DNA of 64,000 nt, from NCBI GenBank assembly GCA_963725665.1, contig CAVRZA010000001.1, positions 384,001-448,000 on the forward strand. The letters are read 5' to 3'. Below are positions 1 through 64,000 of the stretch, one piece after another (the first letter of the stretch is position 1; the number at the start of each line of letters is the position of its first letter). Position numbers and translations under genes: made by a program. Under the pieces are notes generated by a model. That model ran no database searches, was not told the origin of the DNA, and was given only the letters and a program-made list of their open reading frames with translations. Source of the DNA: an uncultured Actinomycetes bacterium. GTDB lineage: Bacteria > Actinomycetota > Thermoleophilia > UBA2241.

Positions 1-999
1 GCTGCCGGCGTGTCGGCTGAGCAGGCAGACGCAGCCCAGGTTGCCCTCCTTCGACGCCAGCGGCGCCAGCAGGAGGTCGTGGAACCCGTCCTTCTCGATG
101 GTCTTGATCAGCAGCGCCGCTCGGGCGCCGTCGCCGATCGAACAGACCCGGACGGCCTGGTCACTGGCCTGTTCGGCCACGCCGATCTCCTTGAGCCGCT
201 CCACCAGCCCGTCGGTCACGGCTCCCAGCCTGCCGCGTAGCAGGTCCTCGTTCGTGCTCGCACTCCGTACGAGACAGAAGCCGTCCTGCACGTTGACGAG
301 GTGGGCCAGCTTGGCGATGGCGGCGGGCATGAGATCCTCGACGCTGTGGTGGCGCAAGAAGACCTGGCTGATCTCTTCGATCGTCCGTAGGCGCTCGTTG
401 CTGGCCCGCACCTTGGTGAGCTGCTCCTCGGCGTCACCCTTCGCATTCCGCAACTCCCCGTTCGTTCTCAAGAGGGCGTGGGAGAGCATGCCGGTGAGCA
501 GCGCGATAAGGAGGAAGGCGGCTAGGCGGACGCCGAGCGTCTCTTCCGTCCAGGTCACAGGGAAGTGACTGCTGGAGATCGTCGAGTCGTTGACGAGCAC
601 CCCGGCGCGTTGCAGCGCCCACGTCGCGACGTACAGGCCGCTGCAGGCTGCCGCGGAGACGTAAGCCGCCCACGGCGGCAGAAGCAGGCTGGCGGAGATG
701 ATGGGCCAGAGGTAGAAGATGGCCACCGAGCTCAAGACCCCACCGGTGTACACGACGCCGGCCGTCACGAGGATGGTGTCGAGCACCACCATGGCGACGG
801 CGACGCGGGATGCGTAGCCGCGGCGGATGAGGAACAGAAACGGGGCGTTGGCGACCCCGAACACGGCCAGGATGATCACCATCGCCACGGGCACGGCACT
901 CTTCTCGAGGAACGAGAAGACCACCGCGGCGACGAACGCGGCCAGGCCCAGGATGATCCTCGCCGTCAGGACCTCGTTGAGCTGTCTGCGGACTTCCAA
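1..999 (-). CDS. Membrane-anchored sensor protein (several TM helices, coiled coil, GAF-like domain); partial, runs off the left edge
   Basis: Manual translation from TTG at 999 (MEVRRQLNEVLTARIILGLAAFVAAVVF...) is open to position 1. It shows hydrophobic segments, a TGGVLSSVAIFYLWPII motif typical of sensor N-termini, then a GAF-like 'LLLAPLASKEGNLGCVCL'. Absent from the ORF track because no stop lies in the window. Confidence 0.7.
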   Translation of the reverse strand, partial: MEVRRQLNEVLTARIILGLAAFVAAVVFSFLEKSAVPVAMVIILAVFGVANAPFLFLIRRGYASRVAVAMVVLDTILVTAGVVYTGGVLSSVAIFYLWPIISASLLLPPWAAYVSAAACSGLYVATWALQRAGVLVNDSTISSSHFPVTWTEETLGVRLAAFLLIALLTGMLSHALLRTNGELRNAKGDAEEQLTKVRASNERLRTIEEISQVFLRHHSVEDLMPAAIAKLAHLVNVQDGFCLVRSASTNEDLLRGRLGAVTDGLVERLKEIGVAEQASDQAVRVCSIGDGARAALLIKTIEKDGFHDLLLAPLASKEGNLGCVCLLSRHAGS

Positions 1000-1246
1000 A
1001 CGGTCGCCTCTCGTCGGCCGAGTACCAGGCTCGTGTAACCTATTTCGGCACCACGGGGTTAGGGTTTAGCGAAACCTGGGGCGGCGGTGACGGTCTGCTG
1101 CGTGCCGGCCGGGAGTCGTTGGCGGGAGGATCCGGTGCGAGAGAGGGAACGGCAGGAGAAGGCCGCATGGCGGAGAAGGGAAGACCCGCCTCGCGCCGTC
1201 GCGGGCTGCGTGAGGCGTTCTTGTCCGTGAGGAGCTGCCGCACCTG

Positions 1247-2617
1247 ATGTCCATCCCGCGCCTCATCGTCGCCGGCGTCGAGCCGGGTCCGGCCGTCGAC
1301 CTGGTCGCCGGCGCGCTGCTCGTCGGCCTCGGCGAGCAGCGCGCCGTGCGCCCCGTGCTCGTCGGCCTCGACATGTCGCTCTGGCGGCTCGTCTACGATC
1401 TCTCGTCGCGTTCGCCGCGCGCCATCGACCCCGTGCTCTTCTCGCGTGACGCCACGCTCGAGCTCTACGACCGCTGGGCCGGCGATATGGACCTGGTCAT
1501 GTTCATCGCGGCCCGACCCCTCCTTGAGGCCTGGGAAGGGGTCGAGGGCTCCCGCCCCTGTGAGCTTGCCGCGCGGCTCGACGTCCCCGTGGTCCTCGCC
1601 CTCGATGCGCGTGAGCGAGGTGCCAGCGCCGCCGCCGCCGTCTACGGCTCCAAGCTGCTCGCGGGCAAGGTCGACATCGGCGGCATCGTGCTCGTCGGCG
1701 CCGACGACTCGCCGGCATGTCAGGAGCTGGGTGAGGTGCTGCGCCGCGAGGTGAGGCTGCCGCTGCTGGGCAGCGTGCCGCCGCAGCTCACCGAGCAGTT
1801 CATGCGCCAGCACGCCAGCAGTGGGCGCATGCGCACCGTCGGACCGGGTCCGGCGCGCGAGGGCGCGGGCCATCTCTGCGCGGAGGCCGCCGGCTACCTC
1901 GACGTCGACGCCGTCGTGGCCTTGGCCGCCCAGCGAGGCTACCTGCCGGCGCCGCCCCGCCGTCTGCTGGCGGCGCAGCCCAACGCCGGCGGCCTCGCCG
2001 TCGCCGTCGCCTGGGGACCCCCCCTACAGCCTCTCGCGCTCGAGAACGTCGACCTCCTCCAGGCGGCGGGCGTGCGCCTCGTGCCGCTGAACCTGGCGCG
2101 CGACACCGAGATGCCGTCCGACGTCGACGGGCTTCTGTTGCTTGGCCAGCTCGACGAGGGCAGCGTGCAGCCCTTCGCCGAGAACGGCGCGCTCATAGGC
2201 GAACTGCGCGCCGCCGTCGACGAGGGTCTGCCGACCCTCGCCATGGGCGGCGGCGCCCTGTTGCTCCTGCAGCGCTTGGCCGACAGCCGGGGGCGCGGCT
2301 ACGAGCTGCTCGGCCTCGCCCCCGCCGAGGCTGAGCTCATCGAGTCCTACGACAGGCCGCACTACGTCGACGTCTCGGCCACGAGGCAGAACCCCTACGA
2401 CGAGGGGCGGCAGACGATGGTGGAGCTGTTCGACCTCGAGTTCTCGCTCCTCGAGCAGGGCGATTTCGCCTACGAGGTCGAGACCCCGGCCGGCGTGCGT
2501 GCGGAGGGCTTCGTGGTCAAGCGCTGTCTGGCTACGACGCTCTACGGCAGCTTCGTCGCCGACCCGCAGTTCGCAGGCCGGTTCGTCTCGGTCATGCAGC
2601 TCCTGCGGGCGCGCTAG
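1247..2617 (+). CDS. Cobyrinate a,c-diamide synthase (CobB/CbiA)-like protein with degenerate catalytic motifs
   Basis: 456 aa with CbiA layout (PRLIVAG, LDVPVVLALDAR, ENVDLLQAAG, DVDGLLL); P-loop and GATase Cys motifs not retained. Confidence 0.65.
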   Translation: MSIPRLIVAGVEPGPAVDLVAGALLVGLGEQRAVRPVLVGLDMSLWRLVYDLSSRSPRAIDPVLFSRDATLELYDRWAGDMDLVMFIAARPLLEAWEGVEGSRPCELAARLDVPVVLALDARERGASAAAAVYGSKLLAGKVDIGGIVLVGADDSPACQELGEVLRREVRLPLLGSVPPQLTEQFMRQHASSGRMRTVGPGPAREGAGHLCAEAAGYLDVDAVVALAAQRGYLPAPPRRLLAAQPNAGGLAVAVAWGPPLQPLALENVDLLQAAGVRLVPLNLARDTEMPSDVDGLLLLGQLDEGSVQPFAENGALIGELRAAVDEGLPTLAMGGGALLLLQRLADSRGRGYELLGLAPAEAELIESYDRPHYVDVSATRQNPYDEGRQTMVELFDLEFSLLEQGDFAYEVETPAGVRAEGFVVKRCLATTLYGSFVADPQFAGRFVSVMQLLRAR

Positions 2618-2654
2618 AAGGGGCTCGGCCGACTCTCATGTACACTCGGCTGCC

Positions 2655-3752
2655 ATGAGACCGCAAAGGCTCGCCCCCGAGGTCTTCGCGCTGCCCGTCG
2701 AACGCATGCGCGAAGGCTACTACTCCGACGCCTACTTCAACTTCTCCAAGGCCGTCCTCGAGCACAACAACCACCACCCGCGCGTCCTCATGCAGGTATT
2801 CCAGAAGCACGAGCGCGCCGTCCTGGGGGGCATGGACGAGGCGCTCGCCATACTCAAGCTGTGCTCGGGACGGCACATGGGGCGCCGCGGCCGCCGCGAG
2901 TGGGTCGACGGCTGGGGGGAGCTGACGGTGCGGGCGCTCTACGACGGCGACGAGATCGAGCCTCTCGAGACGGTCATGACGATCGAGGGCGACTACAGCC
3001 TGTTCTGCAACCTCGAGACCGTGTTCTTGGGCGCCCTCACGCGGCGCACGCTGATCTCGACCAACGTGCGCCGCGTCGTCGCGGCCGCGGCAGGCAAGCC
3101 GATCCTCTTCTTTCCGGCGCGATTCGATCACTACAGGGTGCAGGCCGGCGACGGCTACGCGGCGCACATCGCCGGCGCCATCGGTGTGTCGACCGACGAG
3201 CAGGCGTCGTGGTGGGGCGGCAAGGGCGGCGGGACGGTGCCTCACGGTCTGATCGCGGCCTACGCCGGCGACACGGTCGAGGCGGCGAGGCGCTTCGCCG
3301 ACCTGTACTACCCCGACGTCAACGTCGTGGCCCTGGTCGACTTCGACAACGACTGCGTGGTCACGTCGCTCGCGGTGGCGCGCGCGCTGGGGGAGCGACT
3401 CTGGGGCGTGCGCCTCGACACCGCCGAGACGATGGTCGACAAGGCGCTCTGGTACAGGATGGGGCAGTTCAATCCGACGGGTGTGGCGCCGGAGCTCGTC
3501 TGGGAGGTCCGGCGGGCCCTCGACGGCGAAGGGTTCACGCACGTCAAGATCGTAGTGAGCGGCGGCTTCGACGCCGAGCGTATCCGTGCCTTCGAGAAGC
3601 TGGGTGTGCCCGCCGACGCCTACGGTGTGGGCAGCAGCCTGCTGCGCGGAAAGACCGACTTCACGGCCGACGCGGTGATGCTCGACGGCGAGCCGTGCGC
3701 CAAGGAGGGTCGCATCTACCGGCCCAACCAGCGCCTCGAGCTCGTTCGCTGA
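2655..3752 (+). CDS. pncB: Nicotinate phosphoribosyltransferase family protein
   Basis: YSDAYF, GTVPHGL, LVDFDND, GVRLDT, IVVSGGF and YGVGSSL motifs. Confidence 0.8.
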   Translation: MRPQRLAPEVFALPVERMREGYYSDAYFNFSKAVLEHNNHHPRVLMQVFQKHERAVLGGMDEALAILKLCSGRHMGRRGRREWVDGWGELTVRALYDGDEIEPLETVMTIEGDYSLFCNLETVFLGALTRRTLISTNVRRVVAAAAGKPILFFPARFDHYRVQAGDGYAAHIAGAIGVSTDEQASWWGGKGGGTVPHGLIAAYAGDTVEAARRFADLYYPDVNVVALVDFDNDCVVTSLAVARALGERLWGVRLDTAETMVDKALWYRMGQFNPTGVAPELVWEVRRALDGEGFTHVKIVVSGGFDAERIRAFEKLGVPADAYGVGSSLLRGKTDFTADAVMLDGEPCAKEGRIYRPNQRLELVR

Positions 3753-3834
3753 CGGGACGGCGCCTCGCCTTCGCACCTCGGGTGGACGTGCCGTCGACGC
3801 CCGGCCGGTGAGCGGCGTCGGCGACGTAGCGCCG

Positions 3835-4452
3835 TCAGTCCTGGCCGGAGTCCGAGCTCGACGTGCGTCCCTCCATCAGGTCGACGAAGTTCTGCGCCTG
3901 CTTGCCGAGCTTCGACGTGGGGTCGATGGTCGCCGTCTTCTGCCACTCCGCCTTGGCCTGCTCCATGCGCCCCTGTGAGAAGTAGATGATGGCCAGGTCG
4001 TAGTGGGCCTCCTGGAACTTGGGACGCTTCTTCAGCACCCCTTGGATGAGCGACTTCGCTTTGGCGTCGTTGCCGCCGGCGTGGTCGACCATTGCGAGCT
4101 GCACGGTGGCGCCGGGGTCGCCGGGACGCAGACGCAAGGCGCGCACGAACAGCGCTTCGGCCTTGTCGTACTGCTCGCTCATGAAGTACGCCGTGCCCAG
4201 CGCTGTGATCGTCTGCGTGTCGGACGGGTTCTTGTCGAGCTTCGCTTTGAGGGCGGCGATCATCTGGGAGTAGTCAGGGGCCGCCGAGCTGCTCGGGGCG
4301 ATGGAGGGATGGCCCGGAGGGAGAGACGTCGCGTTCGCTGCCGGCTGAGTCGGCGCAGCCGAGCCGGAGTGGTTGGCGGAGCCCACGAAGACGATCACGG
4401 CGGCCACGACGATGGCGCCGGCGATCAAAAGGAGAGCGTAGTTCTTCCTCAA
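3835..4452 (-). CDS. Membrane-anchored TPR protein (cytochrome c biogenesis factor-like)
   Basis: N-terminal TM helix, LPPGHP motif and TPR repeats; TTG start behind GAGGAAGG. Confidence 0.7.
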   Translation of the reverse strand: MRKNYALLLIAGAIVVAAVIVFVGSANHSGSAAPTQPAANATSLPPGHPSIAPSSSAAPDYSQMIAALKAKLDKNPSDTQTITALGTAYFMSEQYDKAEALFVRALRLRPGDPGATVQLAMVDHAGGNDAKAKSLIQGVLKKRPKFQEAHYDLAIIYFSQGRMEQAKAEWQKTATIDPTSKLGKQAQNFVDLMEGRTSSSDSGQD

Positions 4453-4572
4453 GCGGCGTCCTTCCTCATGAGCTTTGGATCGGGTGGGCGAGCCCAAGTA
4501 TAGCATCGCCGCGCTCAGCGGCCGCGCGCGCCGGGACGCGACGCAGGATCTTGGGCCTCACGCCCGCCCCCG

Positions 4573-4599
4573 CTTAACAGAGCTTAACTGCGTCTTAAC
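4573..4599. promoter_or_regulatory. Three CTTAAC direct repeats at 10-11 bp spacing; candidate response-regulator box
   Basis: CTTAAC at 4573, 4583 and 4594 in the divergent TPR/rrf2 intergenic region. Confidence 0.45.
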
Positions 4600-4655
4600 A
4601 CCAGTGACGGTGGGGGCGCGGCGGCGCGCGTCCTGCTGCGCCCTTTAGCGCGCTG

Positions 4656-4685
4656 TTGACGCGCGCCGCCGCGCCCCCGTACACT
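4656..4685 (+). promoter_or_regulatory. Sigma70-type promoter of rrf2
   Basis: TTGACG-N18-TACACT. Confidence 0.6.
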
Positions 4686-4730
4686 CTATTTCGGACAGGA
4701 ACACTCCTCATCCTCTTCGATCCGGAGGCC

Positions 4731-5150
4731 ATGGGACTGCAGCTGACACGTGGGGGAGAATACGCCGTGAGGGCCATGATGTACCTTGGCCGCCACCCGG
4801 TCGGCCACGTGTCTTCGCTGCACGACATCTGCCGCGAACAGGACGTGCCCGAGAGCTTTCTGGCGAAGATCTTCCAGAGCCTGACGCGCGCCGGCCTCGT
4901 GACCTCCCACCGTGGCGCGCACGGCGGCTTCTCATTGGCGCGGGCGGCCGACGGGATCTCCGTCCGCGACGTCGTCGAGGCCATCGACGGCCCTATCTCG
5001 CTCAACGCCTGCGTCCTCTGGCCCGAGGAGTGCCGTCGCAGCTCCGGCTGCCCCATGCACGCCGTCTGGGAGCGCGCCCAGGAGCGCATGATGAGCGTCC
5101 TCGACGACGTCACCGTCGACGAGCTCGTCGCCCCCGTCCCCGTCGCCTGA
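4731..5150 (+). CDS. Rrf2 family transcriptional regulator
   Basis: EYAVRAM, FLAKIFQSL, SHRGAHGGFSLAR and three C-terminal Cys (C-x5-C-x5-C); GGAGG RBS. Confidence 0.9.
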   Translation: MGLQLTRGGEYAVRAMMYLGRHPVGHVSSLHDICREQDVPESFLAKIFQSLTRAGLVTSHRGAHGGFSLARAADGISVRDVVEAIDGPISLNACVLWPEECRRSSGCPMHAVWERAQERMMSVLDDVTVDELVAPVPVA

Positions 5151-5170
5151 CCCCTTCGCGCGGTCGTCCC

Positions 5171-6154
5171 TTAGACGGCACCGTCCTCGTACCCGAACGG
5201 GTGCGTCTGGAGCCACGCCCACGCGTCGGCGACGGCCTGCTCCAGCCCGAGACGGGGTCGCCAGCCCAGAAGGTCGCCGGCACGGGCGTTGGAGGCGACG
5301 AGGACGGGCGGGTCACCGGGGCGCCGGTCGGCGACCTCGTAACGGGTCGGCCGGCCGGTGACGCGCTCCACCGCACCCAGGACGACGAGGACGGAATCGC
5401 CGGCGCCGGTCCCCAGGTTGACGGCCACGTTGAGAGGAGGCGCGTGCAGGGCCGCGATGTGCGCGTCGGCGAGGTCGACCACGTGCACGTAGTCGCGCAC
5501 GCAGGTGCCGTCGGGCGTCGGGTAGTCGTCGCCGAAGACCTGCAGCGCGGCGCCGTCGCGCGCCGCGCGCAGCGCGATGGGGACCAGGTGGGTCTCGGGG
5601 TCGTGGTCCTCGCCGTAGCCGCGGTCGGCGCCGCAGGCGTTGAAGTAGCGCAAGGCGATGAACGAGAGGCGGCCGCCACTGGTGGCGGCCGCCTCTCGCA
5701 GTACCGCCTCGGCGGCGAGCTTGGTCTCGCCGTAGGGGTTGGTCGGCGCGGTCGCATCGTCTTCATCTATGGGTACCCGGCGCGGCGCGCCGTACACGGC
5801 CGCCGTCGACGAGAAGACCACCCGCTCGACGCCGGTGCCGAGGGCGGCTTCGACCAGCGCCCTTGTCCCTCGAAGGTTGACGTCTGTGTAGCGTTCCGGC
5901 TGCATGACCGACTCCGCTACTTCGGCCAGGGCGGCCATGTGCACGACGGCCCGGCATCCGGCGGCGGCGAGCACGTCGCGCAGGCGCCCGGCGTCGCGCA
6001 CGTCGCCCTCAGCGAACAGGGCCTCTTGTGGGACGGCGGCGCGGTGGCCGCGTGAGAGATCGTCGTAGACCGTCACGTCGTGGCCGGCGGCGGCCAGGCG
6101 GGCGGCGATCACGCTGCCGACATACCCGGCGCCGCCTGTCACGAGGACCTTCAC
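5171..6154 (-). CDS. galE: UDP-glucose 4-epimerase
   Basis: GGAGYVGS, FSSTAAVYG, YGETK, LRYFNA, DGTCVRDYVHV. Confidence 0.92.
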   Translation of the reverse strand: MKVLVTGGAGYVGSVIAARLAAAGHDVTVYDDLSRGHRAAVPQEALFAEGDVRDAGRLRDVLAAAGCRAVVHMAALAEVAESVMQPERYTDVNLRGTRALVEAALGTGVERVVFSSTAAVYGAPRRVPIDEDDATAPTNPYGETKLAAEAVLREAAATSGGRLSFIALRYFNACGADRGYGEDHDPETHLVPIALRAARDGAALQVFGDDYPTPDGTCVRDYVHVVDLADAHIAALHAPPLNVAVNLGTGAGDSVLVVLGAVERVTGRPTRYEVADRRPGDPPVLVASNARAGDLLGWRPRLGLEQAVADAWAWLQTHPFGYEDGAV

Positions 6155-6206
6155 AGCGTCGATGCTATCAGGGTGGCCGGCGGTGAGAGAACCGCGGCGC
6201 AAGCTC

Positions 6207-6224
6207 GCGGCGCGACCGCGCCGC
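6207..6224 (-). promoter_or_regulatory. Putative bacterial SECIS hairpin
   Basis: Minus strand GCGGCGC-GGTC-GCGCCGC, a 7-bp stem with a GGUC loop starting 12 nt after the UGA. Confidence 0.6.
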
Positions 6225-6230
6225 CTGTCG

Positions 6231-6437
6231 TCATCCTCAGCGGAAGGCCGGGCTGGGGCTCGGCCCGCAGGTCGAGCCCGAAGACGTCGACCCGGTACGC
6301 AGAAAGCTCGTGAACTTCTGCCGCACGGCGCTCGAGCCGCACTCCGGGCAGCGCTTCTCGTCGTCCTTGATGAGGCCCTGGACGTAGAGCTCGAAGGTGC
6401 CGCCGCAATCCATGCACACGAAGTCGTACAATGCCAT
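6231..6437 (-). CDS. FmdB-family zinc ribbon protein; probable selenoprotein (UGA at 6237-6239 read as Sec, giving ...AFR-U-G-stop)
   Basis: MALYDFVCMDC...CPECGS; TGA GGA TGA followed by a SECIS-like hairpin. Without recoding the CDS is 6237-6437. Confidence 0.75.
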
Positions 6438-6473
6438 GACGCCTCTCCGGGTCCGAGTCGTTGCTTCACGGAT

Positions 6474-6485
6474 ACCCCCGGGGGT
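6474..6485. promoter_or_regulatory. Palindrome ACCCCCGGGGGT; candidate CsoR/RcnR-type operator
   Basis: Perfect 12-bp C-tract/G-tract palindrome preceded by AT, between the divergent fmdB-like and tlpA genes. Confidence 0.35.
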
Positions 6486-6654
6486 GGCATACCAGGGGGC
6501 GTCGGCGGAGCAAACGCCCGCCTCTGGACGTGCCCGGAGCGATCAGTCGTGCGCCGACTGACCTGCGTCGACGCTGAGGATCGTGGGTCCGGAAACGAAC
6601 GGAGCGCACTCTCCCCGAGGATATGCGGACGGCCCGCTGACGAAGAAGGAGCCT

Positions 6655-7176
6655 GTGGACGGCAAGAAGATCTCGATCATCGTCGCCGCTGGGATCGTCG
6701 CTGTGGCGGCTGTCTGGCTTGCGGCGGCGCAGCCTTGGGCGAGCGGGGCGAGCGCGGGAGCGACCGGGTCGACGGACGGTCAACGGCTTGAGATCGTCGG
6801 TCAAACCCTTGACGGCGCCAGTTTCGACTCGGCAAGCTACGCCGGGCGTCCGGTCGTGGTCAACTTCTTCGCCTCGTGGTGCCCACCGTGCAACAGCGAG
6901 GCTCCCGACCTCGCCGCCTTCGCCAAGGCGCATCCCGAGGTGGCATTCGTCGGGGTCGACGTGAACGACAAGCTGGTGGACGCCAAGGGGTTCGTGGCCA
7001 AATACGGCTTGCCCTTCACGGTCGTCCATGACGCGCAGGGCCAGATCGGGCAGCGCTACGGGGTCGACGGCATCCCCACGACGATGTTCTTCGACAAGAA
7101 CGGCAGGCAGGTCGACGTCGTCGTGGGCGCTACCGACAGGGCGGGGTTCGAGGAGAGGCTCAAGGCGGCGCTCTAG
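6655..7176 (+). CDS. TlpA/ResA-type thiol-disulfide oxidoreductase
   Basis: N-terminal anchor, VVNFFASWCPPC and GIPTT; AAGGAG RBS before the GTG. Confidence 0.9.
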   Translation: MDGKKISIIVAAGIVAVAAVWLAAAQPWASGASAGATGSTDGQRLEIVGQTLDGASFDSASYAGRPVVVNFFASWCPPCNSEAPDLAAFAKAHPEVAFVGVDVNDKLVDAKGFVAKYGLPFTVVHDAQGQIGQRYGVDGIPTTMFFDKNGRQVDVVVGATDRAGFEERLKAAL

Positions 7177-7201
7177 CGCCGTCCGTCGCCCAGAAGCAGC
7201 C

Positions 7202-7951
7202 GTGCTCCCCGACCTCTGGGCCTCCGTCTTCGTCGGGGCAACGCGCGTCGAATCGCTCTCGGTGGCGACGGCGCTGCTCGCCTTCGTCGCCGGCCTCGTG
7301 TCTTTCATCTCGCCGTGCGTGCTGCCGCTGCTGCCCGCCTACCTCTCGTACGTCTCGGGTGTGGGCGTCGGGCAGCTCGAAGGCGAGCGCGGCGACGTTC
7401 TCGTCGCCGCGCTCGCCTTCGTCGGGGGGTTCTCGACGGTGTTCGTGCTGTTGGGCGCCGCCGCCGGCGGCATCGGCGGCCTGCTCGTGCGCTTCCGGCC
7501 CGAGCTCACGCTGGCCGCCGGCGTCTTTCTCGTGGTTAGTGGCCTCGTCGTCGCCGGCGTCGTGCGTCTGCCGGGCCTGCATGGCGGCTTCGCGCCGCGC
7601 GCCGGCGGGCTGCCGCGCGCCTTTCTCACGGGCGCGGCCGTCTCCATCGGCTGGACGCCGTGTGTGGGATACGTACTGGGCGGCATCCTCATGCTGGCCG
7701 GCTCGCGGCAGAGCGCCGGCGCCGGCGCGCTCCTGCTGCTCATCTACTCGGCCGGCCTGGGGTTGCCGTTCGTGCTCGCGGCGCTGGCTTGGGGGTGGGT
7801 CTCCGCCCGCACGCGGTGGCTGCGCAGTCACTACCGTCTGGTGCAGACCGTGTCGGGCGCCCTGCTGGCCGCCTTCGGGGTGCTCCTTCTCACCGGCGGC
7901 ATCGATCTGCTCGCCCGTGAGCTGCCGACCTACAGTCCGTTCGGGCTGTAG
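7202..7951 (+). CDS. ccdA: Cytochrome c biogenesis protein CcdA
   Basis: SFISPCVLPLLPAY and GWTPCVG motifs; multiple TM helices. Confidence 0.9.
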   Translation: MLPDLWASVFVGATRVESLSVATALLAFVAGLVSFISPCVLPLLPAYLSYVSGVGVGQLEGERGDVLVAALAFVGGFSTVFVLLGAAAGGIGGLLVRFRPELTLAAGVFLVVSGLVVAGVVRLPGLHGGFAPRAGGLPRAFLTGAAVSIGWTPCVGYVLGGILMLAGSRQSAGAGALLLLIYSAGLGLPFVLAALAWGWVSARTRWLRSHYRLVQTVSGALLAAFGVLLLTGGIDLLARELPTYSPFGL

Positions 7952-8045
7952 CGAGCCGCCTGGCCGCGTCCCGTCTCGAGCCTGAGCGCTTCGAGAAGGC
8001 GTTCGTGCTGCTCGGGCCCGGCCACGGTCACACGCAGGCAGGCTG

Positions 8046-8090
8046 TTGAAAAGGCGACGGACGGTCAGTACTGTACGCCCACCTAGGTGG
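8046..8090 (+). promoter_or_regulatory. Sigma70 promoter with a palindromic operator (candidate TetR site) over the start site
   Basis: TTGAAA-N17-TACTGT (8046-8074), then perfect palindrome CCACCTAGGTGG (8079-8090). Confidence 0.55.
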
Positions 8091-8173
8091 ATGACTTTGG
8101 GCGACGCCGCCGCGCGCCGGCCGGATACAGGCCCGGCCGGCGCGCGGCGGCGCTGGGCGAGAACGGAGGAGCC

Positions 8174-9550
8174 ATGACAGGGACCGTGGGCGAGCACGAC
8201 GTTGGCGCTCTCGAGGAGCAGTTCCTCGAGCACCTCTGGCCGCCCTTCACGCAGATGCAGGGCCTCAAGCCGGTTATCATCGAGCGCGGCGAGGGCGCCG
8301 TGGTCTACGACGCGCATGGCAAGCCTTACATCGACGCGTTCGCGAGCCTCTGGACGGTCAACGTGGGGCACGGGCGGCAGGAGATCATCGACGCCGTGGC
8401 TGCCCAGGGCAAGGAGCTCGCCTGTTACCACATGTTCGGCATCGCCAACCCGCCCTCGATCAAGCTGGCGGCCAAGATCGCTGAGCATCTGCCCGGTGAC
8501 CTCAACCACGTCTTCCTCACCCTGGGCGGCGGCGAGGCGGTGGAGACGGCCCTCAAGATCGCGCGCCAGTACTGGCGCAACAGGGGCAAGGGCGGCAAGT
8601 ACATGGTCTTCTACCGCGACCGCGCCTACCACGGCACGACCTTCGGCGTGACGAGCGCGCAGGGTCTGCCGCTCAACCGGCACAAGTTCGAGCCGCTGCT
8701 GCCCGGCTTCGTCAAGCTGGGCGCCCCGTACTGCTACCGCTGCGCCTGGGGCAAGACCTACGGCGAGTGCGCCATCGAGTGCGCAAAGGCCGTGGAGCAG
8801 GAGATTTCCTTCTACGGCGAGGAGAACGTCGGCACGCTACTGGGCGAGACGATGATCGGCACCGGCGGCGTCATCCCGCCGCCCCCGGAGTACTGGCCCC
8901 TGGTGCGCGAGATCTGCGACGCGCACGAGCTGCTGGTCATCAACGACGAGGTCATCACCGGGTTCGGGCGCGGCGGCACCTGGTTCGCATGCACGCAGTT
9001 CGGGAGCAAGCCCGACATGGTGACGATGGCCAAGGGTCTCTCGTCGGGTTACCTCCCTCTCGGCGCCGTCGGGGCCAGCGAAGGGGTGTTCGAGGCCTTC
9101 TTGGGCGAGCCCCTCGAGTTGAAGCAGTTCATGAGCGGTGCCACCTACCAGGGCCACCCGCTCTGCTCCGCCGCCGGCCTCGCCAACCTCGAGATCATCG
9201 AGCGCGAGAACCTGGTCGATCGCTGCCGCGAGCTGGGTCCGTACATGCAGGAGGGGCTGCGCAGCCTGCTCTCGCACGCCATCGTCGGCGATGTGCGCGG
9301 CATCGGCCTCGTGGCTGGCATCGAGTACGTGCAGGACAAGCAGACCAAGGAGTGGTTCCCGCCGGCGATCGGTGCCGCCGGCAAGGTGTTCGCCGAGGCC
9401 TTCCGGCGGGGCGTCTTCGTGCGCCTCCTGGGCGGCGGCAATGTGCACGCTATCGCGCCGCCGTTCATCATCAGTAAGGAGCAGATCGACACCATCGTGA
9501 GCGTGCTCGACGAGTCGATCGGCGTGGTCGAGATGGAGCTGGGCTACTAG
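8174..9550 (+). CDS. Class III PLP-dependent aminotransferase (omega-amine transaminase)
   Basis: GGEAVETALK, AYHG, DEVITGFGR, MAKGLSSGY (PLP lysine); GGAGG RBS. Confidence 0.92.
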   Translation: MTGTVGEHDVGALEEQFLEHLWPPFTQMQGLKPVIIERGEGAVVYDAHGKPYIDAFASLWTVNVGHGRQEIIDAVAAQGKELACYHMFGIANPPSIKLAAKIAEHLPGDLNHVFLTLGGGEAVETALKIARQYWRNRGKGGKYMVFYRDRAYHGTTFGVTSAQGLPLNRHKFEPLLPGFVKLGAPYCYRCAWGKTYGECAIECAKAVEQEISFYGEENVGTLLGETMIGTGGVIPPPPEYWPLVREICDAHELLVINDEVITGFGRGGTWFACTQFGSKPDMVTMAKGLSSGYLPLGAVGASEGVFEAFLGEPLELKQFMSGATYQGHPLCSAAGLANLEIIERENLVDRCRELGPYMQEGLRSLLSHAIVGDVRGIGLVAGIEYVQDKQTKEWFPPAIGAAGKVFAEAFRRGVFVRLLGGGNVHAIAPPFIISKEQIDTIVSVLDESIGVVEMELGY

Positions 9551-9608
9551 CCTCCCTGGGCGGCCAGCTGTCACTCGCGCAGCAGAGCGGAGCAAGAAAG
9601 GAAGAAGG

Positions 9609-11396
9609 ATGGTCCACGTGCTGAGGGTCGACCTGTCGACCCGCACCACTCGTGAGGAGACGCTGCCGGCAGAGCTGACGCGTGACTACATCGGCACGAA
9701 GGGGATCGGCAGCCACCTGCTGCTGCAGGAGGTGGACCCCGGCATCGACCCGCTCGGTCCCGACGCCAAGCTCATCTTCTCGGCCGGCCCCCTCTCGGGG
9801 TCGACCATGCCCGGTACGGACCGCTACGCAGTCTACTTCCTTTCGCCTCTTACGGGAGGTTACGGCGAGGCCTACTCGGGCGGTAAGGTGGCGACGCAGT
9901 TCGCCCGCACCGGCTTCCGTATGGTGGTACTCGAAGGGAAGGCGTCCTCTCCGGTCTTCATCGAGGTCTCCGACGAGAAGGTCGCGATCCACCCGGCGGA
10001 CGATCTCTGGGGACTCGACTGCTACGAGGCCGAGGACCGACTCCTCGAGCGCGTCGGCGTGAGGAACGCCCAGGCCTGCGTGATCGGACCCGCCGGCGAG
10101 AAGCTCGTGCGCTTCGCCTGCATCCAGAACAACCGCACGCACAGCCTCGGGCGCGGCGGATGCGGCGCCGTCATGGGCTCCAAGAACGTCAAGGGGCTCG
10201 TGTTCCACGGCTCGACGAGGCCGGAGGTGGCGCGCCCCGACGAGCTCAAGGCCCTGGTCAAGGAGATGATCGCCAACGGCAAGGACCACCCCAGCGTCGC
10301 GGCCTACAACGCCAAGGGCACGGTGCAGATGGTGCGCCTCACCAACGGGGTCTCGATGTTCCCCACCCGCTACTGGACCAAGGGGCATCTCGACGACTTC
10401 GAGCCGCTCTCAGCCGAGACGATGATGGAGAAGTACAAGGTCGGCAACACGACGTGTCCGCCCTGCTTCATCGCCTGCGGGCACGTCTGCCGGGTGCCAG
10501 ACGGCGAGCTCGCCGGCCTCGAGATCGACGGACCGGAGTACGAGACCATCTTCGCCTTCGGAGGCCTTTGCGAGGTCGTCGACTTCGGCTACGTCATGCT
10601 CTACAACGACATCTGCGATCGCCAGGGCGTCGACACGATGAGCGCCGGCAACCTGTGCGGGCTGGCCATCGAGGCGTCGCGGCGCGGGCTCATCGACGAG
10701 GAGCTCGACTTCGGCGACGCCAAAGGCGTGCAGCGCTTCCTCGAGAAGATGTGCCGCCGCGAGGGCGTCGGCGACCTGTTCGCGGAGGGCATCCTGGCGG
10801 TCCAGAAGGAGCTCGGCCTCGAAAGCGTGGCCGTGCACGTCAAGGGCATGGAGCCGGCGGGCTACGACCCGCGCCGCTCGCGGGGCATGGGCTTAGGCTA
10901 CGTCGTCTCGGCCCGCGGCGCCTGTCACGCGCGGGCGACGTTCATGAAGCCCGAGCTGGCCGGCCTCATCGACATCAACACCACCGTCGGCAAGGGGGCC
11001 ATGTACGTCGACTACGAGGACCGCATGGCGATCCTCGACTGCATGGTCTTCTGCCGCTTCTACCGCGACCTGCTCGAGTGGGAGTTCCTCGCGCGGATCG
11101 TCAACGCCGCGGTGGGCACCGACTACTCCGTCGAGGAGCTGAGAGCCGTCGCCAACCGCATCGTCACCGAGACACACCGCTTCAACGAGCTGCGCGGCAT
11201 CGGTGGGGAGTCAGAGCACCTGCCGGCGTGGATCATCGACAACCCTATCGAGCACCACGACGGTGAGAAGCTGACCATCAGCGAGGAGCAGATGGAGACG
11301 ATGCGCCGCGATTACTATGCGGCGCGCGGCTGGGGCGTCCCCGGGGCTGAGACCCGGGATCGATCGGGCCCGAGAGGGGAGGCGAGACGAGCATGA
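9609..11396 (+). CDS. aor: Aldehyde:ferredoxin oxidoreductase family protein (tungstopterin)
   Basis: SPLTG, IGPAGE, GRGGCGAVMGSKNVK, CxxCxxxC, GPEYET, DTMS, YDPR, RGACH. Confidence 0.92.
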   Translation: MVHVLRVDLSTRTTREETLPAELTRDYIGTKGIGSHLLLQEVDPGIDPLGPDAKLIFSAGPLSGSTMPGTDRYAVYFLSPLTGGYGEAYSGGKVATQFARTGFRMVVLEGKASSPVFIEVSDEKVAIHPADDLWGLDCYEAEDRLLERVGVRNAQACVIGPAGEKLVRFACIQNNRTHSLGRGGCGAVMGSKNVKGLVFHGSTRPEVARPDELKALVKEMIANGKDHPSVAAYNAKGTVQMVRLTNGVSMFPTRYWTKGHLDDFEPLSAETMMEKYKVGNTTCPPCFIACGHVCRVPDGELAGLEIDGPEYETIFAFGGLCEVVDFGYVMLYNDICDRQGVDTMSAGNLCGLAIEASRRGLIDEELDFGDAKGVQRFLEKMCRREGVGDLFAEGILAVQKELGLESVAVHVKGMEPAGYDPRRSRGMGLGYVVSARGACHARATFMKPELAGLIDINTTVGKGAMYVDYEDRMAILDCMVFCRFYRDLLEWEFLARIVNAAVGTDYSVEELRAVANRIVTETHRFNELRGIGGESEHLPAWIIDNPIEHHDGEKLTISEEQMETMRRDYYAARGWGVPGAETRDRSGPRGEARRA

Positions 11397-12760
11397 GCGG
11401 CGGAACCGGCGGCGGCCTCGTCCGGCTCGCGCTGCCCTACGGGCGCGGCGAGCAGCCGGTCGCCCTGCTCGATGACCGGCTGCTCGCCGTCGTGACGGGG
11501 GTCGCCGGCGCGGGCCAGGACGGCCACGCGGCCGGTGCACCCGACGAGCGCGCCGAGGTCGCTCGCGCGTTGCGCGAGCCGCTCGGCGCGCCGCCGCTCG
11601 CGACGCTGGCTCGGGAGGCGGCGTCAGCCGCCATCGTCGTGAGCGACGTCACGCGGCCCTGTCCGACCGCCCGCTTCTTGCCCGCTCTGCTCGATGAGCT
11701 CGCCGCCGTCGGCGACGAGGCGATCACGGTCATCTTCGCGCTCGGCAGCCATCGGCCGCACACGCGAGAAGAGCAGGAGGAGCTGGTCGGGCGCGAAGTG
11801 CTCGCGCGGGCGCGCGTGCTCGACCTCGACGCCGGCGATTGCACCTACGTGGGCACGACGAGCAGGGGCACGCGCGTGGAGGTCTTCCGTCCGTTCTTGG
11901 AGGCGGAGTTCAAGATCTGCACAGGCAACGTGGAATACCACTACTTCGCCGGCTTCAGCGGCGGGGTCAAAGCGGTCGTGCCCGGTCTCTGCTCGCGGGC
12001 GACGATCCAGGCGAACCACAGCATGATGCTCGCGCCCGCCGCGCGTGCCGGCGTCATCGAGGGCAATCCCGTGCGCGAGGACATCGACGAAGCCGGGGAG
12101 CTTCTCGGCGTCGGCTTTGCGTTCAACGTCGTCCTCGACGGGCGCAAGCGCATCGTGCGCGCCTTCGCCGGGCACCCGACCACGGCCTTCCGGGCCGCCG
12201 CCGCCTTCTACGACGAGCGCTTTGGCGTCACTGTGCCGGCGGCCGCCGACGTCGTGCTCGCCTCTCCCGGCGGCCGCCCCAAGGATATCAACCTCTACCA
12301 GGCGCAGAAGACCCTCGACAACGTGCGCGGCGCGGTGCGCAACGGCGGCGCCGTCATCCTGGTCGCCGAGTGCCCCGAGGGCTTCGGCGAGGCGACGTTC
12401 GAGCGCTGGATGCGCGAGATGACAACGCCGCAGGCGCTGGTCGAGCGCATCCAGCGCGAGTTCGTGCTGGGAGGCCACAAGGCGGCCGCCATCGCCGGCC
12501 TCTTGCGCACCGTCGACGTGTACCTCGTGTCGGCCTTCCCCGACGAGACGGTACGCCGGATGGGAATGACGCCGATGCCCCGCGCGCAGGCGGCGGTCGA
12601 GGCTGCGGCGGCCCGCTACGGGCCCGCCGCCACTTTCCTCGTCGTGCCGGACGGTACCAGGGTGAGCACCAGCGCCCAGGCGGGCAAGATACCGGCCCGG
12701 GCCTCGTCTTCTCCCGGCGCTGCCGCCTCCGAGTCGGTCGAGGCGGGAGCGGGGTCGTAG
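11393..12760 (+). CDS. larA: Nickel-pincer-dependent lactate racemase family protein
   Basis: VSDVTRP, ALGSHR, HYFAGFSGGVK, DINLYQAQK, AECPEG. Confidence 0.9.
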   Translation: MSGGTGGGLVRLALPYGRGEQPVALLDDRLLAVVTGVAGAGQDGHAAGAPDERAEVARALREPLGAPPLATLAREAASAAIVVSDVTRPCPTARFLPALLDELAAVGDEAITVIFALGSHRPHTREEQEELVGREVLARARVLDLDAGDCTYVGTTSRGTRVEVFRPFLEAEFKICTGNVEYHYFAGFSGGVKAVVPGLCSRATIQANHSMMLAPAARAGVIEGNPVREDIDEAGELLGVGFAFNVVLDGRKRIVRAFAGHPTTAFRAAAAFYDERFGVTVPAAADVVLASPGGRPKDINLYQAQKTLDNVRGAVRNGGAVILVAECPEGFGEATFERWMREMTTPQALVERIQREFVLGGHKAAAIAGLLRTVDVYLVSAFPDETVRRMGMTPMPRAQAAVEAAAARYGPAATFLVVPDGTRVSTSAQAGKIPARASSSPGAAASESVEAGAGS

Positions 12761-12889
12761 TGCCCGGGCAGCATAGCGGAGGGCGCCATGGCGGTGAGCG
12801 GCGAGCGAGACGGTGTCGCACGGGCCAGCGAATGAGACGTCTGGCCGCTCAGGGCCGGAGGTCCGACTGGGCGGTGTTCCGCCCGCGCG

Positions 12890-13591
12890 ATGGGAGATGA
12901 GCCTCAAACGATGACGGCGATCAGAAAGTTGGAGAGGGAGCGCGGCGTCAGGGTGCCGTTCGACGACCCGTTCACCAGTCTGCCCGAGACGGCGCAGAGG
13001 ATCCTCGCCGCCGCCTCGAAGCTGCTGGCGAAGCGCGGCTACGAGGCGGTGACGCTCGAGAACGTGGCCCGCGAGGCCGGCGTCAACAAGGCGACCATCC
13101 GCTACAATTTCGGCAACAAGGCCGGGCTGATGACCGCCATCGTCGACGGGCTCATCCACGACGAGTGCCTGCGCATGGCCGCCGACCTCGACACGGTCGA
13201 CCAGGACGACCGGTTGGCCGCGGCGATGGAGGGGATCGGCGGCATGATCGTGAGCGCCGACTCCTTCAAGGGCTTCTTCGAGGTGCTGCCGCACGCCTTC
13301 CGCGACGAGGACTTGCGGGTGCGCCTCTTCGCCCTCTATCGCTGGTGGTACGGGTTGAACCTCAAGTGGCTGGGCTTGCCCGACGAGATCGACGAGGACA
13401 CCAACTACTACATCGTAGGGTTGGCGGAGCTCATCGCCGCCATCCCCGACGGACTCTCGATCCAGGCAGGCCTCGACCCGGGACATTTCGACGTCGCGCG
13501 CCCTCTGGCGGCTCTCGAGCTCCTGCTGCGCAACTCGATGAAGGAGCTGCGAGCCCTGGCCGAGGAGCGCGGCGGACGATCGCCACGGTGA
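12890..13591 (+). CDS. TetR/AcrR family regulator
   Basis: HTH: GYEAVTLENVAREAGVNKATIRYNFGNKAGL. Confidence 0.9.
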   Translation: MGDEPQTMTAIRKLERERGVRVPFDDPFTSLPETAQRILAAASKLLAKRGYEAVTLENVAREAGVNKATIRYNFGNKAGLMTAIVDGLIHDECLRMAADLDTVDQDDRLAAAMEGIGGMIVSADSFKGFFEVLPHAFRDEDLRVRLFALYRWWYGLNLKWLGLPDEIDEDTNYYIVGLAELIAAIPDGLSIQAGLDPGHFDVARPLAALELLLRNSMKELRALAEERGGRSPR

Positions 13592-13642
13592 CCGGCGAGC
13601 CTCATCACCGCCCACCCTTCCCACCGCGCAAGGAGGTGCCGA

Positions 13643-15130
13643 GTGAGACGAAACCAACACGCCGGGCGCAGGGGTAGCGCCGGCGCGAGCCTCAACCTGC
13701 TGAGCGACGACGACCTCCACGACATCCACCTCGCCACGCTCGAGGTGTTGGGGAGGACCGGCGTCTGGGTGGAGGATGAGGATGCGCGTCGCGTCTTCGC
13801 CAGCGCCGGGGCAGACGTCGACGAGGCCACCGGGGTGGTGAAGATCCCCTCCTACGTGGTGGAGGAGGCGGTACGCTCGGCGCCGCCGAAGTTCGTCGCC
13901 GCCGGGCGCGACCCCGCCAGGGATTTCGTCCTCGAGGCCGACCGCGTCGGCTTCACCAACTTCGGCGAGGGCGTGAAGCTCGTCGACCCGTTCACCGGGG
14001 AGCTGCGCCTGCCGGTCAAACGGGACGTGGCCGACACGGCCCGCGTCGTCGACTACCTCTCTGACGTCGACGTCTACGAGCGGGCCATCACGGCCGAGGA
14101 TGTCCCTCCTGAGAGCGCGCCGCTCCACCAGGCCGAGGCCTGGATGAGCAACACCACGAAGCCGGGCTTCATGGGCCCCATGAACGGCTACTTGCTTGAA
14201 CGGATCGCACAGATGGCCGAGGCCGTGCAGGGAGGCCCCGAGAAGCTACGTCGACGCCCGCTCGTCACCTTCGTGACGTGCCCCGTGAGCCCCTTGAAGC
14301 TCATCCGGGACTGCTGCGAGATCATCATGGGCGCGGCCAGACGTGGTCTCGGGGTGAACATCCTCTCGATGGCCATGGCAGGCGGATCCTCACCGGTCAC
14401 CCTGGCGGGGACCCTCGTCACCCACAACGCCGAGGTCCTGAGCGGCATCACGCTCAACCAGCTCACGAAGAAAGGGTCGCCGGTCGTCTACGGCAGCTCC
14501 ACCACGGCGATGGACCTGCGTTTCGCGGCCGCCTCGGTGGGCTCGCCGGAGTGCGCGCTGATCGGCGCCGCCGTCGCCCAACTGGCGCGCTTCTACCTGC
14601 TCCCCAGCTGGGTCGCCGGTGCGTAGGGGGACACCAAAGTGGTCGATGCCCAGAGCGGGCACGAGAAGACCCTGACCGCCTTGCTGCCAGCGTTGGCAGG
14701 CGCCAACCTGATCTACGGTCTGGGGATGATCGAGTCGGGCATGACCTTCGATTTCGGGCAGCTCGTCATGGACAACGAGTTCGCGCGCATGATCAAGTTC
14801 GCCGTCGGCGGCATCCCGGTGAACGACGAGACGCTGGCTGTGGACGTCATCGCGGAGGTGGGCGCCTTTGGGGACTTCCTCGGCCACGAGCACACGATGA
14901 AGCACATGCGCGAGCAGTCCCCGTCGGCGCTCCTCGACCGGCGCGTGCGCGAGGACTGGGAGGCCTCGGGGTCGACGACCCTCTACGACCGGGCGACCGC
15001 CAAGGCGCGTGAGATCCTCGAAAGCTATCGGCCCGAGCCGCTGCCCGAGAGCGTGGCCGCCGAGATGCGCGACATCATCGCCGACGCCGAGAAGGACCTG
15101 GGCGTGACGACTACCGTGGGGAGGGTGTGA
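13643..15130 (+). CDS. mttB: Trimethylamine:corrinoid methyltransferase MttB, 495 aa, with in-frame amber codon (predicted pyrrolysine) at 14624-14626
   Basis: ORFs 13643-14626 and 14639-15130 share a frame and are separated by a single TAG (SWVAGA-*-GDTKVVDAQSGHEKT). MttB motifs SPL, MAMAGGSSPVTLAG, HNAEVL, GANLIYG and DNE are present. Confidence 0.92.
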
Positions 15131-15780
15131 TGTCCACCGCAGACTACCAGCGCCTCTCCGAGCTCATCATCGCCGGCGAGATGGAGGGCGCCAAGGCGCT
15201 CACCGAGCAGCTCCTCGCCCAGGGTCTTCCCGGGCGCGAGGTCCTCGATGGCGGCCTTCTGCCCGGCATGGAGGTCGTGGGCGCGCGCATGAAGGCCGGC
15301 GAGTGCTTCATCCCCGAGGTGCTCCTCTCTGCACGCACCATGCAGGGCTGCCTGGACCTCATCAAGCCCCACCTGGCGGCCGGCGACTCAGGCTCGGCCG
15401 GTACGGTGCTCATCGGCACCGTCGAGGGCGACGTGCACGACATCGGCAAGAACCTAGTCGCCATGCTGCTCGAGGGGGCCGGCTTCTCGGTCGTCAACTT
15501 GGGGGCCCAGATCAGCCCCGCCGCCTTCCTTGCCGCCGTTCGCGAGCACTCACCGCAGATCCTCGGCATGAGCGGTCTTCTGACCACCACCATCCCCAAG
15601 ATGGCCGACACCATCAAGCTGCTCAAGGACGAGGGCTTACGAGACGCCGTCAAGGTGATGGTCGGCGGCGCCCCGGTCACGCAGCGCTTCGCCGATGAGA
15701 TCGGCGCCGACGCCTACGGCGCCAACGCCGCCGCCGCCGTGGAGAAGGCCAAGGCGTTGCTGGGGACCCAGAGGGCGTAG
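15130..15780 (+). CDS. mttC: Cognate corrinoid (B12-binding) protein
   Basis: FIPEVLLSA cap domain, GTVEGDVHDIGKN (DxHxxG), SGLLTTT, VGGAPV. Confidence 0.92.
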   Translation: MSTADYQRLSELIIAGEMEGAKALTEQLLAQGLPGREVLDGGLLPGMEVVGARMKAGECFIPEVLLSARTMQGCLDLIKPHLAAGDSGSAGTVLIGTVEGDVHDIGKNLVAMLLEGAGFSVVNLGAQISPAAFLAAVREHSPQILGMSGLLTTTIPKMADTIKLLKDEGLRDAVKVMVGGAPVTQRFADEIGADAYGANAAAAVEKAKALLGTQRA

Positions 15781-15814
15781 GCGGGGGGCTCAGCCCCGGG
15801 AGCTTGCGAGGCGA

Positions 15815-15862
15815 CGGGGCGGGGGCGCTTCTCCCGCGCGCGGGAGAAGCGCCCCCGCCCCG
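15815..15862. terminator. Perfect 48-bp palindrome after mttC (terminator-like hairpin)
   Basis: CGGGGCGGGGGCGCTTCTCCCGCG followed directly by its exact reverse complement; no U-tract. Confidence 0.65.
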
Positions 15863-15921
15863 CTCCGTGCCCCTCGCCGGCGGCTCTCACTCCTTGCCCT
15901 CCACCCGGTATGCTGGTCGGC

Positions 15922-18840
15922 ATGAGTGCCGTCGCGCTGCCCGATCCGAGCCCGGCCGGCCTCGCCGCCGCGCGCGAGCTTGCGCGGCGCGTGGCCGGGA
16001 GCGTCGACTGGCGACCGCTGACGCGCTGGCTCTACTCCACGGACTCCTCCATCTACCGGGTAGTGCCCGACGCCGTGCTCGTCGCCCGCTCGGTCGACGA
16101 CCTGGCGCTGGCTGCGGCGACGGCCGCCAAGCACGGCGTGCCGCTGGTAGCTCGCGGCGCCGCCACGAGCACCGCGGGGCAGGCCATCGGCGCGGGCATC
16201 GTCATCGACTGCTTCCACCTCGATCGCATCCTCGCCATCGACCCCGAGCGGCGCGTGGCTCGCGTCGAGCCCGGCGTCGTGCAGGCCTCCCTCAACGCTG
16301 CGGCGGCGCGGCACGGTCTCGAGTTCGGCCCCGACACCTCGACCGTCGACCAGGCCACCATCGGCGGCATGGTCGGCAACAACTCGTCGGGCTCGCGCTC
16401 GGTCGTCTACGGCGAGACGGTCGACAAGACGCTGCGCCTGTGTGCGGTGCTGGCCGACGGCAGCGAGGCCACCTTCGGGCCGTGTGAGGGAGACGACCTC
16501 GCCACGGGCCTCGACGGCCCGCGGGCGACGGCGCTAGCCAAGGGGCTTGGCGCGATGCGCGCCCGCTCGCGGTCGCGCATCGCCTCCAGCTTCCCGGAGA
16601 CGCGCCGCCGCTGCTCCGGCTACAGCCTTGACCGCCTCATCGAGCCGCGCCCGAACCTGGCTCGCCTACTGGCCGGCTCTGAGGGGACGCTCGCGCTGTT
16701 CACGGAGATCGAGGTGGAGCTCGACCGCCTGCCGGCGCTGCGTCTGACGGCCGGCCTCTCGTTCCCCACGCTGCGAGCGGCGCTCGACGCGAACCTGCAG
16801 ATCATGACCACCGGTCCCTCGGCCGTGGAGCTCCTCGACCTGGGGCCGCTGCGCCGCGCCCCCATGTTGCGTGGCTACCGTTTGATCGCTCCCCTGCTGG
16901 AGAGCGACGACGAGGCGGTGCTCCTCGTCGAGTACCAGGGGAGCGAGGATGAGGCGCGCGCCGGCCTCGAGCGCCTGCGTTCCGTCGCGGGGGGTCTGGG
17001 AGCGCGCCTGGTCGTCTACTTCGCCGACCCGCGCGCGGTGGCCCAAGCCTGGGAGCTGCGGCGGGCCGTGCTGCCGCTCCTCATGGGTGCGCCCGGCCGG
17101 CGGCGCCCGGCCGGCTTCGTCGAGGACACCGCCGTGGCTCCCGAGAAGCTGGGCGACTTCCTCGACGACTTTCGCCACCTCCTCGCACGGCGCGGCGTCG
17201 AGGCCTCGTTCACCGGGCACGCCTCGGCGGGCTGTCTGCACGTCCGGCCGCTGCTCGACCTCAAGACGGCCGAGGGCGTCGGAGAGCTGGAGGGGATCGC
17301 GCACGCGGTGGGCAAGCTCGTCCTGGAGTATCACGGCTCCCTGTCGGGCGAGCACGGCGACGGCATCGCGCGCTCCTGGTTCAACCCGCAGCTCTTCGGC
17401 CCCGAGCTCTACGCGGAGATGGTCGCCCTCAAGGAGCTCTTCGACCCCGACCGGCTGCTGGCCCCGGGGCGCGTGGTGGAGGGATCGCGGCCGGCCGAGC
17501 ACCTGCGCCTCGGGCCCTCCTACCGGGCACGGGCGCCGTGGCAGCCGCGCCTCGACCACGGCGTCGACGGCGGCTTCGACCTCGCCGTCGAGAGATGCTT
17601 CGGCGCCGGCCTCTGCAAGAAGCTGTCGGGCACCATGTGCCCTCCTGCCGCCGTCACGCGTGACGAGTCTCTCTCCACCCGCGCGCGGGCCAACGTGCTG
17701 CAGGCCCTCCTCGCCGGTGCGTTGCCGGTCGACACGCTGACCAGTGACGAGGTGCGCGAGGTCCTGGGCACCTGTCTCGCCTGTAAGGCGTGCAAGAACG
17801 AGTGCCCGGCCGGGGTGGACATGGCCGCGCTCAAAGCAGAGTGGCTGGCGGAGGTGCGCAGGCGGGAGGGCGTTCCCTTGCTCGCCCGCGGCATCGCCGA
17901 CTTCAGGCTGCTGGCGCGGCTGGCGGCGCCGGTCGCGCCGCTGGTCTCGGCGCTGGGCGCGACCGGCGCCGCCCGCGCCGTGCTCGCTCGCGCCGGGGTG
18001 GCGCGTGAGCGGCCGCTGCCGGTGATCGCGCGGCGGCCGCTCACGCGCCGCGTGCCCGGTCTTCCCGACGGGGATCGCTCCCGTGCGCGCGGCCGTCGGC
18101 GCGTCTACGCGACGAGCCCGACGGCGGCCCCCGAGGTCGTGCTCATGGCCGATTGCTTCGTCGAGCACCAGGAACCCGAGATCGGCGAGGCCTTCGTCCG
18201 TCTGCTCGGGGCGGCCGGCGTGCCGGTCGCCGCCGTCGACGCCGGCTGCTGCGGTCGGACGATGTTGTCGGCGGGGCGGCTCGAGCGGGCGCGCGGTTCA
18301 GCGCGGCGCTGCGCCGCCCGGCTGGCGGAGCACGCCGGAGCAGGGCGCACCGTCGCCTTCGTCGAGCCGAGCTGCCTCTCCATGGCGGTCGACGACTGGG
18401 CGCGCCTTCTACCCGGCGACGGCGACGCCGCCGCCGTCGCCGCCGCGGCGCGCCCGGCGTTGTCGGTGATCGCCGACCTGGCGGCCGCCGGCCGCCTCAC
18501 CTTCGCGGCCGGCGGCCGCGCGCTGCTGCACGCGCACTGCCACGAGAAGGCGCTGTACGGCAGCGACGAGACCGAGCGCGCCCTGCGCGCCGTGCCCGGT
18601 CTGGACCTCGACGTGCTCGACGCCGGCTGCTGTGGCATGTCGGGGGTCTTCGGCTACGAGGCGGAGCACTACGAGCTGAGTGTCGCCATCGCCGAGGATA
18701 GGCTGCTCCCGGCGGTTCGCGCGGCGGGGCCGGAGGTCGCAGTGCTGGCAACCGGCACCTCGTGCCGGGCACAGATCGGCGACCTCGGGCCCCGCCGCGC
18801 CGAGCACCCACTCGTGTTCCTCGCACGGCGCCTGCGTTGA
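15922..18840 (+). CDS. FAD-linked / Fe-S oxidoreductase (GlcD-GlcF fusion, YdiJ / D-2-hydroxyacid dehydrogenase-like)
   Basis: ATIGGMVGNNSSG, GSEGTL, GEHGDG, CLACKACKNECP, two CCG motifs. Confidence 0.88.
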   Translation: MSAVALPDPSPAGLAAARELARRVAGSVDWRPLTRWLYSTDSSIYRVVPDAVLVARSVDDLALAAATAAKHGVPLVARGAATSTAGQAIGAGIVIDCFHLDRILAIDPERRVARVEPGVVQASLNAAAARHGLEFGPDTSTVDQATIGGMVGNNSSGSRSVVYGETVDKTLRLCAVLADGSEATFGPCEGDDLATGLDGPRATALAKGLGAMRARSRSRIASSFPETRRRCSGYSLDRLIEPRPNLARLLAGSEGTLALFTEIEVELDRLPALRLTAGLSFPTLRAALDANLQIMTTGPSAVELLDLGPLRRAPMLRGYRLIAPLLESDDEAVLLVEYQGSEDEARAGLERLRSVAGGLGARLVVYFADPRAVAQAWELRRAVLPLLMGAPGRRRPAGFVEDTAVAPEKLGDFLDDFRHLLARRGVEASFTGHASAGCLHVRPLLDLKTAEGVGELEGIAHAVGKLVLEYHGSLSGEHGDGIARSWFNPQLFGPELYAEMVALKELFDPDRLLAPGRVVEGSRPAEHLRLGPSYRARAPWQPRLDHGVDGGFDLAVERCFGAGLCKKLSGTMCPPAAVTRDESLSTRARANVLQALLAGALPVDTLTSDEVREVLGTCLACKACKNECPAGVDMAALKAEWLAEVRRREGVPLLARGIADFRLLARLAAPVAPLVSALGATGAARAVLARAGVARERPLPVIARRPLTRRVPGLPDGDRSRARGRRRVYATSPTAAPEVVLMADCFVEHQEPEIGEAFVRLLGAAGVPVAAVDAGCCGRTMLSAGRLERARGSARRCAARLAEHAGAGRTVAFVEPSCLSMAVDDWARLLPGDGDAAAVAAAARPALSVIADLAAAGRLTFAAGGRALLHAHCHEKALYGSDETERALRAVPGLDLDVLDAGCCGMSGVFGYEAEHYELSVAIAEDRLLPAVRAAGPEVAVLATGTSCRAQIGDLGPRRAEHPLVFLARRLR

Positions 18841-19305
18841 CGCGACTCGCAGCTTGCCGTCGCGTGCGCTCCCGATTCGTCCTCGACCCGCCGATACTCG
18901 ACCCGCCTACCCCCGATGCGCCACCCACGCGCCGATCGAGACCAGGGGGCTCCGAGGAGTGTAGTGTTCCGGGACGTTGTGCAGGAGCGATCCGAGATCA
19001 GGCTAGGACCGTCGTCGTCCACGTAGGGTTGCCCTGGGCCTTGACACGACTCGAGCACCACGAATCCGCCGGCGCCGTTGAATCCGCGGCGAAGAGGCGT
19101 CAACAGGGCAAGTGATCGCCCACTGGTCGCCCGCCAACCTGCCTGCGCGAGGACTACCGGGATCGTCGACCGTCCGGCCGACCGAAACGCCCGGCGATGC
19201 TACGACGCCCGCGAGCTTGACGGATGTAGCCGTCGGCGAGAGCGTGTTGGATGCTTGCCTTTCATGCTTGCTGTGGGCGCACGGCGGACGATGGAGGCCA
19301 TGACC

Positions 19306-20580
19306 ATGAGTGGCAAAGAGATTCGGCTTGGCAAGTACTCACTCGGTGTGGGCGACCGTTTTGGCCATCAGGGCTGTGCGCAGCTGCGCGCCTTTCAGGA
19401 CGCGGCTGCGCACGGCGTGGATGTGGTTCCCTCCTGGAACAAGTCGAACCGTGAGCACGAGACTCTTCGATCGGGACCGGTGAGTGTGCGCAGGGAGGCC
19501 GACGACGCCGTACGCGTCATGGGGTGGGGTGGGCCGTACTTCGTGGACGCCGACCACATCGATCTGGAGACTGTGGACCGCTATCTCGCGCCGTGCGATT
19601 TCTTCACTCTGGATGTGGCGCGCTTGATCGGACGTCGGCCGGAGGCCGGCGCTGTGGGTGCCTTCTTGGCCAGACACGGCGACCTAATGACCGGCATCAC
19701 GATACCAGGCCTCGCCGACCCCGTGCGCATGACGATGGAATTGGCAGCATGGGCCGCATCTCAGTACCTGGCGGCCGTCGCCGAGGCCGGGCGCATATAC
19801 CGTCACGTGGAAGCCGCGAAGGGCGCGGGGACGTTCGTCACCGAGGTGTCGTTGGACGAGACGGAGACACCGCAGAAACCAGCCGAGCTGCTGCTCATCC
19901 TGGCTGCGATCGCCGACGAAGGCATCCCGATACAGACGATCGCGCCGAGGTTTGGCGGACGCTTCAACAAAGGAGTCGACTACGTGGGCGACGCCGCCGC
20001 ATTCGAGGCAGAATTCGCAGACGATGTCGCCGTGGTCACTCACGCCGCCTCAGCCTACGGACTGCCCGAGAACCTCAAACTCAGCGTGCACTCCGGCAGC
20101 GACAAGTTCTCGATCTTCCCGGCCATCCGCCGCGTGCTCAGGAGGTCGGGCGCGGGCGTGCACGTCAAGACGGCTGGCACTACGTGGCTCGAGGAGATCA
20201 TCGGACTTGCGGAGGCGGGCGACGAGGGGCTTGCACTGGCGAAGGACGTCTATGCCGCTGCCCTTGACCGCCGGGAGGAACTCTGCGCCGGCTATGCCAC
20301 CGTCATCGACATCGATCCCGCGCGGCTGCCGTCCCAAAGCGAGGTTCGGTCTTGGAGCTCAGAGCAGTTCGTCGCGGCAGTTCGGCACGACGAGGCCGAT
20401 CCCGCCTACAATGCGAACGTACGTCAACTTCTGCATGTCGGCTACAAGATCGCTGCTTCTATGGGTTCTCGATACACGGATCTGCTCGAGTCTTCCGAAG
20501 ATTCCATTGCGAGGAACGTGACCCAGAACCTCTACGAGCGGCATATAGTGCCACTGTTCTTGCGGGCACAAGCGCCCTGA
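19306..20580 (+). CDS. uxaE: Tagaturonate/fructuronate epimerase
   Basis: LGVGDRF, WNKSNREH, FVDADHI, FNKGVDYVGD, KLSVHSGSDKF, HVKTAGTTWLEE. Confidence 0.88.
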   Translation: MSGKEIRLGKYSLGVGDRFGHQGCAQLRAFQDAAAHGVDVVPSWNKSNREHETLRSGPVSVRREADDAVRVMGWGGPYFVDADHIDLETVDRYLAPCDFFTLDVARLIGRRPEAGAVGAFLARHGDLMTGITIPGLADPVRMTMELAAWAASQYLAAVAEAGRIYRHVEAAKGAGTFVTEVSLDETETPQKPAELLLILAAIADEGIPIQTIAPRFGGRFNKGVDYVGDAAAFEAEFADDVAVVTHAASAYGLPENLKLSVHSGSDKFSIFPAIRRVLRRSGAGVHVKTAGTTWLEEIIGLAEAGDEGLALAKDVYAAALDRREELCAGYATVIDIDPARLPSQSEVRSWSSEQFVAAVRHDEADPAYNANVRQLLHVGYKIAASMGSRYTDLLESSEDSIARNVTQNLYERHIVPLFLRAQAP

Positions 20581-20590
20581 AGAGACAGCA

Positions 20591-20752
20591 CAGCCTGCTC
20601 ATTGCCGACGGCAGCGGTTGCTCGAAGGCCACGAGGGTCGGTTGCCAGTGGTGCGCCGCGGCGCTGGCATCGCAGACGCACAGATCGGCGAGCGCCGCGA
20701 GCTTGCGCACGACCGGTGTCTCGGCCCGATCTCCGGGTGAGAGCTCGAGCTT
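20591..20752 (-). pseudogene. pgk: Phosphoglycerate kinase fragment (degraded)
   Basis: Translation KLELSPGDRAETPVVRKLAALADLCVCDASAAAHHWQPTLVAFEQPLPSAMSRL resembles the PGK segment 'LADxYVNDAFAAAHRSQPSLVGF...LPSAMGRL'; recognised by eye only. Confidence 0.5.
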
Positions 20753-21138
20753 GTTCAGATACTGTACGGCGGCGGGGCGCAGACGTCCGACCTGCACGGG
20801 GCCAACCCTCAGCAGATCGTGCCGCCGGGCTGCGACCCTGAGCGACGAAGCCGAGTCCACCGCACTAGGCCTCGGTCGCGACGAACTGCAGCAGTCTTGG
20901 CAGGGCGGCGCCTGCGTGCGCAAAGGAGTCGAGAGCTCTCCCGGCGAATGTCGCCCCGGAGGATGCGATACGTCACCCGGCGACGCAACGAGGCATCGGA
21001 CAGCCGCCGTGGCCGCCGAAGTCCGGGGCCAAGGAGAGGCGTGTCGCGCGGCGCTTGAGGGTGGCGAAGCGGGCGAATAGACTGTATGCAGCCGCGGGCG
21101 AACGGTCCCTCGGGACGCACGACTCGCGGCAGGAATCG

Positions 21139-21405
21139 ATGGCTGAAGCGGCATCAGAGCGCAAGAGGCGGGTGGCGAGCGAGCTCGCTATCGACCTCGA
21201 CCTCTGCAAGGCCTGCGGTATCTGCCTCGCCCTCTGTCCCCGCGATGTCTTCGACGCCGACGAGCGCGGCTACCCCGTCGTCGCGCGTCTCGAGGCCTGC
21301 ACCGTCTGTCGCATCTGCGAGTACCACTGCCCCGACTTCGCCATCTCGATCTCGTGGAGGGAGGAGCGGCGGCGCGTCACTGCGGACGACGCCGCGCGCG
21401 GGTGA
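21139..21405 (+). CDS. korD: 2-oxoacid:ferredoxin oxidoreductase delta subunit (2x[4Fe-4S])
   Basis: CKACGICLALCP and CTVCRICEYHCPDFAI. Confidence 0.85.
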   Translation: MAEAASERKRRVASELAIDLDLCKACGICLALCPRDVFDADERGYPVVARLEACTVCRICEYHCPDFAISISWREERRRVTADDAARG

Positions 21406-22559
21406 TGCCGCAGCCGCGCCGCCTGGTGCAGGGCAACGAAGCGGTCGCCGAGGGGGCCATCGCCGCCGGCGCCCGCTTCTTCGCCGGCTACCCCATCACG
21501 CCCTCGACCGAGATCGCCGAGGTCCTCGCCCGCCGCCTGCCCGCAGTGGGCGGCCACTTCATCCAGATGGAGGACGAGATCGGCTCCATCGCGGCCGTCA
21601 TCGGCGCCTCGCTCGCCGGCACGAAGGCGCTCACCGCGACCTCGGGGCCGGGCTTCTCGCTCATGCAGGAGAGCATCGGTTACGCCGCCATGGCGCAGGT
21701 CCCCTGTGTCATCGTCGACGTCATGCGCGGCGGCCCCTCCACGGGGCTGCCTACGGAGCCCTCGCAGGGAGACGTCATGCAGGCGAGGTGGGGCACCCAC
21801 GGCGAGCACTCCATCATCGCCCTCGTGCCCAGCTCGGTGGCCGAGTGCTTCTCGCTCACCGTCGAAGCCTTCAACCTGGCCGAGCGCTTCCGCAGCCCAG
21901 TCATCATCCTCTCCGACGCCACCGTCGGCCACATGAGAGAGGCGGTGGAGCTGCCGTTGCCGGGTGAGATCATCGTGGTCGACAGGCCCGAGCCCCAGTG
22001 CGCGCCCGACGACGCGGCCTGCCGGATCCCTTCGGACGACGGCATCTACCCTCTCCCGGCGCTCGGCTCGCCGTACAAGCTTCACGTGACGGGCCTCGTC
22101 TACAACCTGGAGAGCGGCGCGCCGAACACGGGTGACGCGCGCGTGGCCCGAGACCTCGGTACCTACATGCGCGAGAAGATCTACCACCACCGCGACGACA
22201 TCGAGCGCGTCGAGGAGCTCGAGATGGAGGACGCCGAGGTGGCGCTCTTCGCCTACGGCTCCGTGGCGCGCTCGGCCAAGGCGGCATTGCGCTGGGGCCG
22301 GCGCCAGGGGGTCAAGGTCGGCCTCGTGCGTCCCATCACGCTGTGGCCCTTCCCCACGGCGGCCGTCGAGCACATGGCCGAGCAGGTGCGCACGGTCATC
22401 GTCCCCGAGATGAACTTAAGACAGATGGCCTGGGAGGTGCAGGCCGCGGTCAAGGGCCGCGCCAAGGTGGTCGACTACGGCCGCGTCGACGGCAAGCTGA
22501 TCCGCCCCGAAGAGATCCAGGACTCTCATCGAGAAGGAGTTCCACTATCACCGCTTTAG
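21405..22559 (+). CDS. korA: 2-oxoacid:ferredoxin oxidoreductase alpha subunit
   Basis: GNEA, FAGYPITPSTE, QMEDEI, TATSGPGFSLMQE, RGGPSTG. Confidence 0.92.
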   Translation: MPQPRRLVQGNEAVAEGAIAAGARFFAGYPITPSTEIAEVLARRLPAVGGHFIQMEDEIGSIAAVIGASLAGTKALTATSGPGFSLMQESIGYAAMAQVPCVIVDVMRGGPSTGLPTEPSQGDVMQARWGTHGEHSIIALVPSSVAECFSLTVEAFNLAERFRSPVIILSDATVGHMREAVELPLPGEIIVVDRPEPQCAPDDAACRIPSDDGIYPLPALGSPYKLHVTGLVYNLESGAPNTGDARVARDLGTYMREKIYHHRDDIERVEELEMEDAEVALFAYGSVARSAKAALRWGRRQGVKVGLVRPITLWPFPTAAVEHMAEQVRTVIVPEMNLRQMAWEVQAAVKGRAKVVDYGRVDGKLIRPEEIQDSHREGVPLSPL

Positions 22560-23428
22560 TTGACGAAGAGCTCCTAGAGGCGCCGCCGCCCAAGGAGTGC
22601 GCGCCGCCGAAGGTCGTGCCCCACGCGACGTCCGAGATCAGGGCGCACCTGCGCTCCGCCACGACTCTCTGGTGCGCGGGGTGCTCGAACGGCATCGTCA
22701 CGCGCGCCATCATCGACGCCATCCTCGGTCTTAGGCTCGACAGCGAGAAGCTCGCGCTCATCGCCGGCATCGGCTGCGCCGGGCGCATCACCTCCTATCT
22801 CGACTACTCCACCGTGCACACGGCCCACGGCCGGGCGCTCGCGGTCGCGACTGGCGCCAAGGCCGCCGACCCCAGCCTGCAGATCGTCGTCGTCATGGGC
22901 GACGGCGACTGCGTGGCCATCGGCGGCAACCATCTCATCCACGCCGCGCGGCGCAACATCGATCTCACGGCGATCGTGTTCAACAACTCGATCTACGGCA
23001 TGACCGGCGGCCAGATGAGCCCCACGACCTTCGAGGGCGACCTCTCCACGACGAGTCCCTACGGCAACATCGAGCAGGCCTTCGATATCTGCGAACTGGC
23101 CCGTTCCGCGGGGGCGACCTACGTCGCCCGCGGCACCTCCTGGGCCTACCCGCAGCTGGTCGGCCTGATCGCCGGCGGCCTGGTACACAAGGGCTTCTCC
23201 TTCATCGAGGCGATGGTCGCCTGCCCCACCTACTACGGACGCCAGAACCAGGGCGCCGACCCGGCCGAGATGCTGCGCCGGCAGCGTGACCGCTCGGTGC
23301 CCGTGGCGACCTACAAGCCCGGACATCCTCGTCACCAGGACCGCTACCCCGTCGGCGTGCTCCACCACGCCGAGCGCGAGGAGTACACCGAGGCCTACGC
23401 GGAGGTCCAGCGGCGTGCCCGCTCCTGA
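22547..23428 (+). CDS. korB: 2-oxoacid:ferredoxin oxidoreductase beta subunit (TPP-binding); start uncertain (ATC 22547 or GTG 22616)
   Basis: WCAGC, GIGC, HGRA, GDGD...NN, YGMTGGQ. Confidence 0.9.
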   Translation: MTALVDEELLEAPPPKECAPPKVVPHATSEIRAHLRSATTLWCAGCSNGIVTRAIIDAILGLRLDSEKLALIAGIGCAGRITSYLDYSTVHTAHGRALAVATGAKAADPSLQIVVVMGDGDCVAIGGNHLIHAARRNIDLTAIVFNNSIYGMTGGQMSPTTFEGDLSTTSPYGNIEQAFDICELARSAGATYVARGTSWAYPQLVGLIAGGLVHKGFSFIEAMVACPTYYGRQNQGADPAEMLRRQRDRSVPVATYKPGHPRHQDRYPVGVLHHAEREEYTEAYAEVQRRARS

Positions 23429-24008
23429 CCAAGACGGGAAGGGCAGCGCGGTCGACCGCGGTGCTCGCTACGAGATCCGCCTCTCGGGCTCGGGCGGACA
23501 GGGCCTCATCCTCGCCGCCACGGTGCTCGCCGACGCCGTGGTCGCCTCGGGCAAGGAGGTCCTGCAGACGCAGAGCTACGGTCCCGAGGCGCGTGGGGGA
23601 GCCTCCAAGGCCGAGATCATCGTCTCCGACTCCGAGATCGACTTCCCCGAGGTCACCGCGCCCGATGTGACCCTCTGCCTCTCGCAGGAGGCCTTCGACA
23701 GCTACGCGGCCGAGACGAAGCCGGGCGGCGTGGTCGTGTACGACGAGGGACTTGTCGCTCCCCGGCCGCTCGAAGGGGTGCGCCTCTTCGGCCTGGCCTT
23801 CACCGACCTTGCCGAGCAGAAGCTCGGCAAGGTCGTGGCGGCCAACACGATCGCCCTGGGCGCGTTGCTTGAGGCGACCGGGCTGATGCCCGTCGAGCAG
23901 GTGCGCGACTCCCTGGAGCGGCTCCTGCCGGCGCGCTTCCTCGAGCTCAATCTCCGAGCGCTCGCGCTCGGCGTCGCCGCGTGCGAGCGCGGCGCAGCTT
24001 CCCCGTGA
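23415..24008 (+). CDS. korC: 2-oxoacid:ferredoxin oxidoreductase gamma subunit
   Basis: GSGGQG and SYGPEARGGAS; GGAGG RBS 9 nt before the GTG. Confidence 0.9.
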   Translation: MPAPDQDGKGSAVDRGARYEIRLSGSGGQGLILAATVLADAVVASGKEVLQTQSYGPEARGGASKAEIIVSDSEIDFPEVTAPDVTLCLSQEAFDSYAAETKPGGVVVYDEGLVAPRPLEGVRLFGLAFTDLAEQKLGKVVAANTIALGALLEATGLMPVEQVRDSLERLLPARFLELNLRALALGVAACERGAASP

Positions 24009-24184
24009 ACGTCGTCATCATCGTCACGGGCATCATCGGCCTGGCGGTAGCGGCCTACGCCCTCATCGACCTCGCCATGGCGGCCGGTCCGCGGCGCCGC
24101 CTCCTCGACGTCGCACTCGTCATCGCCGCCGCGGCGGCCACCATCGCGGCGCTCCTCACCTGGGGCGACCGGCTGCTGCAGTAG
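24005..24184 (+). CDS. Small two-TM membrane protein, unknown function
   Basis: GTGA overlap with the korC stop; two hydrophobic segments; host-like codon usage. Confidence 0.6.
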   Translation: MNVVIIVTGIIGLAVAAYALIDLAMAAGPRRRLLDVALVIAAAAATIAALLTWGDRLLQ

Positions 24185-24317
24185 TCGCTTCCTCCTAAGG
24201 CGAACGTCCCGCTCTGCCGATACCAGGCCTGTGCCTCCCGCCTGGCGAGCGGGCACGCGGGTATGTCCTGCCCGGCGGGTGGGTTCCCGGGACGATGTTG
24301 GGCGAAGAAGCGAGAGT

Positions 24318-24908
24318 ATGGGAAAGCGCAGGATACTGGTCGTCGACGACAACCCCGACGTCCTCCGCCTCGTCGACGAGGCGCTGACAATGGCCGGCTA
24401 CGAGGTGACGACCGCGGCGTGTGGAGCGGAGGGGGTGAGCAGGGGCGGCATGTGCCTGCCCGATCTCGTCCTGCTCGACATCATGATGCCCGACGCCGAT
24501 GGCTACACGGTTTACGAGCGGCTGCGGGCCAAGCCGACGCCGGGGCTCAACTGCCCCATCATCTTCTTGACGGCCCACAAAGACATCGACCACAAGCTGC
24601 TGGGCTTCCAGAAGGGAGCCGTCGACTACATCACCAAGCCCTTCCACGTCAGGGAGCTGCTCGCTCGCGTGAAGGTGCACCTGCACGAAGTGGAGCCGCC
24701 CTCCGGCGACGTCCCCAACCCGCTGACCGACCGCGAGCGGGAGGTCGTGGCTCTGCTCGCGGGGGGCAAGACCTACAAGCAGGTCGCGCGTGCGCTACGT
24801 CTGTCGCAGAGCACGGTGCGCAATCACCTGCACAACGTCTACCACAAGCTCGACGTGGTCGACCGTGCGCAGGCGGTCATCGTGAGTCGCGACAACGGGT
24901 GGATCTAG
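24318..24908 (+). CDS. Response regulator (REC + LuxR-type HTH)
   Basis: ILVVDD, LLDIMMP, FLTA, KPF; LTDRERE...TVRNHLHNVYHKL. Confidence 0.92.
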   Translation: MGKRRILVVDDNPDVLRLVDEALTMAGYEVTTAACGAEGVSRGGMCLPDLVLLDIMMPDADGYTVYERLRAKPTPGLNCPIIFLTAHKDIDHKLLGFQKGAVDYITKPFHVRELLARVKVHLHEVEPPSGDVPNPLTDREREVVALLAGGKTYKQVARALRLSQSTVRNHLHNVYHKLDVVDRAQAVIVSRDNGWI

Positions 24909-24988
24909 GCGGACGTCGCCGCGGGGCGGCTAGTGCCGGGTGAGGCTGCAGCAGGCTCCGGTCGACCCGAGCGGCGCGCCGTCGACTC

Positions 24989-25252
24989 TCAGGATGCCGA
25001 GAAAGGCCGCTGAGTCTCGAAGGGCATCTCGGGCAGCACCCAGTCGCCGACCGCGCGCCGACGATCGCTGCGGCGACGCTCGGGTAGCACGGCCTGCTCG
25101 ATCGCGCGGCGCTCACCCCAGCGCCGGTCGACGAGGATGGTCACATCGGAGCGACCCGCGTAGCGCCGGCAGAGACGGTCGTAGAAGAATTCCTCCAGAC
25201 CTCTCGGGATGATGATCACTTTCTTCCTCCCGGCCGCTGCCGACTCGCGCAT
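24989..25252 (-). CDS. Small protein with D/E-R-R repeats
   Basis: VDRRWGERR...ERRRSDRRR; GGAGG before the ATG. Confidence 0.6.
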   Translation of the reverse strand: MRESAAAGRKKVIIIPRGLEEFFYDRLCRRYAGRSDVTILVDRRWGERRAIEQAVLPERRRSDRRRAVGDWVLPEMPFETQRPFSAS

Positions 25253-25512
25253 GGTCACCTCCTGGGACTCTTGCCTGGCCATGTAGTTCGCGCCGACCGC
25301 CGGCCTCTCCTGCCGCGCGGTGTCCCAGCGACGATGATATCCCCCCGGCCTGGAGCACGTGGAGGACCGCGGGTGACCACGTGGTGTCTGGGCAGGCTAC
25401 AGGCGTCGCCGATTGACGCGGCTGACGCAAGCGGGGCTGCGTGCTCGAAATTCGCGGTGCTAGCGGAAGCGCGCCCGAGTACAATGTGAAAGCCAGCGAC
25501 CTTGGAGCCCCA

Positions 25513-28218
25513 GTGGAGATCCTAGACGCAGTCGATATCGTCGAACTCGCTATCGACGGGCGCATTGTGAGCGCCGCGTCGGGCATGAGCATCCTGCAGG
25601 CCGCGCGTGCCGCCGGCATCGACATCCCCTCGCTCTGTCAGGACGACAGGCTAGAGCCGTTCGCCGCCTGTCGCCTCTGCCTCGTCGAGGTCGAGGGCGC
25701 GCGCGCCCCGCTCGTCTCGTGCGCGACGCCGGTCGCCGAGGCGATGGTGGTCACGACGGAGAGCGATGACCTCGCCGAGACGCGCAGGGTGCTCCTCGAG
25801 CTGCTGCTCTCCGACCACCACAACGACTGCATCATTTGCGATCGCTCCGGGCAGTGCCGTCTGCAGGAGCTGGCCTATCGCTACGGCGTCGGCGAGACTG
25901 GCTTCGGCGGAGAGGAACGCGAGTACCCGGTCCGCGACGACAACCCCTTCGTCGGCTACGACCCAGCCAAGTGCATCCTGTGCGGCCGCTGCGTCGGCAT
26001 CTGCGAGCAGGTGCAGCAGTGCCACGTGCTCGACTTCGCCGAGCGCGGGTTCCCGTCGCTGATCTCGACCTCCTTCGGCCGCTCCATGCTCGAGACCGAG
26101 TGCGAGCTGTGCGGCAACTGCGTCTCGTCTTGTCCTACGGGCGCCCTCTACGACATCCCGAGCAAGCGCGCCGGGCGCACCTGGGACGCGACCGTCGTCG
26201 ACACCGTCTGCCCCTTCTGCGGGTGCGGTTGTCAGGTACAGCTGCACGTGGTCGGCGGGCGTGTGGTACGCGTCACGGCCGACGTGGCCAGGGCGCCGAA
26301 CCACGGCAACCTTTGCGTCAAGGGACGCTATGGCTATTCCTTCATCAACCATCCGGAGCGACTCACGCAGCCACTCATCCGCGTCGACGGCGATCTTGTG
26401 CCGACCGGCTGGGACGAGGCTCTCGAACTCGTCGCCGGGAGGCTGGGGCGCATCAAGGCCGAACACGGCCCCGACGCTCTCGCCGGCTTCGCCTCTGCTC
26501 GCTGTACCAACGAGGAGAACTACCTCTTCCAGAAGCTCATGCGCGCCGTCCTGGGCACGAACAACGTCGATCACTGTGCGCGGCTCTGCCACGCATCGAC
26601 CGTTTCTGGTCTGGCTCAGTCGTTGGGCAGCGGCGCCATGACCAATGGGTTCGGCGACCTCGCGACCTCAGAGGTGGTCCTTGTCATCGGCTCCAACACG
26701 ACCGAGTCGCATCCCATCGGCGCCCTCGCTATCAAGAAGGCCGTGCGAAACGGTGCGCGGCTGATCGTTGCCGACCCGCGCGAGATCGACATCGCGCACC
26801 GCGCCGACCTGCACCTGCAGCTCCGTCCTGGCACGAACGTCGCCCTGCTCGACGGGCTCGCGCACGTGATCGTGACCGAGGGTCTGGTCGACGAGGGGTT
26901 CGTGCGCGAGCGCACGGAGGACTATGAGCTGGTACGCGAGGCCGTGCTGCCCTACACGCCCGAGCTCGTCGAGCAGATCACCGGCGTGGCGGCCGACGAC
27001 GTGCGCCGCGCCGCGCGGATGTACGCGGCGGCGGGCAGCGCGGCGATCGTCTATGCCATGGGCATCACCCAGCACTCGCACGGCACAGAGCACGTCCTCG
27101 CTATCTCGAATCTGGCGCTCTTGACCGGGAACGTGGGCCGACCCGGCACCGGCGTGAACCCCCTGCGCGGCCAGAACAACGTCCAGGGCGCCTGCGACGC
27201 GGGGGCGCTGCCGGACGTCTACTCCGGCTATCAGAAGGTCAGCGACGAGGCGGCGCGGGTGAAGATGAGCGCCGCCTGGGGCGCGGAGCTTCCCGAGGCT
27301 CCGGGCCTCGCCCTGACCGAGGCCGTCAACGCCATGTTCGAGGGCGGTGTCAAGGGCCTCATCGTCATGGGTGAGAACCCGCTCCTCTCCGACCCCGACA
27401 TCACCCACGCCGAGGAGGCTCTCAAGAAGCTCGACTTCCTCGTCGTGCAGGACATCTTCCTCAGCGAGACGGCCAAGCTGGCGGACGTCGTGCTCCCAGC
27501 GACGAGCTTCGCCGAGAAGGACGGTACCTTCACCAACACCGAACGCAAGGTGCAGCGTGTGCGCAAGGCCGTCCAGGCTCCCGGCGAAGCGCGAGCGGAC
27601 TGGGAGATCATCGTCGCCCTCGCCAACCGTCTCGGAGCGACGCCGGCCTGGAGCTACGACGGGCCGGCGTCGATCATGGCCGAGATGGCCGCGCTGACGC
27701 CGTCGTACGGCGGCATCAGCTTCGAGCGCCTCGACCACGACGGCCTCTGCTGGCCCTGCCCGACGCCCGACCATCCCGGCACCCCCATTCTGCACATCGG
27801 TCGCTTCACCCGGGGCCTGGGCAAGTTCTTCCCCGTCGTCTATCAGCCTCCGGCGGAGGAAGCTGGCGAGGAGTACCCTCTGACGTTGACCACCGGCCGG
27901 CTGCTCGAGCACTACCACACGGGGACGATGACGCGTCGCGTGGAGGGTCTCAACGAGCTGGTCCCGACCGGCTTCGTCGAGGTCAACCCCGCCGACGCCG
28001 AACGCCTCGGCGTCGACGACGGCGCGCGGGTGACGCTCGAGACGAGGCGCGGCAGCATCGAGGTGCCGGCGCTCGTGACCGATCGTGTCGACGAGGGCAC
28101 CGTCTTCGTGCCTTTCCACTTCTGGGAATCACCGGCCAACCGACTGACCAACGCGGCCCTGGATCCTGTGGCCAAGATCCCCGAGTTCAAGGTCTGCGCC
28201 TGTCGCCTTCTCGCCTGA
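25513..28218 (+). CDS. fdhF: Formate dehydrogenase alpha subunit (Mo/W-bisPGD, Cys ligand) with NuoG-like Fe-S N-terminus
   Basis: PSLC..CRLC [2Fe-2S], H-x3-C-x2-C-x5-C, 2x[4Fe-4S], CPFCGCGC, HCARLCH, LRGQNNVQG. Confidence 0.93.
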   Translation: MEILDAVDIVELAIDGRIVSAASGMSILQAARAAGIDIPSLCQDDRLEPFAACRLCLVEVEGARAPLVSCATPVAEAMVVTTESDDLAETRRVLLELLLSDHHNDCIICDRSGQCRLQELAYRYGVGETGFGGEEREYPVRDDNPFVGYDPAKCILCGRCVGICEQVQQCHVLDFAERGFPSLISTSFGRSMLETECELCGNCVSSCPTGALYDIPSKRAGRTWDATVVDTVCPFCGCGCQVQLHVVGGRVVRVTADVARAPNHGNLCVKGRYGYSFINHPERLTQPLIRVDGDLVPTGWDEALELVAGRLGRIKAEHGPDALAGFASARCTNEENYLFQKLMRAVLGTNNVDHCARLCHASTVSGLAQSLGSGAMTNGFGDLATSEVVLVIGSNTTESHPIGALAIKKAVRNGARLIVADPREIDIAHRADLHLQLRPGTNVALLDGLAHVIVTEGLVDEGFVRERTEDYELVREAVLPYTPELVEQITGVAADDVRRAARMYAAAGSAAIVYAMGITQHSHGTEHVLAISNLALLTGNVGRPGTGVNPLRGQNNVQGACDAGALPDVYSGYQKVSDEAARVKMSAAWGAELPEAPGLALTEAVNAMFEGGVKGLIVMGENPLLSDPDITHAEEALKKLDFLVVQDIFLSETAKLADVVLPATSFAEKDGTFTNTERKVQRVRKAVQAPGEARADWEIIVALANRLGATPAWSYDGPASIMAEMAALTPSYGGISFERLDHDGLCWPCPTPDHPGTPILHIGRFTRGLGKFFPVVYQPPAEEAGEEYPLTLTTGRLLEHYHTGTMTRRVEGLNELVPTGFVEVNPADAERLGVDDGARVTLETRRGSIEVPALVTDRVDEGTVFVPFHFWESPANRLTNAALDPVAKIPEFKVCACRLLA

Positions 28219-28440
28219 CCGGCGTGAGCGACGACATCGAGCCCGTGACGGGCTCGCGGGCGGCCGCCCGGCTGTCGGTGTACTGGCGCGCCGGCGACGC
28301 CGAGCAGGCGGCCCCTCTCTTCACCGCCGACCGCGTCCGTGGTCACTTCGAGCTTGCCGCCGGATGGGGGCGCTGACGGGCGAGTCTCGCCGCCGTGGGA
28401 GCCTCCGTTTCCGGGCTGTGGCAGCCGGGGTAGGCTCCCC

Positions 28441-29148
28441 TTGATCCCCCTGTACGACGATCTTCCGACGCGGCGCTTCCCGTGGATGACGGTGACGCTG
28501 ATCGTCGCCAACGTGCTCGTCTTCGTCTACGAGCTTCTCCTGAGCGGCGGGGCCGGGGGCCGGCTCGATCTGTTCTTCTTCCGCGCCGGCTTCGTCCCGT
28601 ACGAGCTCACGCACCTCGTCGACGTCCCGCCGGCGGACCTGGTGCCGCCGCCGTTCACCGTGTTCACGGCGATGTTCGTGCACGAAGGATGGCTGCACAT
28701 CATCGGCAACATGCTGTTCCTGTGGATCTTCGGCAACAACGTCGAGGACGCCATGGGCAGGGCCAGGTTCCTGACCTTCTACCTGATGTGCGGGGTCGCG
28801 GCGGCCTATGCCCAGACGGCCGTCCGCCCCGACTCGACCGTCCCCAACATCGGCGCCAGTGGCGCCATAGCCGGGGTCTTGGGCGCCTACATCCTGCTCT
28901 ATCCGCGCGCCCGGGTGCTCACCCTGGTGCCGGTGTTCATCTTCTTCCTGCCCATCATCATGCTCCCCGCGTGGGTGGTCATCGCCGCCTGGTTCGTGCT
29001 GCAGCTCTTCGGTGGCCTGCTGTCGTTGGGAGCTGCCGCCGGCGGTGGTGTAGCCTTCTTCGCACACGTGGGCGGGTTCGTCGCCGGTCTGCTCCTGGTG
29101 GGCCTGTTCGCGCGGCGCAGACCCCGTCCGCGGGGGATCGTGTACTAG
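28441..29148 (+). CDS. Rhomboid family intramembrane serine protease
   Basis: MIPLYDD start, HxxxxHIIGNM, GASGA, AHVGG. Confidence 0.9.
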   Translation: MIPLYDDLPTRRFPWMTVTLIVANVLVFVYELLLSGGAGGRLDLFFFRAGFVPYELTHLVDVPPADLVPPPFTVFTAMFVHEGWLHIIGNMLFLWIFGNNVEDAMGRARFLTFYLMCGVAAAYAQTAVRPDSTVPNIGASGAIAGVLGAYILLYPRARVLTLVPVFIFFLPIIMLPAWVVIAAWFVLQLFGGLLSLGAAAGGGVAFFAHVGGFVAGLLLVGLFARRRPRPRGIVY

Positions 29149-29159
29149 AGGAGGATGGA

Positions 29160-29970
29160 GTGAGTCGAACCCCTCGCCGGGCTGGCCGACTACCACACGC
29201 ACTCGCGCTTCTCCGACGGGGAGGGCGAGCTCGACGATGTCGTCGGGCGAGCCCTCGACCTCGGCTTGAGCGAACTGGGGATCTGTGACCACCTGGTGCC
29301 GACGGCGTTCGACGAGCCCGGCTACGGCCTCGACCACGGCCGGCTGGGTGAGTACGTGGCGGCCGTGCGCGCGGCCGCCGCGGCCGCGCCGGGCATCCGC
29401 GTGCTGCTCGGCCTCGAGATCGACTTCATCCCGGGCACCGGGGACGAGATCGTGGCGCTCTTGGACGGCCTTCCGCTCGACTACGCGTTGCTGTCGGTGC
29501 ACCTCGTCGACGGGTTCGACTTCGCCGACGACGGGCTACGCGACGACGAGCGCTGGCGCGACGTCGACGGCATCTTCAGGCGCTACTACGAGCTCATCGC
29601 AGAGGCGGCGTCGTGGGCCCCGCAGCCCGCGGCCGTGGTGGCCCACCCCGACGTCGTGAGCAGGTTCGGGCACGCTCCCTCACGGCAACCCGACGAGGAG
29701 CAGGACACGGCGCTCAGGGCTATCGCCGACGCCGGTCTGGCGCTCGAGCTCAATACCGACGGATGCCGCTGGCCCGGACCGGGCGGTGAGTCGTCACGCC
29801 GGCTTCTGCGCCGCGCCCGCGAGCTGGGCGTCCCTCTGACGCTCGGCTCCGACGCCCACGCGCCACGCGAGGTGGGCGCGGGCTTCGCCGACGCCGTCGG
29901 CGAAGCCCGCGCCGCCGGCTACTCGACCTACCTGCGCCTGTCGGACAGGACGGAGGTGCCGCTGCCGTGA
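29160..29970 (+). CDS. PHP-family histidinol phosphatase (HisJ/HisK type); 5' end affected by a probable 1-nt insertion
   Basis: DYHTHSRFSDG (in frame from 29182), CDH, GLEID, AHPD, ELNT, GSDAH; the RBS-supported GTG at 29160 is one base out of frame. Confidence 0.82.
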
Positions 29971-30860
29971 GCCCCGTGGCCGGCAGGCACATGGCCGCCA
30001 TCTTCAACCCCACCGCGGGCGGCGGTCAGTTCCGGCGCGACCTGCCGCTGATTGTCGAGTCCCTCCACAGCCTCGGCTGGGATGTCGCGGAGAAGCCCAC
30101 TGAGGGCGAGGGTCACGCCACCCTGCTGGCGCACGAGGCGCTCGAAGAGGGCGTCGATCGCGTGGTCGTCATCGGCGGCGACGGCACCGTCAACGAGGCG
30201 CTGAACGGTCTCGCCGGAAGCGATGTGCCGCTGGCCATCGTGCCCACCGGCACCGTCAACGTCCTCGCCCTCGAGCTCGGTCTCCCGCTCGATCCCCCAG
30301 ACGCGGTGCGCGTCGCCGCCGAGGCGCGCGCCACGCGCATTGACCTCGGCCTGGCGGGAGAGCGCTACTTCGCCCTCATGGCCGGCGTGGGCTTCGACGC
30401 CGACGTCGTGTCGCGCGTGAGGCCGGTGATGAAACGGGCGCTGAAAGAGCTGGCCTTCGTGCTTCAGGGCCTCACCACGGCCCTCACCGCCGAGCATCCG
30501 CTGGTGCAGGTCGAGTGCGACGACCGCTGCACCGAGGGCTACTTCGTCGTCTTGGGCAACGCGCGCAACTACGGCGGCAGCTTCGGCATAACCCCACTCG
30601 CCGACATGCGCGACGGGTTGCTCGACGTCGTGGTGCTCAAGGACATGGGGTTCTTCAGCGTCGCCCACTACTGGCTGGCCGCACTCCTCAGCGCGCACCT
30701 CCAGCACCCGAAGGTAGAATACTTCCGCACCGCCTCGGCGCGTCTGAGGGTCGCGGAGGGTGACGCCCCGGTGCTCGTGCAGACCGACGGCGAGGTCGCC
30801 GGCCGGCTGCCGCTCGAGTGTCGCGTTGTCCCGGGAGCGCTCAGGATCGTGACCCCCTAG
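29967..30860 (+). CDS. Diacylglycerol/lipid kinase family protein (YegS/BmrU type)
   Basis: NPTAG, GGDGTVNE, PTGTVN, YGG, QTDGE. Confidence 0.9.
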   Translation: MSPVAGRHMAAIFNPTAGGGQFRRDLPLIVESLHSLGWDVAEKPTEGEGHATLLAHEALEEGVDRVVVIGGDGTVNEALNGLAGSDVPLAIVPTGTVNVLALELGLPLDPPDAVRVAAEARATRIDLGLAGERYFALMAGVGFDADVVSRVRPVMKRALKELAFVLQGLTTALTAEHPLVQVECDDRCTEGYFVVLGNARNYGGSFGITPLADMRDGLLDVVVLKDMGFFSVAHYWLAALLSAHLQHPKVEYFRTASARLRVAEGDAPVLVQTDGEVAGRLPLECRVVPGALRIVTP

Positions 30861-30921
30861 GGCCCCGGCACGGCCTCCAGCAGCGGCTGCTCGGTTGCGG
30901 CCGGTCCGCTCGCCCCGAGGT

Positions 30922-31761
30922 TCAGCCTATGGCGATGAGTGCCACGCCGGCCAGCGCGCCGGCAATGCCCGCCTCCTGGTGGCGCGCGATCCTCTCACCG
31001 AGCACCATGCGCGCCAGGATCACCGTCGTGACCGGGAAGAGCGAGGCGATGACGGCGACGATGCTCAGGTAGCCGACGGTGGTCGCTACGGCAAAGAGGC
31101 CCGTGGCTCCCGTGTCGAGTGCTCCGATGCCGACGAGCGCCAGAGCGTCCGCGCCGCGCGTCCTGCGCGCGGGCCGCAGCACAAGGAGCGCGGCCAGGAG
31201 GAGGACGAGGGAGACGATTCGCGCGCCGAGGAGCGCCCAGTAGGGATCGGCTCTTGACGCCGCGTCGAGCCCGGTGAGCATGACGCCACTGCCCAGGGCG
31301 GCGAGCAAGGCGAGCCCCAGGCCGAGGGTGCTCAAGCGCTGTCTTCTCGCGCCGTCACCGCCCGAGACCGCCAGGAGCACCCCGGCCACGGCGATGACCA
31401 TGCCCGCAGCCTGCAGCCCCGACGGACGTTCCCCTTGAGCCAGGCCGACGGCGACCGGGACGACGGGATAGGTCGCTGCGATGGGGGCGACGATGCTCAT
31501 GGGGCCGATGGAGAGTGCCTTGAAGAGGCAGGTGAAGGCAACGATGCTGCCCACGCCCGAGATCAGGACCGGCCAGAGCGGACCGAAGCCGGGGAACGGC
31601 CCTCCCGCAAACATAACGGCGACCACGGCGATCGCGACCCCGCCGACCAGGATGAGGCCCACCACCGACGCGAGGGGGACGCGTCGCGCCCGCAGACCGC
31701 CGAGGAAGTCAGTGCACCCCCAGGCGATGCTGGCCGTGAAAGCAAGCGCGATGGCGGTCAC
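30922..31761 (-). CDS. EamA/DMT family transporter
   Basis: WGCTDFLGG, GPMSIVAP, SLFPVTTVILA..LGER; about 10 TM helices. Confidence 0.88.
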   Translation of the reverse strand: MTAIALAFTASIAWGCTDFLGGLRARRVPLASVVGLILVGGVAIAVVAVMFAGGPFPGFGPLWPVLISGVGSIVAFTCLFKALSIGPMSIVAPIAATYPVVPVAVGLAQGERPSGLQAAGMVIAVAGVLLAVSGGDGARRQRLSTLGLGLALLAALGSGVMLTGLDAASRADPYWALLGARIVSLVLLLAALLVLRPARRTRGADALALVGIGALDTGATGLFAVATTVGYLSIVAVIASLFPVTTVILARMVLGERIARHQEAGIAGALAGVALIAIG

Positions 31762-31776
31762 GATGCCGGCGGCTCG

Positions 31777-32373
31777 CTAGAGCTTCATCAACGCCGCCAG
31801 CGAGCGCAGCCGGCTCGCGTACTCCTTGCGTTCCTTCTCGCCGCGTTCCGCCAGCTCCCCCGCCGAGGCCACGGGGACCACGCGGAACGCCGGGCTGTCG
31901 ACGACGCGCAGGTCGAGCGCGTCGCGCGCACCACTGGGCGCCTCGTGGAAGAGCTTGCCGAGCACGAAGTCGGCGGTCTCGCGGCCGATGGGCACGACGT
32001 AGTGGGGCGTGGTGATCGAGATCTCCGTGGCGAGGTAGCCGAAGCAGTTCTCCATCTCCTCCGGCCGCGGCTCTCGCAGCGTCGCGCCGCTGCGGGGCAC
32101 GCATTTCAGGAGGCTGGTGCAGAAGCTGCTCTCCCCGCCGCCGTTGTTCAAGCTCGGTATGAGGCCGGCCAGGAAGCGCAGCGCCGAGGCCCCCGCCGGC
32201 AAGCCGGCCACCTCCTCCTCAGGCGACGGGGAGCGTGAAACGAACAGGACGCGGGCGTGGGGGTGGCCCGCTCCGGGAAGCGCGCGGAGCCTGCCGGCCG
32301 CGATCTCGGCGCATCGCGTGCACTCGCGCTCGCTCCGCGCGAGCTGGTCCAGTTTCTCGGCTGCGTCTTCCAT
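31777..32373 (-). CDS. Family-4 uracil-DNA glycosylase-like protein ([4Fe-4S] Cys retained, catalytic motifs degenerate)
   Basis: CTRC, KC.P, ENC; GEAPG replaced by SRSPS; no C-terminal HP motif. Confidence 0.65.
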   Translation of the reverse strand: MEDAAEKLDQLARSERECTRCAEIAAGRLRALPGAGHPHARVLFVSRSPSPEEEVAGLPAGASALRFLAGLIPSLNNGGGESSFCTSLLKCVPRSGATLREPRPEEMENCFGYLATEISITTPHYVVPIGRETADFVLGKLFHEAPSGARDALDLRVVDSPAFRVVPVASAGELAERGEKERKEYASRLRSLAALMKL

Positions 32374-32472
32374 GATGACCACCTTCCTTCGCTACCCGCG
32401 CGGACGTGCGTCTCCGGTGGAGTGTCACGGCTCGCGGGAGATGGGCCTTGTGTGGAGCTGCCGTGGCGAGCC

Positions 32473-32802
32473 TCACCGGTCGTGCCGCAGCCTGAAGTCC
32501 AGCTTGATGGCGTCGGGTGTGCCGACGAGGACGAGAAGGAGCTCGCCCTCGAAGGGCGCCAGCACGACGTTCATGCCGGAGAGCTCGACGCCGACGTAAC
32601 GTGTCTCGGGCTGTTCGAGCTCTTCGGCGAGCCGGGCGCCGATGTCGATGACCCCCGCGACCTGGGCCGCGATGGCCTCGGTGTCGATGCGGTCGTCGGC
32701 CGAGGCGGCGACCAAGAAGCCGTCGCGCGAGACAAGGAGCGCCGCCAGGACGCCGGGTTGCTCGCGGTAGGGTTCGAGCTTGTTGACCAGGGTGTCGTCC
32801 AT
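32473..32802 (-). CDS. Roadblock/LC7 (MglB-like) protein
   Basis: PGVLAALLVSRDGFLVA...EAIAA...LAEEL. Confidence 0.85.
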   Translation of the reverse strand: MDDTLVNKLEPYREQPGVLAALLVSRDGFLVAASADDRIDTEAIAAQVAGVIDIGARLAEELEQPETRYVGVELSGMNVVLAPFEGELLLVLVGTPDAIKLDFRLRHDR

Positions 32803-32809
32803 GCTGGTG

Positions 32810-33109
32810 TCAGGCCCCCTCCAAGGCGGATTCGATCTGCGTTCGCACCACCGCCGCGAAGGCGTCTGCATGCGCCTCGTCGACGAATGTGCGGGTGAAC
32901 CCCTCGTGCGACCCCGCGAGCTCGCTGAGGAAGATGCTCGTGCGCGTGATCGGGGCGGTCTCGGGCTGAGCCACGACGCCGTCGAGGGGTAGTTGGATCA
33001 GAGTGTCGCCGCTCAGGAAGAGGCGGTTTGTCTCGCGGGGAGTGAGACGCACGAGGACGCGCAGCCTGACCACCTCACTCAGACGCTCGTGGGCGAGCTC
33101 GATATCCAC
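32810..33109 (-). CDS. Hypothetical protein (99 aa)
   Basis: Host-like codon usage; TAGTAT -10 box 6 nt upstream of the GTG; ends 7 nt before the roadblock gene. Confidence 0.65.
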   Translation of the reverse strand: MDIELAHERLSEVVRLRVLVRLTPRETNRLFLSGDTLIQLPLDGVVAQPETAPITRTSIFLSELAGSHEGFTRTFVDEAHADAFAAVVRTQIESALEGA

Positions 33110-33199
33110 GGCGCAATACTAGGTCTGGCGGGAGCGGCTGCGCAACCGCGAGGCCTGAGACCGGGAGAGCGGGAGTAGTGGGGTCGGGGAGGCGCCCGC

Positions 33200-34243
33200 T
33201 CAGGCGAAGGCGACCGCCTGCGGCGCGGCGTCGGCGACGGGTGTGGCGGCGGCCTGAGTCGCGTTGCGACCGGCGCCGGCGAGGGCGGCCCCGCTGGCGG
33301 CCGGCTCATGACGCGTCGCCCCCGTGAAGGCCTCCGCGAGGAGAGCTTCGAGCGAGCGCGTCGCCGGGAACGACGCGCTGCCGGCGCTGACCGTCTGGCG
33401 ATGCTGGCCGATGAGGCGAGCCGTGACCTCGTGGCTCACAAGGGCGGCGAGCTCCCGCGTCTCTGACGCACTGCGGCCGGGAAGCGCGAGCACGAACGCG
33501 TCCGGCGCCGGTCGGAAACCGAGGTCGTCGGGGCCGAGCAGCCGGCCGACCCGACGCGCCACCGCGCGGGCGATGGCCTCGGCGCCCGGCCGACCGTAGA
33601 AGTCCGTCGCATCGCCGAAGTGATCGAGGCGCAGACAGACTACGCCGAGTGGTTCGTGCGCGGCCAGTGCCTCGTCCATGCGCAGGCTGAGGAGCTCGTG
33701 CAGGCGGTGACGGGTGTAGAAGCCCGTGACCGGATCGACGTTGAGCACGCGCTCCGCCTGCCGCCGGCCGTCGCGCCGCGCCACGCTGGCCAGAAGGACG
33801 CCGAGGGTGACGAGCGCCGCGACCTTGACGAGGCCCACGGCACGGTCGCCGCCGAGCGTCGGGTCGGCGATGGCGAGGACGATGGTTAGCAGGAGGCTGG
33901 GGACGACGAGGAAAGGCCACTCCGCCCGCTCGCTGCACAACAGCTCGGTGAGCACGAGCAGCGGAATGGCGAGGAGGAGCCAGGTGTCGACCCCGCCGGC
34001 CGGCGCGAGGCAAAGCCCCAACAGGAGCCAGTCCGTGACCACGAAGGTGTGCGCGAGCACAGGACCTTGCCGGCGGGCGACCGAGACCGAGTACGCGCCG
34101 CTGAGGAGCCCCAGGGCAGCGACCGCGGCTCCCCCCTTGCTGCCGGCGGCAAGGGAGGCGATGACGAGGAGGACGAAGAACAGCGTGCGAGAACGCGCCC
34201 GGGCAAGCTCGGGGTGGCGACGCCGGCGACGATTGGCCGTCAC
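33200..34243 (-). CDS. Membrane protein with degenerate GGDEF domain
   Basis: About 6 TM helices, then DPVTGFY, LDHF..ATDFYG, RPAPDAF in place of RxGGDEF, TVSAG. Confidence 0.8.
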   Translation of the reverse strand: MTANRRRRRHPELARARSRTLFFVLLVIASLAAGSKGGAAVAALGLLSGAYSVSVARRQGPVLAHTFVVTDWLLLGLCLAPAGGVDTWLLLAIPLLVLTELLCSERAEWPFLVVPSLLLTIVLAIADPTLGGDRAVGLVKVAALVTLGVLLASVARRDGRRQAERVLNVDPVTGFYTRHRLHELLSLRMDEALAAHEPLGVVCLRLDHFGDATDFYGRPGAEAIARAVARRVGRLLGPDDLGFRPAPDAFVLALPGRSASETRELAALVSHEVTARLIGQHRQTVSAGSASFPATRSLEALLAEAFTGATRHEPAASGAALAGAGRNATQAAATPVADAAPQAVAFA

Positions 34244-34404
34244 AGGTGATCCCCTCGTGGCGTCACGTATCGGACGGCCTGGCTCGCCATACAGTGGCTA
34301 TTCGCCCTGCAAACACGCTCTCCTTCCACGCCGCTCGAGCAGGCTGCCGTCGCCGTTGTGCAGAGTCCTCGAACGGCGGCCGCAGCGGCTATAATGGACG
34401 TTCC

Positions 34405-36213
34405 GTGAACCGAGGCAGACTCTTTCTCTCCGGGAACGAAGCCATCGCCAGAGGCGCCCTGCGCGCCGGGGCGGGCTTCGCCTGTGGTTACCCTGGGACG
34501 CCCTCTACCGAGATCATCGAGGCGCTGGCGCTCCTCGGCGGCCTCACGGCGGAGTGGTGCGTCAACGAGAAGGTCGCCCTCGAGACCGCCATCGGCGCCT
34601 CGCTCGCCGGCGTGCGCAGCCTGGTGACGATGAAGCACGTAGGGCTGAACGTAGCCGCTGACCCGTTCATGGCGCTGGCGATCACGGGGGTCAACGCGGG
34701 TCTGGTCGTGGTCTCGGCCGACGACCCCGGCATGCACTCTTCGCAGAACGAGCAGGACAACCGCACCTACGCCAAGTTCGCCAAGGTGCCGCTGCTCGAG
34801 CCGTCCGACAGTCAGGAGGCCTACGAGTTCGTGGCCGAGGCCTTCGCCCTCTCCGAGGAGTTCGACGCCCCCGTCATCGTGCGCTCGACCACGCGACTCT
34901 CGCACGGAAGCGGACTCGTGCACGAGCGGGCGCGAGTGGAGCCGGCCGCGCGCGGGTACGAGCGTGACATCGCGAAGTACGTCATGATGCCGCAGAACGC
35001 GCGCGAGCGGAACCGGCGCGCCCTCGAGCGATTGAGCCGGCTGCGCTCGCGCGCGGAGACCTCCACGTTGAACGTCCTCGAGGCCGGCACCACCGACTTC
35101 GGCATCATCGCCTCGGGCGTCGCCTACGCCTACGCCCGCGAGGCCTTCCCGAAGGCCTGGTTCCTCAAGTTGGGGATGTCCAACCCCCTGCCTTACCGCA
35201 AGGTGGCGAAGCTCTTCGAGTCGGTCTCGCGGGTCGCGGTGGTCGAGGAGCTTGACCCCTTCATCGAAGAGCAGGTCAGAGCCCTCGGTCTGCCGGTCGT
35301 GGGCAAGGAGGTGATCCCGGCCGACGGCGAGCTCGACCAGGAGGCGGTGCGCGCCGCCCTGGAGCCCGTCTTGAGGACGCCGGCGCCGCGGCGCCGGCGT
35401 CCCGTCTTCCCGCCCGAGCCGAAGATCACGCCGGCGCCGCCAAAGCCTGTGCTGCCCGTGCGTCCGCCGGTGCTCTGCGCTGGCTGCCCGCACCGCGCCG
35501 TCTATGCCATGCTACGCAAGCGCAAGGTCGCGGCGCTGGGCGACATCGGCTGCTACACGCTGGGAGCGTTGCCGCCGTTGCTGTCGCTCGACAGTTGTCT
35601 CTGTATGGGCGCCAGCATCGGGATGATGTCTGGCATGAACAAGGCGTCGGGGCGCAAGGGGGCTGTAGCTGTCATCGGCGACTCGACCTTCTTCCACTCG
35701 GGCGTGACGCCGCTCATCGACGCGCACTACAACGAGGCCCCGGGTCTCGTGATCGTGCTCGACAACCGCACGACTGCTATGACTGGCCACCAGGGGCATC
35801 CGGGCAACGGGCGGCACGCCGACGCAAGCCAGGGGCCGGCGCTCGACATCGAGCAGCTCTGCCTGGGCATCGGCGTGCGCTGCCACACGGTCGACGCGTT
35901 CGACGAGGAAGAGCTCGAGCGGGTGCTCAAGGAGGAGCTCGCCGCACCCGGTCTCGGCGTCCTCGTCGCCCTCGCGCCGTGCGTCCTCATGACGACGCCG
36001 CAGCCGGAGTCGGTGCAGGTCGACGACGAGCGCTGCAACCTCTGCGGCCTCTGCGTCGATCTCGGTTGTCCGGCGCTCATCGTCGTCGACTCGACCGTCG
36101 AGATCGGCGCCGATTGCAGCGCCTGCGGCGTGTGCCTGGCTGTCTGCAAACGAGGCGCCCTGTCGCTGCCCGACCGAGGCGCGGCCGGCGAGGCCGAGGT
36201 GACGGGGCCGTGA
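34405..36213 (+). CDS. iorA: Indolepyruvate:ferredoxin oxidoreductase alpha subunit
   Basis: GNEAIARG, GYPGTPSTE, NEKVA, MKHVGLNVA, SSQNEQD, LCAGCPH, DIGCY, GDSTF, C-terminal ferredoxin. Confidence 0.93.
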   Translation: MNRGRLFLSGNEAIARGALRAGAGFACGYPGTPSTEIIEALALLGGLTAEWCVNEKVALETAIGASLAGVRSLVTMKHVGLNVAADPFMALAITGVNAGLVVVSADDPGMHSSQNEQDNRTYAKFAKVPLLEPSDSQEAYEFVAEAFALSEEFDAPVIVRSTTRLSHGSGLVHERARVEPAARGYERDIAKYVMMPQNARERNRRALERLSRLRSRAETSTLNVLEAGTTDFGIIASGVAYAYAREAFPKAWFLKLGMSNPLPYRKVAKLFESVSRVAVVEELDPFIEEQVRALGLPVVGKEVIPADGELDQEAVRAALEPVLRTPAPRRRRPVFPPEPKITPAPPKPVLPVRPPVLCAGCPHRAVYAMLRKRKVAALGDIGCYTLGALPPLLSLDSCLCMGASIGMMSGMNKASGRKGAVAVIGDSTFFHSGVTPLIDAHYNEAPGLVIVLDNRTTAMTGHQGHPGNGRHADASQGPALDIEQLCLGIGVRCHTVDAFDEEELERVLKEELAAPGLGVLVALAPCVLMTTPQPESVQVDDERCNLCGLCVDLGCPALIVVDSTVEIGADCSACGVCLAVCKRGALSLPDRGAAGEAEVTGP

Positions 36214-36803
36214 ACGGCGCGACGAGCATTAGTCTCGCCGGCGTGGGCGGGCAGGGGATCATCCTCGCCGCCGCGCTGCTGGCGCGGGCCGCGCTGCTCG
36301 AGGGCTTCGACGTGAAGGCGAGCGAGGTCAAGGGCATGGCGCAGCGCGGCGGCAGTGTCGTCTCCACCGTCCGCTTCGGCGCGCGGGTCTTCTCACCCGT
36401 CGCGCCGCGCGCCGACGTCGTCATCGCCACCGAGCTGCTCGAGGGGCGGCGCAGCTTCGACATCCTCGTCCCCCGCGGGACGATGGTCTGCTCGACGACC
36501 CGCATCGCTCCGGGCAGCGTCCTGCGCGGCGAGCAGGCGTATCCCGACGACATCGACACAGAGGCCCGCCGCCGCGGCGTGCGGCTCCTCCTCGTCGCTG
36601 CCCAGGAGATCGCCTTATCGGCCGGCACGGCGCGCGCCGCCAACGTGGCCCTGCTGGGCGCGGCGAGCGCCGTGCTCCCCTTCGGGGAGGCCGCGTGGCA
36701 GGCGGCGCTCGAGGAGGTCCTGCCGGCGAAGATCCTCTCTGTGAACCAGGAGGCCTTCGCCCTTGGGCGCGAGGCCGTGCAGGCGCCGGCGCCGTCGGCA
36801 TGA
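36210..36803 (+). CDS. iorB: Indolepyruvate:ferredoxin oxidoreductase beta subunit
   Basis: GVGGQG, GMAQRGGSV. Confidence 0.92.
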   Translation: MNGATSISLAGVGGQGIILAAALLARAALLEGFDVKASEVKGMAQRGGSVVSTVRFGARVFSPVAPRADVVIATELLEGRRSFDILVPRGTMVCSTTRIAPGSVLRGEQAYPDDIDTEARRRGVRLLLVAAQEIALSAGTARAANVALLGAASAVLPFGEAAWQAALEEVLPAKILSVNQEAFALGREAVQAPAPSA

Positions 36804-36825
36804 GAGCCAGGAGGAGGTCCCCCAG

Positions 36826-37239
36826 GTGAAGGTGACGCAGCTGACCGTCTTTCTCGAGAACCGCAGTGGGCGGCTCGCCGAGGTGACGGACATCCTCGGC
36901 AGGGCGGGCATCAACATCCGCGGCTTCTCGACCACCGAGGCGGCCGAGTACGGCATCGTCCGCCTTATCGTGCCCGATCCCGAGCGGGCGCGCGAGCTCC
37001 TGCACGATGAGGGGTTCACGACGCACCTCACCGAGGTCGTCTGCGTGGGCGTGCCCGACGAGCCCGGCGGTCTGGCCCGCGTGCTCGACCTGCTCGCCGA
37101 GCACGAGATCAGCGTCGACTACATGTACAGCATCTCGTTCCAGTACATCTGCTTCGCCCTGCACGACATCGACCGCGCCGTCGATCTGCTCCAGGACAAG
37201 GTGCAGATGCTCTCCGACGAGCAGGTACGCGCGCTGTGA
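36826..37239 (+). CDS. ACT domain protein
   Basis: QLTVFLENRSGRL...GINI; DEPGGL. Confidence 0.88.
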   Translation: MKVTQLTVFLENRSGRLAEVTDILGRAGINIRGFSTTEAAEYGIVRLIVPDPERARELLHDEGFTTHLTEVVCVGVPDEPGGLARVLDLLAEHEISVDYMYSISFQYICFALHDIDRAVDLLQDKVQMLSDEQVRAL

Positions 37240-38588
37240 GCCTGGCGCCGACCCGCGAGCGGCTCGCGGTCGACGACGCCGGCGGGTTCTTCTGGGAGCC
37301 TGCGGCCGAGAGCCTGCCCACGCGGGAGCTGGGCGAGCTGCAGATGACGCGCTTGCGCGCTACGCTGCAGCTCGCCCGCGAGAGGGTGCCCTTCTACCGC
37401 GAGAAGCTCGACGAGGCCGGCATCACCGTCGCTGAGGTCGACTGTCACGGGCGCGCGCAGGACCTTCCGTTCACCACCAAGATCGATCTGCGCGACCACT
37501 ACCCGTTCGCCATGCTCGCCCTGCCGCGCGAAGAGGTGGTGACCGTGCACTGCTCGTCCGGCACGACGGGCAACCCGGTGGTCGTCGGGTACTCGCGCGC
37601 CGACCTCGCCTTGTGGGCCGCGCTCATCGCGCGCACGCTGGCTGCCGGCGGTGTGGGCCCCGGTGACCTCCTACAGAACGCCTTCGGCTACGGTCTCTTC
37701 ACCGGCGGTCTGGGCTTGCACCACGGCGGCGAGCTCCTGGGCTGCACCGTGCTCCCGATCTCGGGCGGCAACACGGAGCGCCAGCTCAAGCTGATGCGCG
37801 ACTTCGGCGCCACGGCCCTTTCGTGCACGCCTTCGTATGCGCTTCACCTCGCCGAGGGGGCGCGTGATCGTGGGCTGCGGCCCGAAGACCTGCCGCTGCG
37901 CGTCGGCTACTTCGGCGCCGAGCCGTGGACCAACGAGATGCGCCTGCAGATCGAGGAGGGTCTCGGCATCGATGCGCTCGACATCTACGGCCTCTCCGAG
38001 ATGGGGGGGCCGGGAGTCGCGTTCGAGTGTCGCTGCAAGGCCGGCATGCACATCAACGAGGACCACTACCTGGCCGAGATCGTCGATCCGGAGACCCTGG
38101 AGGCGATGCCTGAGGGCGAGGTCGGCGAGCTCGTCATCACCACACTGTCGCGCGCCGCTCAGCCGCTGATCCGTTACCGCACGCGCGACCTCTGCAGCCT
38201 GATCTTCGAGCCCTGTGCGTGCGGCCGCACGCTGGCTCGCATGACCAAGCCCGTCGGCCGCAGCGACGACATGCTCATCATCCGGGGCGTCAACGTCTTC
38301 CCCAGCCAGATCGAAGAAGTCCTCATGGCCATCCCCGAGATCGAGCCGCATTACCAGATCGTCGTCGACCGCAAGGGCCACCTCGACGTCGTCGAGGTCT
38401 GGATCGAGGTCGGAGAGGACATCTTCGGCGAGACGATGGGGCAGCTCGAGACCTTCGAACGGACGGTGCAGCAGAGGCTCTACAGCGTCCTCAACATCCA
38501 GGTGAAGGTGCGTCTGAAGGAGCCGCGCACGATCGCCCGCAGCGAAGGCAAGGCGGTACGCGTGGTCGACAGACGCACGCTCGCCTGA
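37236..38588 (+). CDS. paaK: Phenylacetate-CoA ligase
   Basis: SSGTTG, YGLFTGGLG, GAEPW, DIYGLSE, RYRTRD, GRSDDM, GVNVFP, EGKA. Confidence 0.93.
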   Translation: MSLAPTRERLAVDDAGGFFWEPAAESLPTRELGELQMTRLRATLQLARERVPFYREKLDEAGITVAEVDCHGRAQDLPFTTKIDLRDHYPFAMLALPREEVVTVHCSSGTTGNPVVVGYSRADLALWAALIARTLAAGGVGPGDLLQNAFGYGLFTGGLGLHHGGELLGCTVLPISGGNTERQLKLMRDFGATALSCTPSYALHLAEGARDRGLRPEDLPLRVGYFGAEPWTNEMRLQIEEGLGIDALDIYGLSEMGGPGVAFECRCKAGMHINEDHYLAEIVDPETLEAMPEGEVGELVITTLSRAAQPLIRYRTRDLCSLIFEPCACGRTLARMTKPVGRSDDMLIIRGVNVFPSQIEEVLMAIPEIEPHYQIVVDRKGHLDVVEVWIEVGEDIFGETMGQLETFERTVQQRLYSVLNIQVKVRLKEPRTIARSEGKAVRVVDRRTLA

Positions 38589-38691
38589 GCTTGCGCGAGG
38601 CGCTTCGCGCCCAGCGGGTAGGTGCGGCCGGCGGTCGTTATAATCGGTGCATGACCTGCCCTCGCACTCGGTCCACTCGAGGGGATCTCGC

Positions 38692-40542
38692 GTGACTCCG
38701 TCCGGCCACCGTCCCTTGCGCGGCCTGCGCGTCGATCTCTCCACGGGACGCGCCGAAGCCGACGAGCAGCCGGCCGAGGCCGGCCGCCGCTTCCTCGGAG
38801 GCCGCGGCCTGGGAGCCTGGCTGCTGCTGGCCGAGCGCGTCCACGAGGTCGAGCCGCTCGGCCCTGACAATCCCCTGGTCTTCGCGCCCGGACCTCTCAC
38901 CGGCAGCGGTGCCCCCAGCGCTGGCCGCTACAGCGTGAGCTCCCGCTCACCGCTCACCGGCACGCTCTTCGACGGCAACTCGGGCGGCGCTTTCGGCGCT
39001 GCTCTGCGCCGGCTCGATCTCGACTACCTGATCGTCGCCGGCGCCTGCGACGCGCCCGCCTATCTTCTCCTCGACGACGAGGGTGCACGGCTCTTGCCCG
39101 CCGCCGATCTCTGGGGACTCGACGTCCTGGCCACGCTGGCGGCCTTGAAGCAGCGCCACGGGCGCTGCGAGGCGGCGCTCATCGGCCCTGCGGGAGAGAG
39201 TGGTGTGCTCTTCGCCTCCGTCGTCAACAACCGCGGTCGTCAGGTGGGACGCGGTGGCCTGGGCGCCGTGATGGGAGCAAAGGGCCTGAAGGCCGTCGTG
39301 CTGCGCGCCGGGCGCAGTAGACCGCCCGGCCCGGCCGACGGTGAGCGCCTCGCGGCGGTATTCGCTGAGGCCACCGAGCTGCTCGAGGCCGACCCGATCA
39401 CCAGCTGGTCGCTGCCCGAGTTCGGCACCAGCGTGCTGGTGAACGTGCTCAACCAGGTCGGCGCCCTGCCGACGCGCAACTTCAGGGAGTCGGTGTTCGC
39501 GGCCGCCGAGCAGATCAGCGGCGAGGCGCTGCGCGCCGGCTTCGTCGAGCGCCACGGCGCTTGTCCCGGCTGCTTCATCGGTTGTGCACGGCGCGTGCGC
39601 ACCCTCGACGGCGGTGGCGAGGGCCCCCAGTACGAGAGCATCTGGGCGCTGGGGGCCGACTGCGGCATCGGCGATCTGGGTGCGATCGTCGAGGCCAACC
39701 AAGCCTGCAACCGACTGGGCCTGGACACGATCACCATGGGCGCCACGATCGCCTGCGCCATGGAGCTCGCCGAGCTCGGGCCGCTGCCCGGTGGGCCACG
39801 CTTTGGCGATGCCGCCGCCCTGCTGCCGCTGATCGAGGCTACCGCGGCGCGCCGCGGTCTAGGCGAGGAGCTCGCCGAGGGCTCGGCGCGCTTTGCCGCG
39901 CGGTACGGCAGGCCGGAGCTCTCGATGAGCGTCAAGCGCCTCGAGCTGCCGGCCTTCGACCCGCGCGGCATGACCGGCCAGGGTCTCGCTTTCGCCACGT
40001 CGAACCGCGGCGCCTGTCACCTGCGCGCCAACATGCTCGGTCCCGAGATCCTCGGCAGACCCGCGCTGCTCGACCGTTTCGCCACTCATGGCAAGGCCGA
40101 AGTGCTGATCGGTCTGCAGGACCTCAACGCCGTGCTGGACTCGCTGGTGGAGTGCAAGTTCGCCGCCTACGCGCTCGGCGAGGCGTACTTCGCACGACTG
40201 CTCTCGGCGGTCATCGGCGAGGCGGTCGAGCCCGCCGAGCTGCTCCAGACCGGTGAGCGCATCTGGAACGTCGAGCGGCTGTTCAATCTGCGCGCCGGCT
40301 TCACCCGCGCCGACGATGCGCTACCTCGGCGTCTGCTCGACGAGCCGGTCTCTGTCGGGCCCTCGGCGGGTCACGTGGTCGACCTCGAGCCGATGCTCGA
40401 TGAGTACTACGCGGCGCGCGACTGGGACGGGGACGGGCGGCCGACGCCGCGCAAGCTGGCCGAGCTGGGCCTGGAGGACGCGACGCCGGCCGCTGTGCGC
40501 GACCATCCGGGCGAACGGGTCAGGGCTCGACGATCACCTTGA
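38692..40542 (+). CDS. aor: Aldehyde:ferredoxin oxidoreductase family protein (second copy)
   Basis: SPLTG, IGPAGE, GRGGLGAVMG, CPGCFIGC, GLDTI, FDPR, RGACH. Confidence 0.92.
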   Translation: MTPSGHRPLRGLRVDLSTGRAEADEQPAEAGRRFLGGRGLGAWLLLAERVHEVEPLGPDNPLVFAPGPLTGSGAPSAGRYSVSSRSPLTGTLFDGNSGGAFGAALRRLDLDYLIVAGACDAPAYLLLDDEGARLLPAADLWGLDVLATLAALKQRHGRCEAALIGPAGESGVLFASVVNNRGRQVGRGGLGAVMGAKGLKAVVLRAGRSRPPGPADGERLAAVFAEATELLEADPITSWSLPEFGTSVLVNVLNQVGALPTRNFRESVFAAAEQISGEALRAGFVERHGACPGCFIGCARRVRTLDGGGEGPQYESIWALGADCGIGDLGAIVEANQACNRLGLDTITMGATIACAMELAELGPLPGGPRFGDAAALLPLIEATAARRGLGEELAEGSARFAARYGRPELSMSVKRLELPAFDPRGMTGQGLAFATSNRGACHLRANMLGPEILGRPALLDRFATHGKAEVLIGLQDLNAVLDSLVECKFAAYALGEAYFARLLSAVIGEAVEPAELLQTGERIWNVERLFNLRAGFTRADDALPRRLLDEPVSVGPSAGHVVDLEPMLDEYYAARDWDGDGRPTPRKLAELGLEDATPAAVRDHPGERVRARRSP

Positions 40543-41542
40543 CCGAGCGGTCGGCCTCGGCGACCAGCGCGAACCCTCGCACGATGTCGTCGAGCGGCAG
40601 CCGGTCTGTGATCAGGTCGGCGACGGCGACGCGGCCGGCGGCGATGAGGCCCAGCGCGGTGGCGAGGTCGGCCGGCGCCGCGCCGTAGGCCGTGCGCACG
40701 GTGACCTCGCGTCGCCACAGCTCGGTCATGGGCATGGCCAGGGGCTCGCCCGGCGGCGGTGGGGCGAAGAACACGAACGTGGCGCCCGACCCGAGGCAGG
40801 CGAGCCCCTGCCGGATGGCCGACGGCGCACTGGTGCAGAGGATGACCAGGTCGGCCAGCCCGCCGGCGGCCTCGCGCAGCAGCTGAGGCAGCTCGTCGCC
40901 GGACGCGGCGCCGTCGATGGCCACCGCCCCAGACCGACGGGCGAAGTCCAGCCGAGATGCGCTGATGTCGGTCGCGATCACGCGTCCGGCGCCGAGCGCC
41001 AGCGCGAGCCGGATGTGGAGCAGGCCCGAGATGCCGCTGCCGACGACCAGCACAGTGGAGCCCGGGCGCACGCCGGCGTGCGTCTGAGCGCGCACCACGC
41101 AGCCCAGTGGCTCGACGAAGGTACCCTCTTCGTAGGTGACGCCGTCCGGCAGCACCAGCACGCCGCGCTCGGTCTGCAGCGTGGGCACACGCACGTACTC
41201 CGAGAACCCTCCCGGATCGAAGTTGGTGGTGTGCAGGGTGTGACAGGCAGTATGGGCACCGGAGAGGCACAGCTCGCACGTGTTGCACGGCACGTGGTGA
41301 GACACGACCACTCGCTGCCCGACGGCCAGGTGATGCACGTCGGCGCCGACCTCGACGACGTCACCGGCCACCTCGTGGCCCAGCACGAGCGGCGCTTTGG
41401 GCATCCGGTACCACTCCATGACGTCGGAACCGCAGATGCCCGATGCCCGGATGCGCACGAGGATCTCGGCCGGTCCGATGGCGGGCAGCGGGCGGTCTTC
41501 GAGGCGGATGTCGGCGTTGCTGTGGTAGACGGCGACGCGCAC
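40520..41542 (-). CDS. Zinc-dependent (MDR) polyol/alcohol dehydrogenase
   Basis: GICGSD, GHE, CNTCELC..C, EPL, GSGISG. Confidence 0.9.
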   Translation of the reverse strand: MRVAVYHSNADIRLEDRPLPAIGPAEILVRIRASGICGSDVMEWYRMPKAPLVLGHEVAGDVVEVGADVHHLAVGQRVVVSHHVPCNTCELCLSGAHTACHTLHTTNFDPGGFSEYVRVPTLQTERGVLVLPDGVTYEEGTFVEPLGCVVRAQTHAGVRPGSTVLVVGSGISGLLHIRLALALGAGRVIATDISASRLDFARRSGAVAIDGAASGDELPQLLREAAGGLADLVILCTSAPSAIRQGLACLGSGATFVFFAPPPPGEPLAMPMTELWRREVTVRTAYGAAPADLATALGLIAAGRVAVADLITDRLPLDDIVRGFALVAEADRSVKVIVEP

Positions 41543-41550
41543 GGCGTCGA

Positions 41551-42393
41551 TCAGATCTTCAGCTCGTCGTCGAGAGCGGCGTCTACAACGGCCCCGACCG
41601 TGCAGCCGCAGACGGCTCTCTGCTCGCGGTAGACATCGAAGGCCTCGTCGGCGGTGGCGTTGCCGTGCACCACGGCCCTCACCGCCTGGATCATGGCCGC
41701 CGGCGAGTCCGACTGGAAGATGTTGCGCCCCATGTCGACGCCCACGGCGCCGCCGGCGATGGCGTTGGCCGCCAGTTCCAGGGCCTCCAGCTCAGGCAGC
41801 TTCTTGCCCCCGGCCACCACTACCGGGACGGGACAGGTGGATGTCACCTTCTCGAAGTCGTCACAGTAGTAGGTCTTGACGACGTGAGCGCCCATCTCCG
41901 CGCAGATGCGGCTGGCGAGCGAGAGGTAGCGGGCGTCGCGGCCCATCGACTTGCCTACGGCGGTCACGGCCACCACGGGGATGCCGTAACGCTCGCCCTC
42001 GTCGACCAACCTGCCGAGGTTGGCGATGCTCTGGTGCTGATGCGGCGCGCCGACGAAGACCGACAGCGCCATGCCGGCGACGTTGAGGCGGATGCACTCC
42101 TCGATCGAGGTGATGATGGTCTCGTCCGAGAGGTCCTCCTGCAGCACGCTGGTGGCGCCGGAGACGCGCAGCACGATAGGTGTGCCGGTGTGCGAGGGGA
42201 TGCAGTTGCGCAACACACCACGCGTCAGCATCAGCGTGTCGGCGTAGTCGGCGAGCGGCGCGCATTGCGTCGAGGGATCCTCGAGGCCGCTGGTAGGGCC
42301 GAGGAAGTAGCCGTGGTCGATGGCGAGCATGACGGTGCGGCCGGTCTCCGGCCGGATGATGCGCGCGAGGCGGTTCTCGAGACCCCAAGACAT
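41551..42393 (-). CDS. lsrF: LsrF-type thiolase / class I aldolase
   Basis: MSWGLENRL, MLAIDHGYFLGPT, VKTYY, AGGKK, GVDMGRNIFQS. Confidence 0.85.
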   Translation of the reverse strand: MSWGLENRLARIIRPETGRTVMLAIDHGYFLGPTSGLEDPSTQCAPLADYADTLMLTRGVLRNCIPSHTGTPIVLRVSGATSVLQEDLSDETIITSIEECIRLNVAGMALSVFVGAPHQHQSIANLGRLVDEGERYGIPVVAVTAVGKSMGRDARYLSLASRICAEMGAHVVKTYYCDDFEKVTSTCPVPVVVAGGKKLPELEALELAANAIAGGAVGVDMGRNIFQSDSPAAMIQAVRAVVHGNATADEAFDVYREQRAVCGCTVGAVVDAALDDELKI

Positions 42394-42581
42394 GACGTGT
42401 GACCTCCTGAGGGCCGGCCGGGCTTGGCCGCGGCGGCAGTCGTGGTGTAGCGACGCGGTCACCTCGCTCCGAGGTGGCGTCTGATACTACCAGACGGTGC
42501 CTCCCCGGGGCGACGATGAGCCCCGGGGTCTAGGGCTAGGGCGGCGAGCCAGGCGGTGTGTGGTGCGCGCGAGGGCTAGGA

Positions 42582-44723
42582 CTACGTCGGAGTGGAGGTC
42601 GGCTTCGGTGATGGTGGCTTCGTCGTCTTGGTGGGCGTCGGCGAGGGCTTGATGGTCTTGGTTACCGTCGGCGAGGGCTTGCCCTTGCCGCTCTTGCTCG
42701 GCGAGGGCGACGGCGAGGTGCTCTGCGGCGACGGGCTGATCGTCGAGTAGTGACCCTTCCACGGCTTCCAGATGGGCATGGCCACCGGCAGCGGGAAGTC
42801 GGGCAGGGGCTGGTGATCGAAGACCAGGTTGTAGAACTTGCCGAAGATCGGCACGCAGTAGGTCGCCCCCTGCACCCCGTACATGGGCGTGTTCTGGTCG
42901 AAGTAGCCCATCCACACCGCCGTTGCCAGCTTCGTGTTGAAGCCACAGAACCAGGCGTCGGTGGAGCTGTTGGTGGTACCGGTCTTGCCTGCTGAGACGC
43001 CCGAGTAGTAGGCCGGCATGGCGGCGGCGGTGCCGGCGCGGGTGTTCTGCTCGAGGATCTTCTGCACCGTGTAGGCCACGCCCTGCGAGAGCACGCGCTT
43101 GCCCTTCGTCTTCGACTTCTCGACGCGATGGTTGGGGAAGACCACTCTCTCGATGGCCTGCGGCTTGTGGTGGACGCCACCCGAGGCCAGGGTGGCGTAG
43201 GCGTCGGCCATCTCGAGCGGCGTGACGTCCTGGCCGCCGAGGACGATCGAGGGATAGGGGTAGAGGCGGGTCGTGATCCCCATCTTCTTCGCCACGGCGG
43301 CCACCTTCGCGGGACCGAGGTCGAGGCAGAGTTGCGCGTAGATAGTGTTGTCGGAGGCGAGGGTCGCCGACACCAGGTTCATGCGCCGGCTGCCGGTGCT
43401 GTGCTCGAACGTGTAGACGTCCCAGATGGGCGGGTTGCCGCCCGGGATGGGGATGTGCAGCGGGTGCGACGTGTAGTAGGTGGTGGCCGGGTTCGCGCCT
43501 TGCTCGACGACGGCGACGAGGGCAAAGGGCTTCATCGCCGACCCGGGCTGACGGTGAGCCTGGAACGTGACGTTGAACTTGGTCTTGCGCCAGTCGGTGC
43601 TTGCCGACATGGTGCGGATGAAGCCGTTGGCGGGGTCGATCGAAACGAGAGCTCCTTGCGGGCCCGACGGCAGGGTGCTCTTCAAGGAGTCGATGGCCTT
43701 GCGCTGCCAGTCGAGGTCGAGCGTCGTGTGGACCTTGAGGCCTCCCTCGAACGTCTCCCTCGCCCCGTAGCGTTTGATGAGCTCGCGTGTGACGTAGTCG
43801 ACGAAGTAGGCGGCCGGCCCTTTCTCTGTGCTCGGCGCCGACTTGAAGACCCCGAGCTTGGCCTTCTTCGCCCGGTCGGCTCGGTCCTGGGTGATGTAGC
43901 CCCTCGATGCCATCGCGTCGAGCACGAGGTTGCGGCGCTGCTTCACCACGCCGGGGTCGTAGATCGGCGAGTACTGCGAGGGGAACTTCGGCAGGGCGGC
44001 GAGCAGGGCGGCCTGCGGGAGGTCCACCTTGCTGATCGGCCTATGGAAGTAGGTCACGGCCGCCGCCTGCACGCCGTAGGCGCCGGCGCCGTAGTAGACA
44101 CTGTTGAGATACTCGGTGAGGATCTTGTCCTTGGACCACTTGCTCTCGAGCTGCCACGCCAGAACGGCCTCGCGGAGCTTCCGCGCCAGGCTCTGCTCGT
44201 CGCCCACGTAGGCGTTCTTCACGAACTGCTGGGTGATGGTGCTCGCGCCCTCGACCACGTGGCCAGCCTTGATGTCCTCCAAGAGGGCCCGCGCGACTCC
44301 CTCGAAGTCGACCCCGTGGTGCTGATAGAAGCGCTTGTCCTCGATCGCCACCGTGGCGTCCTTCATGACTTGCGGGATCTGCCCGCTCTTCACGATCACT
44401 CGATTGGTGTCGCCGTGGAGCTGAGCGATGACGACCCCGTGACGATCGTAGACGAACGTCGTCTGCGCGAGCACGGTGCGCTTGATGCTGTCGAGCTGCG
44501 GCAGGTTGCGCGACAAGGCCACGATGCTGCCCACGAACGCGGAGGCGAGCACGATGACGGCGAGCACGATGAGGATGATGATCAAGCGCCCCCAGTGGAT
44601 GCTGCCGTTGCGACGGGTGCGCCGGCGCCGGCCGCCGGAGCCGTAGCGCGTATAGCCTCGATCGCCTGATGTGGGGTGACGCTCGGTCAAGGGTCCCTGC
44701 TTTCGGGTTCCAGAGCCCGCCAT
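42582..44723 (-). CDS. Class A penicillin-binding protein (PBP1A family); start may be TTG at 44690
   Basis: EDKRFYQHHG, GASTITQQ, RKLRE, YLN, SAMK, SDN, KTG; Pro/Ser/Thr tail. Confidence 0.93.
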   Translation of the reverse strand: MAGSGTRKQGPLTERHPTSGDRGYTRYGSGGRRRRTRRNGSIHWGRLIIILIVLAVIVLASAFVGSIVALSRNLPQLDSIKRTVLAQTTFVYDRHGVVIAQLHGDTNRVIVKSGQIPQVMKDATVAIEDKRFYQHHGVDFEGVARALLEDIKAGHVVEGASTITQQFVKNAYVGDEQSLARKLREAVLAWQLESKWSKDKILTEYLNSVYYGAGAYGVQAAAVTYFHRPISKVDLPQAALLAALPKFPSQYSPIYDPGVVKQRRNLVLDAMASRGYITQDRADRAKKAKLGVFKSAPSTEKGPAAYFVDYVTRELIKRYGARETFEGGLKVHTTLDLDWQRKAIDSLKSTLPSGPQGALVSIDPANGFIRTMSASTDWRKTKFNVTFQAHRQPGSAMKPFALVAVVEQGANPATTYYTSHPLHIPIPGGNPPIWDVYTFEHSTGSRRMNLVSATLASDNTIYAQLCLDLGPAKVAAVAKKMGITTRLYPYPSIVLGGQDVTPLEMADAYATLASGGVHHKPQAIERVVFPNHRVEKSKTKGKRVLSQGVAYTVQKILEQNTRAGTAAAMPAYYSGVSAGKTGTTNSSTDAWFCGFNTKLATAVWMGYFDQNTPMYGVQGATYCVPIFGKFYNLVFDHQPLPDFPLPVAMPIWKPWKGHYSTISPSPQSTSPSPSPSKSGKGKPSPTVTKTIKPSPTPTKTTKPPSPKPTSTPT

Positions 44724-44822
44724 TCTACAGGACTGGGCCGCTTCCCTTCCGGTGTTCGACGCGCGGGGGCCATGGGAGCTTCGTTCTGTCGGGCAGGCGA
44801 CGGCCTCGCGCGCGGGCCGGCG

Positions 44823-45602
44823 TCACGCCGGCCCGCGCGCGAGGCCGTCCTCGGTCTCGCCGAGCCGCTCCTTGGGTTGTACGAACTTCGCTATCACCAC
44901 GGAGATCTCGTAGAGGATCAGCAGCGGAAGGAACATGGCGATCATCGAGAACGCGTCCTGGCTCGGCGTGGCCACCGCGGCGACGATCGCCATGACTAGG
45001 ATCGCGTACTTGCGGTTGCGTCGCAGCCACTTGGCGTCGACGATGCCGAGGCGTGCGGCGAGCACGATGACGACGGGCAGCTCGAACACGAGGCCGAACG
45101 CCAGCAAGAAGGTGGCCGAGAAGGTGAAGTAGTCGGTGGCCCTGTTCTGCACGTTGAAGTAGGAGTCGTTGAACGACAGAAGCCAGGATAGGCCTCTCGG
45201 GAGCACGAAGAGGTACCCGAAGACGACCCCGAAGAGGAAGAGGCCGGTGCAGGCTGCCGCGACGGGGTAGAGGTACTTCTTCTCCGACGGCGCGAACGCC
45301 GGGCCGACGAAGGCCCAGAACTCGTAGATGATCACGGGCGAAGCCATGATGATGCCCATGTAGACCCACACCTTGAGGCTGACCATGAAGGGCTCGGCCG
45401 GGCTGAAGGTCGTGATCTTGCGCGCCGACTCGGGCACGTTGACCTGATCGAGCGGCGCCAGCAGCAGGTGGAAGACGAGCTTGTTGAACACGGCGGCGAG
45501 GGTCACTCCTACCAGAAGCGACGCGCCGCTGATAATGATGCGAGTACGTAGCTCATCGAGGTGCTCGATGAGCGTCATGCGCTCGTCGTGACCGGCTACC
45601 AC
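44823..45602 (-). CDS. tatC: Twin-arginine translocase subunit TatC
   Basis: MTLIEHLDELRTR, FELP, TPSQD, LYE. Confidence 0.93.
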   Translation of the reverse strand: MVAGHDERMTLIEHLDELRTRIIISGASLLVGVTLAAVFNKLVFHLLLAPLDQVNVPESARKITTFSPAEPFMVSLKVWVYMGIIMASPVIIYEFWAFVGPAFAPSEKKYLYPVAAACTGLFLFGVVFGYLFVLPRGLSWLLSFNDSYFNVQNRATDYFTFSATFLLAFGLVFELPVVIVLAARLGIVDAKWLRRNRKYAILVMAIVAAVATPSQDAFSMIAMFLPLLILYEISVVIAKFVQPKERLGETEDGLARGPA

Positions 45603-45663
45603 GGGTGACTACCTCGCGACCAAGCGTGAGTACCTAAAGCACGGTTCTGGCGACCGCCGCGCG

Positions 45664-46121
45664 TCAGCCGGCGACCGTCTGTGCCGGGTGGTCCGCCTCT
45701 TCGCTCACGACCTCGCCCTCGACCACCTCGGGCGCATCGGCGTCGGCCGCCTCCGGCCCCGGCGCCTGCGCATCGGCGTCGACCGCCTCCGGCCCCGGTG
45801 CGCGCATCGGCGTCGACTGCCTCCGGGGTCGGTACCTGCGCATCCGCGTCGACTGCCGCCACGGGTCGTCTCCGCGACGGTCGTCTCCGCCACGGGGACC
45901 GTCGCGGCCGCGGGCCGGACGTCGCCCCCGGTCTCTTTGTCCTTGTCGTCCTTGTCCTCGAGCGAGAGATCGAAGTGGTCCTGGATCTCGCTTGTCGCCT
46001 TCCGGAACTCGCGCAGTCCCTTGCCGAGCTGGCGTCCCATGTCGGGGAGGCGCTTCGGGCCGAAGATGACCAGAGCGATCACGAGGACGATGAGGAGTTC
46101 TGGCCAACCGATGCTGGGCAT
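45664..46121 (-). CDS. tatA: TatA/E subunit with repetitive acidic tail carrying two apparent frameshifts
   Basis: [34 protein letters not shown]; the tail repeats continue in other frames to the stop at 45664 (as sequenced, the frame stops at 45705). Confidence 0.88.
45733..45860. repeat. About 3.6 copies of a 36-bp tandem repeat in the tatA tail ([12 protein letters not shown])
   Basis: CGCATCGGCGTCGACCGCCTCCGGCCCCGG units; one unit is 34 nt. Confidence 0.85.
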
Positions 46122-46335
46122 CTACCTACGCTCCTTGCCTCTTGGACGGTCAGACTATAGTAGGCGCGTGAACGGCCGGGCGCAACGACGCCGCCCGTGT
46201 ACGCCCAGCCTCCCGTCCGCTACCTGCGACGTCCTGTCCTGAGTGTCGTACTGCACCCCTCTGCACCGTCCGAGCTTCAGAGGAAATGCCTGCTTAGGGC
46301 GGCGACTGGGGAGATTGCAGGGGGCTCCGCCAGGC

Positions 46336-46475
46336 TTGCCGACGATCGACCGCCTCTGCTATAGTCCCGCTGCGCTTCGTGTTCCGCGGCACCGGCGCAA
46401 TCCTTCTTCTGTACGATGCCGACGTCCAGTTCGGGAGCCTGGTCTCATTGCGCGATGCCGCTCGATAGGTAGAAT
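46336..46475 (+). promoter_or_regulatory. Candidate promoters of the nuo operon
   Basis: TTGCCG-N18-TATAGT with extended TG (46336-46365), and TTGCGC...TAGAAT (46448-46475). Confidence 0.45.
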
Positions 46476-46490
46476 GCGCGACACCGTCTT

Positions 46491-46859
46491 ATGACCACTG
46501 CATACCTCACCAGTTGGCTGTACGTGGCAGCCTTCATGCTGTCGGGCGTCGTCATGGTCGTGGCCATACTCGCCATCTCGGCCATCGTCAATCCGAGCCA
46601 CCCGTCGGCGGTGAAGTACGCCACCTACGAGTGCGGCATCGAGCCCGTCGGCACGCCGTGGTCGCCGTTCGCCGTGCGCTACTACATCTTCGCCCTGCTG
46701 TTCCTGGTCTTCGACGTCGAGGCCGTGTTCCTGTTTCCCTGGACCCTGGTCTTCCGCGAGCTGGGGACGGCCGGCTTCGTCGAGGTCGTCTTCTTCATCC
46801 TCGTGCTCGTCGTCGGGCTGGTCTACGCCTGGCGGAAGGGGGTCCTGGAGTGGGTTTGA
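46491..46859 (+). CDS. nuoA: NADH-quinone oxidoreductase subunit A
   Basis: [21 protein letters not shown]. Confidence 0.95.
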
Positions 46860-47413
46860 AGGACGGCCGCCGCTACCCCAAGCTCGAGGACTTCCAGCAC
46901 CCGAACATCATCGTCACCACCGCCGACCTGGTCTTCAACTGGGCACGTTCGCGGTCGATCTTCCCGTTCACATATGGACTCGCCTGTTGCGCCATCGAGA
47001 TGCTCTCGTCGGGTTTCGCGCGCTTCGACATCGCGCGCTTCGGCTGGGAGGTGTTCCGGCCGACGCCCCGGCAGTGCGACCTCATGATCGTGGCCGGCAC
47101 GGTCAACGAGAAGATGGCGCCTGTCCTGAAGCGCCTCTACGACCAGATGGCGGAACCCAAGTGGGTCATCTCGATGGGTGCCTGCGCCACCAGCGGGGGT
47201 CCCTTCTACGACGGCTACAACGTCGTCAACGGGGTCGACAAGATCGTCCCCGTCGACGTGTACATCCCTGGCTGCCCGCCGCGCCCTGAGGCGCTCTTCC
47301 AGGGCATGCTCGAGCTACAGAAGAAGATAAAGACGATGAGCTTCGTGAACGCGGACGGCGCGACTCCTGATGGCGCGGACGCGGCCGACGAGAGCGCGCG
47401 GAGCGCGACGTAG
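46850..47413 (+). CDS. nuoB: NADH-quinone oxidoreductase subunit B
   Basis: [26 protein letters not shown]. Confidence 0.95.
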
Positions 47414-47422
47414 GGCGGCCGC

Positions 47423-47917
47423 GTGGGTCTTGAGATCGGCATCGTGCGGGCGTCCATGGACGAGATCGGGGAGCGTCTGACGGCGGCGTTCGGCGACGAG
47501 CTGAGCGATCTGCGCGTGCAGGAGCCCGACACGCTGGTCTGCCGCGTCGCCCGCGAGCACCTGCACGACGTCGCGCAGCGCCTGAAGGACCTGCCGGAGC
47601 TCGGCTACCCGACGTGCAACTGGGTCGCCGGCGTCGACTTCACGACGCACCTCGAGAGCGTCTACCACCTCTACTCCTGGAGCACCAACAGCTACCTCGA
47701 GATACACGTGGAGATCCCGCGCGACGACGCGCTGTGCGACAGCGTCTGCGACCTCTTCCCAGCGGCTGACTGGCACGAACGAGAGGCGTGGGACATGGTC
47801 GGCATTCGCTACGCGGGGCACCCCGACCTGCGCCGCATCCTGCTCAGGGACGACTTCATCGGTCATCCCTTGCGCAAGGACTACGTCGACCTGATCGAGA
47901 ACCATCCGCATGCCTGA
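47423..47917 (+). CDS. nuoC: NADH-quinone oxidoreductase subunit C
   Basis: WHEREAWDMVG, GHPDLRRIL, GHPLRKDY. Confidence 0.95.
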   Translation: MGLEIGIVRASMDEIGERLTAAFGDELSDLRVQEPDTLVCRVAREHLHDVAQRLKDLPELGYPTCNWVAGVDFTTHLESVYHLYSWSTNSYLEIHVEIPRDDALCDSVCDLFPAADWHEREAWDMVGIRYAGHPDLRRILLRDDFIGHPLRKDYVDLIENHPHA

Positions 47918-49130
47918 GCCGATCGTCGAGTCATCCATCTTCAGCGAGGCTCCCGACGAGGCCATCAGGCTCGCCATCAGGCGGGTCATGAACGAGCAGT
48001 CGGTCAGCGACCTCGAAGGCCTCGAGCTCGACACCGTCATCGTCAACATGGGGCCGCAGCACCCCTCGACGCACGGGGTGCTGCGTCTCGTGGTCACGCT
48101 TGACGGCGAGCTGATCCGCGACGTCATCCCCGTCATCGGTTACCTGCACCGCTGCAAGGAGAAGCTGGCCGAGAAGCGCACCTACTACCAGTACATCCCC
48201 ATCATCGACCGCACCGAGTACCTCGCCAGCATGAACTGCGAGTGGGGCTACGTGATGACCGTCGAGAAGCTGGCCGGCATCCGACCGACGCGGCGGGCGG
48301 AGTTCGTGCGCGTCATCGTCGGCGAGCTGATGCGCATCGCCAGCCATCAGGTCGCCGTCGGCACCTTCGTCGCCGACCTCTCGCCACTGGGCACGGCGAT
48401 GGTCTTCTACACCTTCCGCGACCGCGAGAGGATCCTCGACCTGCTTGAGGCCGTCAGCGGGGCGCGCATGATGTTCAACTACTTCCGCTTCGGGGGCGTG
48501 CGCTTCGACCTGCCCGACGGCTGGGTCGAGAAGTGCCGCGAGGTGCTCGCCGACCTGCCCCGGCACATCGACGAGTACGAGAACCTCGTGAACGACAACG
48601 CCATCTTCCTGCAGCGCTGCATCGGCAAGGGCGTGATCACCCAGCAGGACGTCGTCGACTACGCCATCACGGGCCCCAACGCGCGCGCCTCGGGCGTCGC
48701 CACCGACCTGCGCCGCACGCGGCCCTACTCGGTCTACCCGGAGCTCGACTTCGACGTCTGCTTGGGCGAGCACGGCGACGTCTACGACCGGTACAAGGTG
48801 CGCATCGATGAGATGCGCCAGTCGGTGAAGATAGTCTCTCAGTGTCTCGACATGCTGCCCAAGGGGCCGGTCCAGCTCGGCACCCTGAGGGCGCCCTACA
48901 CGCTGACGCCGCCTCCGGGCTCGGCCTACGTGGGGCAGGAGAACCCGCGCGGTGAGTACGGCACCTACATCGTCAGCGACGGCTCGCGCTACCCCTACCG
49001 TCTCAAGTTCCGCGACCCGTGCTTCATCAATCTGCAGATCTTCCCCAAGGTGCTGCGCGGCGTGAAGATCGCCGACGCCATCGCCATCTCGGGCAGCTTC
49101 GACATGGTGCTGGGAGGGATCGACCGCTAG
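47910..49130 (+). CDS. nuoD: NADH-quinone oxidoreductase subunit D
   Basis: NMGPQHPSTHGVLR, GYLHR, DRTEY, ENPRGE, C-terminal IDR; no NiFe CxxC motifs. Confidence 0.95.
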   Translation: MPEPIVESSIFSEAPDEAIRLAIRRVMNEQSVSDLEGLELDTVIVNMGPQHPSTHGVLRLVVTLDGELIRDVIPVIGYLHRCKEKLAEKRTYYQYIPIIDRTEYLASMNCEWGYVMTVEKLAGIRPTRRAEFVRVIVGELMRIASHQVAVGTFVADLSPLGTAMVFYTFRDRERILDLLEAVSGARMMFNYFRFGGVRFDLPDGWVEKCREVLADLPRHIDEYENLVNDNAIFLQRCIGKGVITQQDVVDYAITGPNARASGVATDLRRTRPYSVYPELDFDVCLGEHGDVYDRYKVRIDEMRQSVKIVSQCLDMLPKGPVQLGTLRAPYTLTPPPGSAYVGQENPRGEYGTYIVSDGSRYPYRLKFRDPCFINLQIFPKVLRGVKIADAIAISGSFDMVLGGIDR

Positions 49131-50410
49131 TGGACCCCGCTCCCCGCAACCGGTTCCGCTATTGGCAATGGCTCCTGTTGGTCGCGCTCCTGGCCCTGGC
49201 GCTGGCCTGCCTTCTTCTCTACGCGATCGTGAAAGCGCCGCCGGGAGGCATCTGGAGCGCTATCGAGCCGTTCGTGCGCGCCGGCGTGGCGATCCTGATC
49301 GCGTACGCCGTCGTCTTCGTCGCGGCGCTCGTCAATATCCTCTTCGAGCGCCGCACGCTCGCCTTCATGCAGGACCGCCTGGGGCCCAACCGCACGGGGC
49401 CGCAGGGCGTCTTCCAGAGCATCGCCGACGCCCTCAAGATGATGGGCAAGGAGGACTTCTCGCCGGCGAAGGCCGACAAGATCCTCTTCACGCTGGCGCC
49501 GCTAATGGTGATGATCGGCGCCGTCTCCGTGCAGCTCGTGATCCCCTACACCAAGGGCTGGACGGGTCAGGACCTCAACGTCGGCCTCATCTACCTCGTC
49601 GCGATCACGAGCTTCACCGTGCTCTCGATCCTCGTCGGCGGCTGGGCCTCGCACAACAAGTACTCGCTCGTCGGGGCGCTGCGCGCCGGCGCGCAGATGG
49701 TCTCGTACGAGATCCCCATGATCCTCGCGCTGCTCGCCGTGGGCGCCATCGTCGGGTCCTGGAGCCTCAACGCCGTCGTGGCGTGGCAGGAGCACTACCA
49801 TTGGCTGATCTTCTACGCGCCGTTCACCTTCCTCCTCTTCTACATCGCCTCGATCGCCGAGCTGAACCGCGGCCCGTTCGACCTGCCCGAAGGCGAGTCC
49901 GAGCTGGTCGCCGGCTACAGCACCGAGTACGCCGCCATGCGCTTCGGCATGTTCTACCTCAACGAGTACGCGGGCATGACCATCATGTCGATGATCGTCG
50001 TCACGCTGTTCTTCGGCGGCTGGGAAGGCCCCTTCGCCGACGCTCTTACGATCGGCGGCGTCGCTGTCGTGCCGCTGCTCTGGTTCCTTCTCAAGACCTA
50101 CATCCTCGTGTTCGCCCTCGTGTGGGTGCGGCTCTCGCTCCCCCGCCTGCAGGTCGACCAGCTCATGAGCTTCGCCTGGAAGATCCTCATCCCCCTCGGC
50201 CTCGCCAACATCGGCGTGGTGGCGGCGATCATCCTCTGGGCGCCGCAGTGGAAGCTCTCCCTGGCCGCATACGGCTGGGTGGCGCTGCTGCTGTTCGTCG
50301 GTCTGTTCGACCCGGTCTTGCGCTGGCGGCTGCGCCGCCAGCGCGAACGGCAGCCCAAGGTGACCGAGGGCGCCGTCGGCATCGCATCGAGCGCGGCGGT
50401 GGGTGAGTAA
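49130..50410 (+). CDS. nuoH: NADH-quinone oxidoreductase subunit H
   Basis: ERR..MQDRLGPNR, AQMVSYE, AELNRGPFDLPEGESELVAGY, LPRLQVDQLM. Confidence 0.95.
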   Translation: MDPAPRNRFRYWQWLLLVALLALALACLLLYAIVKAPPGGIWSAIEPFVRAGVAILIAYAVVFVAALVNILFERRTLAFMQDRLGPNRTGPQGVFQSIADALKMMGKEDFSPAKADKILFTLAPLMVMIGAVSVQLVIPYTKGWTGQDLNVGLIYLVAITSFTVLSILVGGWASHNKYSLVGALRAGAQMVSYEIPMILALLAVGAIVGSWSLNAVVAWQEHYHWLIFYAPFTFLLFYIASIAELNRGPFDLPEGESELVAGYSTEYAAMRFGMFYLNEYAGMTIMSMIVVTLFFGGWEGPFADALTIGGVAVVPLLWFLLKTYILVFALVWVRLSLPRLQVDQLMSFAWKILIPLGLANIGVVAAIILWAPQWKLSLAAYGWVALLLFVGLFDPVLRWRLRRQRERQPKVTEGAVGIASSAAVGE

Positions 50411-51168
50411 TGCTCGGCATGCTCAAGGCTATGCGCCAGACGATCGGCCATCTCGGGCAGAAGAAGATCACCGTGCAGTACCCCGACGAGCGCGAGCAGC
50501 TCGCCGAACGCAGCCGCGGTCTGTTCCGCGTAGTGGTCGACCCGACGAGCGACGACGCCCGCTGCCGGTCCTGCACCCTCTGCGAGACGAACTGCCCCGT
50601 GCAGGTCATCCGCGTCAACTACACCTCCAAGTACAAGCTGCCGCTGCCGAACCAGGCGCGCATCACCGAGCGCCGTCTCGACTCACAGCCCCAGGTCGAC
50701 CTCACACGACTCGATCCCATCGTCGAGGGCTACTTCGCCAGCGGCACTGGCATGATTGGGGTCTTGCAGCACACACAGGAGGAGTACGGGTACCTACCGC
50801 GCGCGGCGCTGCACGCGATAGCGCAACGCACCGGCACCTCGCTTGCGCAGATCTACGGCGTGGCGAGCTTCTACAACCAGTTCCGGCTGAGCCCGGTGGG
50901 CAAGTACTTGATCACCGTCTGCCAGGGCACCGCCTGCCATGTCGCCGGGGCGCCGTTGGTGACGGCCGCCTTCTCGGAAGAGCTCGACATCGCGCTGGAC
51001 GGCACCACCAAGGACCGCCTCTTCACCCTGCAGGCGGTCAACTGCGTGGGCGCCTGCGCCCTCGCGCCCGTCGTGAGGGTCGGCGATGACGATACCTACG
51101 GACGTATGACGCCCGACCTCGCGCGCAAGCTCGTGCGCGACCTGCGCGCGCAAGAGGGGCTCGAATGA
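50410..51168 (+). CDS. nuoI-N/nuoE: Fusion protein: N-terminal half of NuoI + NuoE/HydC [2Fe-2S] subunit
   Basis: ITVQYPDERE..RSRG and a single CRSCTLCETNCP motif (NuoI); then LQHTQEEYGYLP, VASFY, CQGTAC, CVGAC (NuoE). Confidence 0.9.
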   Translation: MLGMLKAMRQTIGHLGQKKITVQYPDEREQLAERSRGLFRVVVDPTSDDARCRSCTLCETNCPVQVIRVNYTSKYKLPLPNQARITERRLDSQPQVDLTRLDPIVEGYFASGTGMIGVLQHTQEEYGYLPRAALHAIAQRTGTSLAQIYGVASFYNQFRLSPVGKYLITVCQGTACHVAGAPLVTAAFSEELDIALDGTTKDRLFTLQAVNCVGACALAPVVRVGDDDTYGRMTPDLARKLVRDLRAQEGLE

Positions 51169-53072
51169 GCACGACGAGCGTGCGCGAGAAGCAGATCGGC
51201 GCCGCCCTGGAGCGCGCCTTCCACCCCGACGAGGTCGTGATCCGCGACGACCGGCGCGAGGTGCGGCTCTGCGCCGGCACGGCCTGTCACGCCTCGGGTC
51301 GCGTGGCCGTGCGCGAAACGTTCAAGGAGGAGCTCGCCGCGCACGGCTTGGGCGACGTCGCGGTAGTCGAGACGGGCTGCCACGGCTTCTGCGACCAGGG
51401 GCCGATCGTCGTCCTCCAGCCGCAGGGCATCTTCTACCCGCGCGTGAAGGCCAACCAGGTGGCCAAGATCGTCGAGGCGAGCATCGCCGGCGACGGCGTC
51501 GTCGACAGGCTCCTCTACAAGGACCCGACCACCGACGAGCCGATCCCCTTCGAGAAGGACATCCCCTTCTACTCACGACAGAAGCGTCTCGTCCTTGCCA
51601 TGAACGGCAAGGTGAACCCCTACTCCATCGACGACTACCTCGCGCGCGGCGGCTACCGCGCCCTGGCCAAGGTGCTCGCCGACGATGAGCCCGACGACGT
51701 CATCGAGCTCGTCGAGGACTCGGGTCTGCGCGGGCGCGGCGGCGCCGGCTTCTCGACGGGCACCAAGTGGCGCCTGGCGCGCCAGGCGCCGGGCGCGCTC
51801 AAGTACGTCATCTGCAACGCCGACGAGGGCGACCCCGGCGCCTTCATGGACCGCTCGGTCTTGGAGGGCAACCCGCACTCGGTGGTCGAGGGCATGCTGA
51901 TCGCCGCCTTCGCCATCGGCGCGACGGAGGGTTACGTCTACGTGCGCGCCGAGTACCCCTTCGCCGTCGAGCGCCTGGAACGGGCGCTCGTCCAGGCGCG
52001 CGAGCGCGGTCTCCTCGGCGACGACATCCTCGGCTCCGGGTTCGCCTTCGACGTGCACATCAGCCAGGGCGCCGGCGCCTTCGTCTGCGGCGAGGAGACC
52101 GCGCTCATGGCCTCCATCGAAGGCCGCCGCGGCATGCCGCGCACGAGGCCGCCCTACCCGGCCATCGAGGGTCTCTGGGGCAAGCCGACCAACATCAACA
52201 ACGTCGAGACCTACGCCAACGTGCCCTGGATCGTCAACAACGGCGCCGACGCCTACGCGGCCATGGGCACGGGCACCGCCAAGGGCACCAAGATCTTCTC
52301 GCTCACCGGCAAGATCAAGAACGGCGGCCTCGTCGAGGTGCCCATGGGTGCCACGCTGCGCGAGGTGATCTTCGGCGTCGGCGGCGGTATGCTGCCGGGC
52401 CGCGAGTTCAAGGCGGTGCAGCTCGGCGGGCCCTCGGGCGGCTGCCTGCCCTCCTCGCACCTCGACACGCCCATCGACTACGAGACGATGACCGCCTCCG
52501 GCGCCATCGTCGGCTCCGGCGGCATGGTCATCGTCGACGACACGACCTGCATGGTCGACCTGGCGCGCTACTTCCTGCAGTTCTCCCAGGACGAGAGCTG
52601 CGGCAAGTGCGTCCCCTGCCGCCTTGGCACCAAACGTATGCTCGAGGTCCTCGAGCGCATCTGCGCGGGGGAGGGGCGCGAGGACGATATCGAGCTGCTC
52701 GATGAGCTCGCGCACTACATCGTCGACGGCACGCTCTGCGCGCTCGGCGGCACGGCACCCAACCCCGTGCTCACGACGCTGCGCTACTTCCGCGACGAAT
52801 ACGAGGCGCACATCTTCAACAAGGAGTGCCCGGCTGGTGGCTGCAAGGCGCTCATCACCTACTACATCGACGCGGATGCCTGCACCGGCTGCACCCTGTG
52901 CGCCAAGAAGTGCCCCACCGAATGCATCTCCGGTGAGAAGAAGCTGACGCACGTCATCGACACGAGCCTCTGCATCAAATGCGACACGTGCCGTCAGGTC
53001 TGCAACTTCGGCGCCGTGAAGGTCTACTCGGGCAAGGACGCGCAGATGCCGAGCCTGGCGAAGGAAGCGTAG
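51165..53072 (+). CDS. nuoF: NuoF/HydB (BfuB-type) NADH-binding flavin subunit, 635 aa
   Basis: N-terminal CAGTAC..CHGFC [2Fe-2S], GLRGRGGAGF, NADEGDPGAFMDR, CGEETAL, SCGKCVPC, HI..CPAGGC, C-terminal 2x[4Fe-4S]. Confidence 0.93.
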   Translation: MSTTSVREKQIGAALERAFHPDEVVIRDDRREVRLCAGTACHASGRVAVRETFKEELAAHGLGDVAVVETGCHGFCDQGPIVVLQPQGIFYPRVKANQVAKIVEASIAGDGVVDRLLYKDPTTDEPIPFEKDIPFYSRQKRLVLAMNGKVNPYSIDDYLARGGYRALAKVLADDEPDDVIELVEDSGLRGRGGAGFSTGTKWRLARQAPGALKYVICNADEGDPGAFMDRSVLEGNPHSVVEGMLIAAFAIGATEGYVYVRAEYPFAVERLERALVQARERGLLGDDILGSGFAFDVHISQGAGAFVCGEETALMASIEGRRGMPRTRPPYPAIEGLWGKPTNINNVETYANVPWIVNNGADAYAAMGTGTAKGTKIFSLTGKIKNGGLVEVPMGATLREVIFGVGGGMLPGREFKAVQLGGPSGGCLPSSHLDTPIDYETMTASGAIVGSGGMVIVDDTTCMVDLARYFLQFSQDESCGKCVPCRLGTKRMLEVLERICAGEGREDDIELLDELAHYIVDGTLCALGGTAPNPVLTTLRYFRDEYEAHIFNKECPAGGCKALITYYIDADACTGCTLCAKKCPTECISGEKKLTHVIDTSLCIKCDTCRQVCNFGAVKVYSGKDAQMPSLAKEA

Positions 53073-53076
53073 GCTC

Positions 53077-55674
53077 ATGGCGACCACCCAGGAACGCGTG
53101 CACGAGATGGCGCCGCAGCTACGCCCCGACCAGATCGCGCTCACGATCGACGACCAGGAGATCGCCTGCGACAAGGGTGACAGCATCCTCGAGGCGGCGC
53201 AGAAGGCCGGCATCCACATCCCGACGCTCTGCTACGAGCCGCGTCTGCCGGCCAACGCCGCCTGTCGCGTCTGCATGGTCGAGGTCGAGGGCGCGCGCAA
53301 GCTGGCGGCGAGCTGCGCCACGGCGGCCGCCGACGGCATGGTGGTACGCACCAACACCGAGAAAGTGCGCCAATTGCGTCACCTTTACCTGGAGCTCCTC
53401 CTCTCCGACCACAACTCCTTCTGCACGCCGCCGTGTCGCGACGCCTGCCCGACGCACATCAAGATCCCGCAGTTCCTCGACTTCATCGCCCACGGCGACT
53501 ACAAGAACGGCGTGCGCAAGCTGCGCGAGGACCTGCCCTTCCCGGCGATCCTCGGGCGCGTCTGCCCGCGGCCCTGTGAGGGGCCCTGCCGGCGCCAGCT
53601 CGTCGAGCACCCCATCACCATCTGCTGGCTGCACCGTTTCATGGCCGACCAATGTATCGACGAGGAGCAGACGGGGGAGCTCCTCCTGCCGGTCGACCCC
53701 AAGCCCGACACCGGCAAACGCATCGCCGTCGTCGGCGGCGGGCCCGCCGGCCTCGCCTGCGCCTTCTACGCCCGTCTCGAGGGGCACGCCGTCAAGGTCT
53801 TCGAGGCGCTGCCCAAGCCGGGCGGCATGCTGCGCTACGGCATCCCCAGTTACCGCTTGCCGCGCGACCTGATCGAGAAGGAGCTCAACGTCCTCTGGCG
53901 CATGGGCATCGAGCTGCAGGTGAACAGCCGCCTGGGCGAGCACTATCAACTCGAGGACCTCCTGGCCGTCTACGACGCCGTCTTCCTCGGCCTCGGCGCC
54001 TTCAACTCCAATGAGATGGGCGTCGAGAACGAGGACGCCGACGGCGTCGTGACCGCGGTCGACTTCCTCGGCGAGCTCGAGCTCACCGGCAGCGTGCACG
54101 TGGGTCAGAAGGTCACCGTGATCGGCGGCGGCTTCACGGCCATGGACGCCTGCCGCACCGCGGTCCGCATGGGCGCGAAAGAGGTCACGTGTCTGTACCG
54201 CCGCTCGCGCAAGGAGATGCCGGCTCACCACACCGAGGTCGACGAGGCCGAGGAAGAGGGCGTGCGCCTCGAGCTGCTTACGGCGCCGGTGAAGATCCTC
54301 ACGGACGACGACGGCAGGGTCACCGGCATCGAGATGCTGCGCATGGAGCTCGGCGAGCCCGACGCCTCGGGTCGGCGCCGACCGGTGCCCATCGAGGGAT
54401 CGAACTACATCGTCGAGTGCGACCAGGTCATCACCGCCATCGGCCAGTTCCCCAAGCTCGACGGTACGAGCGAGGAGCAGGGCGTCAAGCGCACCAAGTG
54501 GAAGACCATCGACGTCGACGAGTGGAGCTATCAGACGGAGGACCCGAGGGTCTTCGCCGGCGGCGACGTGGTGCTCGGCGCCCAGACGGTGATCCAGGCC
54601 GTCGCGCAGGGCAAGAAGGCGGCCTGGAGCATCGACGCCTTCTTGCGCGGCGAGGAGATGCAGCGCGTCTCGCAGGACCTCGCCGAGCTGCACGGCACAC
54701 CGTTCATCGCCGCGCTCTCGGCGAAGTCCGACCTCGACCCGCGCGTCTCGCGCATGGCCGAGATCCCGCCGGTGTTCATCGACATGACGACCGACGTGAG
54801 CCACCCCGAGCCGCCGGCCGAGATGCCCAAGCTGGCGCCCGAGGAGCGGAGGACCAACTTCGAGCAGATCGAGCTGGGCTTCGCGGTGGACGAGGCACGG
54901 CGAGGGGCCGGCCTCTGTCTCGACTGCTACTGTCCCGCGAACGGCACCTGCGACCTGCAGCGCTACTCGATCGACTACGAGGTCTTCAAGAACCGGTTCC
55001 ACGGCCAGGAGGCGCACGACTACCCGGCCGACTTCCGCCACGACTTCATCATGCGCGAGCCCAACCGCTGCATCAACTGCATGCGCTGCGTGCGCATCTG
55101 CCGACTCGAGGTCGGCGCGAGCTGCTACGACGCCATGGGGCGCGGCTACGACACGATCGTCTCGACGGCCGACAACTTGCCGCTGCAGATGGTCGGCTGC
55201 GTCTCGTGCGGCAAGTGCGCCGAGACCTGCCCGACCGGCTCCATCGAGACCAACCCGCGCCTGCTGGCGAGCTACGACCTCGACGAGAGCCGCTGCATGT
55301 TCTGCGGCGAGTGCGTCGAGGTCTGCCCCTACGACGCGCTGGAGCAGACCGACTTCTTCGAGCTCGCCGGCTACGACCGCGGAGCGCTCGCCGGTGAGTC
55401 GCTCTACGTGCGTCAGGCGAGGTCGGTCGACCCGCTGCGCGAGACGGTCACCGACCTCGTGCCGCACGTCTCCGACGTCCTCGGCGGCGAGGGCTGGCAA
55501 TGGACGCCCATCAAGGCCGAAGAGGCTGGGGCGGACGGCGCGGCGGCCGGGAGCAACGGCAAGCCGGCGCCGGCGCCCGCCGAAGAGCCGGCGCCACCGG
55601 CGCCCGAAGTCGTCGCCGACGGGGCGGCCGGGGACGGCGACGGCGCCGGGACGGACCAGGAGAAGGCCGACTGA
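53077..55674 (+). CDS. Fusion protein: NuoG/HydA Fe-S core + inserted GltD/Nfn FAD-NADP(H) domain + C-terminal half of NuoI
   Basis: PTLC..CRVC..C; PPCRDACP, GRVCPRPCE, GGGPAG, GGGFTA, YRRS; CLDCYC..CDLQ; CINCMRCVRIC / CVSCGKCAETCP; then YDLDESRCMFCGECVEVCPYDAL..FELAGYDR. Confidence 0.9.
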   Translation: MATTQERVHEMAPQLRPDQIALTIDDQEIACDKGDSILEAAQKAGIHIPTLCYEPRLPANAACRVCMVEVEGARKLAASCATAAADGMVVRTNTEKVRQLRHLYLELLLSDHNSFCTPPCRDACPTHIKIPQFLDFIAHGDYKNGVRKLREDLPFPAILGRVCPRPCEGPCRRQLVEHPITICWLHRFMADQCIDEEQTGELLLPVDPKPDTGKRIAVVGGGPAGLACAFYARLEGHAVKVFEALPKPGGMLRYGIPSYRLPRDLIEKELNVLWRMGIELQVNSRLGEHYQLEDLLAVYDAVFLGLGAFNSNEMGVENEDADGVVTAVDFLGELELTGSVHVGQKVTVIGGGFTAMDACRTAVRMGAKEVTCLYRRSRKEMPAHHTEVDEAEEEGVRLELLTAPVKILTDDDGRVTGIEMLRMELGEPDASGRRRPVPIEGSNYIVECDQVITAIGQFPKLDGTSEEQGVKRTKWKTIDVDEWSYQTEDPRVFAGGDVVLGAQTVIQAVAQGKKAAWSIDAFLRGEEMQRVSQDLAELHGTPFIAALSAKSDLDPRVSRMAEIPPVFIDMTTDVSHPEPPAEMPKLAPEERRTNFEQIELGFAVDEARRGAGLCLDCYCPANGTCDLQRYSIDYEVFKNRFHGQEAHDYPADFRHDFIMREPNRCINCMRCVRICRLEVGASCYDAMGRGYDTIVSTADNLPLQMVGCVSCGKCAETCPTGSIETNPRLLASYDLDESRCMFCGECVEVCPYDALEQTDFFELAGYDRGALAGESLYVRQARSVDPLRETVTDLVPHVSDVLGGEGWQWTPIKAEEAGADGAAAGSNGKPAPAPAEEPAPPAPEVVADGAAGDGDGAGTDQEKAD

Positions 55675-56183
55675 TGCCGGGCGGCGATTTCCACCCCGTG
55701 CTCTTCACGCTGACGGCGGCCTGGGTGCTGGCCTGCGGCATCGGCGTCGTCGCCTTCCGCAGCATCGTGCGCTCGGCCGTTTCGATGGTCCTCTGCTTCG
55801 TCGGCGTCGCCGGTATCTACGCCCTGCTCTACGCGCCGCTCCTGGCGATCATCCAGCTGCTCGTCTACGTCGGCGCCATCTCGGTCGTCATCATCTTCGC
55901 CATCATGCTCACCCCGGCGCAGAGCGGCGACGTGCGCCTCTTCTTCAACCGCCAGAGCCTCTTCGCGCTGCCGCTGGCGATCGCCACGGCCGCGCTCCTC
56001 ATCGTCGTGCTCGTGACCTCCGCCATCCCCGGCGTGACGTCGAAGGCCCACGGGGTCGACCTCAAGACCTTGTCGGACCTGCTCTTCAACCAGTACGTCT
56101 TCCCCTTCGAGCTCGTCTCGTTCGTGCTCCTGGCGGCGATGATCGGCGCCATCGTCCTGGCGCGCAAGGAGGAGTCGCGGTGA
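55674..56183 (+). other. nuoJ: NADH-quinone oxidoreductase subunit J
   Basis: QLLVYVGAI, YVFPFEL, MIGAIVLA. Confidence 0.93.
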
Positions 56184-56500
56184 GTGCCGTCGACTGGTAT
56201 CTCGCTCTCGCCACGGCTCTCTTCTGCATCGGGGCCTACGGGGTGCTCGCGCGGCGCAACGTGCTGCTCGTCGTGATGAGCCTCGAGCTCATGCTGAACG
56301 CGGTCAACATCGCGCTCGTCGCGTTCGCCACCTTCATCCCGGCGACGCGCCCCATCGACGCCTCCAAGGGGCAGCTCTTCGTCCTCTTCGTGATCGCCAT
56401 AGCCGCCGCCGAGGTCACCGTGGGCCTCGCCATCGTGATCGCCAACTACCGCACCAAGCGTAACGTGCAGGCCGATCAGTTCGACCAGATGAAGGGGTAG
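56180..56500 (+). CDS. nuoK: NADH-quinone oxidoreductase subunit K
   Basis: LFCIGAYG, RRN, ELMLNA, AAAEVTVGLAI. Confidence 0.93.
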   Translation: MSAVDWYLALATALFCIGAYGVLARRNVLLVVMSLELMLNAVNIALVAFATFIPATRPIDASKGQLFVLFVIAIAAAEVTVGLAIVIANYRTKRNVQADQFDQMKG

Positions 56501-56534
56501 TGAGAGCAGTGGGAGCCACGCGGGGGACGCGCCG

Positions 56535-58430
56535 ATGAAGGCAGCCGTCGCGCTGATAGCCCTGCTGCCGCTGGCCGGCTTCGCGATCAACATCTTGCTC
56601 GGGCGGCGCTACATTCGCGACCGGGCGCACCTCGTCGGGGTGGCCACCGTCACCGTCTCGTGGGTGCTCTCGCTGTACGTCATCTACCACGCCTTCACCC
56701 ACCAGGAGGAGGCCTTCGTCTGGGACGCCTTCACCTGGATCAAGGCCGGGTCGTTCACCGTCAGCTGGGGCTTCCTCGTCGACGACCTCACGGCGATCAT
56801 GCTCGTCGTCGTGGGCACGATCGGCATGATCGTGCACTACTACTCGATCGGCTACATGAAGGACGACGAGGGCTACTACAGGTTCTTCGCCTACCTGAAC
56901 CTCTTCATGTTCATGATGTTCACCCTCATCCTGGCGGACAACTACCTGCTGGTCTTCCTCGGCTGGGAGGGCGTGGGTCTCTGTTCCTACCTGCTCATCG
57001 CCTTCTGGTTCCGCAAGAAGAGCGCCTCGCAGGCGGGCAAGAAGGCGTTCCTGGTCAACCGCGTGGGGGACTGGGGCTTCACACTCGGGATGCTGGCCAT
57101 CTTCTTCACCTTCGGCAGCCTGCAGTTCCCGGAGGTGTTCGGCAAGGCGGCCGAGGCCAACGGCGGCCTCCTCACCTGGATCTGCCTGCTGCTCTTCATC
57201 GGCGCGGTGGGCAAGAGCGCCCAGTTCCCGTTGCACGTGTGGCTGCCCGACGCGATGGAGGGTCCGACGCCGGTCAGCGCCCTGATCCACGCCGCGACGA
57301 TGGTCAACGCCGGCGTGTACATGGTCGCGCGGTCGTACCCGCTCTTCATCCACTCGCACACGGCGATGCTGATCGTCATGGGCGTGGGCACCTTCACGGC
57401 GATCTACGCCGCCTCCATCGCCATCACGCAGACCGACATCAAGCGCGTCATCGCCTACTCGACGGTGTCGTCGCTGGGCTTCATGTTCATGGCTTTGGGC
57501 GCCGGCGCCTGGGTGGCCGGCATCTTCTATCTGTTCGTGCACGGGTTCTTCAAGGGCCTCCTCTTCCTCGGCTCGGGCTCGGTGATCCACGCCATGTCGG
57601 GCGAACAGGACATGCGCAAGATGGGTGGGCTGCGCAAGAAGTTGCCGGTGACGTTCTGGACGATGATGATCGGCTCGCTCGCCAACGCCGGCCTCTTCCC
57701 GTTCGCCGGCTTCTGGGCCAAGGACGAGATCCTGGGCGTGGACTTCACGCAGGGGTACTACGTCGTGTGGGTGGTCGGGATCATCGTCGCCTTCCTCACG
57801 GCCGTCTTCATGTTCCGTCTGATGTTCCTGACCTTCTGGGGCGAGAACCGCGCCTCCGAGGAGGTGCAGCACCACATCCACGAGTCGCCGAGGATCATGA
57901 CGGTGCCGCTAATCATCCTCGCCGTGCCGGCGGCACTGGCCGGCATAGTGGTCGGCTGGCCGCCGGAGGGCGGCTGGATCCACGGCTTCCTAGAGCCCGT
58001 GTTCTACGAGGTGGAGTCGGAGGCGTTCGCGTGGTTCGGCACGGGCGGGCTGCTCATGGCTATCTCGCTCGTCGTCGTCATCGTCGGCATAACGCTCGCC
58101 TGGACCATGTACGTGCGCGACAAGCGACTGCCGGCCGCCCTCGTTGAGCGCGTCCCGTGGGCCTACCGCGCCTCGTTCCGCAAGTTCTACATGGACGAGC
58201 TCTACGAGGTCGCCGTCATCAGGCCGGTTCTCAACGGCGCCAACTGGCTCTGGGTGTTCTTCGACACGAAGGTGATCGACGGGACGGTCAACGGTATCGC
58301 GGCGCTGTGGGGATGGATCGGCACGACGCTGCGGCCGCTGCAGACGGGGCGGGCGCAGAACTACGCCTTCGGCATCTTCGCCGGGGTCTTCGTGCTCGTC
58401 ATCGTCTTCCGTTGGGTGTGGGGAGGCTGA
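56535..58430 (+). CDS. nuoL: NADH-quinone oxidoreductase subunit L
   Basis: WEGVGLCSYLLI, GKSAQFPLHVWLPDAMEGPTPVSALIHAATMV. Confidence 0.96.
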   Translation: MKAAVALIALLPLAGFAINILLGRRYIRDRAHLVGVATVTVSWVLSLYVIYHAFTHQEEAFVWDAFTWIKAGSFTVSWGFLVDDLTAIMLVVVGTIGMIVHYYSIGYMKDDEGYYRFFAYLNLFMFMMFTLILADNYLLVFLGWEGVGLCSYLLIAFWFRKKSASQAGKKAFLVNRVGDWGFTLGMLAIFFTFGSLQFPEVFGKAAEANGGLLTWICLLLFIGAVGKSAQFPLHVWLPDAMEGPTPVSALIHAATMVNAGVYMVARSYPLFIHSHTAMLIVMGVGTFTAIYAASIAITQTDIKRVIAYSTVSSLGFMFMALGAGAWVAGIFYLFVHGFFKGLLFLGSGSVIHAMSGEQDMRKMGGLRKKLPVTFWTMMIGSLANAGLFPFAGFWAKDEILGVDFTQGYYVVWVVGIIVAFLTAVFMFRLMFLTFWGENRASEEVQHHIHESPRIMTVPLIILAVPAALAGIVVGWPPEGGWIHGFLEPVFYEVESEAFAWFGTGGLLMAISLVVVIVGITLAWTMYVRDKRLPAALVERVPWAYRASFRKFYMDELYEVAVIRPVLNGANWLWVFFDTKVIDGTVNGIAALWGWIGTTLRPLQTGRAQNYAFGIFAGVFVLVIVFRWVWGG

Positions 58431-58432
58431 CG

Positions 58433-60020
58433 GTGAGCTGGCAGGACCAGGTGGGCTTCCCGCTCCTCTCTGTGATGACCTATCTGCCCCTGGTGGGCGT
58501 GGCGCTCATCGTGTTGTTCGCCAAGGATCGCCCAGGTCTCTACAAGCCGATCTCCCTGGTGACGACCGTGCTCGCCTTCATCCTCTCGGCCGTCATGCTG
58601 CTGCGCTTCGACACCGGGCGGCCGGGCATGCAGTACGCGCGAGAACGTCGTCTGGATCAAGAGCCTCAACATCCACTACGGCATGGGTGTCGACGGCATC
58701 GCCGCCCTGCTGATCTTCCTCACCACGCTGCTGGGCTTCATCGTCATCATCTCGAGCTGGAACTACGTGAAGGATCGCGAGCGCGGCTTCTTCGTCTCGC
58801 TGCTGCTCCTGCAGACCGGGATGGTCGGCGTCTTCTGCGCCACCGATATCTTCCTCTTCTACGTGTTCTGGGAGGCCATGCTGATCCCGATGTACTTCAT
58901 CATCGGGGTCTGGGGCGGGCCGCGAAAGATCTACGCCGCCATCAAGTTCTTCCTTTTCACCTTCGCCGGCAGCGTGCTGATGCTGGTCGCCATCATCGCC
59001 ACGGTCTACTACGTGAAGGGCCAGACCGGTCAGCTCACGTTCAACATCCAGGAGCTGACGCGGCAGGTCTATCCCTACCACCTGCAGTTCTGGGCCTTCC
59101 TGGCCTTCTTCGTGGCCTTCGCCATCAAGGTACCGATGTGGCCGCTGCACACCTGGCTGCCCGACGCGCACGTCGAGGCGCCCACGGCGGGTTCCGTGAT
59201 CCTGGCGGGAGTCCTTCTGAAGATGGGCGGGTACGGCATGCTGCGCTTCAACCTGCCGATGTACCCCGACGCCGCCGTGACGTTCGTGCCCTGGGTGATC
59301 GCTCTGAGCGTCATCGCCATCCTGTACGGCGCCCTGGTCTCGATGATGCAGAAGGACCTGAAGAAGCTGGTGGCTTACTCGAGCGTGAGCCACATGGGGT
59401 TCGTGACGGCAGGGATCTTCGCTGGCATCGCGCTGGTAGGCAACAGCGCCGGTATGGAGGGGGCCATTCTGGTCATGTTCAACCACGGCATCCTCACGGG
59501 CGCCCTGTTCCTCATGGTCGGCTTCCTCTACGAACGCACGCACACGCGCGATATCGCGGCCATGAGCCAGCTCGCCAAGCCGCTGCCGGTGCTGGCCGGC
59601 TTCTTCCTCTTCTTCACCCTGGGGTCGCTCGGGCTGCCGGGCCTGAACGGGTTCGTGGGCGAGTTCCTCAGCCTGCTGGGCCTGTTCAACTACTCGCGCG
59701 CCACGGCGGCCATCGCCGGCATCGGCGTTATCCTGGCCGCCGCCTATCTGCTGTGGATGTTCCAGCGCGTACTGTTCAACGACCGCGGTGACGCCGACGT
59801 CATGCCGGACTTCCACCTGCGCGACTTCTCGCTGCGCGAGATCGCTTCGGTGGTGCCGCTCGTCGTGTTCGCCGTCTGGGTCGGCGTCTATCCCCAGCTC
59901 TTCCTGAACCTGCTGCACGTGCCGGTGCAGCAGATCATCGACAAGGTGACGCCGTCGCTCGCCGGCGGCCAGAGCCACGGGCTGGCGCAACTGTTCGACG
60001 TCACGAGAGGGCTCTTCTAG
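58433..60020 (+). CDS. nuoM: NADH-quinone oxidoreductase subunit M, with apparent +1 frameshift near 58640
   Basis: N-terminus (MSWQDQVGFPLLSVMTYLP) in one frame; GVDGI, FWEAML, KVPMWPLHTWLPDAHVEAP in the next frame. Confidence 0.92.
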
Positions 60021-61517
60021 ATGAACAACTCGCTGACGCTGATCCTGCCCGGCCTCGTCGTCGCCGTCGTCGGCCTGGTGCTCTTCCTCGTCGAGGCGTT
60101 CGTGTCGGCCAAGCGCGCGCTGGCCTACATCGCCGCCGCCGGCCTCGCGGTCGCCGGGGTCCTTGCCGTGCTGCAGTGGCTTCAGCTACGTGGCAGCCTC
60201 GCGCTGCCGCTCCTGCGGCAGTGGAAGGCTGCCACAGCGGGCTTCAACCAGATGGTCGCCCTCGACCGTTACGGCCTCTTCTTCACGGTCCTCTTCTGCG
60301 CCGTGGGCATCGTCACCATCATGCTCTCCGATCGCTACCTCGATCTGCATCGTGCCTCGCGGGGCGAGTTCTACGGACTACTGCTTCTGATCGTCTCGGG
60401 CATGATCGGCATGGCCATGGCGACCGACACCGTGACCCTGTTCGTGTCGTTCGAGCTCATGTCGCTGCCGACCTACGTCATGGCCGGCTACCTGCGCGGC
60501 TCGGAGCGGTCGGGCGAGGCCGCCATCAAGTACTTCCTCAACGGCGCCTTCTCGTCGGCGATCCTCCTCTTCGGCCTGGCCCTGCTGTACGGTCTCACCG
60601 GCGCCACGAACTACAGCTCGATCGCCGCCGGGTTGCAGCACCTCGAGAGCGGCAACGGCGCGCTCGTCGTCGCGCTCGTTCTGGTCGCGGCCGGCTTCGG
60701 CTTCAAGATCTCGGCGGTGCCCTTCCACGGCTGGGCGCCCGACGTCTACGAAGGCGCCCCGACGCCGGTCACCGCCTTCATGGCCGTGGGGGTCAAGGCG
60801 GGCGCCTTCGCCGGCCTGCTGCGCTTCTTCACGGTGGCCGTGCTGCCCGCCTGGGACGTGTGGTCGAACATCCTCATCGTGCTCGCCGTGCTCACGATGG
60901 TGATCGGGAACGTGCTCGCGCTGCCGCAGCGCAACCTCAAGCGTATGCTCGCCTACTCGAGCATCGCCCACGCCGGCTACCTGCTGCTGGGGGTGATCGC
61001 GGCCGGCCGCCAGCCCGAGGGCAACGGCGGCAGCGCCGTGCTCTTCTACCTCGCCGCCTACGCGTTCATGAACCTGGGCGCCTTCGGGCTGCTGGTGCTC
61101 GTCCGCAACCGGCGTCCTTTCGGCTACACGCTCGATGAGATCGCCGGGCTGTGGCGCAGCATGCCCTGGACGTCGATCGCCATGGCGGTCTTCATGATCT
61201 CGCTCACCGGCATCCCGCCGACCATCGGCTTCTGGGCCAAGTTCTACATCTTCACGGCTCTTATCGACGCCCACCTGACCTGGCTCGCCATCGTGGCCGT
61301 GGTCATGGCTGCCGTGTCCTCGTTCTACTACCTGCGCGTGGTCTGGTACCTCTTCTTCCGTGAGCAGGAGGGCGAGCAACCGCTGCCGGTCGCGGCTACG
61401 ACCGGGACGGCCGCCGCCGTCGTCGTCACGGCGCTCGGCGTGCTCCTTGTGGGTCTCTACCCGTCCTGGCTGCTCGACGCGGCGCAGAGTGCGCTGCGTC
61501 TGGTGATCGGCGGATAG
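60021..61517 (+). CDS. nuoN: NADH-quinone oxidoreductase subunit N
   Basis: EAAIKYF, FKISAVPFHGWAPDVYEGAPT, KRMLAYSSIAH. Confidence 0.96.
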   Translation: MNNSLTLILPGLVVAVVGLVLFLVEAFVSAKRALAYIAAAGLAVAGVLAVLQWLQLRGSLALPLLRQWKAATAGFNQMVALDRYGLFFTVLFCAVGIVTIMLSDRYLDLHRASRGEFYGLLLLIVSGMIGMAMATDTVTLFVSFELMSLPTYVMAGYLRGSERSGEAAIKYFLNGAFSSAILLFGLALLYGLTGATNYSSIAAGLQHLESGNGALVVALVLVAAGFGFKISAVPFHGWAPDVYEGAPTPVTAFMAVGVKAGAFAGLLRFFTVAVLPAWDVWSNILIVLAVLTMVIGNVLALPQRNLKRMLAYSSIAHAGYLLLGVIAAGRQPEGNGGSAVLFYLAAYAFMNLGAFGLLVLVRNRRPFGYTLDEIAGLWRSMPWTSIAMAVFMISLTGIPPTIGFWAKFYIFTALIDAHLTWLAIVAVVMAAVSSFYYLRVVWYLFFREQEGEQPLPVAATTGTAAAVVVTALGVLLVGLYPSWLLDAAQSALRLVIGG

Positions 61518-61625
61518 CGCAGGGGGCTCCGGGCGCGGGTCTCAAGGCTCCTGGGTATAATCGGCGGCGGGCCACGCTTCCCGCGGCGCGGTCCGGCCCT
61601 CGAGCGGATCCGGGAGCGCAGGTCT

Positions 61626-62396
61626 TTGAACATCCTCTTCGTAGGCGACGTGTTCGGCCAGCCCGGTCGTGACGCCCTGCTGGGGCGTCTGCCGGGGATC
61701 GTCGAGGAACGCGCCATCGACATGGTCATCGCCAACGGCGAGAACGCCGCCAACGGCGCCGGCATCACATCGAAGATAGCCGGCCGGCTGCTGGCCGGCG
61801 GCGTCGATGTGATCACGACCGGTAACCACGTCTGGCGGCAGCGTGAGGTCTACCCCTTCCTCTCGTCGTCGGACCGCATCGTGCGCCCGGCCAACTACCC
61901 GCCCGGCTCGCCGGGACGCGCCCTCACCGTAAGGCAGGTGGGTGACGAAGAGGTGGCCGTCGTCAACCTGATGGGCGGCATCTACATGGACACCGGCGTC
62001 TCTCCCTTCCGCATCGTCGACGCTCTCGTCGACGAGGCGGTCAACCTCGCGGCCACGATCGTGGTCGACATTCACGCCGAGGCGACGAGTGAGAAGGTGG
62101 CCATGGGCCGGTACCTGGACGGCCGCGTCACGGCCGTGATCGGTACGCACACCCACGTGCAGACCGCCGACGAGTGCGTGCTCCCCAAGGGCACGGCGTA
62201 CATCACCGACGTCGGCATGACCGGTCCCGTGAACTCCGTGATCGGCGTGCGCTCCGACATCATCCTGCGCAAGTTCACGACCGAGCTCCCCGTTCCGTTC
62301 GAGGTCGCCGAGGGCGACGTGCGCATCGACGCTGTGGTGATCGAGGCCGAGGGGGGCCGCGCAAGGGCGATCACGCGCTTCGAGGAGATCGTCTGA
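61626..62396 (+). CDS. ymdB: YmdB-like metallophosphoesterase (TIGR00282 family)
   Basis: GDVFG, NGEN, GNH, HAEATSEK, GTHTHV, TDVGMTG. Confidence 0.92.
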   Translation: MNILFVGDVFGQPGRDALLGRLPGIVEERAIDMVIANGENAANGAGITSKIAGRLLAGGVDVITTGNHVWRQREVYPFLSSSDRIVRPANYPPGSPGRALTVRQVGDEEVAVVNLMGGIYMDTGVSPFRIVDALVDEAVNLAATIVVDIHAEATSEKVAMGRYLDGRVTAVIGTHTHVQTADECVLPKGTAYITDVGMTGPVNSVIGVRSDIILRKFTTELPVPFEVAEGDVRIDAVVIEAEGGRARAITRFEEIV

Positions 62397-62442
62397 TCGC
62401 TTGCGAGGTGGGGGATGGGTCCCGCCGGCCCCTCTCCTCCGT

Positions 62443-63660
62443 TCACCCACTCCCTAGCGTGGCCGGCGCCAGCCGCCAGAGCCTCACCAGTGCGGCGACG
62501 AACGTGGCCAGAAGCAGGACGTCGCGGACCACGAGCACACCGATGGCCGGTCGGTCCAGGTAGACGAGGCTCCAGTAGAGGCCGGGGAACTCGACCTGGG
62601 TCAGAACGACGGTGGCCAGGGCGAGGAGGCCGACGACGATGTCGTCGAGCAGCACGAGGGCGGCGGCGGGCAGGAGCCAGATGAAGTACTGGGGCGAGAG
62701 GACCTTGCCGAAGACCATGAAGGCGCAGGCCGTGGCGAAGACCGCGAGCGGGAGGTGGCGCGGCGCCGCGCGCAGCAGTGCGCGGCGCCGCGCCACCAGC
62801 GCGTAGGTCAGCCCCAGCGCGAGCAGCGTCAGCGGTCCGGACAGCCGCGCCATGAAGGCCGCGCCGCGCGCGTCGATGCTCTGCGAGCCAAAGCTTGTGC
62901 CGACGTCGATCCACAGCCGCCCCGCGAGGTGCGCGACGAAGAGCGGCGCGCCCAGCACGCTCTCGATCTGCAGCGGACGGTCGAGGTGGTAGAGGAACGA
63001 GTGCTCCACCCCGCTGGGGGCGACCACCAGCCAGGGCACGAAGGGCAGGATCGCCGCGAGACCGAACAGGACGAGCGTCCAGAGCGCGCGCCGGTTCCAG
63101 CCCGCGAGCAGCAGCACGACGGGCAGCAGGACCGCCGGCGTCAGCTTGACCGCGAAGCCGAGGCCCAGCACGAGGCCGGCCAGCTCGTACTCGCGCAAGG
63201 CGAGGAGCCAGATGCAGAGCGCGAGCGAGAGGGCGACCACGATGTCGAAGCGGTTCTCGACGATGGCTCCCATGGCGGCCGTGAAGAGGGCGAACGATGC
63301 CGCCGCGGCGATCGGCCGTGGGCCGCGCCGCCAGATGGCGGCCGCCGCGGCGACGACCGCGGCCGCCGCCGCCAGCGTGAAGACGAACATCTCGAAGCTG
63401 AACCAGCGCTGGTAGGAGGCGAAGTCGAGGCCGTTGCCCGCAACGGTGAAGAGCGGCACGGCGAGCGGCGGGTACTCGATGGCGAAGTCCTTGTACGGCT
63501 TGAGCCCGCTGGCGATCTTGGCGGCGTAGGCGAAGTAGATCGTGATGTCGGAGATGTCGTGCGGCCCGTACCACAGGTTGGGGTAGATGAGGCTGAAGAC
63601 GATGAGCTGCAGCAGCAGTGCGAGGCCGATCGCGACGAGCGTGCGGTGACGTGTGAGCAC
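62443..63660 (-). CDS. GT87-like polytopic glycosyltransferase
   Basis: PYKDFAIEYPPL, RFD, VKLTP, KVLSPQYFIWL; many TM helices. Confidence 0.85.
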   Translation of the reverse strand: MLTRHRTLVAIGLALLLQLIVFSLIYPNLWYGPHDISDITIYFAYAAKIASGLKPYKDFAIEYPPLAVPLFTVAGNGLDFASYQRWFSFEMFVFTLAAAAAVVAAAAAIWRRGPRPIAAAASFALFTAAMGAIVENRFDIVVALSLALCIWLLALREYELAGLVLGLGFAVKLTPAVLLPVVLLLAGWNRRALWTLVLFGLAAILPFVPWLVVAPSGVEHSFLYHLDRPLQIESVLGAPLFVAHLAGRLWIDVGTSFGSQSIDARGAAFMARLSGPLTLLALGLTYALVARRRALLRAAPRHLPLAVFATACAFMVFGKVLSPQYFIWLLPAAALVLLDDIVVGLLALATVVLTQVEFPGLYWSLVYLDRPAIGVLVVRDVLLLATFVAALVRLWRLAPATLGSG

Positions 63661-63689
63661 GCCCCCGAGGCCGTGCTGCGCCGGGCCGG

Positions 63690-64000
63690 CTAGCTCGCGT
63701 GCCTGAAGCTCCACAGCTTGTTGGCCACGTAGTTGATCGGCATGACGACGGCGATCGCGATGAGCTGGCTGACGACCGGGCCGAGCTGCGTGCGCGCCAG
63801 CGAGAACACGACCAGGTTCGCCGCATAGGCGACGATACTGACCGTGACGAACTTGGGCAGCTCGGTGGCCACGCGTCCCGTCGAGCGGAACGTCCAGCGC
63901 CGGTTCAGGTAGTAGTTCGTCATGACCGACACAGCGAAGCCCAGGGCGTTGGCCACGTAGTCGACGGCACGGGGGATGTCCTGGGCGCTCTTGGTCACGA
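63690..64000 (-). CDS. GtrA family protein (partial, 5' end outside the window)
   Basis: NYYLNRRWTF and NYVANKLWSF motifs. Confidence 0.85.
   Translation of the reverse strand, partial: VTKSAQDIPRAVDYVANALGFAVSVMTNYYLNRRWTFRSTGRVATELPKFVTVSIVAYAANLVVFSLARTQLGPVVSQLIAIAVVMPINYVANKLWSFRHAS

Follow-up and report, generated by a model that had tools for sequence, protein, structure and literature searches.

A predicted pyrrolysine-type trimethylamine methyltransferase gene and a full pyrrolysine gene set in an uncultured actinobacterium of the class Thermoleophilia

MttB and MttC, the trimethylamine (TMA):corrinoid methyltransferase and its cognate corrinoid protein, form a textbook pair whose complex has been solved. 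In the Methanosarcina barkeri structures (7XCL, 7XCM and 7XCN; Li et al. 2023, PMC9842639), pyrrolysine (Pyl) occupies position 334 of MttB. The passages on its surroundings name Gly110 and Tyr364 as fully conserved around it, mention Met249 as well, and describe bonding via the backbone carbonyl and N-H of the Gly110-Thr111 peptide. Bacterial Pyl systems of the Bacillota and Deltaproteobacteria (Desulfitobacterium, Acetohalobium arabaticum, Bilophila) have a synthetase split into PylSc and PylSn, together with pylBCD (PMC3941956, PMC8318568); they have a compact tRNA-Pyl cloverleaf, employ Pyl in methylamine methyltransferases and keep TAG as a stop. The usual bacterial gene order is pylTScBCDSn or pylSnScBCD, where clustering is usual but not defining and interrupted clusters occur (PMC3941956). 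In the same 2014 publication, Pyl-type mtbB was called almost exclusive to Methanosarcinales.

Traces of Pyl use in the Actinomycetota are already in print. The supplement of Guo et al. 2022 (PMC9630628) tabulates PylSc of 'Thermoleophilia_bacterium' and 'Actinobacteria_bacterium_ADurb.BinA094', and Ellenbogen et al. 2023 (PMC10805028) reported expression of Pyl-type mttB and mtbB by Actinobacteriota metagenome-assembled genomes (MAGs) in a permafrost mire undergoing thaw. The latter genes were recognised by their amber-codon truncation, and the main text of that paper does not include pylS, pylT or pylB. Family-wide distribution, paralogue count and the use of TAG as a stop are covered neither in that main text nor in the two table rows of Guo et al. 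Here we describe an mttB-mttC locus in a 64,000-nucleotide stretch of DNA (the window) from an uncultured member of the Thermoleophilia. With a probability of roughly 90%, judged from sequence, we regard it as a two-gene unit that would begin the anaerobic breakdown of TMA.

The mttB-mttC locus

The locus comprises the following features, numbered by their position in the window:

12890..13591, plus strand: TetR-family regulator gene (Pfam TetR_N, E 7e-15), 51 nt upstream of mttB
13630..13636, plus strand: Shine-Dalgarno sequence AAGGAGG, read directly from the sequence, 6 nt before the mttB GTG
13643..15130, plus strand: mttB, Pyl-type trimethylamine:corrinoid methyltransferase gene, 495 codons plus TGA at 15128-15130
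14624..14626, plus strand: UAG predicted to be read as pyrrolysine, residue 328, aligned with X334 of 7xcl in a conserved TAG column
14624..14723, plus strand: Rfam PYLIS_3 match (RF02510, 'pyrrolysine insertion sequence mttB') beginning with the UAG
14688..14710, plus strand: small conserved hairpin with the core GUUGGC-AGGN-GCCAAC at 14692-14707
15127..15780, plus strand: mttC-like gene for a cognate corrinoid protein (B12-binding_2 and B12-binding domains), with TAG as its stop
15815..15862, plus strand: 22-bp perfect stem-loop after mttC, from minimum free energy (MFE) folding and a shuffle test of 15781-15880

Translation of 13643-15780 in frame 1 showed that mttB, which starts with GTG at 13643, contains a single stop, the TAG at codon 328 (14624-14626), in the translated context VAGA-*-GDTKVVDAQSGHEKT. 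This agreed with an earlier sequence-only reading of the window, which had reported one in-frame TAG in an otherwise intact frame of 495 codons followed by a corrinoid protein gene. GC3 was of coding type both before (0.90) and after (0.93) the TAG. The encoded protein matched the NCBIfam equivalog TIGR02369 over its full length with 737.4 bits (cut-off 525; residues 16-483 on profile positions 2-469 of 469), Pfam MTTB with 305.5 bits, and the M. barkeri MttB structures 7xcm and 7xcl with 417 and 414 bits, respectively, in full-length alignments. Residue 328 aligned with the X (Pyl334) of 7xcl, as the sequence-only reading had supposed, and the non-Pyl protein MtgB (2qne) has Leu in this column. 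The residues around Pyl are likewise shared with M. barkeri, Gly110, Met249 and Tyr364 corresponding to Gly108, Met243 and Tyr358, while Thr111 differs, being replaced by Glu109. Furthermore, the TAG column was the same in 30 of 30 aligned loci, namely the window mttB and 29 loci from genomes of the same family with 64-72% protein identity to it, and an in-frame TAG was found in each of the 150 family matches to TIGR02369 that were listed. Since the coding-type GC3 is kept on both sides and the TAG falls in the same alignment column in relatives, it is not a chance stop. On these comparisons, mttB is a real trimethylamine methyltransferase gene in which TAG is predicted to code for pyrrolysine.

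The adjacent mttC starts with GTG at 15127, overlapping mttB by 4 nt (GTGA). Its product carries the DxHxxG motif shared with M. barkeri, here DVHDIG at residues 102-107, which is a His-on cobalt ligand motif. It matched M. barkeri MttC (7xcn_M) with 158 bits and, as best PDB match, the generic Moorella protein 1y80 with 198 bits, and it scored under the NCBIfam cut-offs for MtgC, MtbC and pyl_corrinoid. Downstream of mttC, the region 15781-15880 folded with an MFE of -82.2 kcal/mol (z = -5.24), and none of 200 shuffles was equally stable. The stem-loop in this region has no T-tract and was not listed in the terminator scan; it probably marks the transcript end. The TetR gene is a possible local regulator of mttB. 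The link between the two is weak, since in only 4 of the 29 relatives' loci (L024, L039, L045 and L052) does the best MttB match have a TetR homologue as a neighbour. The synteny of TetR, mttB and mttC was not conserved around these best matches, which may be other paralogues.

Pyrrolysine and methyltransferase genes in the genome and the family

The host MAG is a draft of 12 contigs and 3.73 Mb, 97.5% complete with an estimated contamination of 5.04%. Its actinobacterial nature, suspected earlier from the window, was borne out by a taxonomic assignment to the class Thermoleophilia (Actinomycetota). The sequence-only reading had noted that the window itself holds no pyl genes and had proposed a search of the genome. 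Indeed, the pyl genes lie elsewhere, on contig C6, while mttB is on contig C1 (each ~577 kb). NCBIfam profiles identified PylSc with 314.6 bits (cut-off 178), PylSn with 119.9 (51), PylB with 448.3 (348), PylC with 338.7 (248) and PylD with 211.6 (150), all encoded on C6 without internal stops. Directly after pylD, ARAGORN detected a tRNA-Pyl with the anticodon CUA. Its D-loop is 5 nt long, a single base separates the acceptor stem from the D stem, the anticodon stem spans 6-7 bp, the variable region has 2-3 nt, and the T-loop, UGUAACU, lacks UUC, all in agreement with hallmarks of the compact tRNA-Pyl listed in PMC3941956. With regard to the further criterion, the lack of G18G19, the D-loop sequence GGAAA is ambiguous. 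On this gene content, the genome carries what is predicted to be the full machinery to read UAG as Pyl.

The split synthetase, pylBCD and the compact tRNA are as in the Bacillota and Deltaproteobacteria, and the split sets the host apart from M. barkeri, as does its being a bacterium. The layout, however, differs from that of the other bacteria, as the pyl genes occupy three places on C6 instead of one cluster of the bacterial type. Here, pylSn lies 1.9 kb from pylSc on the opposite strand, so that the two genes face each other, with genes for a corrinoid protein and a radical-SAM protein in between, and pylBCD-pylT is located 47 kb away. Neither Rfam nor ARAGORN gave a match in the 20-kb pylSc locus, pylT being at the pylBCD locus instead.

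At least 14 genes of the genome encode Pyl-type methylamine methyltransferases. These are five mttB paralogues, including the window copy, all with TAG at the Pyl column, and eight mtbB plus one mtmB with one TAG each; mttB or mtbB genes with TAG are found on contigs C1, C2, C3 and C4. The residues flanking Pyl vary among the mttB paralogues (AGA-O-GD, AGL-O-GD and AGL-O-AD), and there are ~25 non-Pyl MttB paralogues in addition. The eight mtbB genes contrast with the 2014 view of this gene (PMC3941956). All 14 genes are split when called with table 11, and the methylamine capacity of such MAGs is therefore easily missed. For the onward methyl pathway, which the sequence-only reading had also suggested searching for, we found three MtgA-like Pterin_bind genes and FolP, two RACo_C_ter (RamA-type activase) genes, and genes for AcsB and MTHFR.

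Among the genomes sampled from the host's Thermoleophilia family, Pyl-MttB was above the cut-off in 76 of 81, PylSn above the cut-off in 75 of 81, and PylSc present in 73 of 79 (E<=1e-30). Across the phylum, PylSc was present in only 2 of 401 sampled genomes. The expectation that Pyl would be unusual for an actinobacterium thus holds for the phylum but fails within the family, where the trait is the rule; its occurrence in the phylum is already in print, if briefly. The two records of Guo et al. (PMC9630628) belong to the same phylum and one of them to the same class; their PylSn column in the supplementary table is empty, whereas PylSn was found here in the host and in the 75 family genomes. 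The MAGs of Ellenbogen et al. (PMC10805028) share with the host the phylum and, as reported there, the Pyl-type mttB and mtbB genes. Of the clades in a PylSc tree, Dehalococcoidales rather than Bacillota lay closest (SH-aLRT 85, unrooted), and a second Thermoleophilia family (f4, the first being f1) formed a long branch apart. The loci nearest to the host PylSc come from peat and wetland habitats, and the nearest named relatives from peat, mire, soil and sediment metagenomes.

UAG as stop and sense codon

In 2191 crude gene models (GC3 filter, at least 120 codons, short or atypical genes lying outside this coverage), the stop was TAG in 843 (38.5%), TGA in 1229 and TAA in 119. RF1 is present in the genome (489.9 bits). 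UAG therefore has two meanings in this host. A genome-wide UAG-to-Pyl code has been described in archaea (Kivenson et al. 2025, as cited in PMC13695967); as characterised in that citation, it differs from the situation here, where TAG terminates so many models, RF1 is retained, and the archaeal spread over many protein families finds no parallel among 66 read-through candidates outside the methyltransferases, of which one has a Pfam domain across the TAG and one is ambiguous.

These candidates came from a search for coding-like in-frame continuations after the stop, which followed TAG in 75 of 843 models, TGA in 63 of 1229 and TAA in 12 of 119. Nine of the 75 TAG continuations belonged to methyltransferase genes already known. 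A Pfam scan of the remaining 66, translated across the stop with TAG=O, revealed 64 cases of two neighbouring genes sharing a frame, which were rejected, one ambiguous TrkA_N pair (L205) and one phage-type integrase (L193) with the TAG inside its catalytic domain, which may be a pseudogene. A filter for ribosome-binding site plus start was dropped because it did not separate the known Pyl genes from neighbours, and a looser GC3 scan because antisense frames swamped the results.

Downstream of the mttB UAG, as in M. barkeri, lies a PYLIS_3 match (68.1 bits, gathering score 38; model positions 1-100 of 100). Several of its consensus pairs are non-canonical, and the region gave a single-sequence fold z of 0.04. 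The lowest alignment-fold energies of the gene occurred around the UAG, which is also its most conserved stretch, and this signal became weak after column shuffling (z = -2.5 and -1.9). Structural support for the PYLIS_3 region is weak. The small hairpin within it has its core 68-83 nt after the U of the UAG, lies outside the Rfam consensus structure and is lineage-specific. Among 22 distinct sequences, 96% of its cells were paired, with only one compensatory cell. At its stem, and nowhere else in mttB, the otherwise rare codons TTG and GCA are invariant, while the third base of the glycine codon in its loop varies freely. In mtbB, which is unrelated to mttB, Rfam PYLIS_2 was matched by all six loci searched, and its hairpin sits at a similar distance (model positions 73-92). 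UAG ends more than one third of the genes yet must be Pyl in about 14, so that cis-acting mRNA signals may help recoding in place of simple competition with RF1. We consider this idea doubtful. If Pyl insertion is indeed increased by such elements, bacteria would have in them a counterpart to SECIS logic for UAG.

A proposed route for trimethylamine and its alternatives

We propose that the ribosome would read the UAG at 14624-14626 as Pyl via tRNA-Pyl(CUA), charged by PylSc plus PylSn, with PylB, PylC and PylD making pyrrolysine from lysine. Pyl328 would bind and activate TMA, and a single methyl group would then pass from MttB to the Co(I) corrinoid carried by MttC, with release of dimethylamine. 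The Pyl-type MtbB and MtmB proteins could remove the remaining methyl groups. In contrast to M. barkeri, which uses coenzyme M via MtbA, the methyl acceptor is presumably tetrahydrofolate; an MtgA-like pterin-binding methyltransferase would transfer the methyl group to it, feeding the methyl branch of the Wood-Ljungdahl pathway, and a RamA/RACo-type activase would re-reduce oxidised corrinoid. Three points of this route are predictions from gene content, namely the actual insertion of Pyl, the use of TMA by this particular paralogue, and the choice of the second methyltransferase and the activase that would serve the pair. The Pyl column and the pyl gene set lend support to the earlier proposal that the organism uses the 22nd amino acid for TMA demethylation. 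As TAG is a common stop and RF1 is present, efficient read-through is not guaranteed; probably, either suppression competes with termination or expression of the pyl genes is confined to times when methylamines are present.

The alternative that survives best, though we judge it unlikely, is that Pyl is inserted but that the five copies have diverged in substrate, the window paralogue using a methylated amine different from TMA. With five Pyl-type paralogues, the substrate of this one is not necessarily TMA. The ~25 non-Pyl paralogues in the same genome, the differing residues next to Pyl and the many substrates known for non-Pyl members of the superfamily (reference list of PMC10805028) all favour such divergence. 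Against this, the window copy has the highest TIGR02369 score among the five listed (735 bits versus 706 for the copy at C4:576249) and retains Gly108, Met243 and Tyr358. To our knowledge, all characterised Pyl-MttB enzymes use TMA.

It is very improbable that the TAG is a real stop, leaving a pseudogene or a truncated protein of 327 residues with an untranslated 3' part. TAG is indeed an ordinary stop in this genome and RF1 is there to recognise it, but the alignment with M. barkeri MttB continues through the C-terminal 167 residues up to the end of that protein, the GC3 after the TAG is that of coding sequence, the column is invariant in 30 of 30 loci at 64-72% identity, and the Pyl machinery is complete. 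We give just as little credence to a binning artefact in which C1 and C6 stem from different organisms and the mttB-bearing cell may lack the machinery. The estimated contamination and the separation of mttB and pyl genes on different contigs would allow for it, but both contigs are ~577 kb long, TAG-bearing mttB or mtbB genes are distributed over four contigs, and Pyl-MttB, PylSc and PylSn co-occur across the family (76/81, 73/79 and 75/81). Least probable of all is that the TAG stands in place of a sense codon through an error of sequencing or assembly in this 12-contig metagenomic draft, because the same TAG recurs in copies from 29 other genomes and in four further host paralogues, and short contigs of related strains (88-99% identity), drawn from four public runs, cover the site (X2 record 18 = 14490-14668) with no change at 14624-14626 among the differences listed. 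None of the public runs listed was of RNA.

Reading the TAG as pyrrolysine, we arrive at a whole Thermoleophilia family in which the Pyl system is complete and the complement of Pyl-type methyltransferase genes unusually large. Methane production in wetlands, peat and sediments draws on methylamines, and bacteria that demethylate these with Pyl enzymes compete with methylotrophic methanogens. The lineage would also be a natural test case for how a suppressor tRNA is tolerated while the suppressed codon ends 38% of the genes.

Reading frame and identity of the amber-containing mttB gene

Translation of window positions 13643–15780 in frame 1 demonstrated that mttB, the Pyl-type trimethylamine methyltransferase gene, consists of 495 codons, the sole internal stop being a TAG at codon 328 (14624–14626). 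The coordinates, codon number and sequence context given for this TAG in the sequence-only reading were all right. The gene starts at GTG 13643, with AAGGAGG 6 bases before it, and terminates at TGA 15128–15130. GC3 was 0.90 on the 5′ side of the TAG and 0.93 on its 3′ side, which is typical of real genes in this 69% GC window. The adjoining corrinoid-protein gene mttC starts at GTG 15127 within the mttB stop region (GTGA overlap) and ends at 15780. It is followed by a perfect stem-loop (15815–15862; 22-bp GC-rich stem, 4-nt loop, no T-tract), and the region 15781–15880 containing it showed an MFE of -82.2 kcal/mol (z = -5.2); this structure likely marks the end of a transcript or is a repeat element. 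At a distance of 51 nt, mttB is preceded by a TetR gene. Still further 5′ (8087–12760), the same strand carries genes for a LarA-like protein, a tungsten-type aldehyde:ferredoxin oxidoreductase and a class-III aminotransferase.

The read-through MttB matched NCBIfam TIGR02369, the equivalog for Pyl-type trimethylamine methyltransferases, over its whole length with 737.4 bits (cut-off 525), and Pfam MTTB with 305.5 bits. The closest solved structures were those of Methanosarcina barkeri MttB (7xcm, 416.9 bits; 7xcl, 414.3 bits), whose scores far exceeded those of the next matches, namely MtgB, a glycine betaine enzyme of the non-Pyl type (2qne, 233.9 bits), and two further proteins. Residue 328 aligned with the X that represents Pyl334 in 7xcl, a column in which MtgB carries Leu. 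Li et al. (PMC9842639) name several residues around Pyl in M. barkeri MttB, of which Gly110, Met249 and Tyr364 are kept as Gly108, Met243 and Tyr358; Thr111 is replaced by Glu109. Together, the TIGR02369 score and the position of the TAG on the Pyl334 column supported the earlier assignment of a Pyl-type MttB. MttC contains B12-binding_2 and B12-binding domains and the cobalt-ligand motif DVHDIG. It scored 158 bits against M. barkeri MttC and 198 bits against a generic Moorella corrinoid protein, and stayed under every cut-off of the NCBIfam substrate-specific corrinoid proteins. Since it has no diagnostic score and its best match is generic, we call it a cognate corrinoid protein by position.

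Pyl machinery and the probable dual use of UAG

The pyl genes, which the sequence-only reading had proposed to seek beyond the window, were all present on contig C6 of the assembly (3.73 Mb, 12 contigs, 97.5% complete, 5% contamination), the window itself being C1 384001–448000. Profile searches placed each Pyl protein above its curated cut-off, and none had an internal stop.

Pyl genes on contig C6
296347–297081, plus strand, pylSc (split synthetase), 314.6 bits
298938–299198, minus strand, pylSn (split synthetase), 119.9 bits
343702–343774, minus strand, pylT, tRNA-Pyl(CUA), directly 3′ of pylD (ARAGORN)
343844–344635, minus strand, pylD (biosynthesis), 211.6 bits
344775–345908, minus strand, pylC (biosynthesis), 338.7 bits
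345979–347001, minus strand, pylB (biosynthesis), 448.3 bits

The single tRNA-Pyl(CUA) was one of 52 tRNAs, which included a tRNA-Sec, and it adopts the compact cloverleaf known for tRNA-Pyl, as judged by criteria described in PMC3941956. Unlike customary bacterial pyl clusters, pylBCD and pylT lie together, while pylSc and pylSn are located 47 kb away in opposing orientation, with a corrinoid-protein gene and a radical-SAM gene between them. Coordinate comparison showed that in relatives, too, pylSc and pylSn are 2–4 kb apart on one contig.

Five Pyl-type MttB paralogues carried the TAG on the Pyl column, and about 25 MttB paralogues had no TAG. In a sixth TAG-containing match, the TAG is at match position 12 and probably 5′ of the true start. 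In addition, eight mtbB matches and one mtmB match had one TAG each. The stops of 2191 crude gene models were TGA (1229), TAG (843) and TAA (119), and RF1 is present; UAG is thus not reassigned but has two uses. The mttC gene itself stops at TAG, and a gene for a 976-aa FAD-oxidase/CCG protein starts at ATG 15910 in the same frame with no intervening stop (15778–15910), so that Pyl read-through would fuse both proteins via a 43-residue linker. This arrangement is probably incidental, and it provides a concrete example of what a UAG suppressor costs. Only one of 66 further read-through candidates had a Pfam domain spanning the TAG. This was a phage-type tyrosine integrase (C1 513249–514217, minus strand, outside the window) with the TAG at residue 170, within the Phage_integrase match (residues 121–302). 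It could be a pseudogene that arose by nonsense mutation; the alternative is an additional Pyl-containing protein. At a separate locus (C2 378156–381764), the stop codon of an acetyl-CoA-synthetase-like AMP-binding gene is TAG, and the gene that comes next in the same frame is a non-Pyl MttB paralogue.

A check for RamA, MtgA and methyl-THF pathway genes, also proposed earlier, yielded two RACo/RamA-type activases, three small pterin-binding (MtgA-like) genes, AcsB and MTHFR; the top pterin-binding match was FolP. One activase gene and one pterin-binding gene adjoin acsB and may be part of the acetyl-CoA synthase cluster. Which methyltransferase and activase enzymes work with MttB is a matter of inference. 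A RamA/RACo-type activase gene beside a block of non-Pyl MttB genes (C11 277489–278214, minus strand) has an in-frame TGA which, given the tRNA-Sec, could be selenocysteine or a break.

Possible RNA signals downstream of the UAG

From the UAG onward (14624–14723), mttB matched Rfam PYLIS_3 with 68.1 bits (gathering score 38). In single-sequence folding this region was no more stable than shuffles (z = 0.04), and the alignment fold surpassed column shuffles only modestly. The match appears to reflect largely coding-sequence conservation. Within it, a small hairpin (14692–14707) had 96% of cells paired and almost zero covariation. Its stem holds the gene's only TTG-majority Leu column (1/28) and only GCA-majority Ala column (1/33), the third base of a glycine codon in its loop is free to vary, and one paralogue carries a compensating CUG...AGC. 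These features are suggestive of selection acting on RNA. All six mtbB loci searched matched Rfam PYLIS_2 from the TAG onward (61–89 bits), and the mtmB locus yielded no match in the Rfam search. A strong hairpin is common to the same mtbB loci; it reads CCGCUGG-AGAN-CUGGUGG, has outer stems and lies about 65–100 nt 3′ of the UAG, a distance similar to that of the small mttB hairpin.

Distribution and origin of the trait

Among 81 genomes sampled from the organism's own family, 80 matched TIGR02369 at E<=1e-60, 76 of them above the cut-off. Each of the 150 TIGR02369 matches listed carried TAG in frame, once in 149 of them and twice in the other, and 1134 further matches exist; in 30 of 30 loci compared, with 64–72% protein identity, the TAG fell on the query's column. 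A class-level sample of 401 genomes contained 83 with PylSc: the own family reached 73/79 and a second family, f4, 9/61, with none in the remaining ten families of this sample. Of 81 own-family genomes, 75 carried PylSn. Across the phylum, only 2 of 401 sampled genomes had PylSc, namely the present one and one from f4. The earlier view that Pyl is unusual for an actinobacterium therefore holds phylum-wide, but not within the family.

An alignment search retrieved at least 578 PylSc relatives among species-representative genomes, the best 80 being mostly Thermoleophilia or Actinomycetota MAGs by title. In a quick, unrooted ML tree, the query PylSc fell in a clade (SH-aLRT 99) of 52 Actinomycetota-labelled rows, including itself and 12 same-family genomes, and two otherwise labelled rows; a Dehalococcoidales clade adjoined it with support of 85. 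The f4 PylSc proteins were 47–51% identical to the query and formed a long separate branch outside the Bacillota/Chloroflexota/own-family group, which hints at a second, independent Pyl acquisition within Thermoleophilia. The supposed actinobacterial host was borne out, its placement in Thermoleophilia being based on submitters' titles and one gene, PylSc, backed by family-level genome kinship.

Guo et al. (2022; PMC9630628) list PylSc of two Actinobacteria, one labelled Thermoleophilia, with the PylSn column blank for both. Ellenbogen et al. (2023; PMC10805028) describe expression of Pyl-type mttB and mtbB, spotted by amber-codon truncation, in MAGs of Actinobacteriota, with no mention of pyl genes in the main text. 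Our literature search found no paper on family-wide distribution, split layout, paralogue count or TAG usage, on which supplements may hold more. We conclude that the TAG in mttB is confirmed and its interpretation as Pyl supported, making this organism a further, well-documented case of a known trait.

Follow-up and report, generated by a model that had tools for sequence, protein, structure and literature searches.

Respiratory complex I depends on NuoI, an essential iron-sulfur subunit, and the locus described here raises the question of where this subunit resides when no gene of its own encodes it. In the window (the whole stretch of 64,000 nucleotides analysed), a complex I operon is laid out as nuoA-B-C-D-H-[X-F-Y]-J-K-L-M-N, and none of the window ORFs between nuoH and nuoJ is a standalone nuoI. 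The original prediction, made from sequence alone, held that an Nfn/HydABC-type cassette had been inserted into nuoI, that X and Y carry the complementary halves of the subunit, and that the frames are intact and tightly coupled. The coordinates and features that it gave all hold, as do the missing nuoI and the coupling: the nuoH stop overlaps the X start (TAATG), the start of F lies across the end of X (ATGA), a gap of 4 nt separates F from Y, and the Y stop overlaps the nuoJ start (TGATG). This translational coupling at all four module junctions counts in favour of the explanation that we prefer, by a modest margin: a proton-pumping complex I with an Nfn-Bfu/Stn-type head inserted in nuoI. 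The gene order and domain content on which it rests are shown (Table 1).

Table 1. Genes of the operon and domains of the inserted module (window coordinates)
Feature	Position (strand)	Residues	Assignment and remarks
nuoA	46491..46859 (+)		Pfam Oxidored_q4, 127 bits
nuoB	46850..47413 (+)		start uncertain: GTG 46850 or TTG 46856
nuoC	47423..47917 (+)		Pfam Complex1_30kDa, 137 bits
nuoD	47910..49130 (+)		Pfam Complex1_49kDa, 313 bits
nuoH	49130..50410 (+)		ORF; start uncertain: GTG 49130, alternatives 49019, 49178
gene X	50410..51168 (+)	252 aa	NuoI N-terminal half fused to NuoE/BfuC-like subunit
X, NuoI N-half	50410..50634 (+)	1-75
X, NuoE domain	50719..51144 (+)	104-245	thioredoxin-like [2Fe-2S], Pfam PF01257, 149 bits
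gene F	51165..53072 (+)	635 aa	NuoF/BfuB-like
F, N-terminal [2Fe-2S]		31-105	Pfam
F, FMN/NADH domain		183-354	Pfam
F, SLBB		378-426	Pfam
F, N3 cluster domain		465-549	Pfam
F, C-terminal 2x[4Fe-4S]		566-617	Pfam
gene Y	53077..55674 (+)	865 aa	NuoG/BfuA-like, inserted GltD domain, NuoI C-terminal half at end
Y, [2Fe-2S] domain	53131..53358 (+)	19-94	NuoG/HydA/HoxU type, Pfam Fer2_4, 73 bits
Y, GltD/NfnB-like domain	53422..54612 (+)	116-512	Pfam Fer4_20 and Pyr_redox_2
Y, 2x[4Fe-4S] domain	55045..55242 (+)	657-722	HydA/HoxU type, Pfam Fer4_Nqo3
Y, NuoI C-half	55252..55389 (+)	726-771
nuoJ	55674..56183 (+)		Pfam Oxidored_q3; ATG overlaps Y stop codon
nuoK	56180..56500 (+)		start candidate GTG 56180
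nuoL	56535..58430 (+)		ORF; conserved in relatives
nuoM	58433..60020 (+)		apparent 1-base frameshift near 58640
nuoN	60021..61517 (+)		ORF

The two halves complement each other exactly, both in the NuoI reference model (NCBIfam TIGR01971, 121 positions, family cutoff 113 bits) and against solved NuoI chains, as the original prediction had it. In the model, X residues 9-74 correspond to positions 3-66 (45.1 bits) and Y residues 726-771 to positions 69-114 (54.8 bits), each half alone remaining far under the cutoff. On the solved T. thermophilus Nqo9, X 6-70 falls on residues 8-71 and Y 727-771 on residues 85-129; the latter half also aligns to 8qby_I (90-132) and 8e9g_I (91-130), while the 31 best PDB matches of the X half are, without exception, the first half of a NuoI/NDUFS8/TYKY chain. 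X possesses exactly eight Cys, four in its NuoI-type motif and four in its [2Fe-2S] domain; the former (C52/C55/C58/C62-P63, at 50563-50598) is its sole CxxCxxCxxxC-P motif. The Y motif (C740/C743/C746/C750-P751, at 55294-55329) is the last of three, and since the first two (C665-C675 and C708-C718) are complete and form a self-sufficient HydA/HoxU two-cluster domain, exactly one orphan motif is left on each chain. No substitution of the four Cys or the Pro of either orphan motif is seen among the orthologues of X (18/18, 58-75% identity) or of Y (13/13, 63-82% identity), and the NuoI-specific flanks of both halves are likewise invariant.

Between these halves, the module X-F-Y is of the Nfn-Bfu/Stn type, again as predicted, and the nearest solved chains to F and Y are those of Nfn-Bfu/Stn/HydABC. 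Over its full length (residues 30-618), F matches bifurcating HydB/StnB/NfnB chains (7t2r_B, 9bov_B, 7q4v_B, 8oh5_B, 8a6t_B and 9n5u_B; E 1e-223 to 1e-258), whereas the match to Nqo1 (E 5e-123) is limited to residues 138-549. Y matches NfnA/StnC. Its residues 117-526 match NfnB (5jca_L and 4ylf_B), and the GltD/NfnB-like domain is inferred from domain homology to bind two [4Fe-4S] clusters as well as FAD and NAD(P)H. All eight Cys of the HydA/HoxU-type domain are invariant in the 13 Y orthologues, as are C171, C176, C212 and C216 of the NuoE domain in the 18 X orthologues. An AF2 monomer of X reaches pLDDT 77-94 in the NuoE domain and gives no confident fold for residues 1-79; that of Y (mean pLDDT 48) is too poor for use.

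A first rival explanation is that the feature is an assembly or binning artefact. In its favour, the source genome is a MAG of 12 contigs with 5% estimated contamination, and at least one apparent frameshift lies nearby, in nuoM. Against it, the order D-H-X-F-Y-J-L recurs in 14/14 independent related MAG loci that reach both flanks, from several studies. With the X-type NuoI N-half as marker for the split layout, the feature is found in 73/79 sampled genomes of two Thermoleophilia families (50/55 in f1 and 23/24 in f6), in 1/55 genomes of their sister family f4, and in 0/166 genomes of nine other families. Full-length X forms at least 120 protein clusters in public metagenomes, and continuity across the nuoH/X, NuoI-half/NuoE, X/F, F/Y and Y/nuoJ junctions, as well as at the entry into the C-terminal half of Y, is borne out by short, independent contigs from 3 studies. 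The artefact reading is refuted on these grounds and all but excluded; the split-NuoI operon is real and extends well beyond the window. The hosts are uncultured peat and soil actinobacteria of the Thermoleophilia. A paralogue with the same NuoI halves was also observed in a 2-oxoacid oxidoreductase operon.

The origin of the split can be approached from the sister family, f4, which possesses an 11-gene nuoABCDHIJKLMN operon with an intact nuoI, in which the segments matching the X and Y halves abut within one gene. Window NuoL, NuoM and NuoK share 53, 59 and 54% identity with this operon, as compared to 41, 46 and 42% with the canonical 14-gene operon of the same genome. In family f6 the halves correspond to TIGR01971 positions 1-70 and 70-117, and the break point is identical to that of f1. 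This shared break point makes a single origin of the split likely, and an f4-type operon is its likely precursor; together they support the claim that a cassette was inserted into nuoI. Among related operons, nuoH directly precedes X as well, NuoB and NuoK are 52-66% and 54-59% identical to their window counterparts, and window nuoN is 47-49% identical to those of f6. In f6 a reduced E/F part has become fused, the Bfu-specific domains are gone, and the split NuoI and GltD are kept; in a quick tree, its F falls outside the Bfu clade. Bifurcation is for these reasons not a general property of the split architecture.

Whether the halves physically pair is inferred, and there is no direct binding evidence. 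Complex prediction of X 1-95 with Y 645-815 scored 0.46 against 0.00 for the best control, with partner pLDDT of at least 53 and runs agreeing in at least 69% of contacts. The mark applied is passed by 58/80 solved complexes and 2/110 mismatches, and scores of 0.60 or below are held by only 7 of the 80 solved complexes, plus both passing mismatches. This model prediction is weak support only, and the pass may also reflect likeness to solved NuoI. A second rival explanation takes the halves as non-complementary: the operon would merely co-transcribe the genes of a soluble Nfn-Bfu enzyme with those of a distinct membrane complex, with the third Y motif pairing inside Y, the halves forming homodimers, or both being relics. 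The weak complex prediction, the low bit scores of the halves (45 and 55 against the cutoff of 113) and the lack of a confident fold for X 1-79 speak for it. However, a lone CxxCxxCxxxCP motif cannot, from general ferredoxin chemistry, complete a cluster by itself, and the first two Y motifs already make a complete pair. Furthermore, none of the eight Cys varies, nor do the NuoI-specific flanks, the split falls at one and the same position in two families, and genomes without an intact NuoI would be left with no path from any donor to N2. This rival is very unlikely.

In the preferred reading, the NADH-oxidising head NuoEFG would be replaced by a three-subunit Nfn-Bfu/Stn-type module: X as the putative BfuC/NuoE-like subunit, F as the BfuB/NuoF-like one with FMN and the NADH site, and Y as the BfuA/NuoG-like one with a GltD FAD/NADPH domain. 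Because this module would have entered nuoI within an 11-gene nuoABCDHIJKLMN operon, NuoI would be made of two polypeptides, the X N-terminus and the Y C-terminus, predicted to assemble into one NuoI-like 2x[4Fe-4S] fold. N6a and N6b would each have three Cys ligands on one chain and the remaining one on its partner, with C52/55/58 plus C62 contributed by X and C740/743/746 plus C750 by Y. Such clusters between two polypeptides, and the resulting clamping of the soluble head onto the quinone module at two points, were proposed in the original prediction and remain inferences. NADH (through FMN in F) and NADPH (through FAD in Y) would feed electrons into the Y cluster chain, which would lead them to the hybrid domain; from there they would reach N2 in NuoB and finally menaquinone, and this flow would drive proton pumping. 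The NuoB translation displays a tandem-Cys plus two single-Cys pattern, which we take to be the N2 ligand set. The hybrid NuoI and the Q-module would directly follow the 2x[4Fe-4S] domain, in the place of the HydA H-cluster domain or the StnC FdhF-like domain. In family f1 the enzyme may additionally use ferredoxin, given that no domain diagnostic of bifurcating BfuBC cores is missing from F and X. For the substrates (NADH, NADPH, ferredoxin) and for the direction in which electrons flow, domain homology is the sole basis of inference.

It is possible that an enzyme of the same architecture works mainly in reverse, or by bifurcation or confurcation. Either proton-motive force and menaquinol would yield NADPH and/or reduced ferredoxin, or NADH and reduced ferredoxin would be co-oxidised, giving extra driving force for pumping with low-potential menaquinone. 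Such a view is favoured by the N-terminal [2Fe-2S] and C-terminal 2x[4Fe-4S] kept in F, by the [2Fe-2S] kept in X, by the GltD domain, which is the NADPH site of Stn/Nfn-Bfu transhydrogenases (PMC10482914), and by confurcation with low-potential menaquinone having been proposed in print for the predicted Nuo-Bfu (Schut et al. 2022, PMC9304861). In addition, the source genome, which has only two NuoD loci including that of the window, carries a canonical 14-gene complex I with intact NuoI that could cover ordinary NADH oxidation. Conversely, f6 lacks the Bfu-specific domains yet keeps the split NuoI and GltD, and 5/10 genomes checked have no NuoD locus other than the split operon, which must therefore serve ordinary respiration there if these bacteria respire through complex I.

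These five genomes are 98-100% complete, and 0/5 has a NuoI match above the cutoff; for many of these bacteria, the split-NuoI enzyme is their only complex I. The prediction of an inserted module would have been refuted by misassembled junctions, or by an intact nuoI elsewhere accompanied by unconserved halves. The former is excluded by the 14 loci and the bridging contigs; of the latter, only the second NuoI of the source genome is present, and the Cys ligands of the halves are nonetheless invariant. The window copy itself could be inactive, given this second complex I and the nuoM frameshift, or the frameshift could be a sequencing error; both are possible, without expression evidence and with MAGs as the only source of data. 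In relatives nuoM encodes a single continuous protein, whereas in the window its first ~71 residues lie in one frame (58433-58645) and the remainder in another (58617/58641-60014).

The original prediction knew of no described precedent, and no description of a split-NuoI architecture was found in the literature searched. A close counterpart is Nuo-Bfu, predicted from genomes only in Deferribacteres, Proteobacteria, Planctomycetes and Nitrospirae, with 14 subunits A-N and with BfuABC in the place of the canonical NADH module, NuoEFG (PMC9304861). Both are complex I-like operons with a BfuABC-type NADH module and quinone as Bfu substrate. In the window, however, the module stands between nuoH and nuoJ, BfuC and BfuA each carry one fused part of the divided NuoI, BfuA also bears a GltD/NADPH domain, and the hosts are Thermoleophilia. 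The main text of that study contains none of the terms 'split', 'fused', 'PorD' or 'Actinobacteria'; its supplementary tables and figures may list further clusters.

X, F and Y are homologous to StnA, StnB and StnC of the StnABC/NfnABC (Nfn-Bfu) transhydrogenases (PDB 8oh5, 9bov, 9n5u), Y 21-747 matching 9bov_A (E 2e-186) and F 33-618 matching 8oh5_B (E 7e-230). They have in common the BfuC [2Fe-2S], a BfuB with extra N- and C-terminal clusters, and a BfuA made of NuoG-like and GltD parts. Those enzymes are soluble, and the C-terminus of StnC (1172 aa) is an inactive FdhF-like domain through which tetramers form (Kumar et al. 2023, PMC10482914). This domain is missing from Y, which terminates in one half of NuoI; X bears the other half as an additional N-terminal segment, and the genes lie inside a nuo operon. 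The eleven core genes follow the same order as in NUO11 (nuoABCDHIJKLMN), whose enzymes are presumed to use ferredoxin or unknown donors; NUO11 has no built-in NAD(P)H module, while here a three-gene module is wired in via nuoI. In mbx-like operons of Thermotoga and proteobacteria, which encode Mbx-type (hydrogenase-derived) complexes, NuoI is substituted by a gltD-related flavoprotein (Degli Esposti 2015, PMC4758237). In both cases a complex I-related operon has a GltD-type NAD(P)H flavoprotein in the position of NuoI, but in the window the complex I is of the quinone type and an E-F-G cassette divides its NuoI. Finally, as compared to canonical NuoI/Nqo9/NDUFS8 (TYKY), the halves jointly cover model positions 3-114 of 121 and include the two Cys motifs as well as the N- and C-terminal flanks specific to NuoI; whereas NuoI is one polypeptide in every matching solved complex I, here it is distributed over two chains, encoded ~4.7 kb apart and each fused to another subunit.

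The nuo operon of this uncultured Thermoleophilia bacterium carries, between nuoH and nuoJ, three genes termed X, F and Y, whose products resemble NuoE/BfuC, NuoF/BfuB and NuoG/BfuA, respectively, Bfu designating a family of electron-bifurcating enzymes. A standalone nuoI is absent between nuoH and nuoJ among the ORFs of the window. The four junctions around X, F and Y are all tightly coupled: nuoH and X overlap in TAATG, X and F in ATGA, and Y and nuoJ in TGATG, while F and Y are separated by a gap of 4 nt. The GC content is uniform (0.63-0.71) across the operon region. The complex I core subunits A, B, C, D, H, J, K, L, M and N are all encoded together in the operon, as judged from Pfam matches for NuoA, C, D and J and from ORFs and homologues found in the same order in relatives. 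The window operon has no NuoEFG head between nuoD and nuoH, the latter directly following the former, and Y does not possess the molybdopterin-like C-terminal domain of NuoG, matching NuoG chains only over residues ~13-120. NADH:quinone oxidoreductase activity and proton pumping are only inferred for the encoded complex; the organism is uncultured, and neither RNA nor protein data are available. The window copy of nuoM exhibits an apparent one-base frameshift near 58640 (58433-58700), its first ~71 residues lying in one frame and the remainder in another; it is the only copy affected, NuoM being one continuous protein in relatives. It may be a sequencing error, given the comparable single breaks present in F or Y of several related MAGs; the choice between such an error and a real defect of this copy remains undecided. 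Upstream of the operon (42582-44723 and 44823-46121, minus strand), a 713-residue ORF resembles by eye, from its translation, a class A penicillin-binding protein whose long tail is rich in Pro, Thr and Ser; ORFs resembling tatC and tatA were noticed there in the same way.

Coordinates of the nuo operon, of the X-F-Y cassette and its paralogue, and of the segments covered by independent Logan contigs
Feature	Position	Strand	Basis
Operon nuoA-B-C-D-H-X-F-Y-J-K-L-M-N	46.5-61.5 kb	+	ORFs, Pfam
X	50410-51168	+	ORF
F	51165-53072	+	ORF
Y	53077-55674	+	ORF
X'-F'-Y', paralogous cassette in the OFOR operon	genome G000 (that of the window), contig C2, locus L011 5360-12996	-	homology to X, F, Y
Bridging contig, nuoH/X	50225-50628		Logan
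Bridging contig, transition from NuoI half to NuoE	50478-50937		Logan
Bridging contig, X/F	50765-51205		Logan
Bridging contigs, F/Y	52886-53435 and 52878-53537		Logan
Bridging contig, entry into the C-terminal half of Y	54715-55376		Logan
Bridging contig, Y/nuoJ	55625-55787		Logan

NuoI is a core subunit of complex I. With the NCBIfam NuoI model TIGR01971 (121 positions, curated cutoff 113.05 bits), no single protein of the operon matches the whole model above the cutoff, X and Y each scoring below it. Residues 9-74 of X correspond to model positions 3-66 (45.1 bits) and residues 726-771 of Y to positions 69-114 (54.8 bits); the two halves jointly tile the model, though on two proteins. All of the 31 best PDB matches of X 1-95 lie in the first half of NuoI/NDUFS8/TYKY chains, among them Nqo9 (8-71), P. 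denitrificans NuoI (28-82) and M. smegmatis NuoI (8-72). Among the matches of Y 722-815, those that run in a single stretch past the Cys motif correspond to the second half of these chains (Nqo9 85-129, 8qby_I 90-132 and 8e9g_I 91-130). By summed score, the top ranks for Y 722-815 are occupied by polyferredoxins, because the generic Cys motif is repeated in these proteins.

The count of cysteines points to the same arrangement. X contains exactly eight of them, divided equally between the NuoI-type motif and the [2Fe-2S] domain. Y harbors three CxxCxxCxxxC motifs, the first two being located within a two-cluster domain of the HydA/HoxU/Nqo3 type (Fer4_Nqo3, residues 657-722); these two are complete as a pair, and the third is therefore an orphan, like the motif of X. 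In a ferredoxin fold of this kind, each cluster is held by three Cys of one motif and the fourth of the other. Each cluster drawing on both motifs, a lone motif is unable to complete one. As the alignment of Y with the solved chain 9bov_A reaches residue 747, the third motif was also considered as a relic of an FdhF/NuoG Mo-type cluster domain. This reading was rejected: the motif is of the ferredoxin type, and the match to the NuoI model runs well past it in both Thermoleophilia families that possess the split NuoI, f1 (that of the window) and f6.

The pairing of X and Y as the two parts of one NuoI rests on the complementarity of the halves, the counting of motifs, the invariance of the residues involved and the lack of an alternative NuoI. 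Structure prediction contributes only weak support. When X 1-95 and Y 645-815 are modelled together in the presence of four [4Fe-4S] clusters, the complex scores 0.46 versus 0.00 for the best control, with a partner pLDDT of at least 53 and at least 69% of contacts shared between runs. In calibration, 58 of 80 solved complexes attained the mark, as did 2 of 110 mismatched pairs; only 7 of those 80, plus both passing mismatches, had scores of 0.60 or below. A pass may, in addition, reflect likeness to solved NuoI structures. In the AF2 monomer of X, residues 1-79 have a pLDDT below 50 and the NuoE domain 77-94. Such low values might be expected of a half-fold needing its partner, but they do not count as evidence, because Fe-S regions failed in the Y model too: built from a 13-row alignment, that model has a mean pLDDT of 48, with well-known Fe-S domains below 50, and is uninformative, no inference being drawn from it. 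That hybrid clusters assemble from X and Y, and which substrates the enzyme uses, are matters of inference that require experimental proof.

The module lodged between the two NuoI halves displays the hallmarks of Bfu enzymes. Residues 104-245 of X form a thioredoxin-like [2Fe-2S] NuoE domain (PF01257, 149 bits) with four invariant Cys, the BfuC feature. F comprises, in order, an N-terminal [2Fe-2S] domain, the FMN/NADH, SLBB and N3-cluster domains, and a C-terminal 2x[4Fe-4S] domain, with Pfam matches at residues 31-105, 183-354, 465-549 and 566-617, which is the BfuB feature set. Its residues 30-618 align with six solved bifurcating HydB/StnB/NfnB chains (E-values of 1e-223 to 1e-258), whereas the alignment with the non-bifurcating Nqo1 covers 138-549 only. 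Y, the bearer of the BfuA feature, is formed by a [2Fe-2S] domain, a GltD/NfnB-type domain (two clusters and FAD/NAD(P)H binding) and the two-cluster domain; its nearest solved structures are 9bov_A (E = 2e-186), StnC (8oh5_C, 9e-162) and NfnA (9n5u_A, 2e-156). Following the subunit naming of Kumar et al. (2023), X, F and Y are the counterparts of StnA, StnB and StnC, respectively. StnC terminates in an FdhF-like domain, whereas Y lacks it and carries the NuoI C-half instead, directly after the two-cluster domain: the 9bov_A match stops at residue 747, and Y falls ~300 residues short of the length of StnC. Furthermore, Nfn-Bfu is a soluble three-subunit enzyme, while the X-F-Y genes are embedded in a nuo operon. 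Electron bifurcation by this module, involving NAD(H), ferredoxin and a third substrate, is no more than a possibility raised by domain homology and calls for biochemistry.

As a check on the assembly, Logan contigs originating from four runs and three studies were found to bridge each junction, with a likeness of at least 88%. Relatives are uncultured Thermoleophilia/Actinomycetota MAGs of peat, bog, wetland and soil. X aligns from its first residue in 19 of the 80 loci returned; the order D-H-X-F-Y-J-L is found in all 14 loci that reach both flanks, the other five ending at contig ends inside the cassette. Among 18 X orthologues (58-75% identity), C52, C55, C58, C62 and P63 never vary, nor does much of the N-terminal flank specific to NuoI. 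Among 13 Y orthologues (63-82% identity), the same holds for every Cys of the three motifs and for the segment that follows the third one. In a survey of 301 genomes sampled from the class (X 1-95 as query, E ≤ 1e-12), the N-half is present in 50 of 55 f1 genomes, that of the window not counted, in 23 of 24 f6 genomes, in 1 of 55 genomes of the sister family f4, and in none of 166 from nine other families. To note, in one bog MAG (L038, 10759-15177) F and Y share one open frame of 1473 residues, explained either by fusion of the two genes or by loss of a stop codon.

Full-length X is encountered in public metagenomes as at least 120 clusters at 90% identity, annotated, where named, just as “NuoE” or “NAD(P)H-dependent oxidoreductase subunit E”. 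Beyond fragments, the whole architecture of NuoI N-half and NuoE was recovered in only two clusters among 1.84 billion representatives, X's own and that of P0123, a 251-residue protein from a run assembly with a clear NuoI N-half followed by NuoE and 43% identity to X. The protein search yielded a single further relative cluster of P0123, that of P0288 (256 residues), with the same two parts and likewise 43% identity to X; the metagenome scan returned no relatives of P0123. Their differing amino-acid make-up raises the possibility that P0123 and P0288 come from outside Thermoleophilia, their genomic context not being known. The original prediction, made from the sequence alone, held that NuoI is split around an inserted cassette: both the observation and its interpretation are supported. 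The feature is a complex I variant conserved lineage-wide, in which NuoI is split and the NADH/NADPH head is of the Nfn-Bfu type; the assembly of its hybrid clusters and its substrates are experimentally unproven.

Family f6 presents a second version of this architecture. In the three loci examined (L111-L113, from genomes G029, G034 and G039) the operon order is unchanged, but X and F are one protein, of 620 residues in L111 and 614 in L113; open frames of ~600-680 residues occur in 21 of the 23 f6 genomes with an N-half in the survey. In L111, residues 25-96 correspond to NuoI positions 1-70 (62 bits) and are followed by a short NuoE-like remnant without the [2Fe-2S] domain, then by a NuoF core (residues 212-607) devoid of the Bfu-specific terminal domains. 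The associated Y (779 residues) retains the GltD domain, and its C-terminal end corresponds to NuoI positions 70-117 (65 bits). This domain content shows that the bifurcation-type features are not tied to the split NuoI. The NuoI break point is identical in f1 and f6, which argues for one ancestral splitting event.

An intact nuoI elsewhere serving the split complex, with half-domains not conserved in relatives, would have refuted the original prediction. The genome of the window does possess another nuo operon, of canonical type, on contig C4; it encodes NuoE, NuoF and the only intact NuoI of this genome (149 bits), and within that single nuoI gene the segments matching the X N-half and the Y C-half adjoin. 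In five of ten relatives checked (G009, G014, G029, G034 and G093, all 98-100% complete) the split operon is the sole NuoD locus, and in G018 and G044 a second NuoD match is only weak. None of the five sole-NuoD genomes has a NuoI at the cutoff, their best NuoI matches being the two halves, ~4.8 kb apart. These five genomes without an intact NuoI remove the alternative that such a subunit encoded elsewhere serves the complex.

As to its origin, one f4 genome encodes an 11-gene operon, nuoA-B-C-D-H-I-J-K-L-M-N, with an intact nuoI. The NuoL, NuoM and NuoK of the window share 53, 59 and 54% identity with this operon, versus 41, 46 and 42% with the canonical operon of their own genome; NuoD and NuoH are about equally far from both. 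Insertion of an E-F-G cassette into the nuoI of an 11-gene operon fits these data without being proven. A likely “before” state, the 11-gene operon, and two “after” states, in f1 and f6, are thereby available for comparison.

The same halves recur in another enzyme. On contig C2, an operon of the 2-oxoacid oxidoreductase (OFOR) type encodes a PorA-like alpha subunit followed by X', F' and Y'. X' (250 residues) is 51% identical to X in an alignment that starts at residue 26 and takes in the same orphan Cys motif; Y' (1217 residues) is 40% identical to Y through the third motif and continues with a fused PorB/TPP domain. Both halves score best against NuoI models. The same arrangement is observed in other Thermoleophilia MAGs (L048-L051), with a Y' of 1039-1063 residues. 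The C2 ORF list was limited to 150 residues and above, and a separate small porD gene is not ruled out. In a tree of F sequences, the F' proteins of OFOR operons form a clade (SH-aLRT 100) that branches from within the complex I-linked f1 sequences, which suggests that the OFOR version was copied from the Nuo version. This tree is provisional: it is a quick IQ-TREE run with SH-aLRT support only, a midpoint root and L113 left out, and its long branches (canonical NuoF, the genome's own C2b and L047) and the placement of f6 are unsafe. Downstream of the OFOR cassette (L011, 2516-4677), an MttB-family methyltransferase and a B12-binding corrinoid protein are encoded, a hint at methylated-amine metabolism in this organism.

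The genome contains six NuoF-type genes in total, with loci at ~383-385 kb on C6, ~618-621 kb on C4 and ~552-554 kb on C2 among them. Two further Bfu-type F proteins are 65% and 71% identical to F; their NuoE-like partners match X only from residue ~94-97 on, so that the ferredoxin half is not covered. There are also distant BfuC-like proteins in which the fusion partner is part of a different host protein and bears a single Fer4 motif. Related cassettes with an F 56-59% identical were seen in Thermoplasmata and Stahlbacteria MAGs (L060 9746-15729, L072 and L085 4527-10409): the NuoE-like subunit begins with an HdrA-type FAD-binding N-terminus and a single Fer4 motif, and is followed by a Y-like protein of ~1050-1100 residues with a FAD domain, then by MvhD and HdrA-like genes. 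Possibly, another host gene has been split there by a Bfu cassette. P0194 (566 residues), another of these fused proteins, displays a membrane polyferredoxin-like N-terminal part joined to a NuoE domain.

The occurrence of the same halves in the OFOR operon is suggestive of a general wiring device for Bfu modules. A bolder reading holds that the split two-cluster ferredoxin domain is a portable “plug” on a Bfu-type E-F-G cassette. Half a ferredoxin fold on each end of the cassette would allow splicing into ferredoxin-like subunit genes of various hosts, and the plug would hard-wire the NADH, NADPH and possibly ferredoxin pools to the catalytic site of the host, joining complex I as NuoI and OFOR at the position of its ferredoxin-type subunit. 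In complex I, the outcome would be a four-substrate energy converter (NADH, NADPH, ferredoxin and menaquinone), with N6a and N6b each ligated by two different polypeptides. This bolder reading is judged less likely than not.

A lineage that rebuilds NuoI from two polypeptides, each fused to a subunit of a different electron-input module, bears on several open questions. If true, it constitutes a natural experiment in how complex I acquires a new head. A further prediction is that the [4Fe-4S] clusters N6a and N6b draw their ligands from both sides of a subunit interface, an arrangement that, to our knowledge, has not been described for complex I and of which the literature searched yielded no description. 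A built-in GltD-type NADPH site on complex I makes direct NADPH entry into the respiratory chain testable. The hosts are common in peat, wetland and soil metagenomes, and the split operon is the sole complex I in several of them.

NuoI is a single chain in every solved complex I matched here, and no description of a split NuoI was found in the open-access literature searched. Degli Esposti (2015) described mbx-like operons with a GltD-related flavoprotein in place of NuoI. Closest in concept are the Nuo-Bfu, Por-Bfu and Mbh-Bfu classes predicted by Schut et al. (2022), the main text of which (supplements not covered) does not contain the words “split”, “fused”, “PorD” or “Actinobacteria”. Their Nuo-Bfu is a 14-subunit A-N cluster from other phyla, in which BfuABC stand for NuoEFG and NuoI is separate. 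In contrast, the operon of the window has 13 genes, its cassette is located between nuoH and nuoJ, and its NuoI is split.

Follow-up and report, generated by a model that had tools for sequence, protein, structure and literature searches.

A complex I operon in an uncultured actinobacterium with a putative NfnABC-like input module and a NuoI divided between two module subunits

The window analysed here, 64,000 nucleotides from the genome of an uncultured soil-type actinobacterium, carries a complex I operon of 13 genes in the order nuoA-B-C-D-H-[I'-E]-F-[A'-I'']-J-K-L-M-N (Table 1). Three ORFs (I'E, 50410-51168; F, 51165-53072; A', 53077-55674) lie between nuoH and nuoJ, and sequence comparison identifies their closest solved homologues as subunits C, B and A of the electron-bifurcating NfnABC/HydABC enzymes, not as NuoEFG. 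The initial annotation had placed this module at 51165-55260: its start coincides with that of F, but its end falls inside A', after the second but before the third CxxCxxCxxxC motif, and the ORF continues to 55674. Also overlooked were the upstream ORF as a part of the module and the division of NuoI between this ORF and A'.

The remaining genes encode homologues of canonical NuoA, B, C, D, H, J, K, L, M and N. NuoB retains the N2 ligands (tandem CC45-46, C110 and C141 in the 186-residue stretch used), and in the phmmer alignment against the PDB, NuoD H55 and Y104 match H38 and Y87 of T. thermophilus Nqo4, which we take to be the residues binding the quinone head group; the initial annotation had named both features. 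In this assembly, the nuoM reading frame is interrupted near 58640-58680, with the first ~80 residues in one frame and the remainder (58683-60020) in another. Scattered frame breaks typical of indel errors also occur in one relative's assembly (L057) and in others of the group. The 13-gene order is found in all 15 relatives' loci examined (13 complete, two cut by contig ends), and nuoA orthologs open the operon in 14 of them, the last (L043) being cut by the contig end before nuoC.

Table 1. Features of the complex I operon, with window coordinates, strand and supporting evidence.
Feature	Coordinates	Strand	Evidence
nuoA (122 aa)	46491..46859	+	ORF; 64-74% identical orthologs in relatives
nuoB (start approximate)	46853..47413	+	translation, motif positions, orthologs
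nuoC (164 aa)	47423..47917	+	translation, orthologs
nuoD (406 aa)	47910..49130	+	phmmer vs PDB: top match 2fug_4, 341.6 bits
nuoH (start approximate; open frame from 49019)	49145..50410	+	translation, orthologs
NuoI N-terminal half (residues 1-75 of 252-aa I'E)	50410..50634	+	TIGR01971, PDB, BLASTP, conservation
BfuC/NuoE-type thioredoxin-like [2Fe-2S] domain (I'E residues 104-245)	50719..51144	+	PF01257, E 1.1e-43
BfuB-type flavoprotein F (635 aa)	51165..53072	+	Pfam, phmmer, tree, motifs
A' N-terminal domain: [2Fe-2S] C52, C63, C66, C80 and first His-Cys3 half H112, C116	53077..53424	+	Fer2_4 19-94, 9bov_A alignment, conservation
NfnL/GltD-like insert (A' residues 117-613)	53425..54915	+	Pfam Fer4_20 and Pyr_redox_2; alignments to three solved NfnA-type chains
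His-Cys3 second half CLDCYCPANGTC (614-625) and dicluster pair CINCMRCVRIC (665-675) / CVSCGKCAETC-P (708-719)	54916..55230	+	aligned to 9bov_A; Fer4_Nqo3 657-722
NuoI C-terminal half (A' residues 726-800)	55252..55476	+	TIGR01971, NF004537, BLASTP, conservation
A' C-terminal tail, Ala/Pro/Gly/Asp-rich	55477..55674	+	translation
nuoJ (start overlaps A' stop codon)	55674..56183	+	translation, orthologs
nuoK (start approximate)	56186..56500	+	translation, orthologs
nuoL (631 aa)	56535..58430	+	translation, orthologs
nuoM with frame break	58427..60020	+	three-frame translation vs four continuous orthologs
nuoN (498 aa)	60021..61517	+	translation, orthologs

The F subunit has an N-terminal [2Fe-2S] domain (B5; CAGTAC/GCHGFC, residues 36-76), an FMN/NADH core with B1 and NADEGDPGAFMDR at residues 218-230, a three-Cys plus His site (B2; C462, H549, C555, C560) and a C-terminal 2x[4Fe-4S] domain (B3/B4; CTGCTLCAKKC/CIKCDTCRQVC, residues 573-613). 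The corresponding Pfam matches are 2Fe-2S_thioredx (31-105), Complex1_51K (183-354), SLBB, NADH_4Fe-4S (465-549) and two Fer4 (566-617). All the HydB-like traits described initially, the size included, are present. F lacks none of the BfuB-specific metal sites, and all 13 family orthologs conserve the B1-B5 ligand motifs. In phmmer searches, nine Bfu-type B chains of known structure match full-length F over residues ~30-620 with 669-861 bits, compared with at most 452 bits for FdsB, Nqo1 and NuoF. The shared 411-residue core alone gives 526-657 bits with solved bifurcating B subunits, and 440, 414 and 373-391 bits with the non-bifurcating FdsB, Nqo1 and NuoF. A maximum-likelihood tree built from 42 F cores places the window's F in a well-supported clade with long F proteins of the Bfu type, and a 99/94 branch parts the Bfu-type side from 16 canonical short NuoF, including that of the genome's own Nuo14; none of the 42 sequences is biochemically characterised, and the link to characterised enzymes is provided by the phmmer scores against PDB chains.

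The A' subunit (865 aa; 814-921 aa among orthologs, with tails of varying length) can be aligned from residue 21 to 747 with C. saccharolyticus NfnA, whose structure is solved (9bov_A, E 1.8e-186), and profile NF009454 matches residues 19-675 (E 2.7e-185). Fer2_4 is followed by SDHNSFC (110-116), Fer4_20 (116-196) and Pyr_redox_2 (215-512). The GltD-like insert comprises a two-cluster Fer4_20, an FAD fold with GGGPAG (220-225) and an NADPH-type GGGFTAMD...CLYRRSRKEMPA segment (348-383), in which CLYRRSRKEMPA occupies 372-383. Its YRRS..EMPA motif aligns with the equivalent motif of three solved NfnA-type chains; the NADPH motif is degenerate in three of 13 family orthologs. With CLDCYCPANGTC closing the series, the FAD domain lies inside the His-Cys3 motif, just as first annotated, and CLDCYCPANGTC and both dicluster motifs are invariant in 13/13 sequences. 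The Pfam search gave no Fe_hyd_lg_C match in A', and of the NuoG profile (606 positions) only positions 1-95 find a match, bearing out the reported lack of an H-cluster and of the NuoG molybdopterin-like domain. Judged by its sequence, A' belongs to the NfnA type, with a GltD/FAD insert and a YRRS motif, and has no Fdh/NuoG-like C-terminal domain. At the position of the cluster ligand Lys170 of C. saccharolyticus NfnA, all 14 sequences have a histidine (His186 in A'). Lys170 is a ligand of A7 in that enzyme, and mutating the A7 Lys ligand of the S. ovata enzyme lowered its bifurcating activity (PMC11829005).

The third module ORF combines part of NuoI with a BfuC-like domain. In the latter, the ligands C171, C176, C212 and C216 are invariant in 10/10 aligned sequences, and the top PDB matches are 8oh5_A (168 bits), from what we take to be the S. 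ovata Stn entry, and 9bov_C (C. saccharolyticus NfnC, 161 bits); the domain is thus closest to C subunits from the same PDB entries that F and A' match. F does not group with the non-bifurcating NuoF proteins, the result that would have contradicted the initial annotation. The F scores and tree, together with the PDB matches of A' and the E part, support the initial view of a bifurcating-type input module rather than NuoEFG. With E-values of 1e-43 to 1e-258, a chance origin of the confirmed sequence features is excluded.

The N-terminal part of I'E carries CRSCTLCETNC (residues 52-62) and corresponds to the first half of NuoI. Positions 3-66 of the 121-position NuoI profile TIGR01971 match I'E residues 9-74 (E 6.7e-12), further NuoI, NdhI and FpoI models match the same half, residues 4-70 match mitochondrial NDUFS8/TYKY chains in the PDB (E 2.9e-10 to 3.7e-8), and BLASTP gives 38% identity to residues 59-123 of the genome's own intact NuoI. 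The second half is found in A', where CMFCGECVEVC-P (740-751) is followed by YDALEQTDFFELAGY. Here TIGR01971 positions 69-114 match residues 726-771 (E 6.3e-15), NF004537 positions 102-162 of 204 match residues 727-792, and BLASTP aligns the segment with the intact NuoI of contig C4. The two half-matches are complementary and do not overlap, a profile search found no intact NuoI in the window, and because the genes abut or overlap, the operon has no space for a separate nuoI. C52, C55, C58, C62 and P63 of I'E are invariant in 10/10 aligned sequences, and all 16 Cys of the four cluster motifs are conserved in the relatives aligned. Since A' has three of these motifs and I'E one, four [4Fe-4S] clusters can form only if both polypeptides share a dicluster domain. 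BLASTP also aligns A' motifs 2 and 3 with both NuoI motifs, and the pairing (2,3)+(0,1) would be a formally possible alternative; either pairing needs an inter-subunit domain. The full-length I'E fusion occurs in 20 of 24 other family genomes (49 of 55 in a broader count).

Taken together, the operon probably encodes a complex I in which a complete Nfn-Bfu-type (NfnABC/Stn-like) module replaces NuoEFG and is attached through the split NuoI; no other observation speaks as strongly as this split for the module being a physical part of the complex. The module would be built in at a divided NuoI, each piece of which is joined to a module subunit: in the BfuC-like subunit, the N-half (one CxxCxxCxxxCP motif and the NuoI-specific N-terminal segment) supplies the N-terminus, and in the NfnA-like subunit, the C-half (second motif and NuoI-specific tail) supplies the C-terminus, where it replaces the Fdh/NuoG-like domain found in soluble NfnA. 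The points of fusion would be neighbours, and I'E and A' may together re-create NuoI (N6a/N6b) on the Q-module. With cluster names from the C. saccharolyticus NfnABC structure, the proposed wiring is FAD (NADPH site) - A7 - A6 - A3 - A2 - A1 - [B1-FMN-C1] (NADH site, bifurcation centre) - B3/B4 (ferredoxin site). In soluble NfnABC, the A2-A4-A5 branch is a dead end (PMC11829005); here, the A4 branch from A2 would lead, by way of the clusters of the split NuoI, to N2 in NuoB and finally to menaquinone, the presumed quinone, at NuoD/NuoH. Most probably, the complex would pump protons while reducing menaquinone with electrons from NADPH and/or, by confurcation at B1-FMN-C1, from NADH together with reduced ferredoxin; the same junction would also permit the Nfn reaction among the three soluble pools. 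From the sequence we infer bifurcation and the linking of four redox pools in this complex. Points that weigh against this reading are the degenerate NADPH motif of three family orthologs, the histidine at the A7 Lys position, the alternative motif pairing, the interrupted nuoM frame and the divergent relatives described below.

The genome also encodes a canonical Nuo14 operon (contig C4, with intact NuoI, NuoF and NuoG), to whose subunits those of the module-bearing operon are 27-51% identical; the latter is therefore a specialised second complex. It also has ferredoxin-linked enzymes, namely POR and, encoded 6 kb upstream, an aldehyde:ferredoxin oxidoreductase (AOR), which counts in favour of the reading given above.

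A somewhat unlikely explanation is a plain, non-bifurcating complex I of dual nucleotide specificity, passing electrons from NADH (through FMN) and NADPH (through FAD) to menaquinone, with structural or vestigial BfuB/BfuC clusters and no role for ferredoxin. The His for Lys exchange at A7 fits it, as do divergent versions from two Actinomycetota MAGs (L068, L081) and a Chloroflexota MAG (L066), in all of which NuoI is split and A' has its GltD domain. They have a short F without the Bfu-type N- and C-terminal domains, and either no E [2Fe-2S] domain or a degenerate one; L068 encodes I', E' and F as one 607-aa polypeptide. Since these versions lack the Bfu-specific parts, the design is evidently workable without bifurcation, and their F cores lie on the Bfu side of the tree, as expected if those parts were dispensable and lost. 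However, the B2, B3, B4, B5 and C1 ligands are kept in 13/13 family orthologs at only 55-81% overall identity, which speaks for selection on these sites. According to the relevant sections of PMC9304861, characterised non-bifurcating homologues lack B2-B5, and all true bifurcating Bfu homologues carry them.

We regard as improbable that the complex physiologically runs in reverse, with proton-motive force driving menaquinol electrons to NADPH and/or reduced ferredoxin. The canonical Nuo14, the haem-copper oxidase and the cytochrome bd oxidase encoded in the genome could build that force, and complex I is reversible. A similar role has been proposed, in the part of PMC3578206 concerned, for complex I with a HydB-like NuoF in Nitrospina (unusual NUO-2) and Kuenenia. 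Against it, POR and AOR reduce ferredoxin directly, and the sequence carries no indication of direction. The nuoM frame break might suggest a decaying pseudogene cluster, or the module genes might encode a soluble enzyme merely co-located with nuo, but both are very improbable given that the remaining genes are all intact, gene order (15/15 loci) and cofactor motifs are conserved, indel-type breaks are scattered over other assemblies such as L057, and both pieces of NuoI form part of module subunits in an operon without another nuoI.

The Nfn-Bfu-type complex I favoured here resembles several known systems. Soluble NfnABC/Stn enzymes (9bov/9bp5 from C. saccharolyticus; 9n5u; 8oh5) are the best or near-best PDB matches for all three subunits and share the A domain order up to the dicluster pair, the NADPH motif and the BfuBC core sites. 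Unlike them, A' lacks the Fdh/NuoG-like domain and therefore the A5 cluster, has His at the A7 Lys position, and bears, as does the C-like subunit, an extra NuoI half; the genes lie inside a nuo operon, and the soluble enzyme's dead-end branch would be continued. Compared with canonical NuoA-N, including the C4 copy, the N2 and quinone-site residues are shared, whereas F (635 aa) carries four additional metal sites, another subunit stands in for G, E and NuoI differ in being fused and split, respectively, and the genes follow the 11-subunit order (A-B-C-D-H-I-J...), the module lying within nuoI. Once the inserted genes are removed, this order equals that of 11-subunit complex I/NDH-1, whose donor is unknown or ferredoxin and whose entry point is NuoI, as described in sections of PMC3144371 and PMC11238625; here, by contrast with a free or unknown partner, the donor module is covalently joined to both NuoI halves. 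The mbx-like nuo clusters, in the section of Degli Esposti 2015 devoted to them (PMC4758237), likewise tie a GltD-type NAD(P)H flavoprotein to the NuoI position, but there it substitutes for NuoI and that section describes no BfuBC core, whereas the present operon retains NuoI, though in two pieces, and has the GltD domain within an NfnA-type subunit alongside a full BfuBC core.

The initial annotation was unaware that 'Nuo-Bfu' enzymes had already been predicted in 2022. The pertinent sections of Schut et al. 2022 (PMC9304861) place them in Geobacter, Deferribacteres, Planctomycetes and Nitrospirae, with NuoEFG predicted to be replaced and the oxidation of NADH and reduced ferredoxin to be coupled to menaquinone reduction and proton pumping. 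As there, a BfuABC-type module lies in the middle of the nuo cluster; 'Nuo-Bfu' is described as a 14-subunit A-N enzyme, compared with 13 genes here, those sections mention no NADPH domain or split NuoI, and Actinobacteria are absent from the paper's main text. The present BfuA is Nfn-type (GltD/FAD insert) without the Fdh/NuoG-like domain, NuoI occurs as two separately fused parts, and the module follows nuoH, inside nuoI, instead of lying between nuoD and nuoH. A paralogous cassette on contig C2 recalls the 'Por-Bfu' clusters of POR and BfuABC genes predicted in the same sections (PMC9304861), and differs by the fusion of its A'-like subunit (GltD insert, three cluster motifs) to a TPP-binding PorB domain (1064 aa) and by a single-motif N-terminal extension on its C-like subunit. 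If the reading of the operon as a complex I with an Nfn-Bfu-type module is true, NADH, NADPH and probably ferredoxin would feed one respiratory complex.

The nuo genes lie on the + strand in a single tightly packed row of 13 genes, adjacent genes abutting or overlapping by a few bases, in a window with a G+C content of about 69%. Their order corresponds to that of an 11-subunit complex I with three genes inserted into nuoI. The initial annotation had assigned the unusual input module to 51165-55260; the start, at the gene for the flavoprotein F, is correct, but the end falls inside the 865-aa ORF of the NfnA-like subunit A', and the 252-aa ORF I'E was omitted.

Genes of the nuo operon in the window
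Feature	Position	Strand	Basis
nuoA	46491-46859	+	ORF
nuoB	ends 47413	+	ORF
nuoC	47423-47917	+	ORF
nuoD	47910-49130	+	ORF
nuoH	ends 50410	+	ORF
I'E, 252 aa	50410-51168	+	ORF
F, 635 aa	51165-53072	+	ORF
A', 865 aa	53077-55674	+	ORF
nuoJ	starts 55674	+	ORF
nuoK	ends 56500	+	ORF
nuoL	56535-58430	+	ORF
nuoM	ends 60020	+	ORF
nuoN	60021-61517	+	ORF

The operon encodes the expected parts of the Q- and P-modules, namely NuoB with the tandem Cys of cluster N2, NuoD with its His and Tyr, NuoH, and three antiporter-like subunits. In agreement with the initial annotation, translation and motif location showed that the NuoB tandem Cys is retained, and H55 and Y104 of NuoD align with H38 and Y87 of Nqo4, residues that we take to be quinone ligands. 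The gene order is the same in all 15 loci fetched from relatives (55-86% identity; 13 complete, two cut by a contig end), which rules out a chimeric assembly. The reading frame of nuoM changes within 58427-58700, with about 80 N-terminal residues (ending ...GRPGMQY) in one frame and ...ENVVWIKSLNIHYGMGVDG... in another. Four nuoM orthologs are uninterrupted across this point, and the break is either an assembly indel error or a genuine frameshift. In a close relative (locus L057), the operon is split into many frame fragments affecting nuoB, nuoC, nuoH, I'E, F, A', and nuoL. As the fragments resemble assembly indel errors more than decay, single frame breaks in such MAGs call for caution before pseudogenes are assigned.

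Sequence comparison indicates that NuoI is split between I'E and A', a feature that the initial annotation had overlooked. Positions 3-66 of the NCBIfam NuoI profile (121 positions) match residues 9-74 of I'E, while positions 69-114 match A' at residues 726-771, where a second NuoI model extends as far as residue 792. Scanning the whole genome with the NuoI model yielded just these two complementary half-matches in the window, and a single intact NuoI above the curated cut-off, on another contig (C4). The two halves are 38% and 34% identical to this intact NuoI (BLASTP, E ~1e-12), and residues 4-70 of I'E match mitochondrial NDUFS8 chains of the PDB. Because the NuoI halves are fused to I'E and A', the operon reads A-B-C-D-H-[I'-E]-F-[A'-I'']-J-K-L-M-N.

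In ferredoxins, a CxxCxxCxxxCP motif provides three ligands to its own cluster and one to the neighbouring cluster. There is one cluster motif in I'E and there are three CxxCxxCxxxC motifs in A' (residues 665-675, 708-718, and 740-750), and since the number is odd in each protein, the two must share a dicluster domain. The parsimonious arrangement would follow NfnA and HydA in pairing motifs 1 and 2 of A' with each other, and NuoI in pairing motif 3 with that of I'E. The less parsimonious alternative, which joins A' motifs 2 and 3, draws on the fact that BLASTP also aligns these two with both NuoI motifs. Complex prediction for A' 640-800 and I'E 1-95 with custom alignments gave scores of 0.19 and 0.22, both short of the 0.32 needed to judge contact either way, and the AlphaFold2 model of A' 640-865, built on a 13-row alignment, had a mean pLDDT of 41, too poor for use.

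The F subunit bears out its earlier description as a protein with additional cofactor sites. Pfam assigns a thioredoxin-like [2Fe-2S] domain (31-105), a 51-kDa FMN domain (183-354), SLBB, an N3-type cluster domain (465-549), and two Fer4 domains (566-617), and the loop NADEGDPGAFMDR was located at residues 218-230. The FMN/NADH-binding core and the B1 [4Fe-4S] cluster of a BfuB subunit are represented by the Complex1_51K and NADH_4Fe-4S domains, with the motifs GLRGRGGAGF (187-196) and ESCGKCVPC (477-485) plus C525 conserved in orthologs. The B2 site of the solved enzymes comprises three Cys plus one His and holds zinc, according to the available text of two studies (PMC9499530, PMC11829005), and it is absent from Nqo1. 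The Cys/His metal site noted in F is indeed present: C462, H549, C555, and C560 are the same residues as in 7t2r_B and 9bov_B and are conserved in 13/13 orthologs, their identity as B2 ligands being read from the conserved pattern, as the source texts give no residue numbers. The Fer4 pair, with motifs at 573-583 and 603-613, corresponds to B3 and B4, where ferredoxin is reduced in Bfu enzymes, and the PF01257 domain at residues 31-105, with C36, C41, C72, and C76, to B5; both sets are conserved in 13/13 orthologs. In the archaeal NfnABC enzyme, ferredoxin sits 12.8 Å from B3 and B4 (PMC12018979, in the part of the text available).

Comparison with all PDB chains places F nearer to the B subunits of bifurcating enzymes, as the initial annotation had proposed. 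Over residues ~30-620, it matches nine solved Bfu-type B chains with 669-861 bits, including NiFe-HydB (7t2r_B), NfnB of C. saccharolyticus (9bov_B), 8oh5_B, 9n5u_B, and HydB of T. maritima (7p5h_B), whereas FdsB, Nqo1, and NuoF reach at most 452 bits with the full-length protein. With the core alone (residues 140-550), the ranking persists: a group of four, of which three come from Nfn-type entries, reaches 634-657 bits and the remaining Bfu B chains reach 526-593 bits, compared to 440 for FdsB, 414 for Nqo1, and 373-391 for NuoF. A maximum-likelihood tree was built from 42 F cores, drawn from loci and genomes and linked to biochemically characterised enzymes through the PDB-chain scores; in it, a branch with 99/94 support separates 16 canonical short NuoF, including that of the genome's own Nuo14 operon, from all 20 long F and six short F. 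The window's F falls into a clade with good support that comprises 12-14 long Actinomycetota F. A grouping of F with NuoF or HoxF, which would have spoken against the earlier assignment, was seen neither in the tree nor in the PDB scores.

The N-terminal parts ascribed to the G-like subunit A' are also present, with Fer2_4 at residues 19-94, SDHNSFC at 110-116, a GltD/NfnL-type block of Fer4_20 and Pyr_redox_2 at 116-512 carrying CLYRRSRKEMPA at 372-383, and CLDCYCPANGTC at 614-625. No H-cluster domain was found in A' with Pfam, and the match to the NuoG profile is limited to positions 1-95 of 606, so that the molybdopterin-like domain is absent; A' can be ruled out as a NuoG or a HydA. The resemblance to NfnA is extensive, residues 21-747 aligning with NfnA of C. 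saccharolyticus (E 1.8e-186; 625 bits over 727 residues). Alignments with 8oh5_C and 9n5u_A include the NADPH-type YRR(S/T)..EMPA stretch, and the NF009454 model matches with an E-value of 2.7e-185. Judged by these matches, A' possesses the NfnL/GltD-like FAD domain, the two [4Fe-4S] clusters, and the NADPH site of an Nfn-type BfuA. The NADPH motif is kept in 10/13 orthologs and degenerate in three. In these three (L033, L037, and L042), the stretch GGGFTAMD...YRRSRKEMPA has degenerated while all cluster ligands are still conserved, and some lineages may have lost or altered nucleotide binding at the FAD domain. Residues 104-245 of I'E form a NuoE/BfuC-type [2Fe-2S] domain (PF01257, E 1.1e-43) with the four invariant Cys expected for C1. 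Its closest PDB chains are the C subunits of Nfn and Hyd Bfu enzymes, from the same entries as the matches of A' and F.

The module differs from the soluble NfnABC enzymes in several respects. Solved NfnA chains are 963-1178 aa long and end in a NuoG/Fdh-like domain that A' lacks; the alignment of A' with them stops near residue 700, and a NuoI half follows the dicluster pair instead. Cluster A7 of NfnABC is ligated by three Cys and one Lys, K170 in the C. saccharolyticus enzyme (available text of PMC11829005), whereas A' has His186 at the Lys position and His occurs in 14/14 aligned sequences. Moreover, NfnABC is free-standing, whereas here the genes for A', F, and I'E are placed between nuoH and nuoJ, with NuoI halves fused on. 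Nor does the operon fit canonical NuoEFG, in which NuoF has ~440 aa and lacks extra clusters, NuoG carries a molybdopterin-like domain, and the genes follow the order D-E-F-G-H. Schut et al. (2022; PMC9304861), in the text available, used gene clusters of other phyla to predict a Nuo-Bfu with 14 subunits as well as Por-Bfu enzymes of several subunits, and the operon shares with the former BfuABC genes that stand in the middle of a nuo cluster and replace NuoEFG. However, the predicted Nuo-Bfu has 14 subunits, A to N, with a separate NuoI, whereas here there are 13 genes, a split and fused NuoI, and an Nfn-type BfuA. We class the system as a variant of the predicted Nuo-Bfu kind. The available parts of other reports describe a HydB-like NuoF2 in Nitrospina NUO-2 (PMC3578206) and a gltD-like flavoprotein in place of NuoI in mbx-like clusters (PMC4758237). 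In literature outside subscription journals and supplements, we found no account of a split NuoI, of a nuo operon with an A subunit of Nfn type, or of this system in Thermoleophilia, and the term 'Nuo-Bfu' in one paper only.

The full-length I'E fusion was detected in 20 of 24 other genomes of the same family and in none of 16 sampled genomes from six other families of the class. A wider draw at E <= 1e-60, a threshold that would miss divergent forms, gave 49/55 other family genomes and 0/245 genomes of eleven other families. In the orthologs aligned, every Cys/His ligand is conserved, both in F and in the E domain and the four cluster motifs. When I'E was searched against 1.84 billion representatives, four of the best 150 matches began at query residue 1: the family representative, two fragments, and a 43%-identical singleton, P0123. 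This Lys-rich protein of 251 aa, a full-length NuoI-N/E fusion from one 11.9-kb public contig, hints at a third lineage with a split NuoI; no relatives of it were found among metagenome contigs. Among public sequencing runs, none contained at least half of the sampled words, the best share being 0.28 and that of two RNA runs 0.05.

In a scan of genome contigs, 9 of 80 loci began at query residue 1-2, and three divergent operons were added. Two of them, from Actinomycetota MAGs (L068 and L081), read A-B-C-D-H, followed by one protein that runs from I' through an E remnant, devoid of its [2Fe-2S] domain, into a short F (607 aa, L068:6509-8332; ~3306-5111 in L081), then a GltD-bearing A'-I'' and J-N. 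The loop of the fused protein, NAEEGDPGSFKDR, is intermediate between the Bfu and NuoF forms. The third, from a Limnocylindrales MAG of the Chloroflexota (L066), encodes an I'-E protein whose Cys are degenerate, together with a short F and the beginning of a GltD-bearing A'. All three F cores have long branches, lie on the tree's Bfu side, and keep the B2-site His/Cys pattern, which fits, without proving, a loss of Bfu parts rather than an origin from NuoF.

The genome (3.7 Mb) also encodes a canonical Nuo14 operon on C4, with short NuoF and full NuoG beside the intact NuoI, one haem-copper oxidase, one cytochrome bd oxidase, one [NiFe] and one [FeFe] hydrogenase, and several further long-F modules. 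One of these modules belongs to a paralogous cassette in a POR operon on contig C2 (C2:363360-371471, equal to L124:2361-10469, minus strand), which comprises porG, porD (read from translation, not from Pfam), porA, a C-like subunit, the long F (65% identical), and an A'-like protein of 1064 aa. In the C-like subunit, the N-terminal extension has a single motif and lacks the NuoI-specific first ~26 residues; the A'-like protein carries a GltD insert whose NADPH motif is degenerate, three cluster motifs, and a TPP-binding PorB domain fused to it. Cassettes of this type made up 10/80 loci of the genome-contig scan. The tree does not unite the F proteins of the family's nuo operons (loci L029-L043) in one clade, and some of them fall with the genome's own copies on C2, C4, and C6. 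The C6 copy is joined by L034, the POR-linked copies by L033 and L037, and the C4b copy by the window's F (71% identical). Between orthologous operons, F proteins share 55-81% identity, often less than A' (up to 82%), which suggests that F genes have been exchanged or converted between paralogous modules.

The only [FeFe]-hydrogenase catalytic domain of the genome (C2:550525-553897) adjoins an E-like gene and a short F (442-aa frame) with NADEGEPGTFKDR, a layout expected of a non-bifurcating NADH-linked hydrogenase. An aldehyde:ferredoxin oxidoreductase (38644-40542, + strand; AFOR_N and AFOR_C, E 5e-132) is encoded ~6 kb upstream of nuoA, with a DeoC-type aldolase, a class A penicillin-binding protein, and tatC in between. 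Two large NuoG/Fdh-like proteins, at ~25549-27621 (+ strand) of the window and at C7:26726-28792, match the NuoG profile over its full length with ~396-399 bits, under the cut-off; the C7 copy contains one in-frame TGA, possibly a selenocysteine codon of a formate dehydrogenase.

In the C. saccharolyticus structure, electrons pass along FAD-A7-A6-A3-A2-A1-[B1-FMN-C1]-B3-B4, and the A2-A4-A5 branch is termed a dead end and an evolutionary remnant (PMC11829005, in the text available). By alignment, motifs 1 and 2 of A' would be the A2/A4 pair. The NuoI half of A' would then stand in the place of A5 and the Fdh-like domain; the second half extends the C subunit at its N-terminus, which lies close by in the solved structure. 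Through a re-assembled NuoI, the NfnABC side branch would thereby be connected to N2 and the quinone site. NADH together with reduced ferredoxin (confurcation) and/or NADPH could reduce menaquinone, assumed here from the lineage and the Nuo-Bfu proposal, with protons pumped, and the Nfn reaction would stay possible at the same junction. It is less likely, in our estimate, that the complex is instead a plain NAD(P)H:quinone enzyme, a reading favoured by the existence of short-F relatives and by the His in place of the A7 Lys. As for the Nfn-Bfu module in its entirety, we tentatively propose that a complex I input module arose here a second time, independently: an 11-subunit-type complex I may have taken a whole Nfn-Bfu transhydrogenase into nuoI, so that a single machine would couple the proton-motive force to NADH, NADPH, ferredoxin, and menaquinone and the dead-end branch of NfnABC would gain a function. 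The cassette with its split-ferredoxin connector would be portable, as in the paralog fused to the TPP subunit of pyruvate:ferredoxin oxidoreductase.

Nuo-Bfu complexes have hitherto been predicted from gene neighbourhood only; that each NuoI half is fused to a subunit of the module provides genetic evidence for a Bfu module as a physical part of a complex I. This touches on an old open question, as the electron donor of 11-subunit complex I-like enzymes is given as unknown in the available text of PMC3144371 and PMC11238625; here, one natural solution is hard-wired into NuoI. It also suggests a possible use for the A2-A4-A5 side branch that structural papers on NfnABC regard as a remnant. The series, which grades from full BfuBC via forms with a short F and a remnant of E down to one fused polypeptide, is a natural experiment on the parts needed for bifurcation. 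If the proposal is true, NADPH and probably ferredoxin enter a proton-pumping respiratory complex directly, and models of redox balance would change for these widespread uncultured Actinomycetota.
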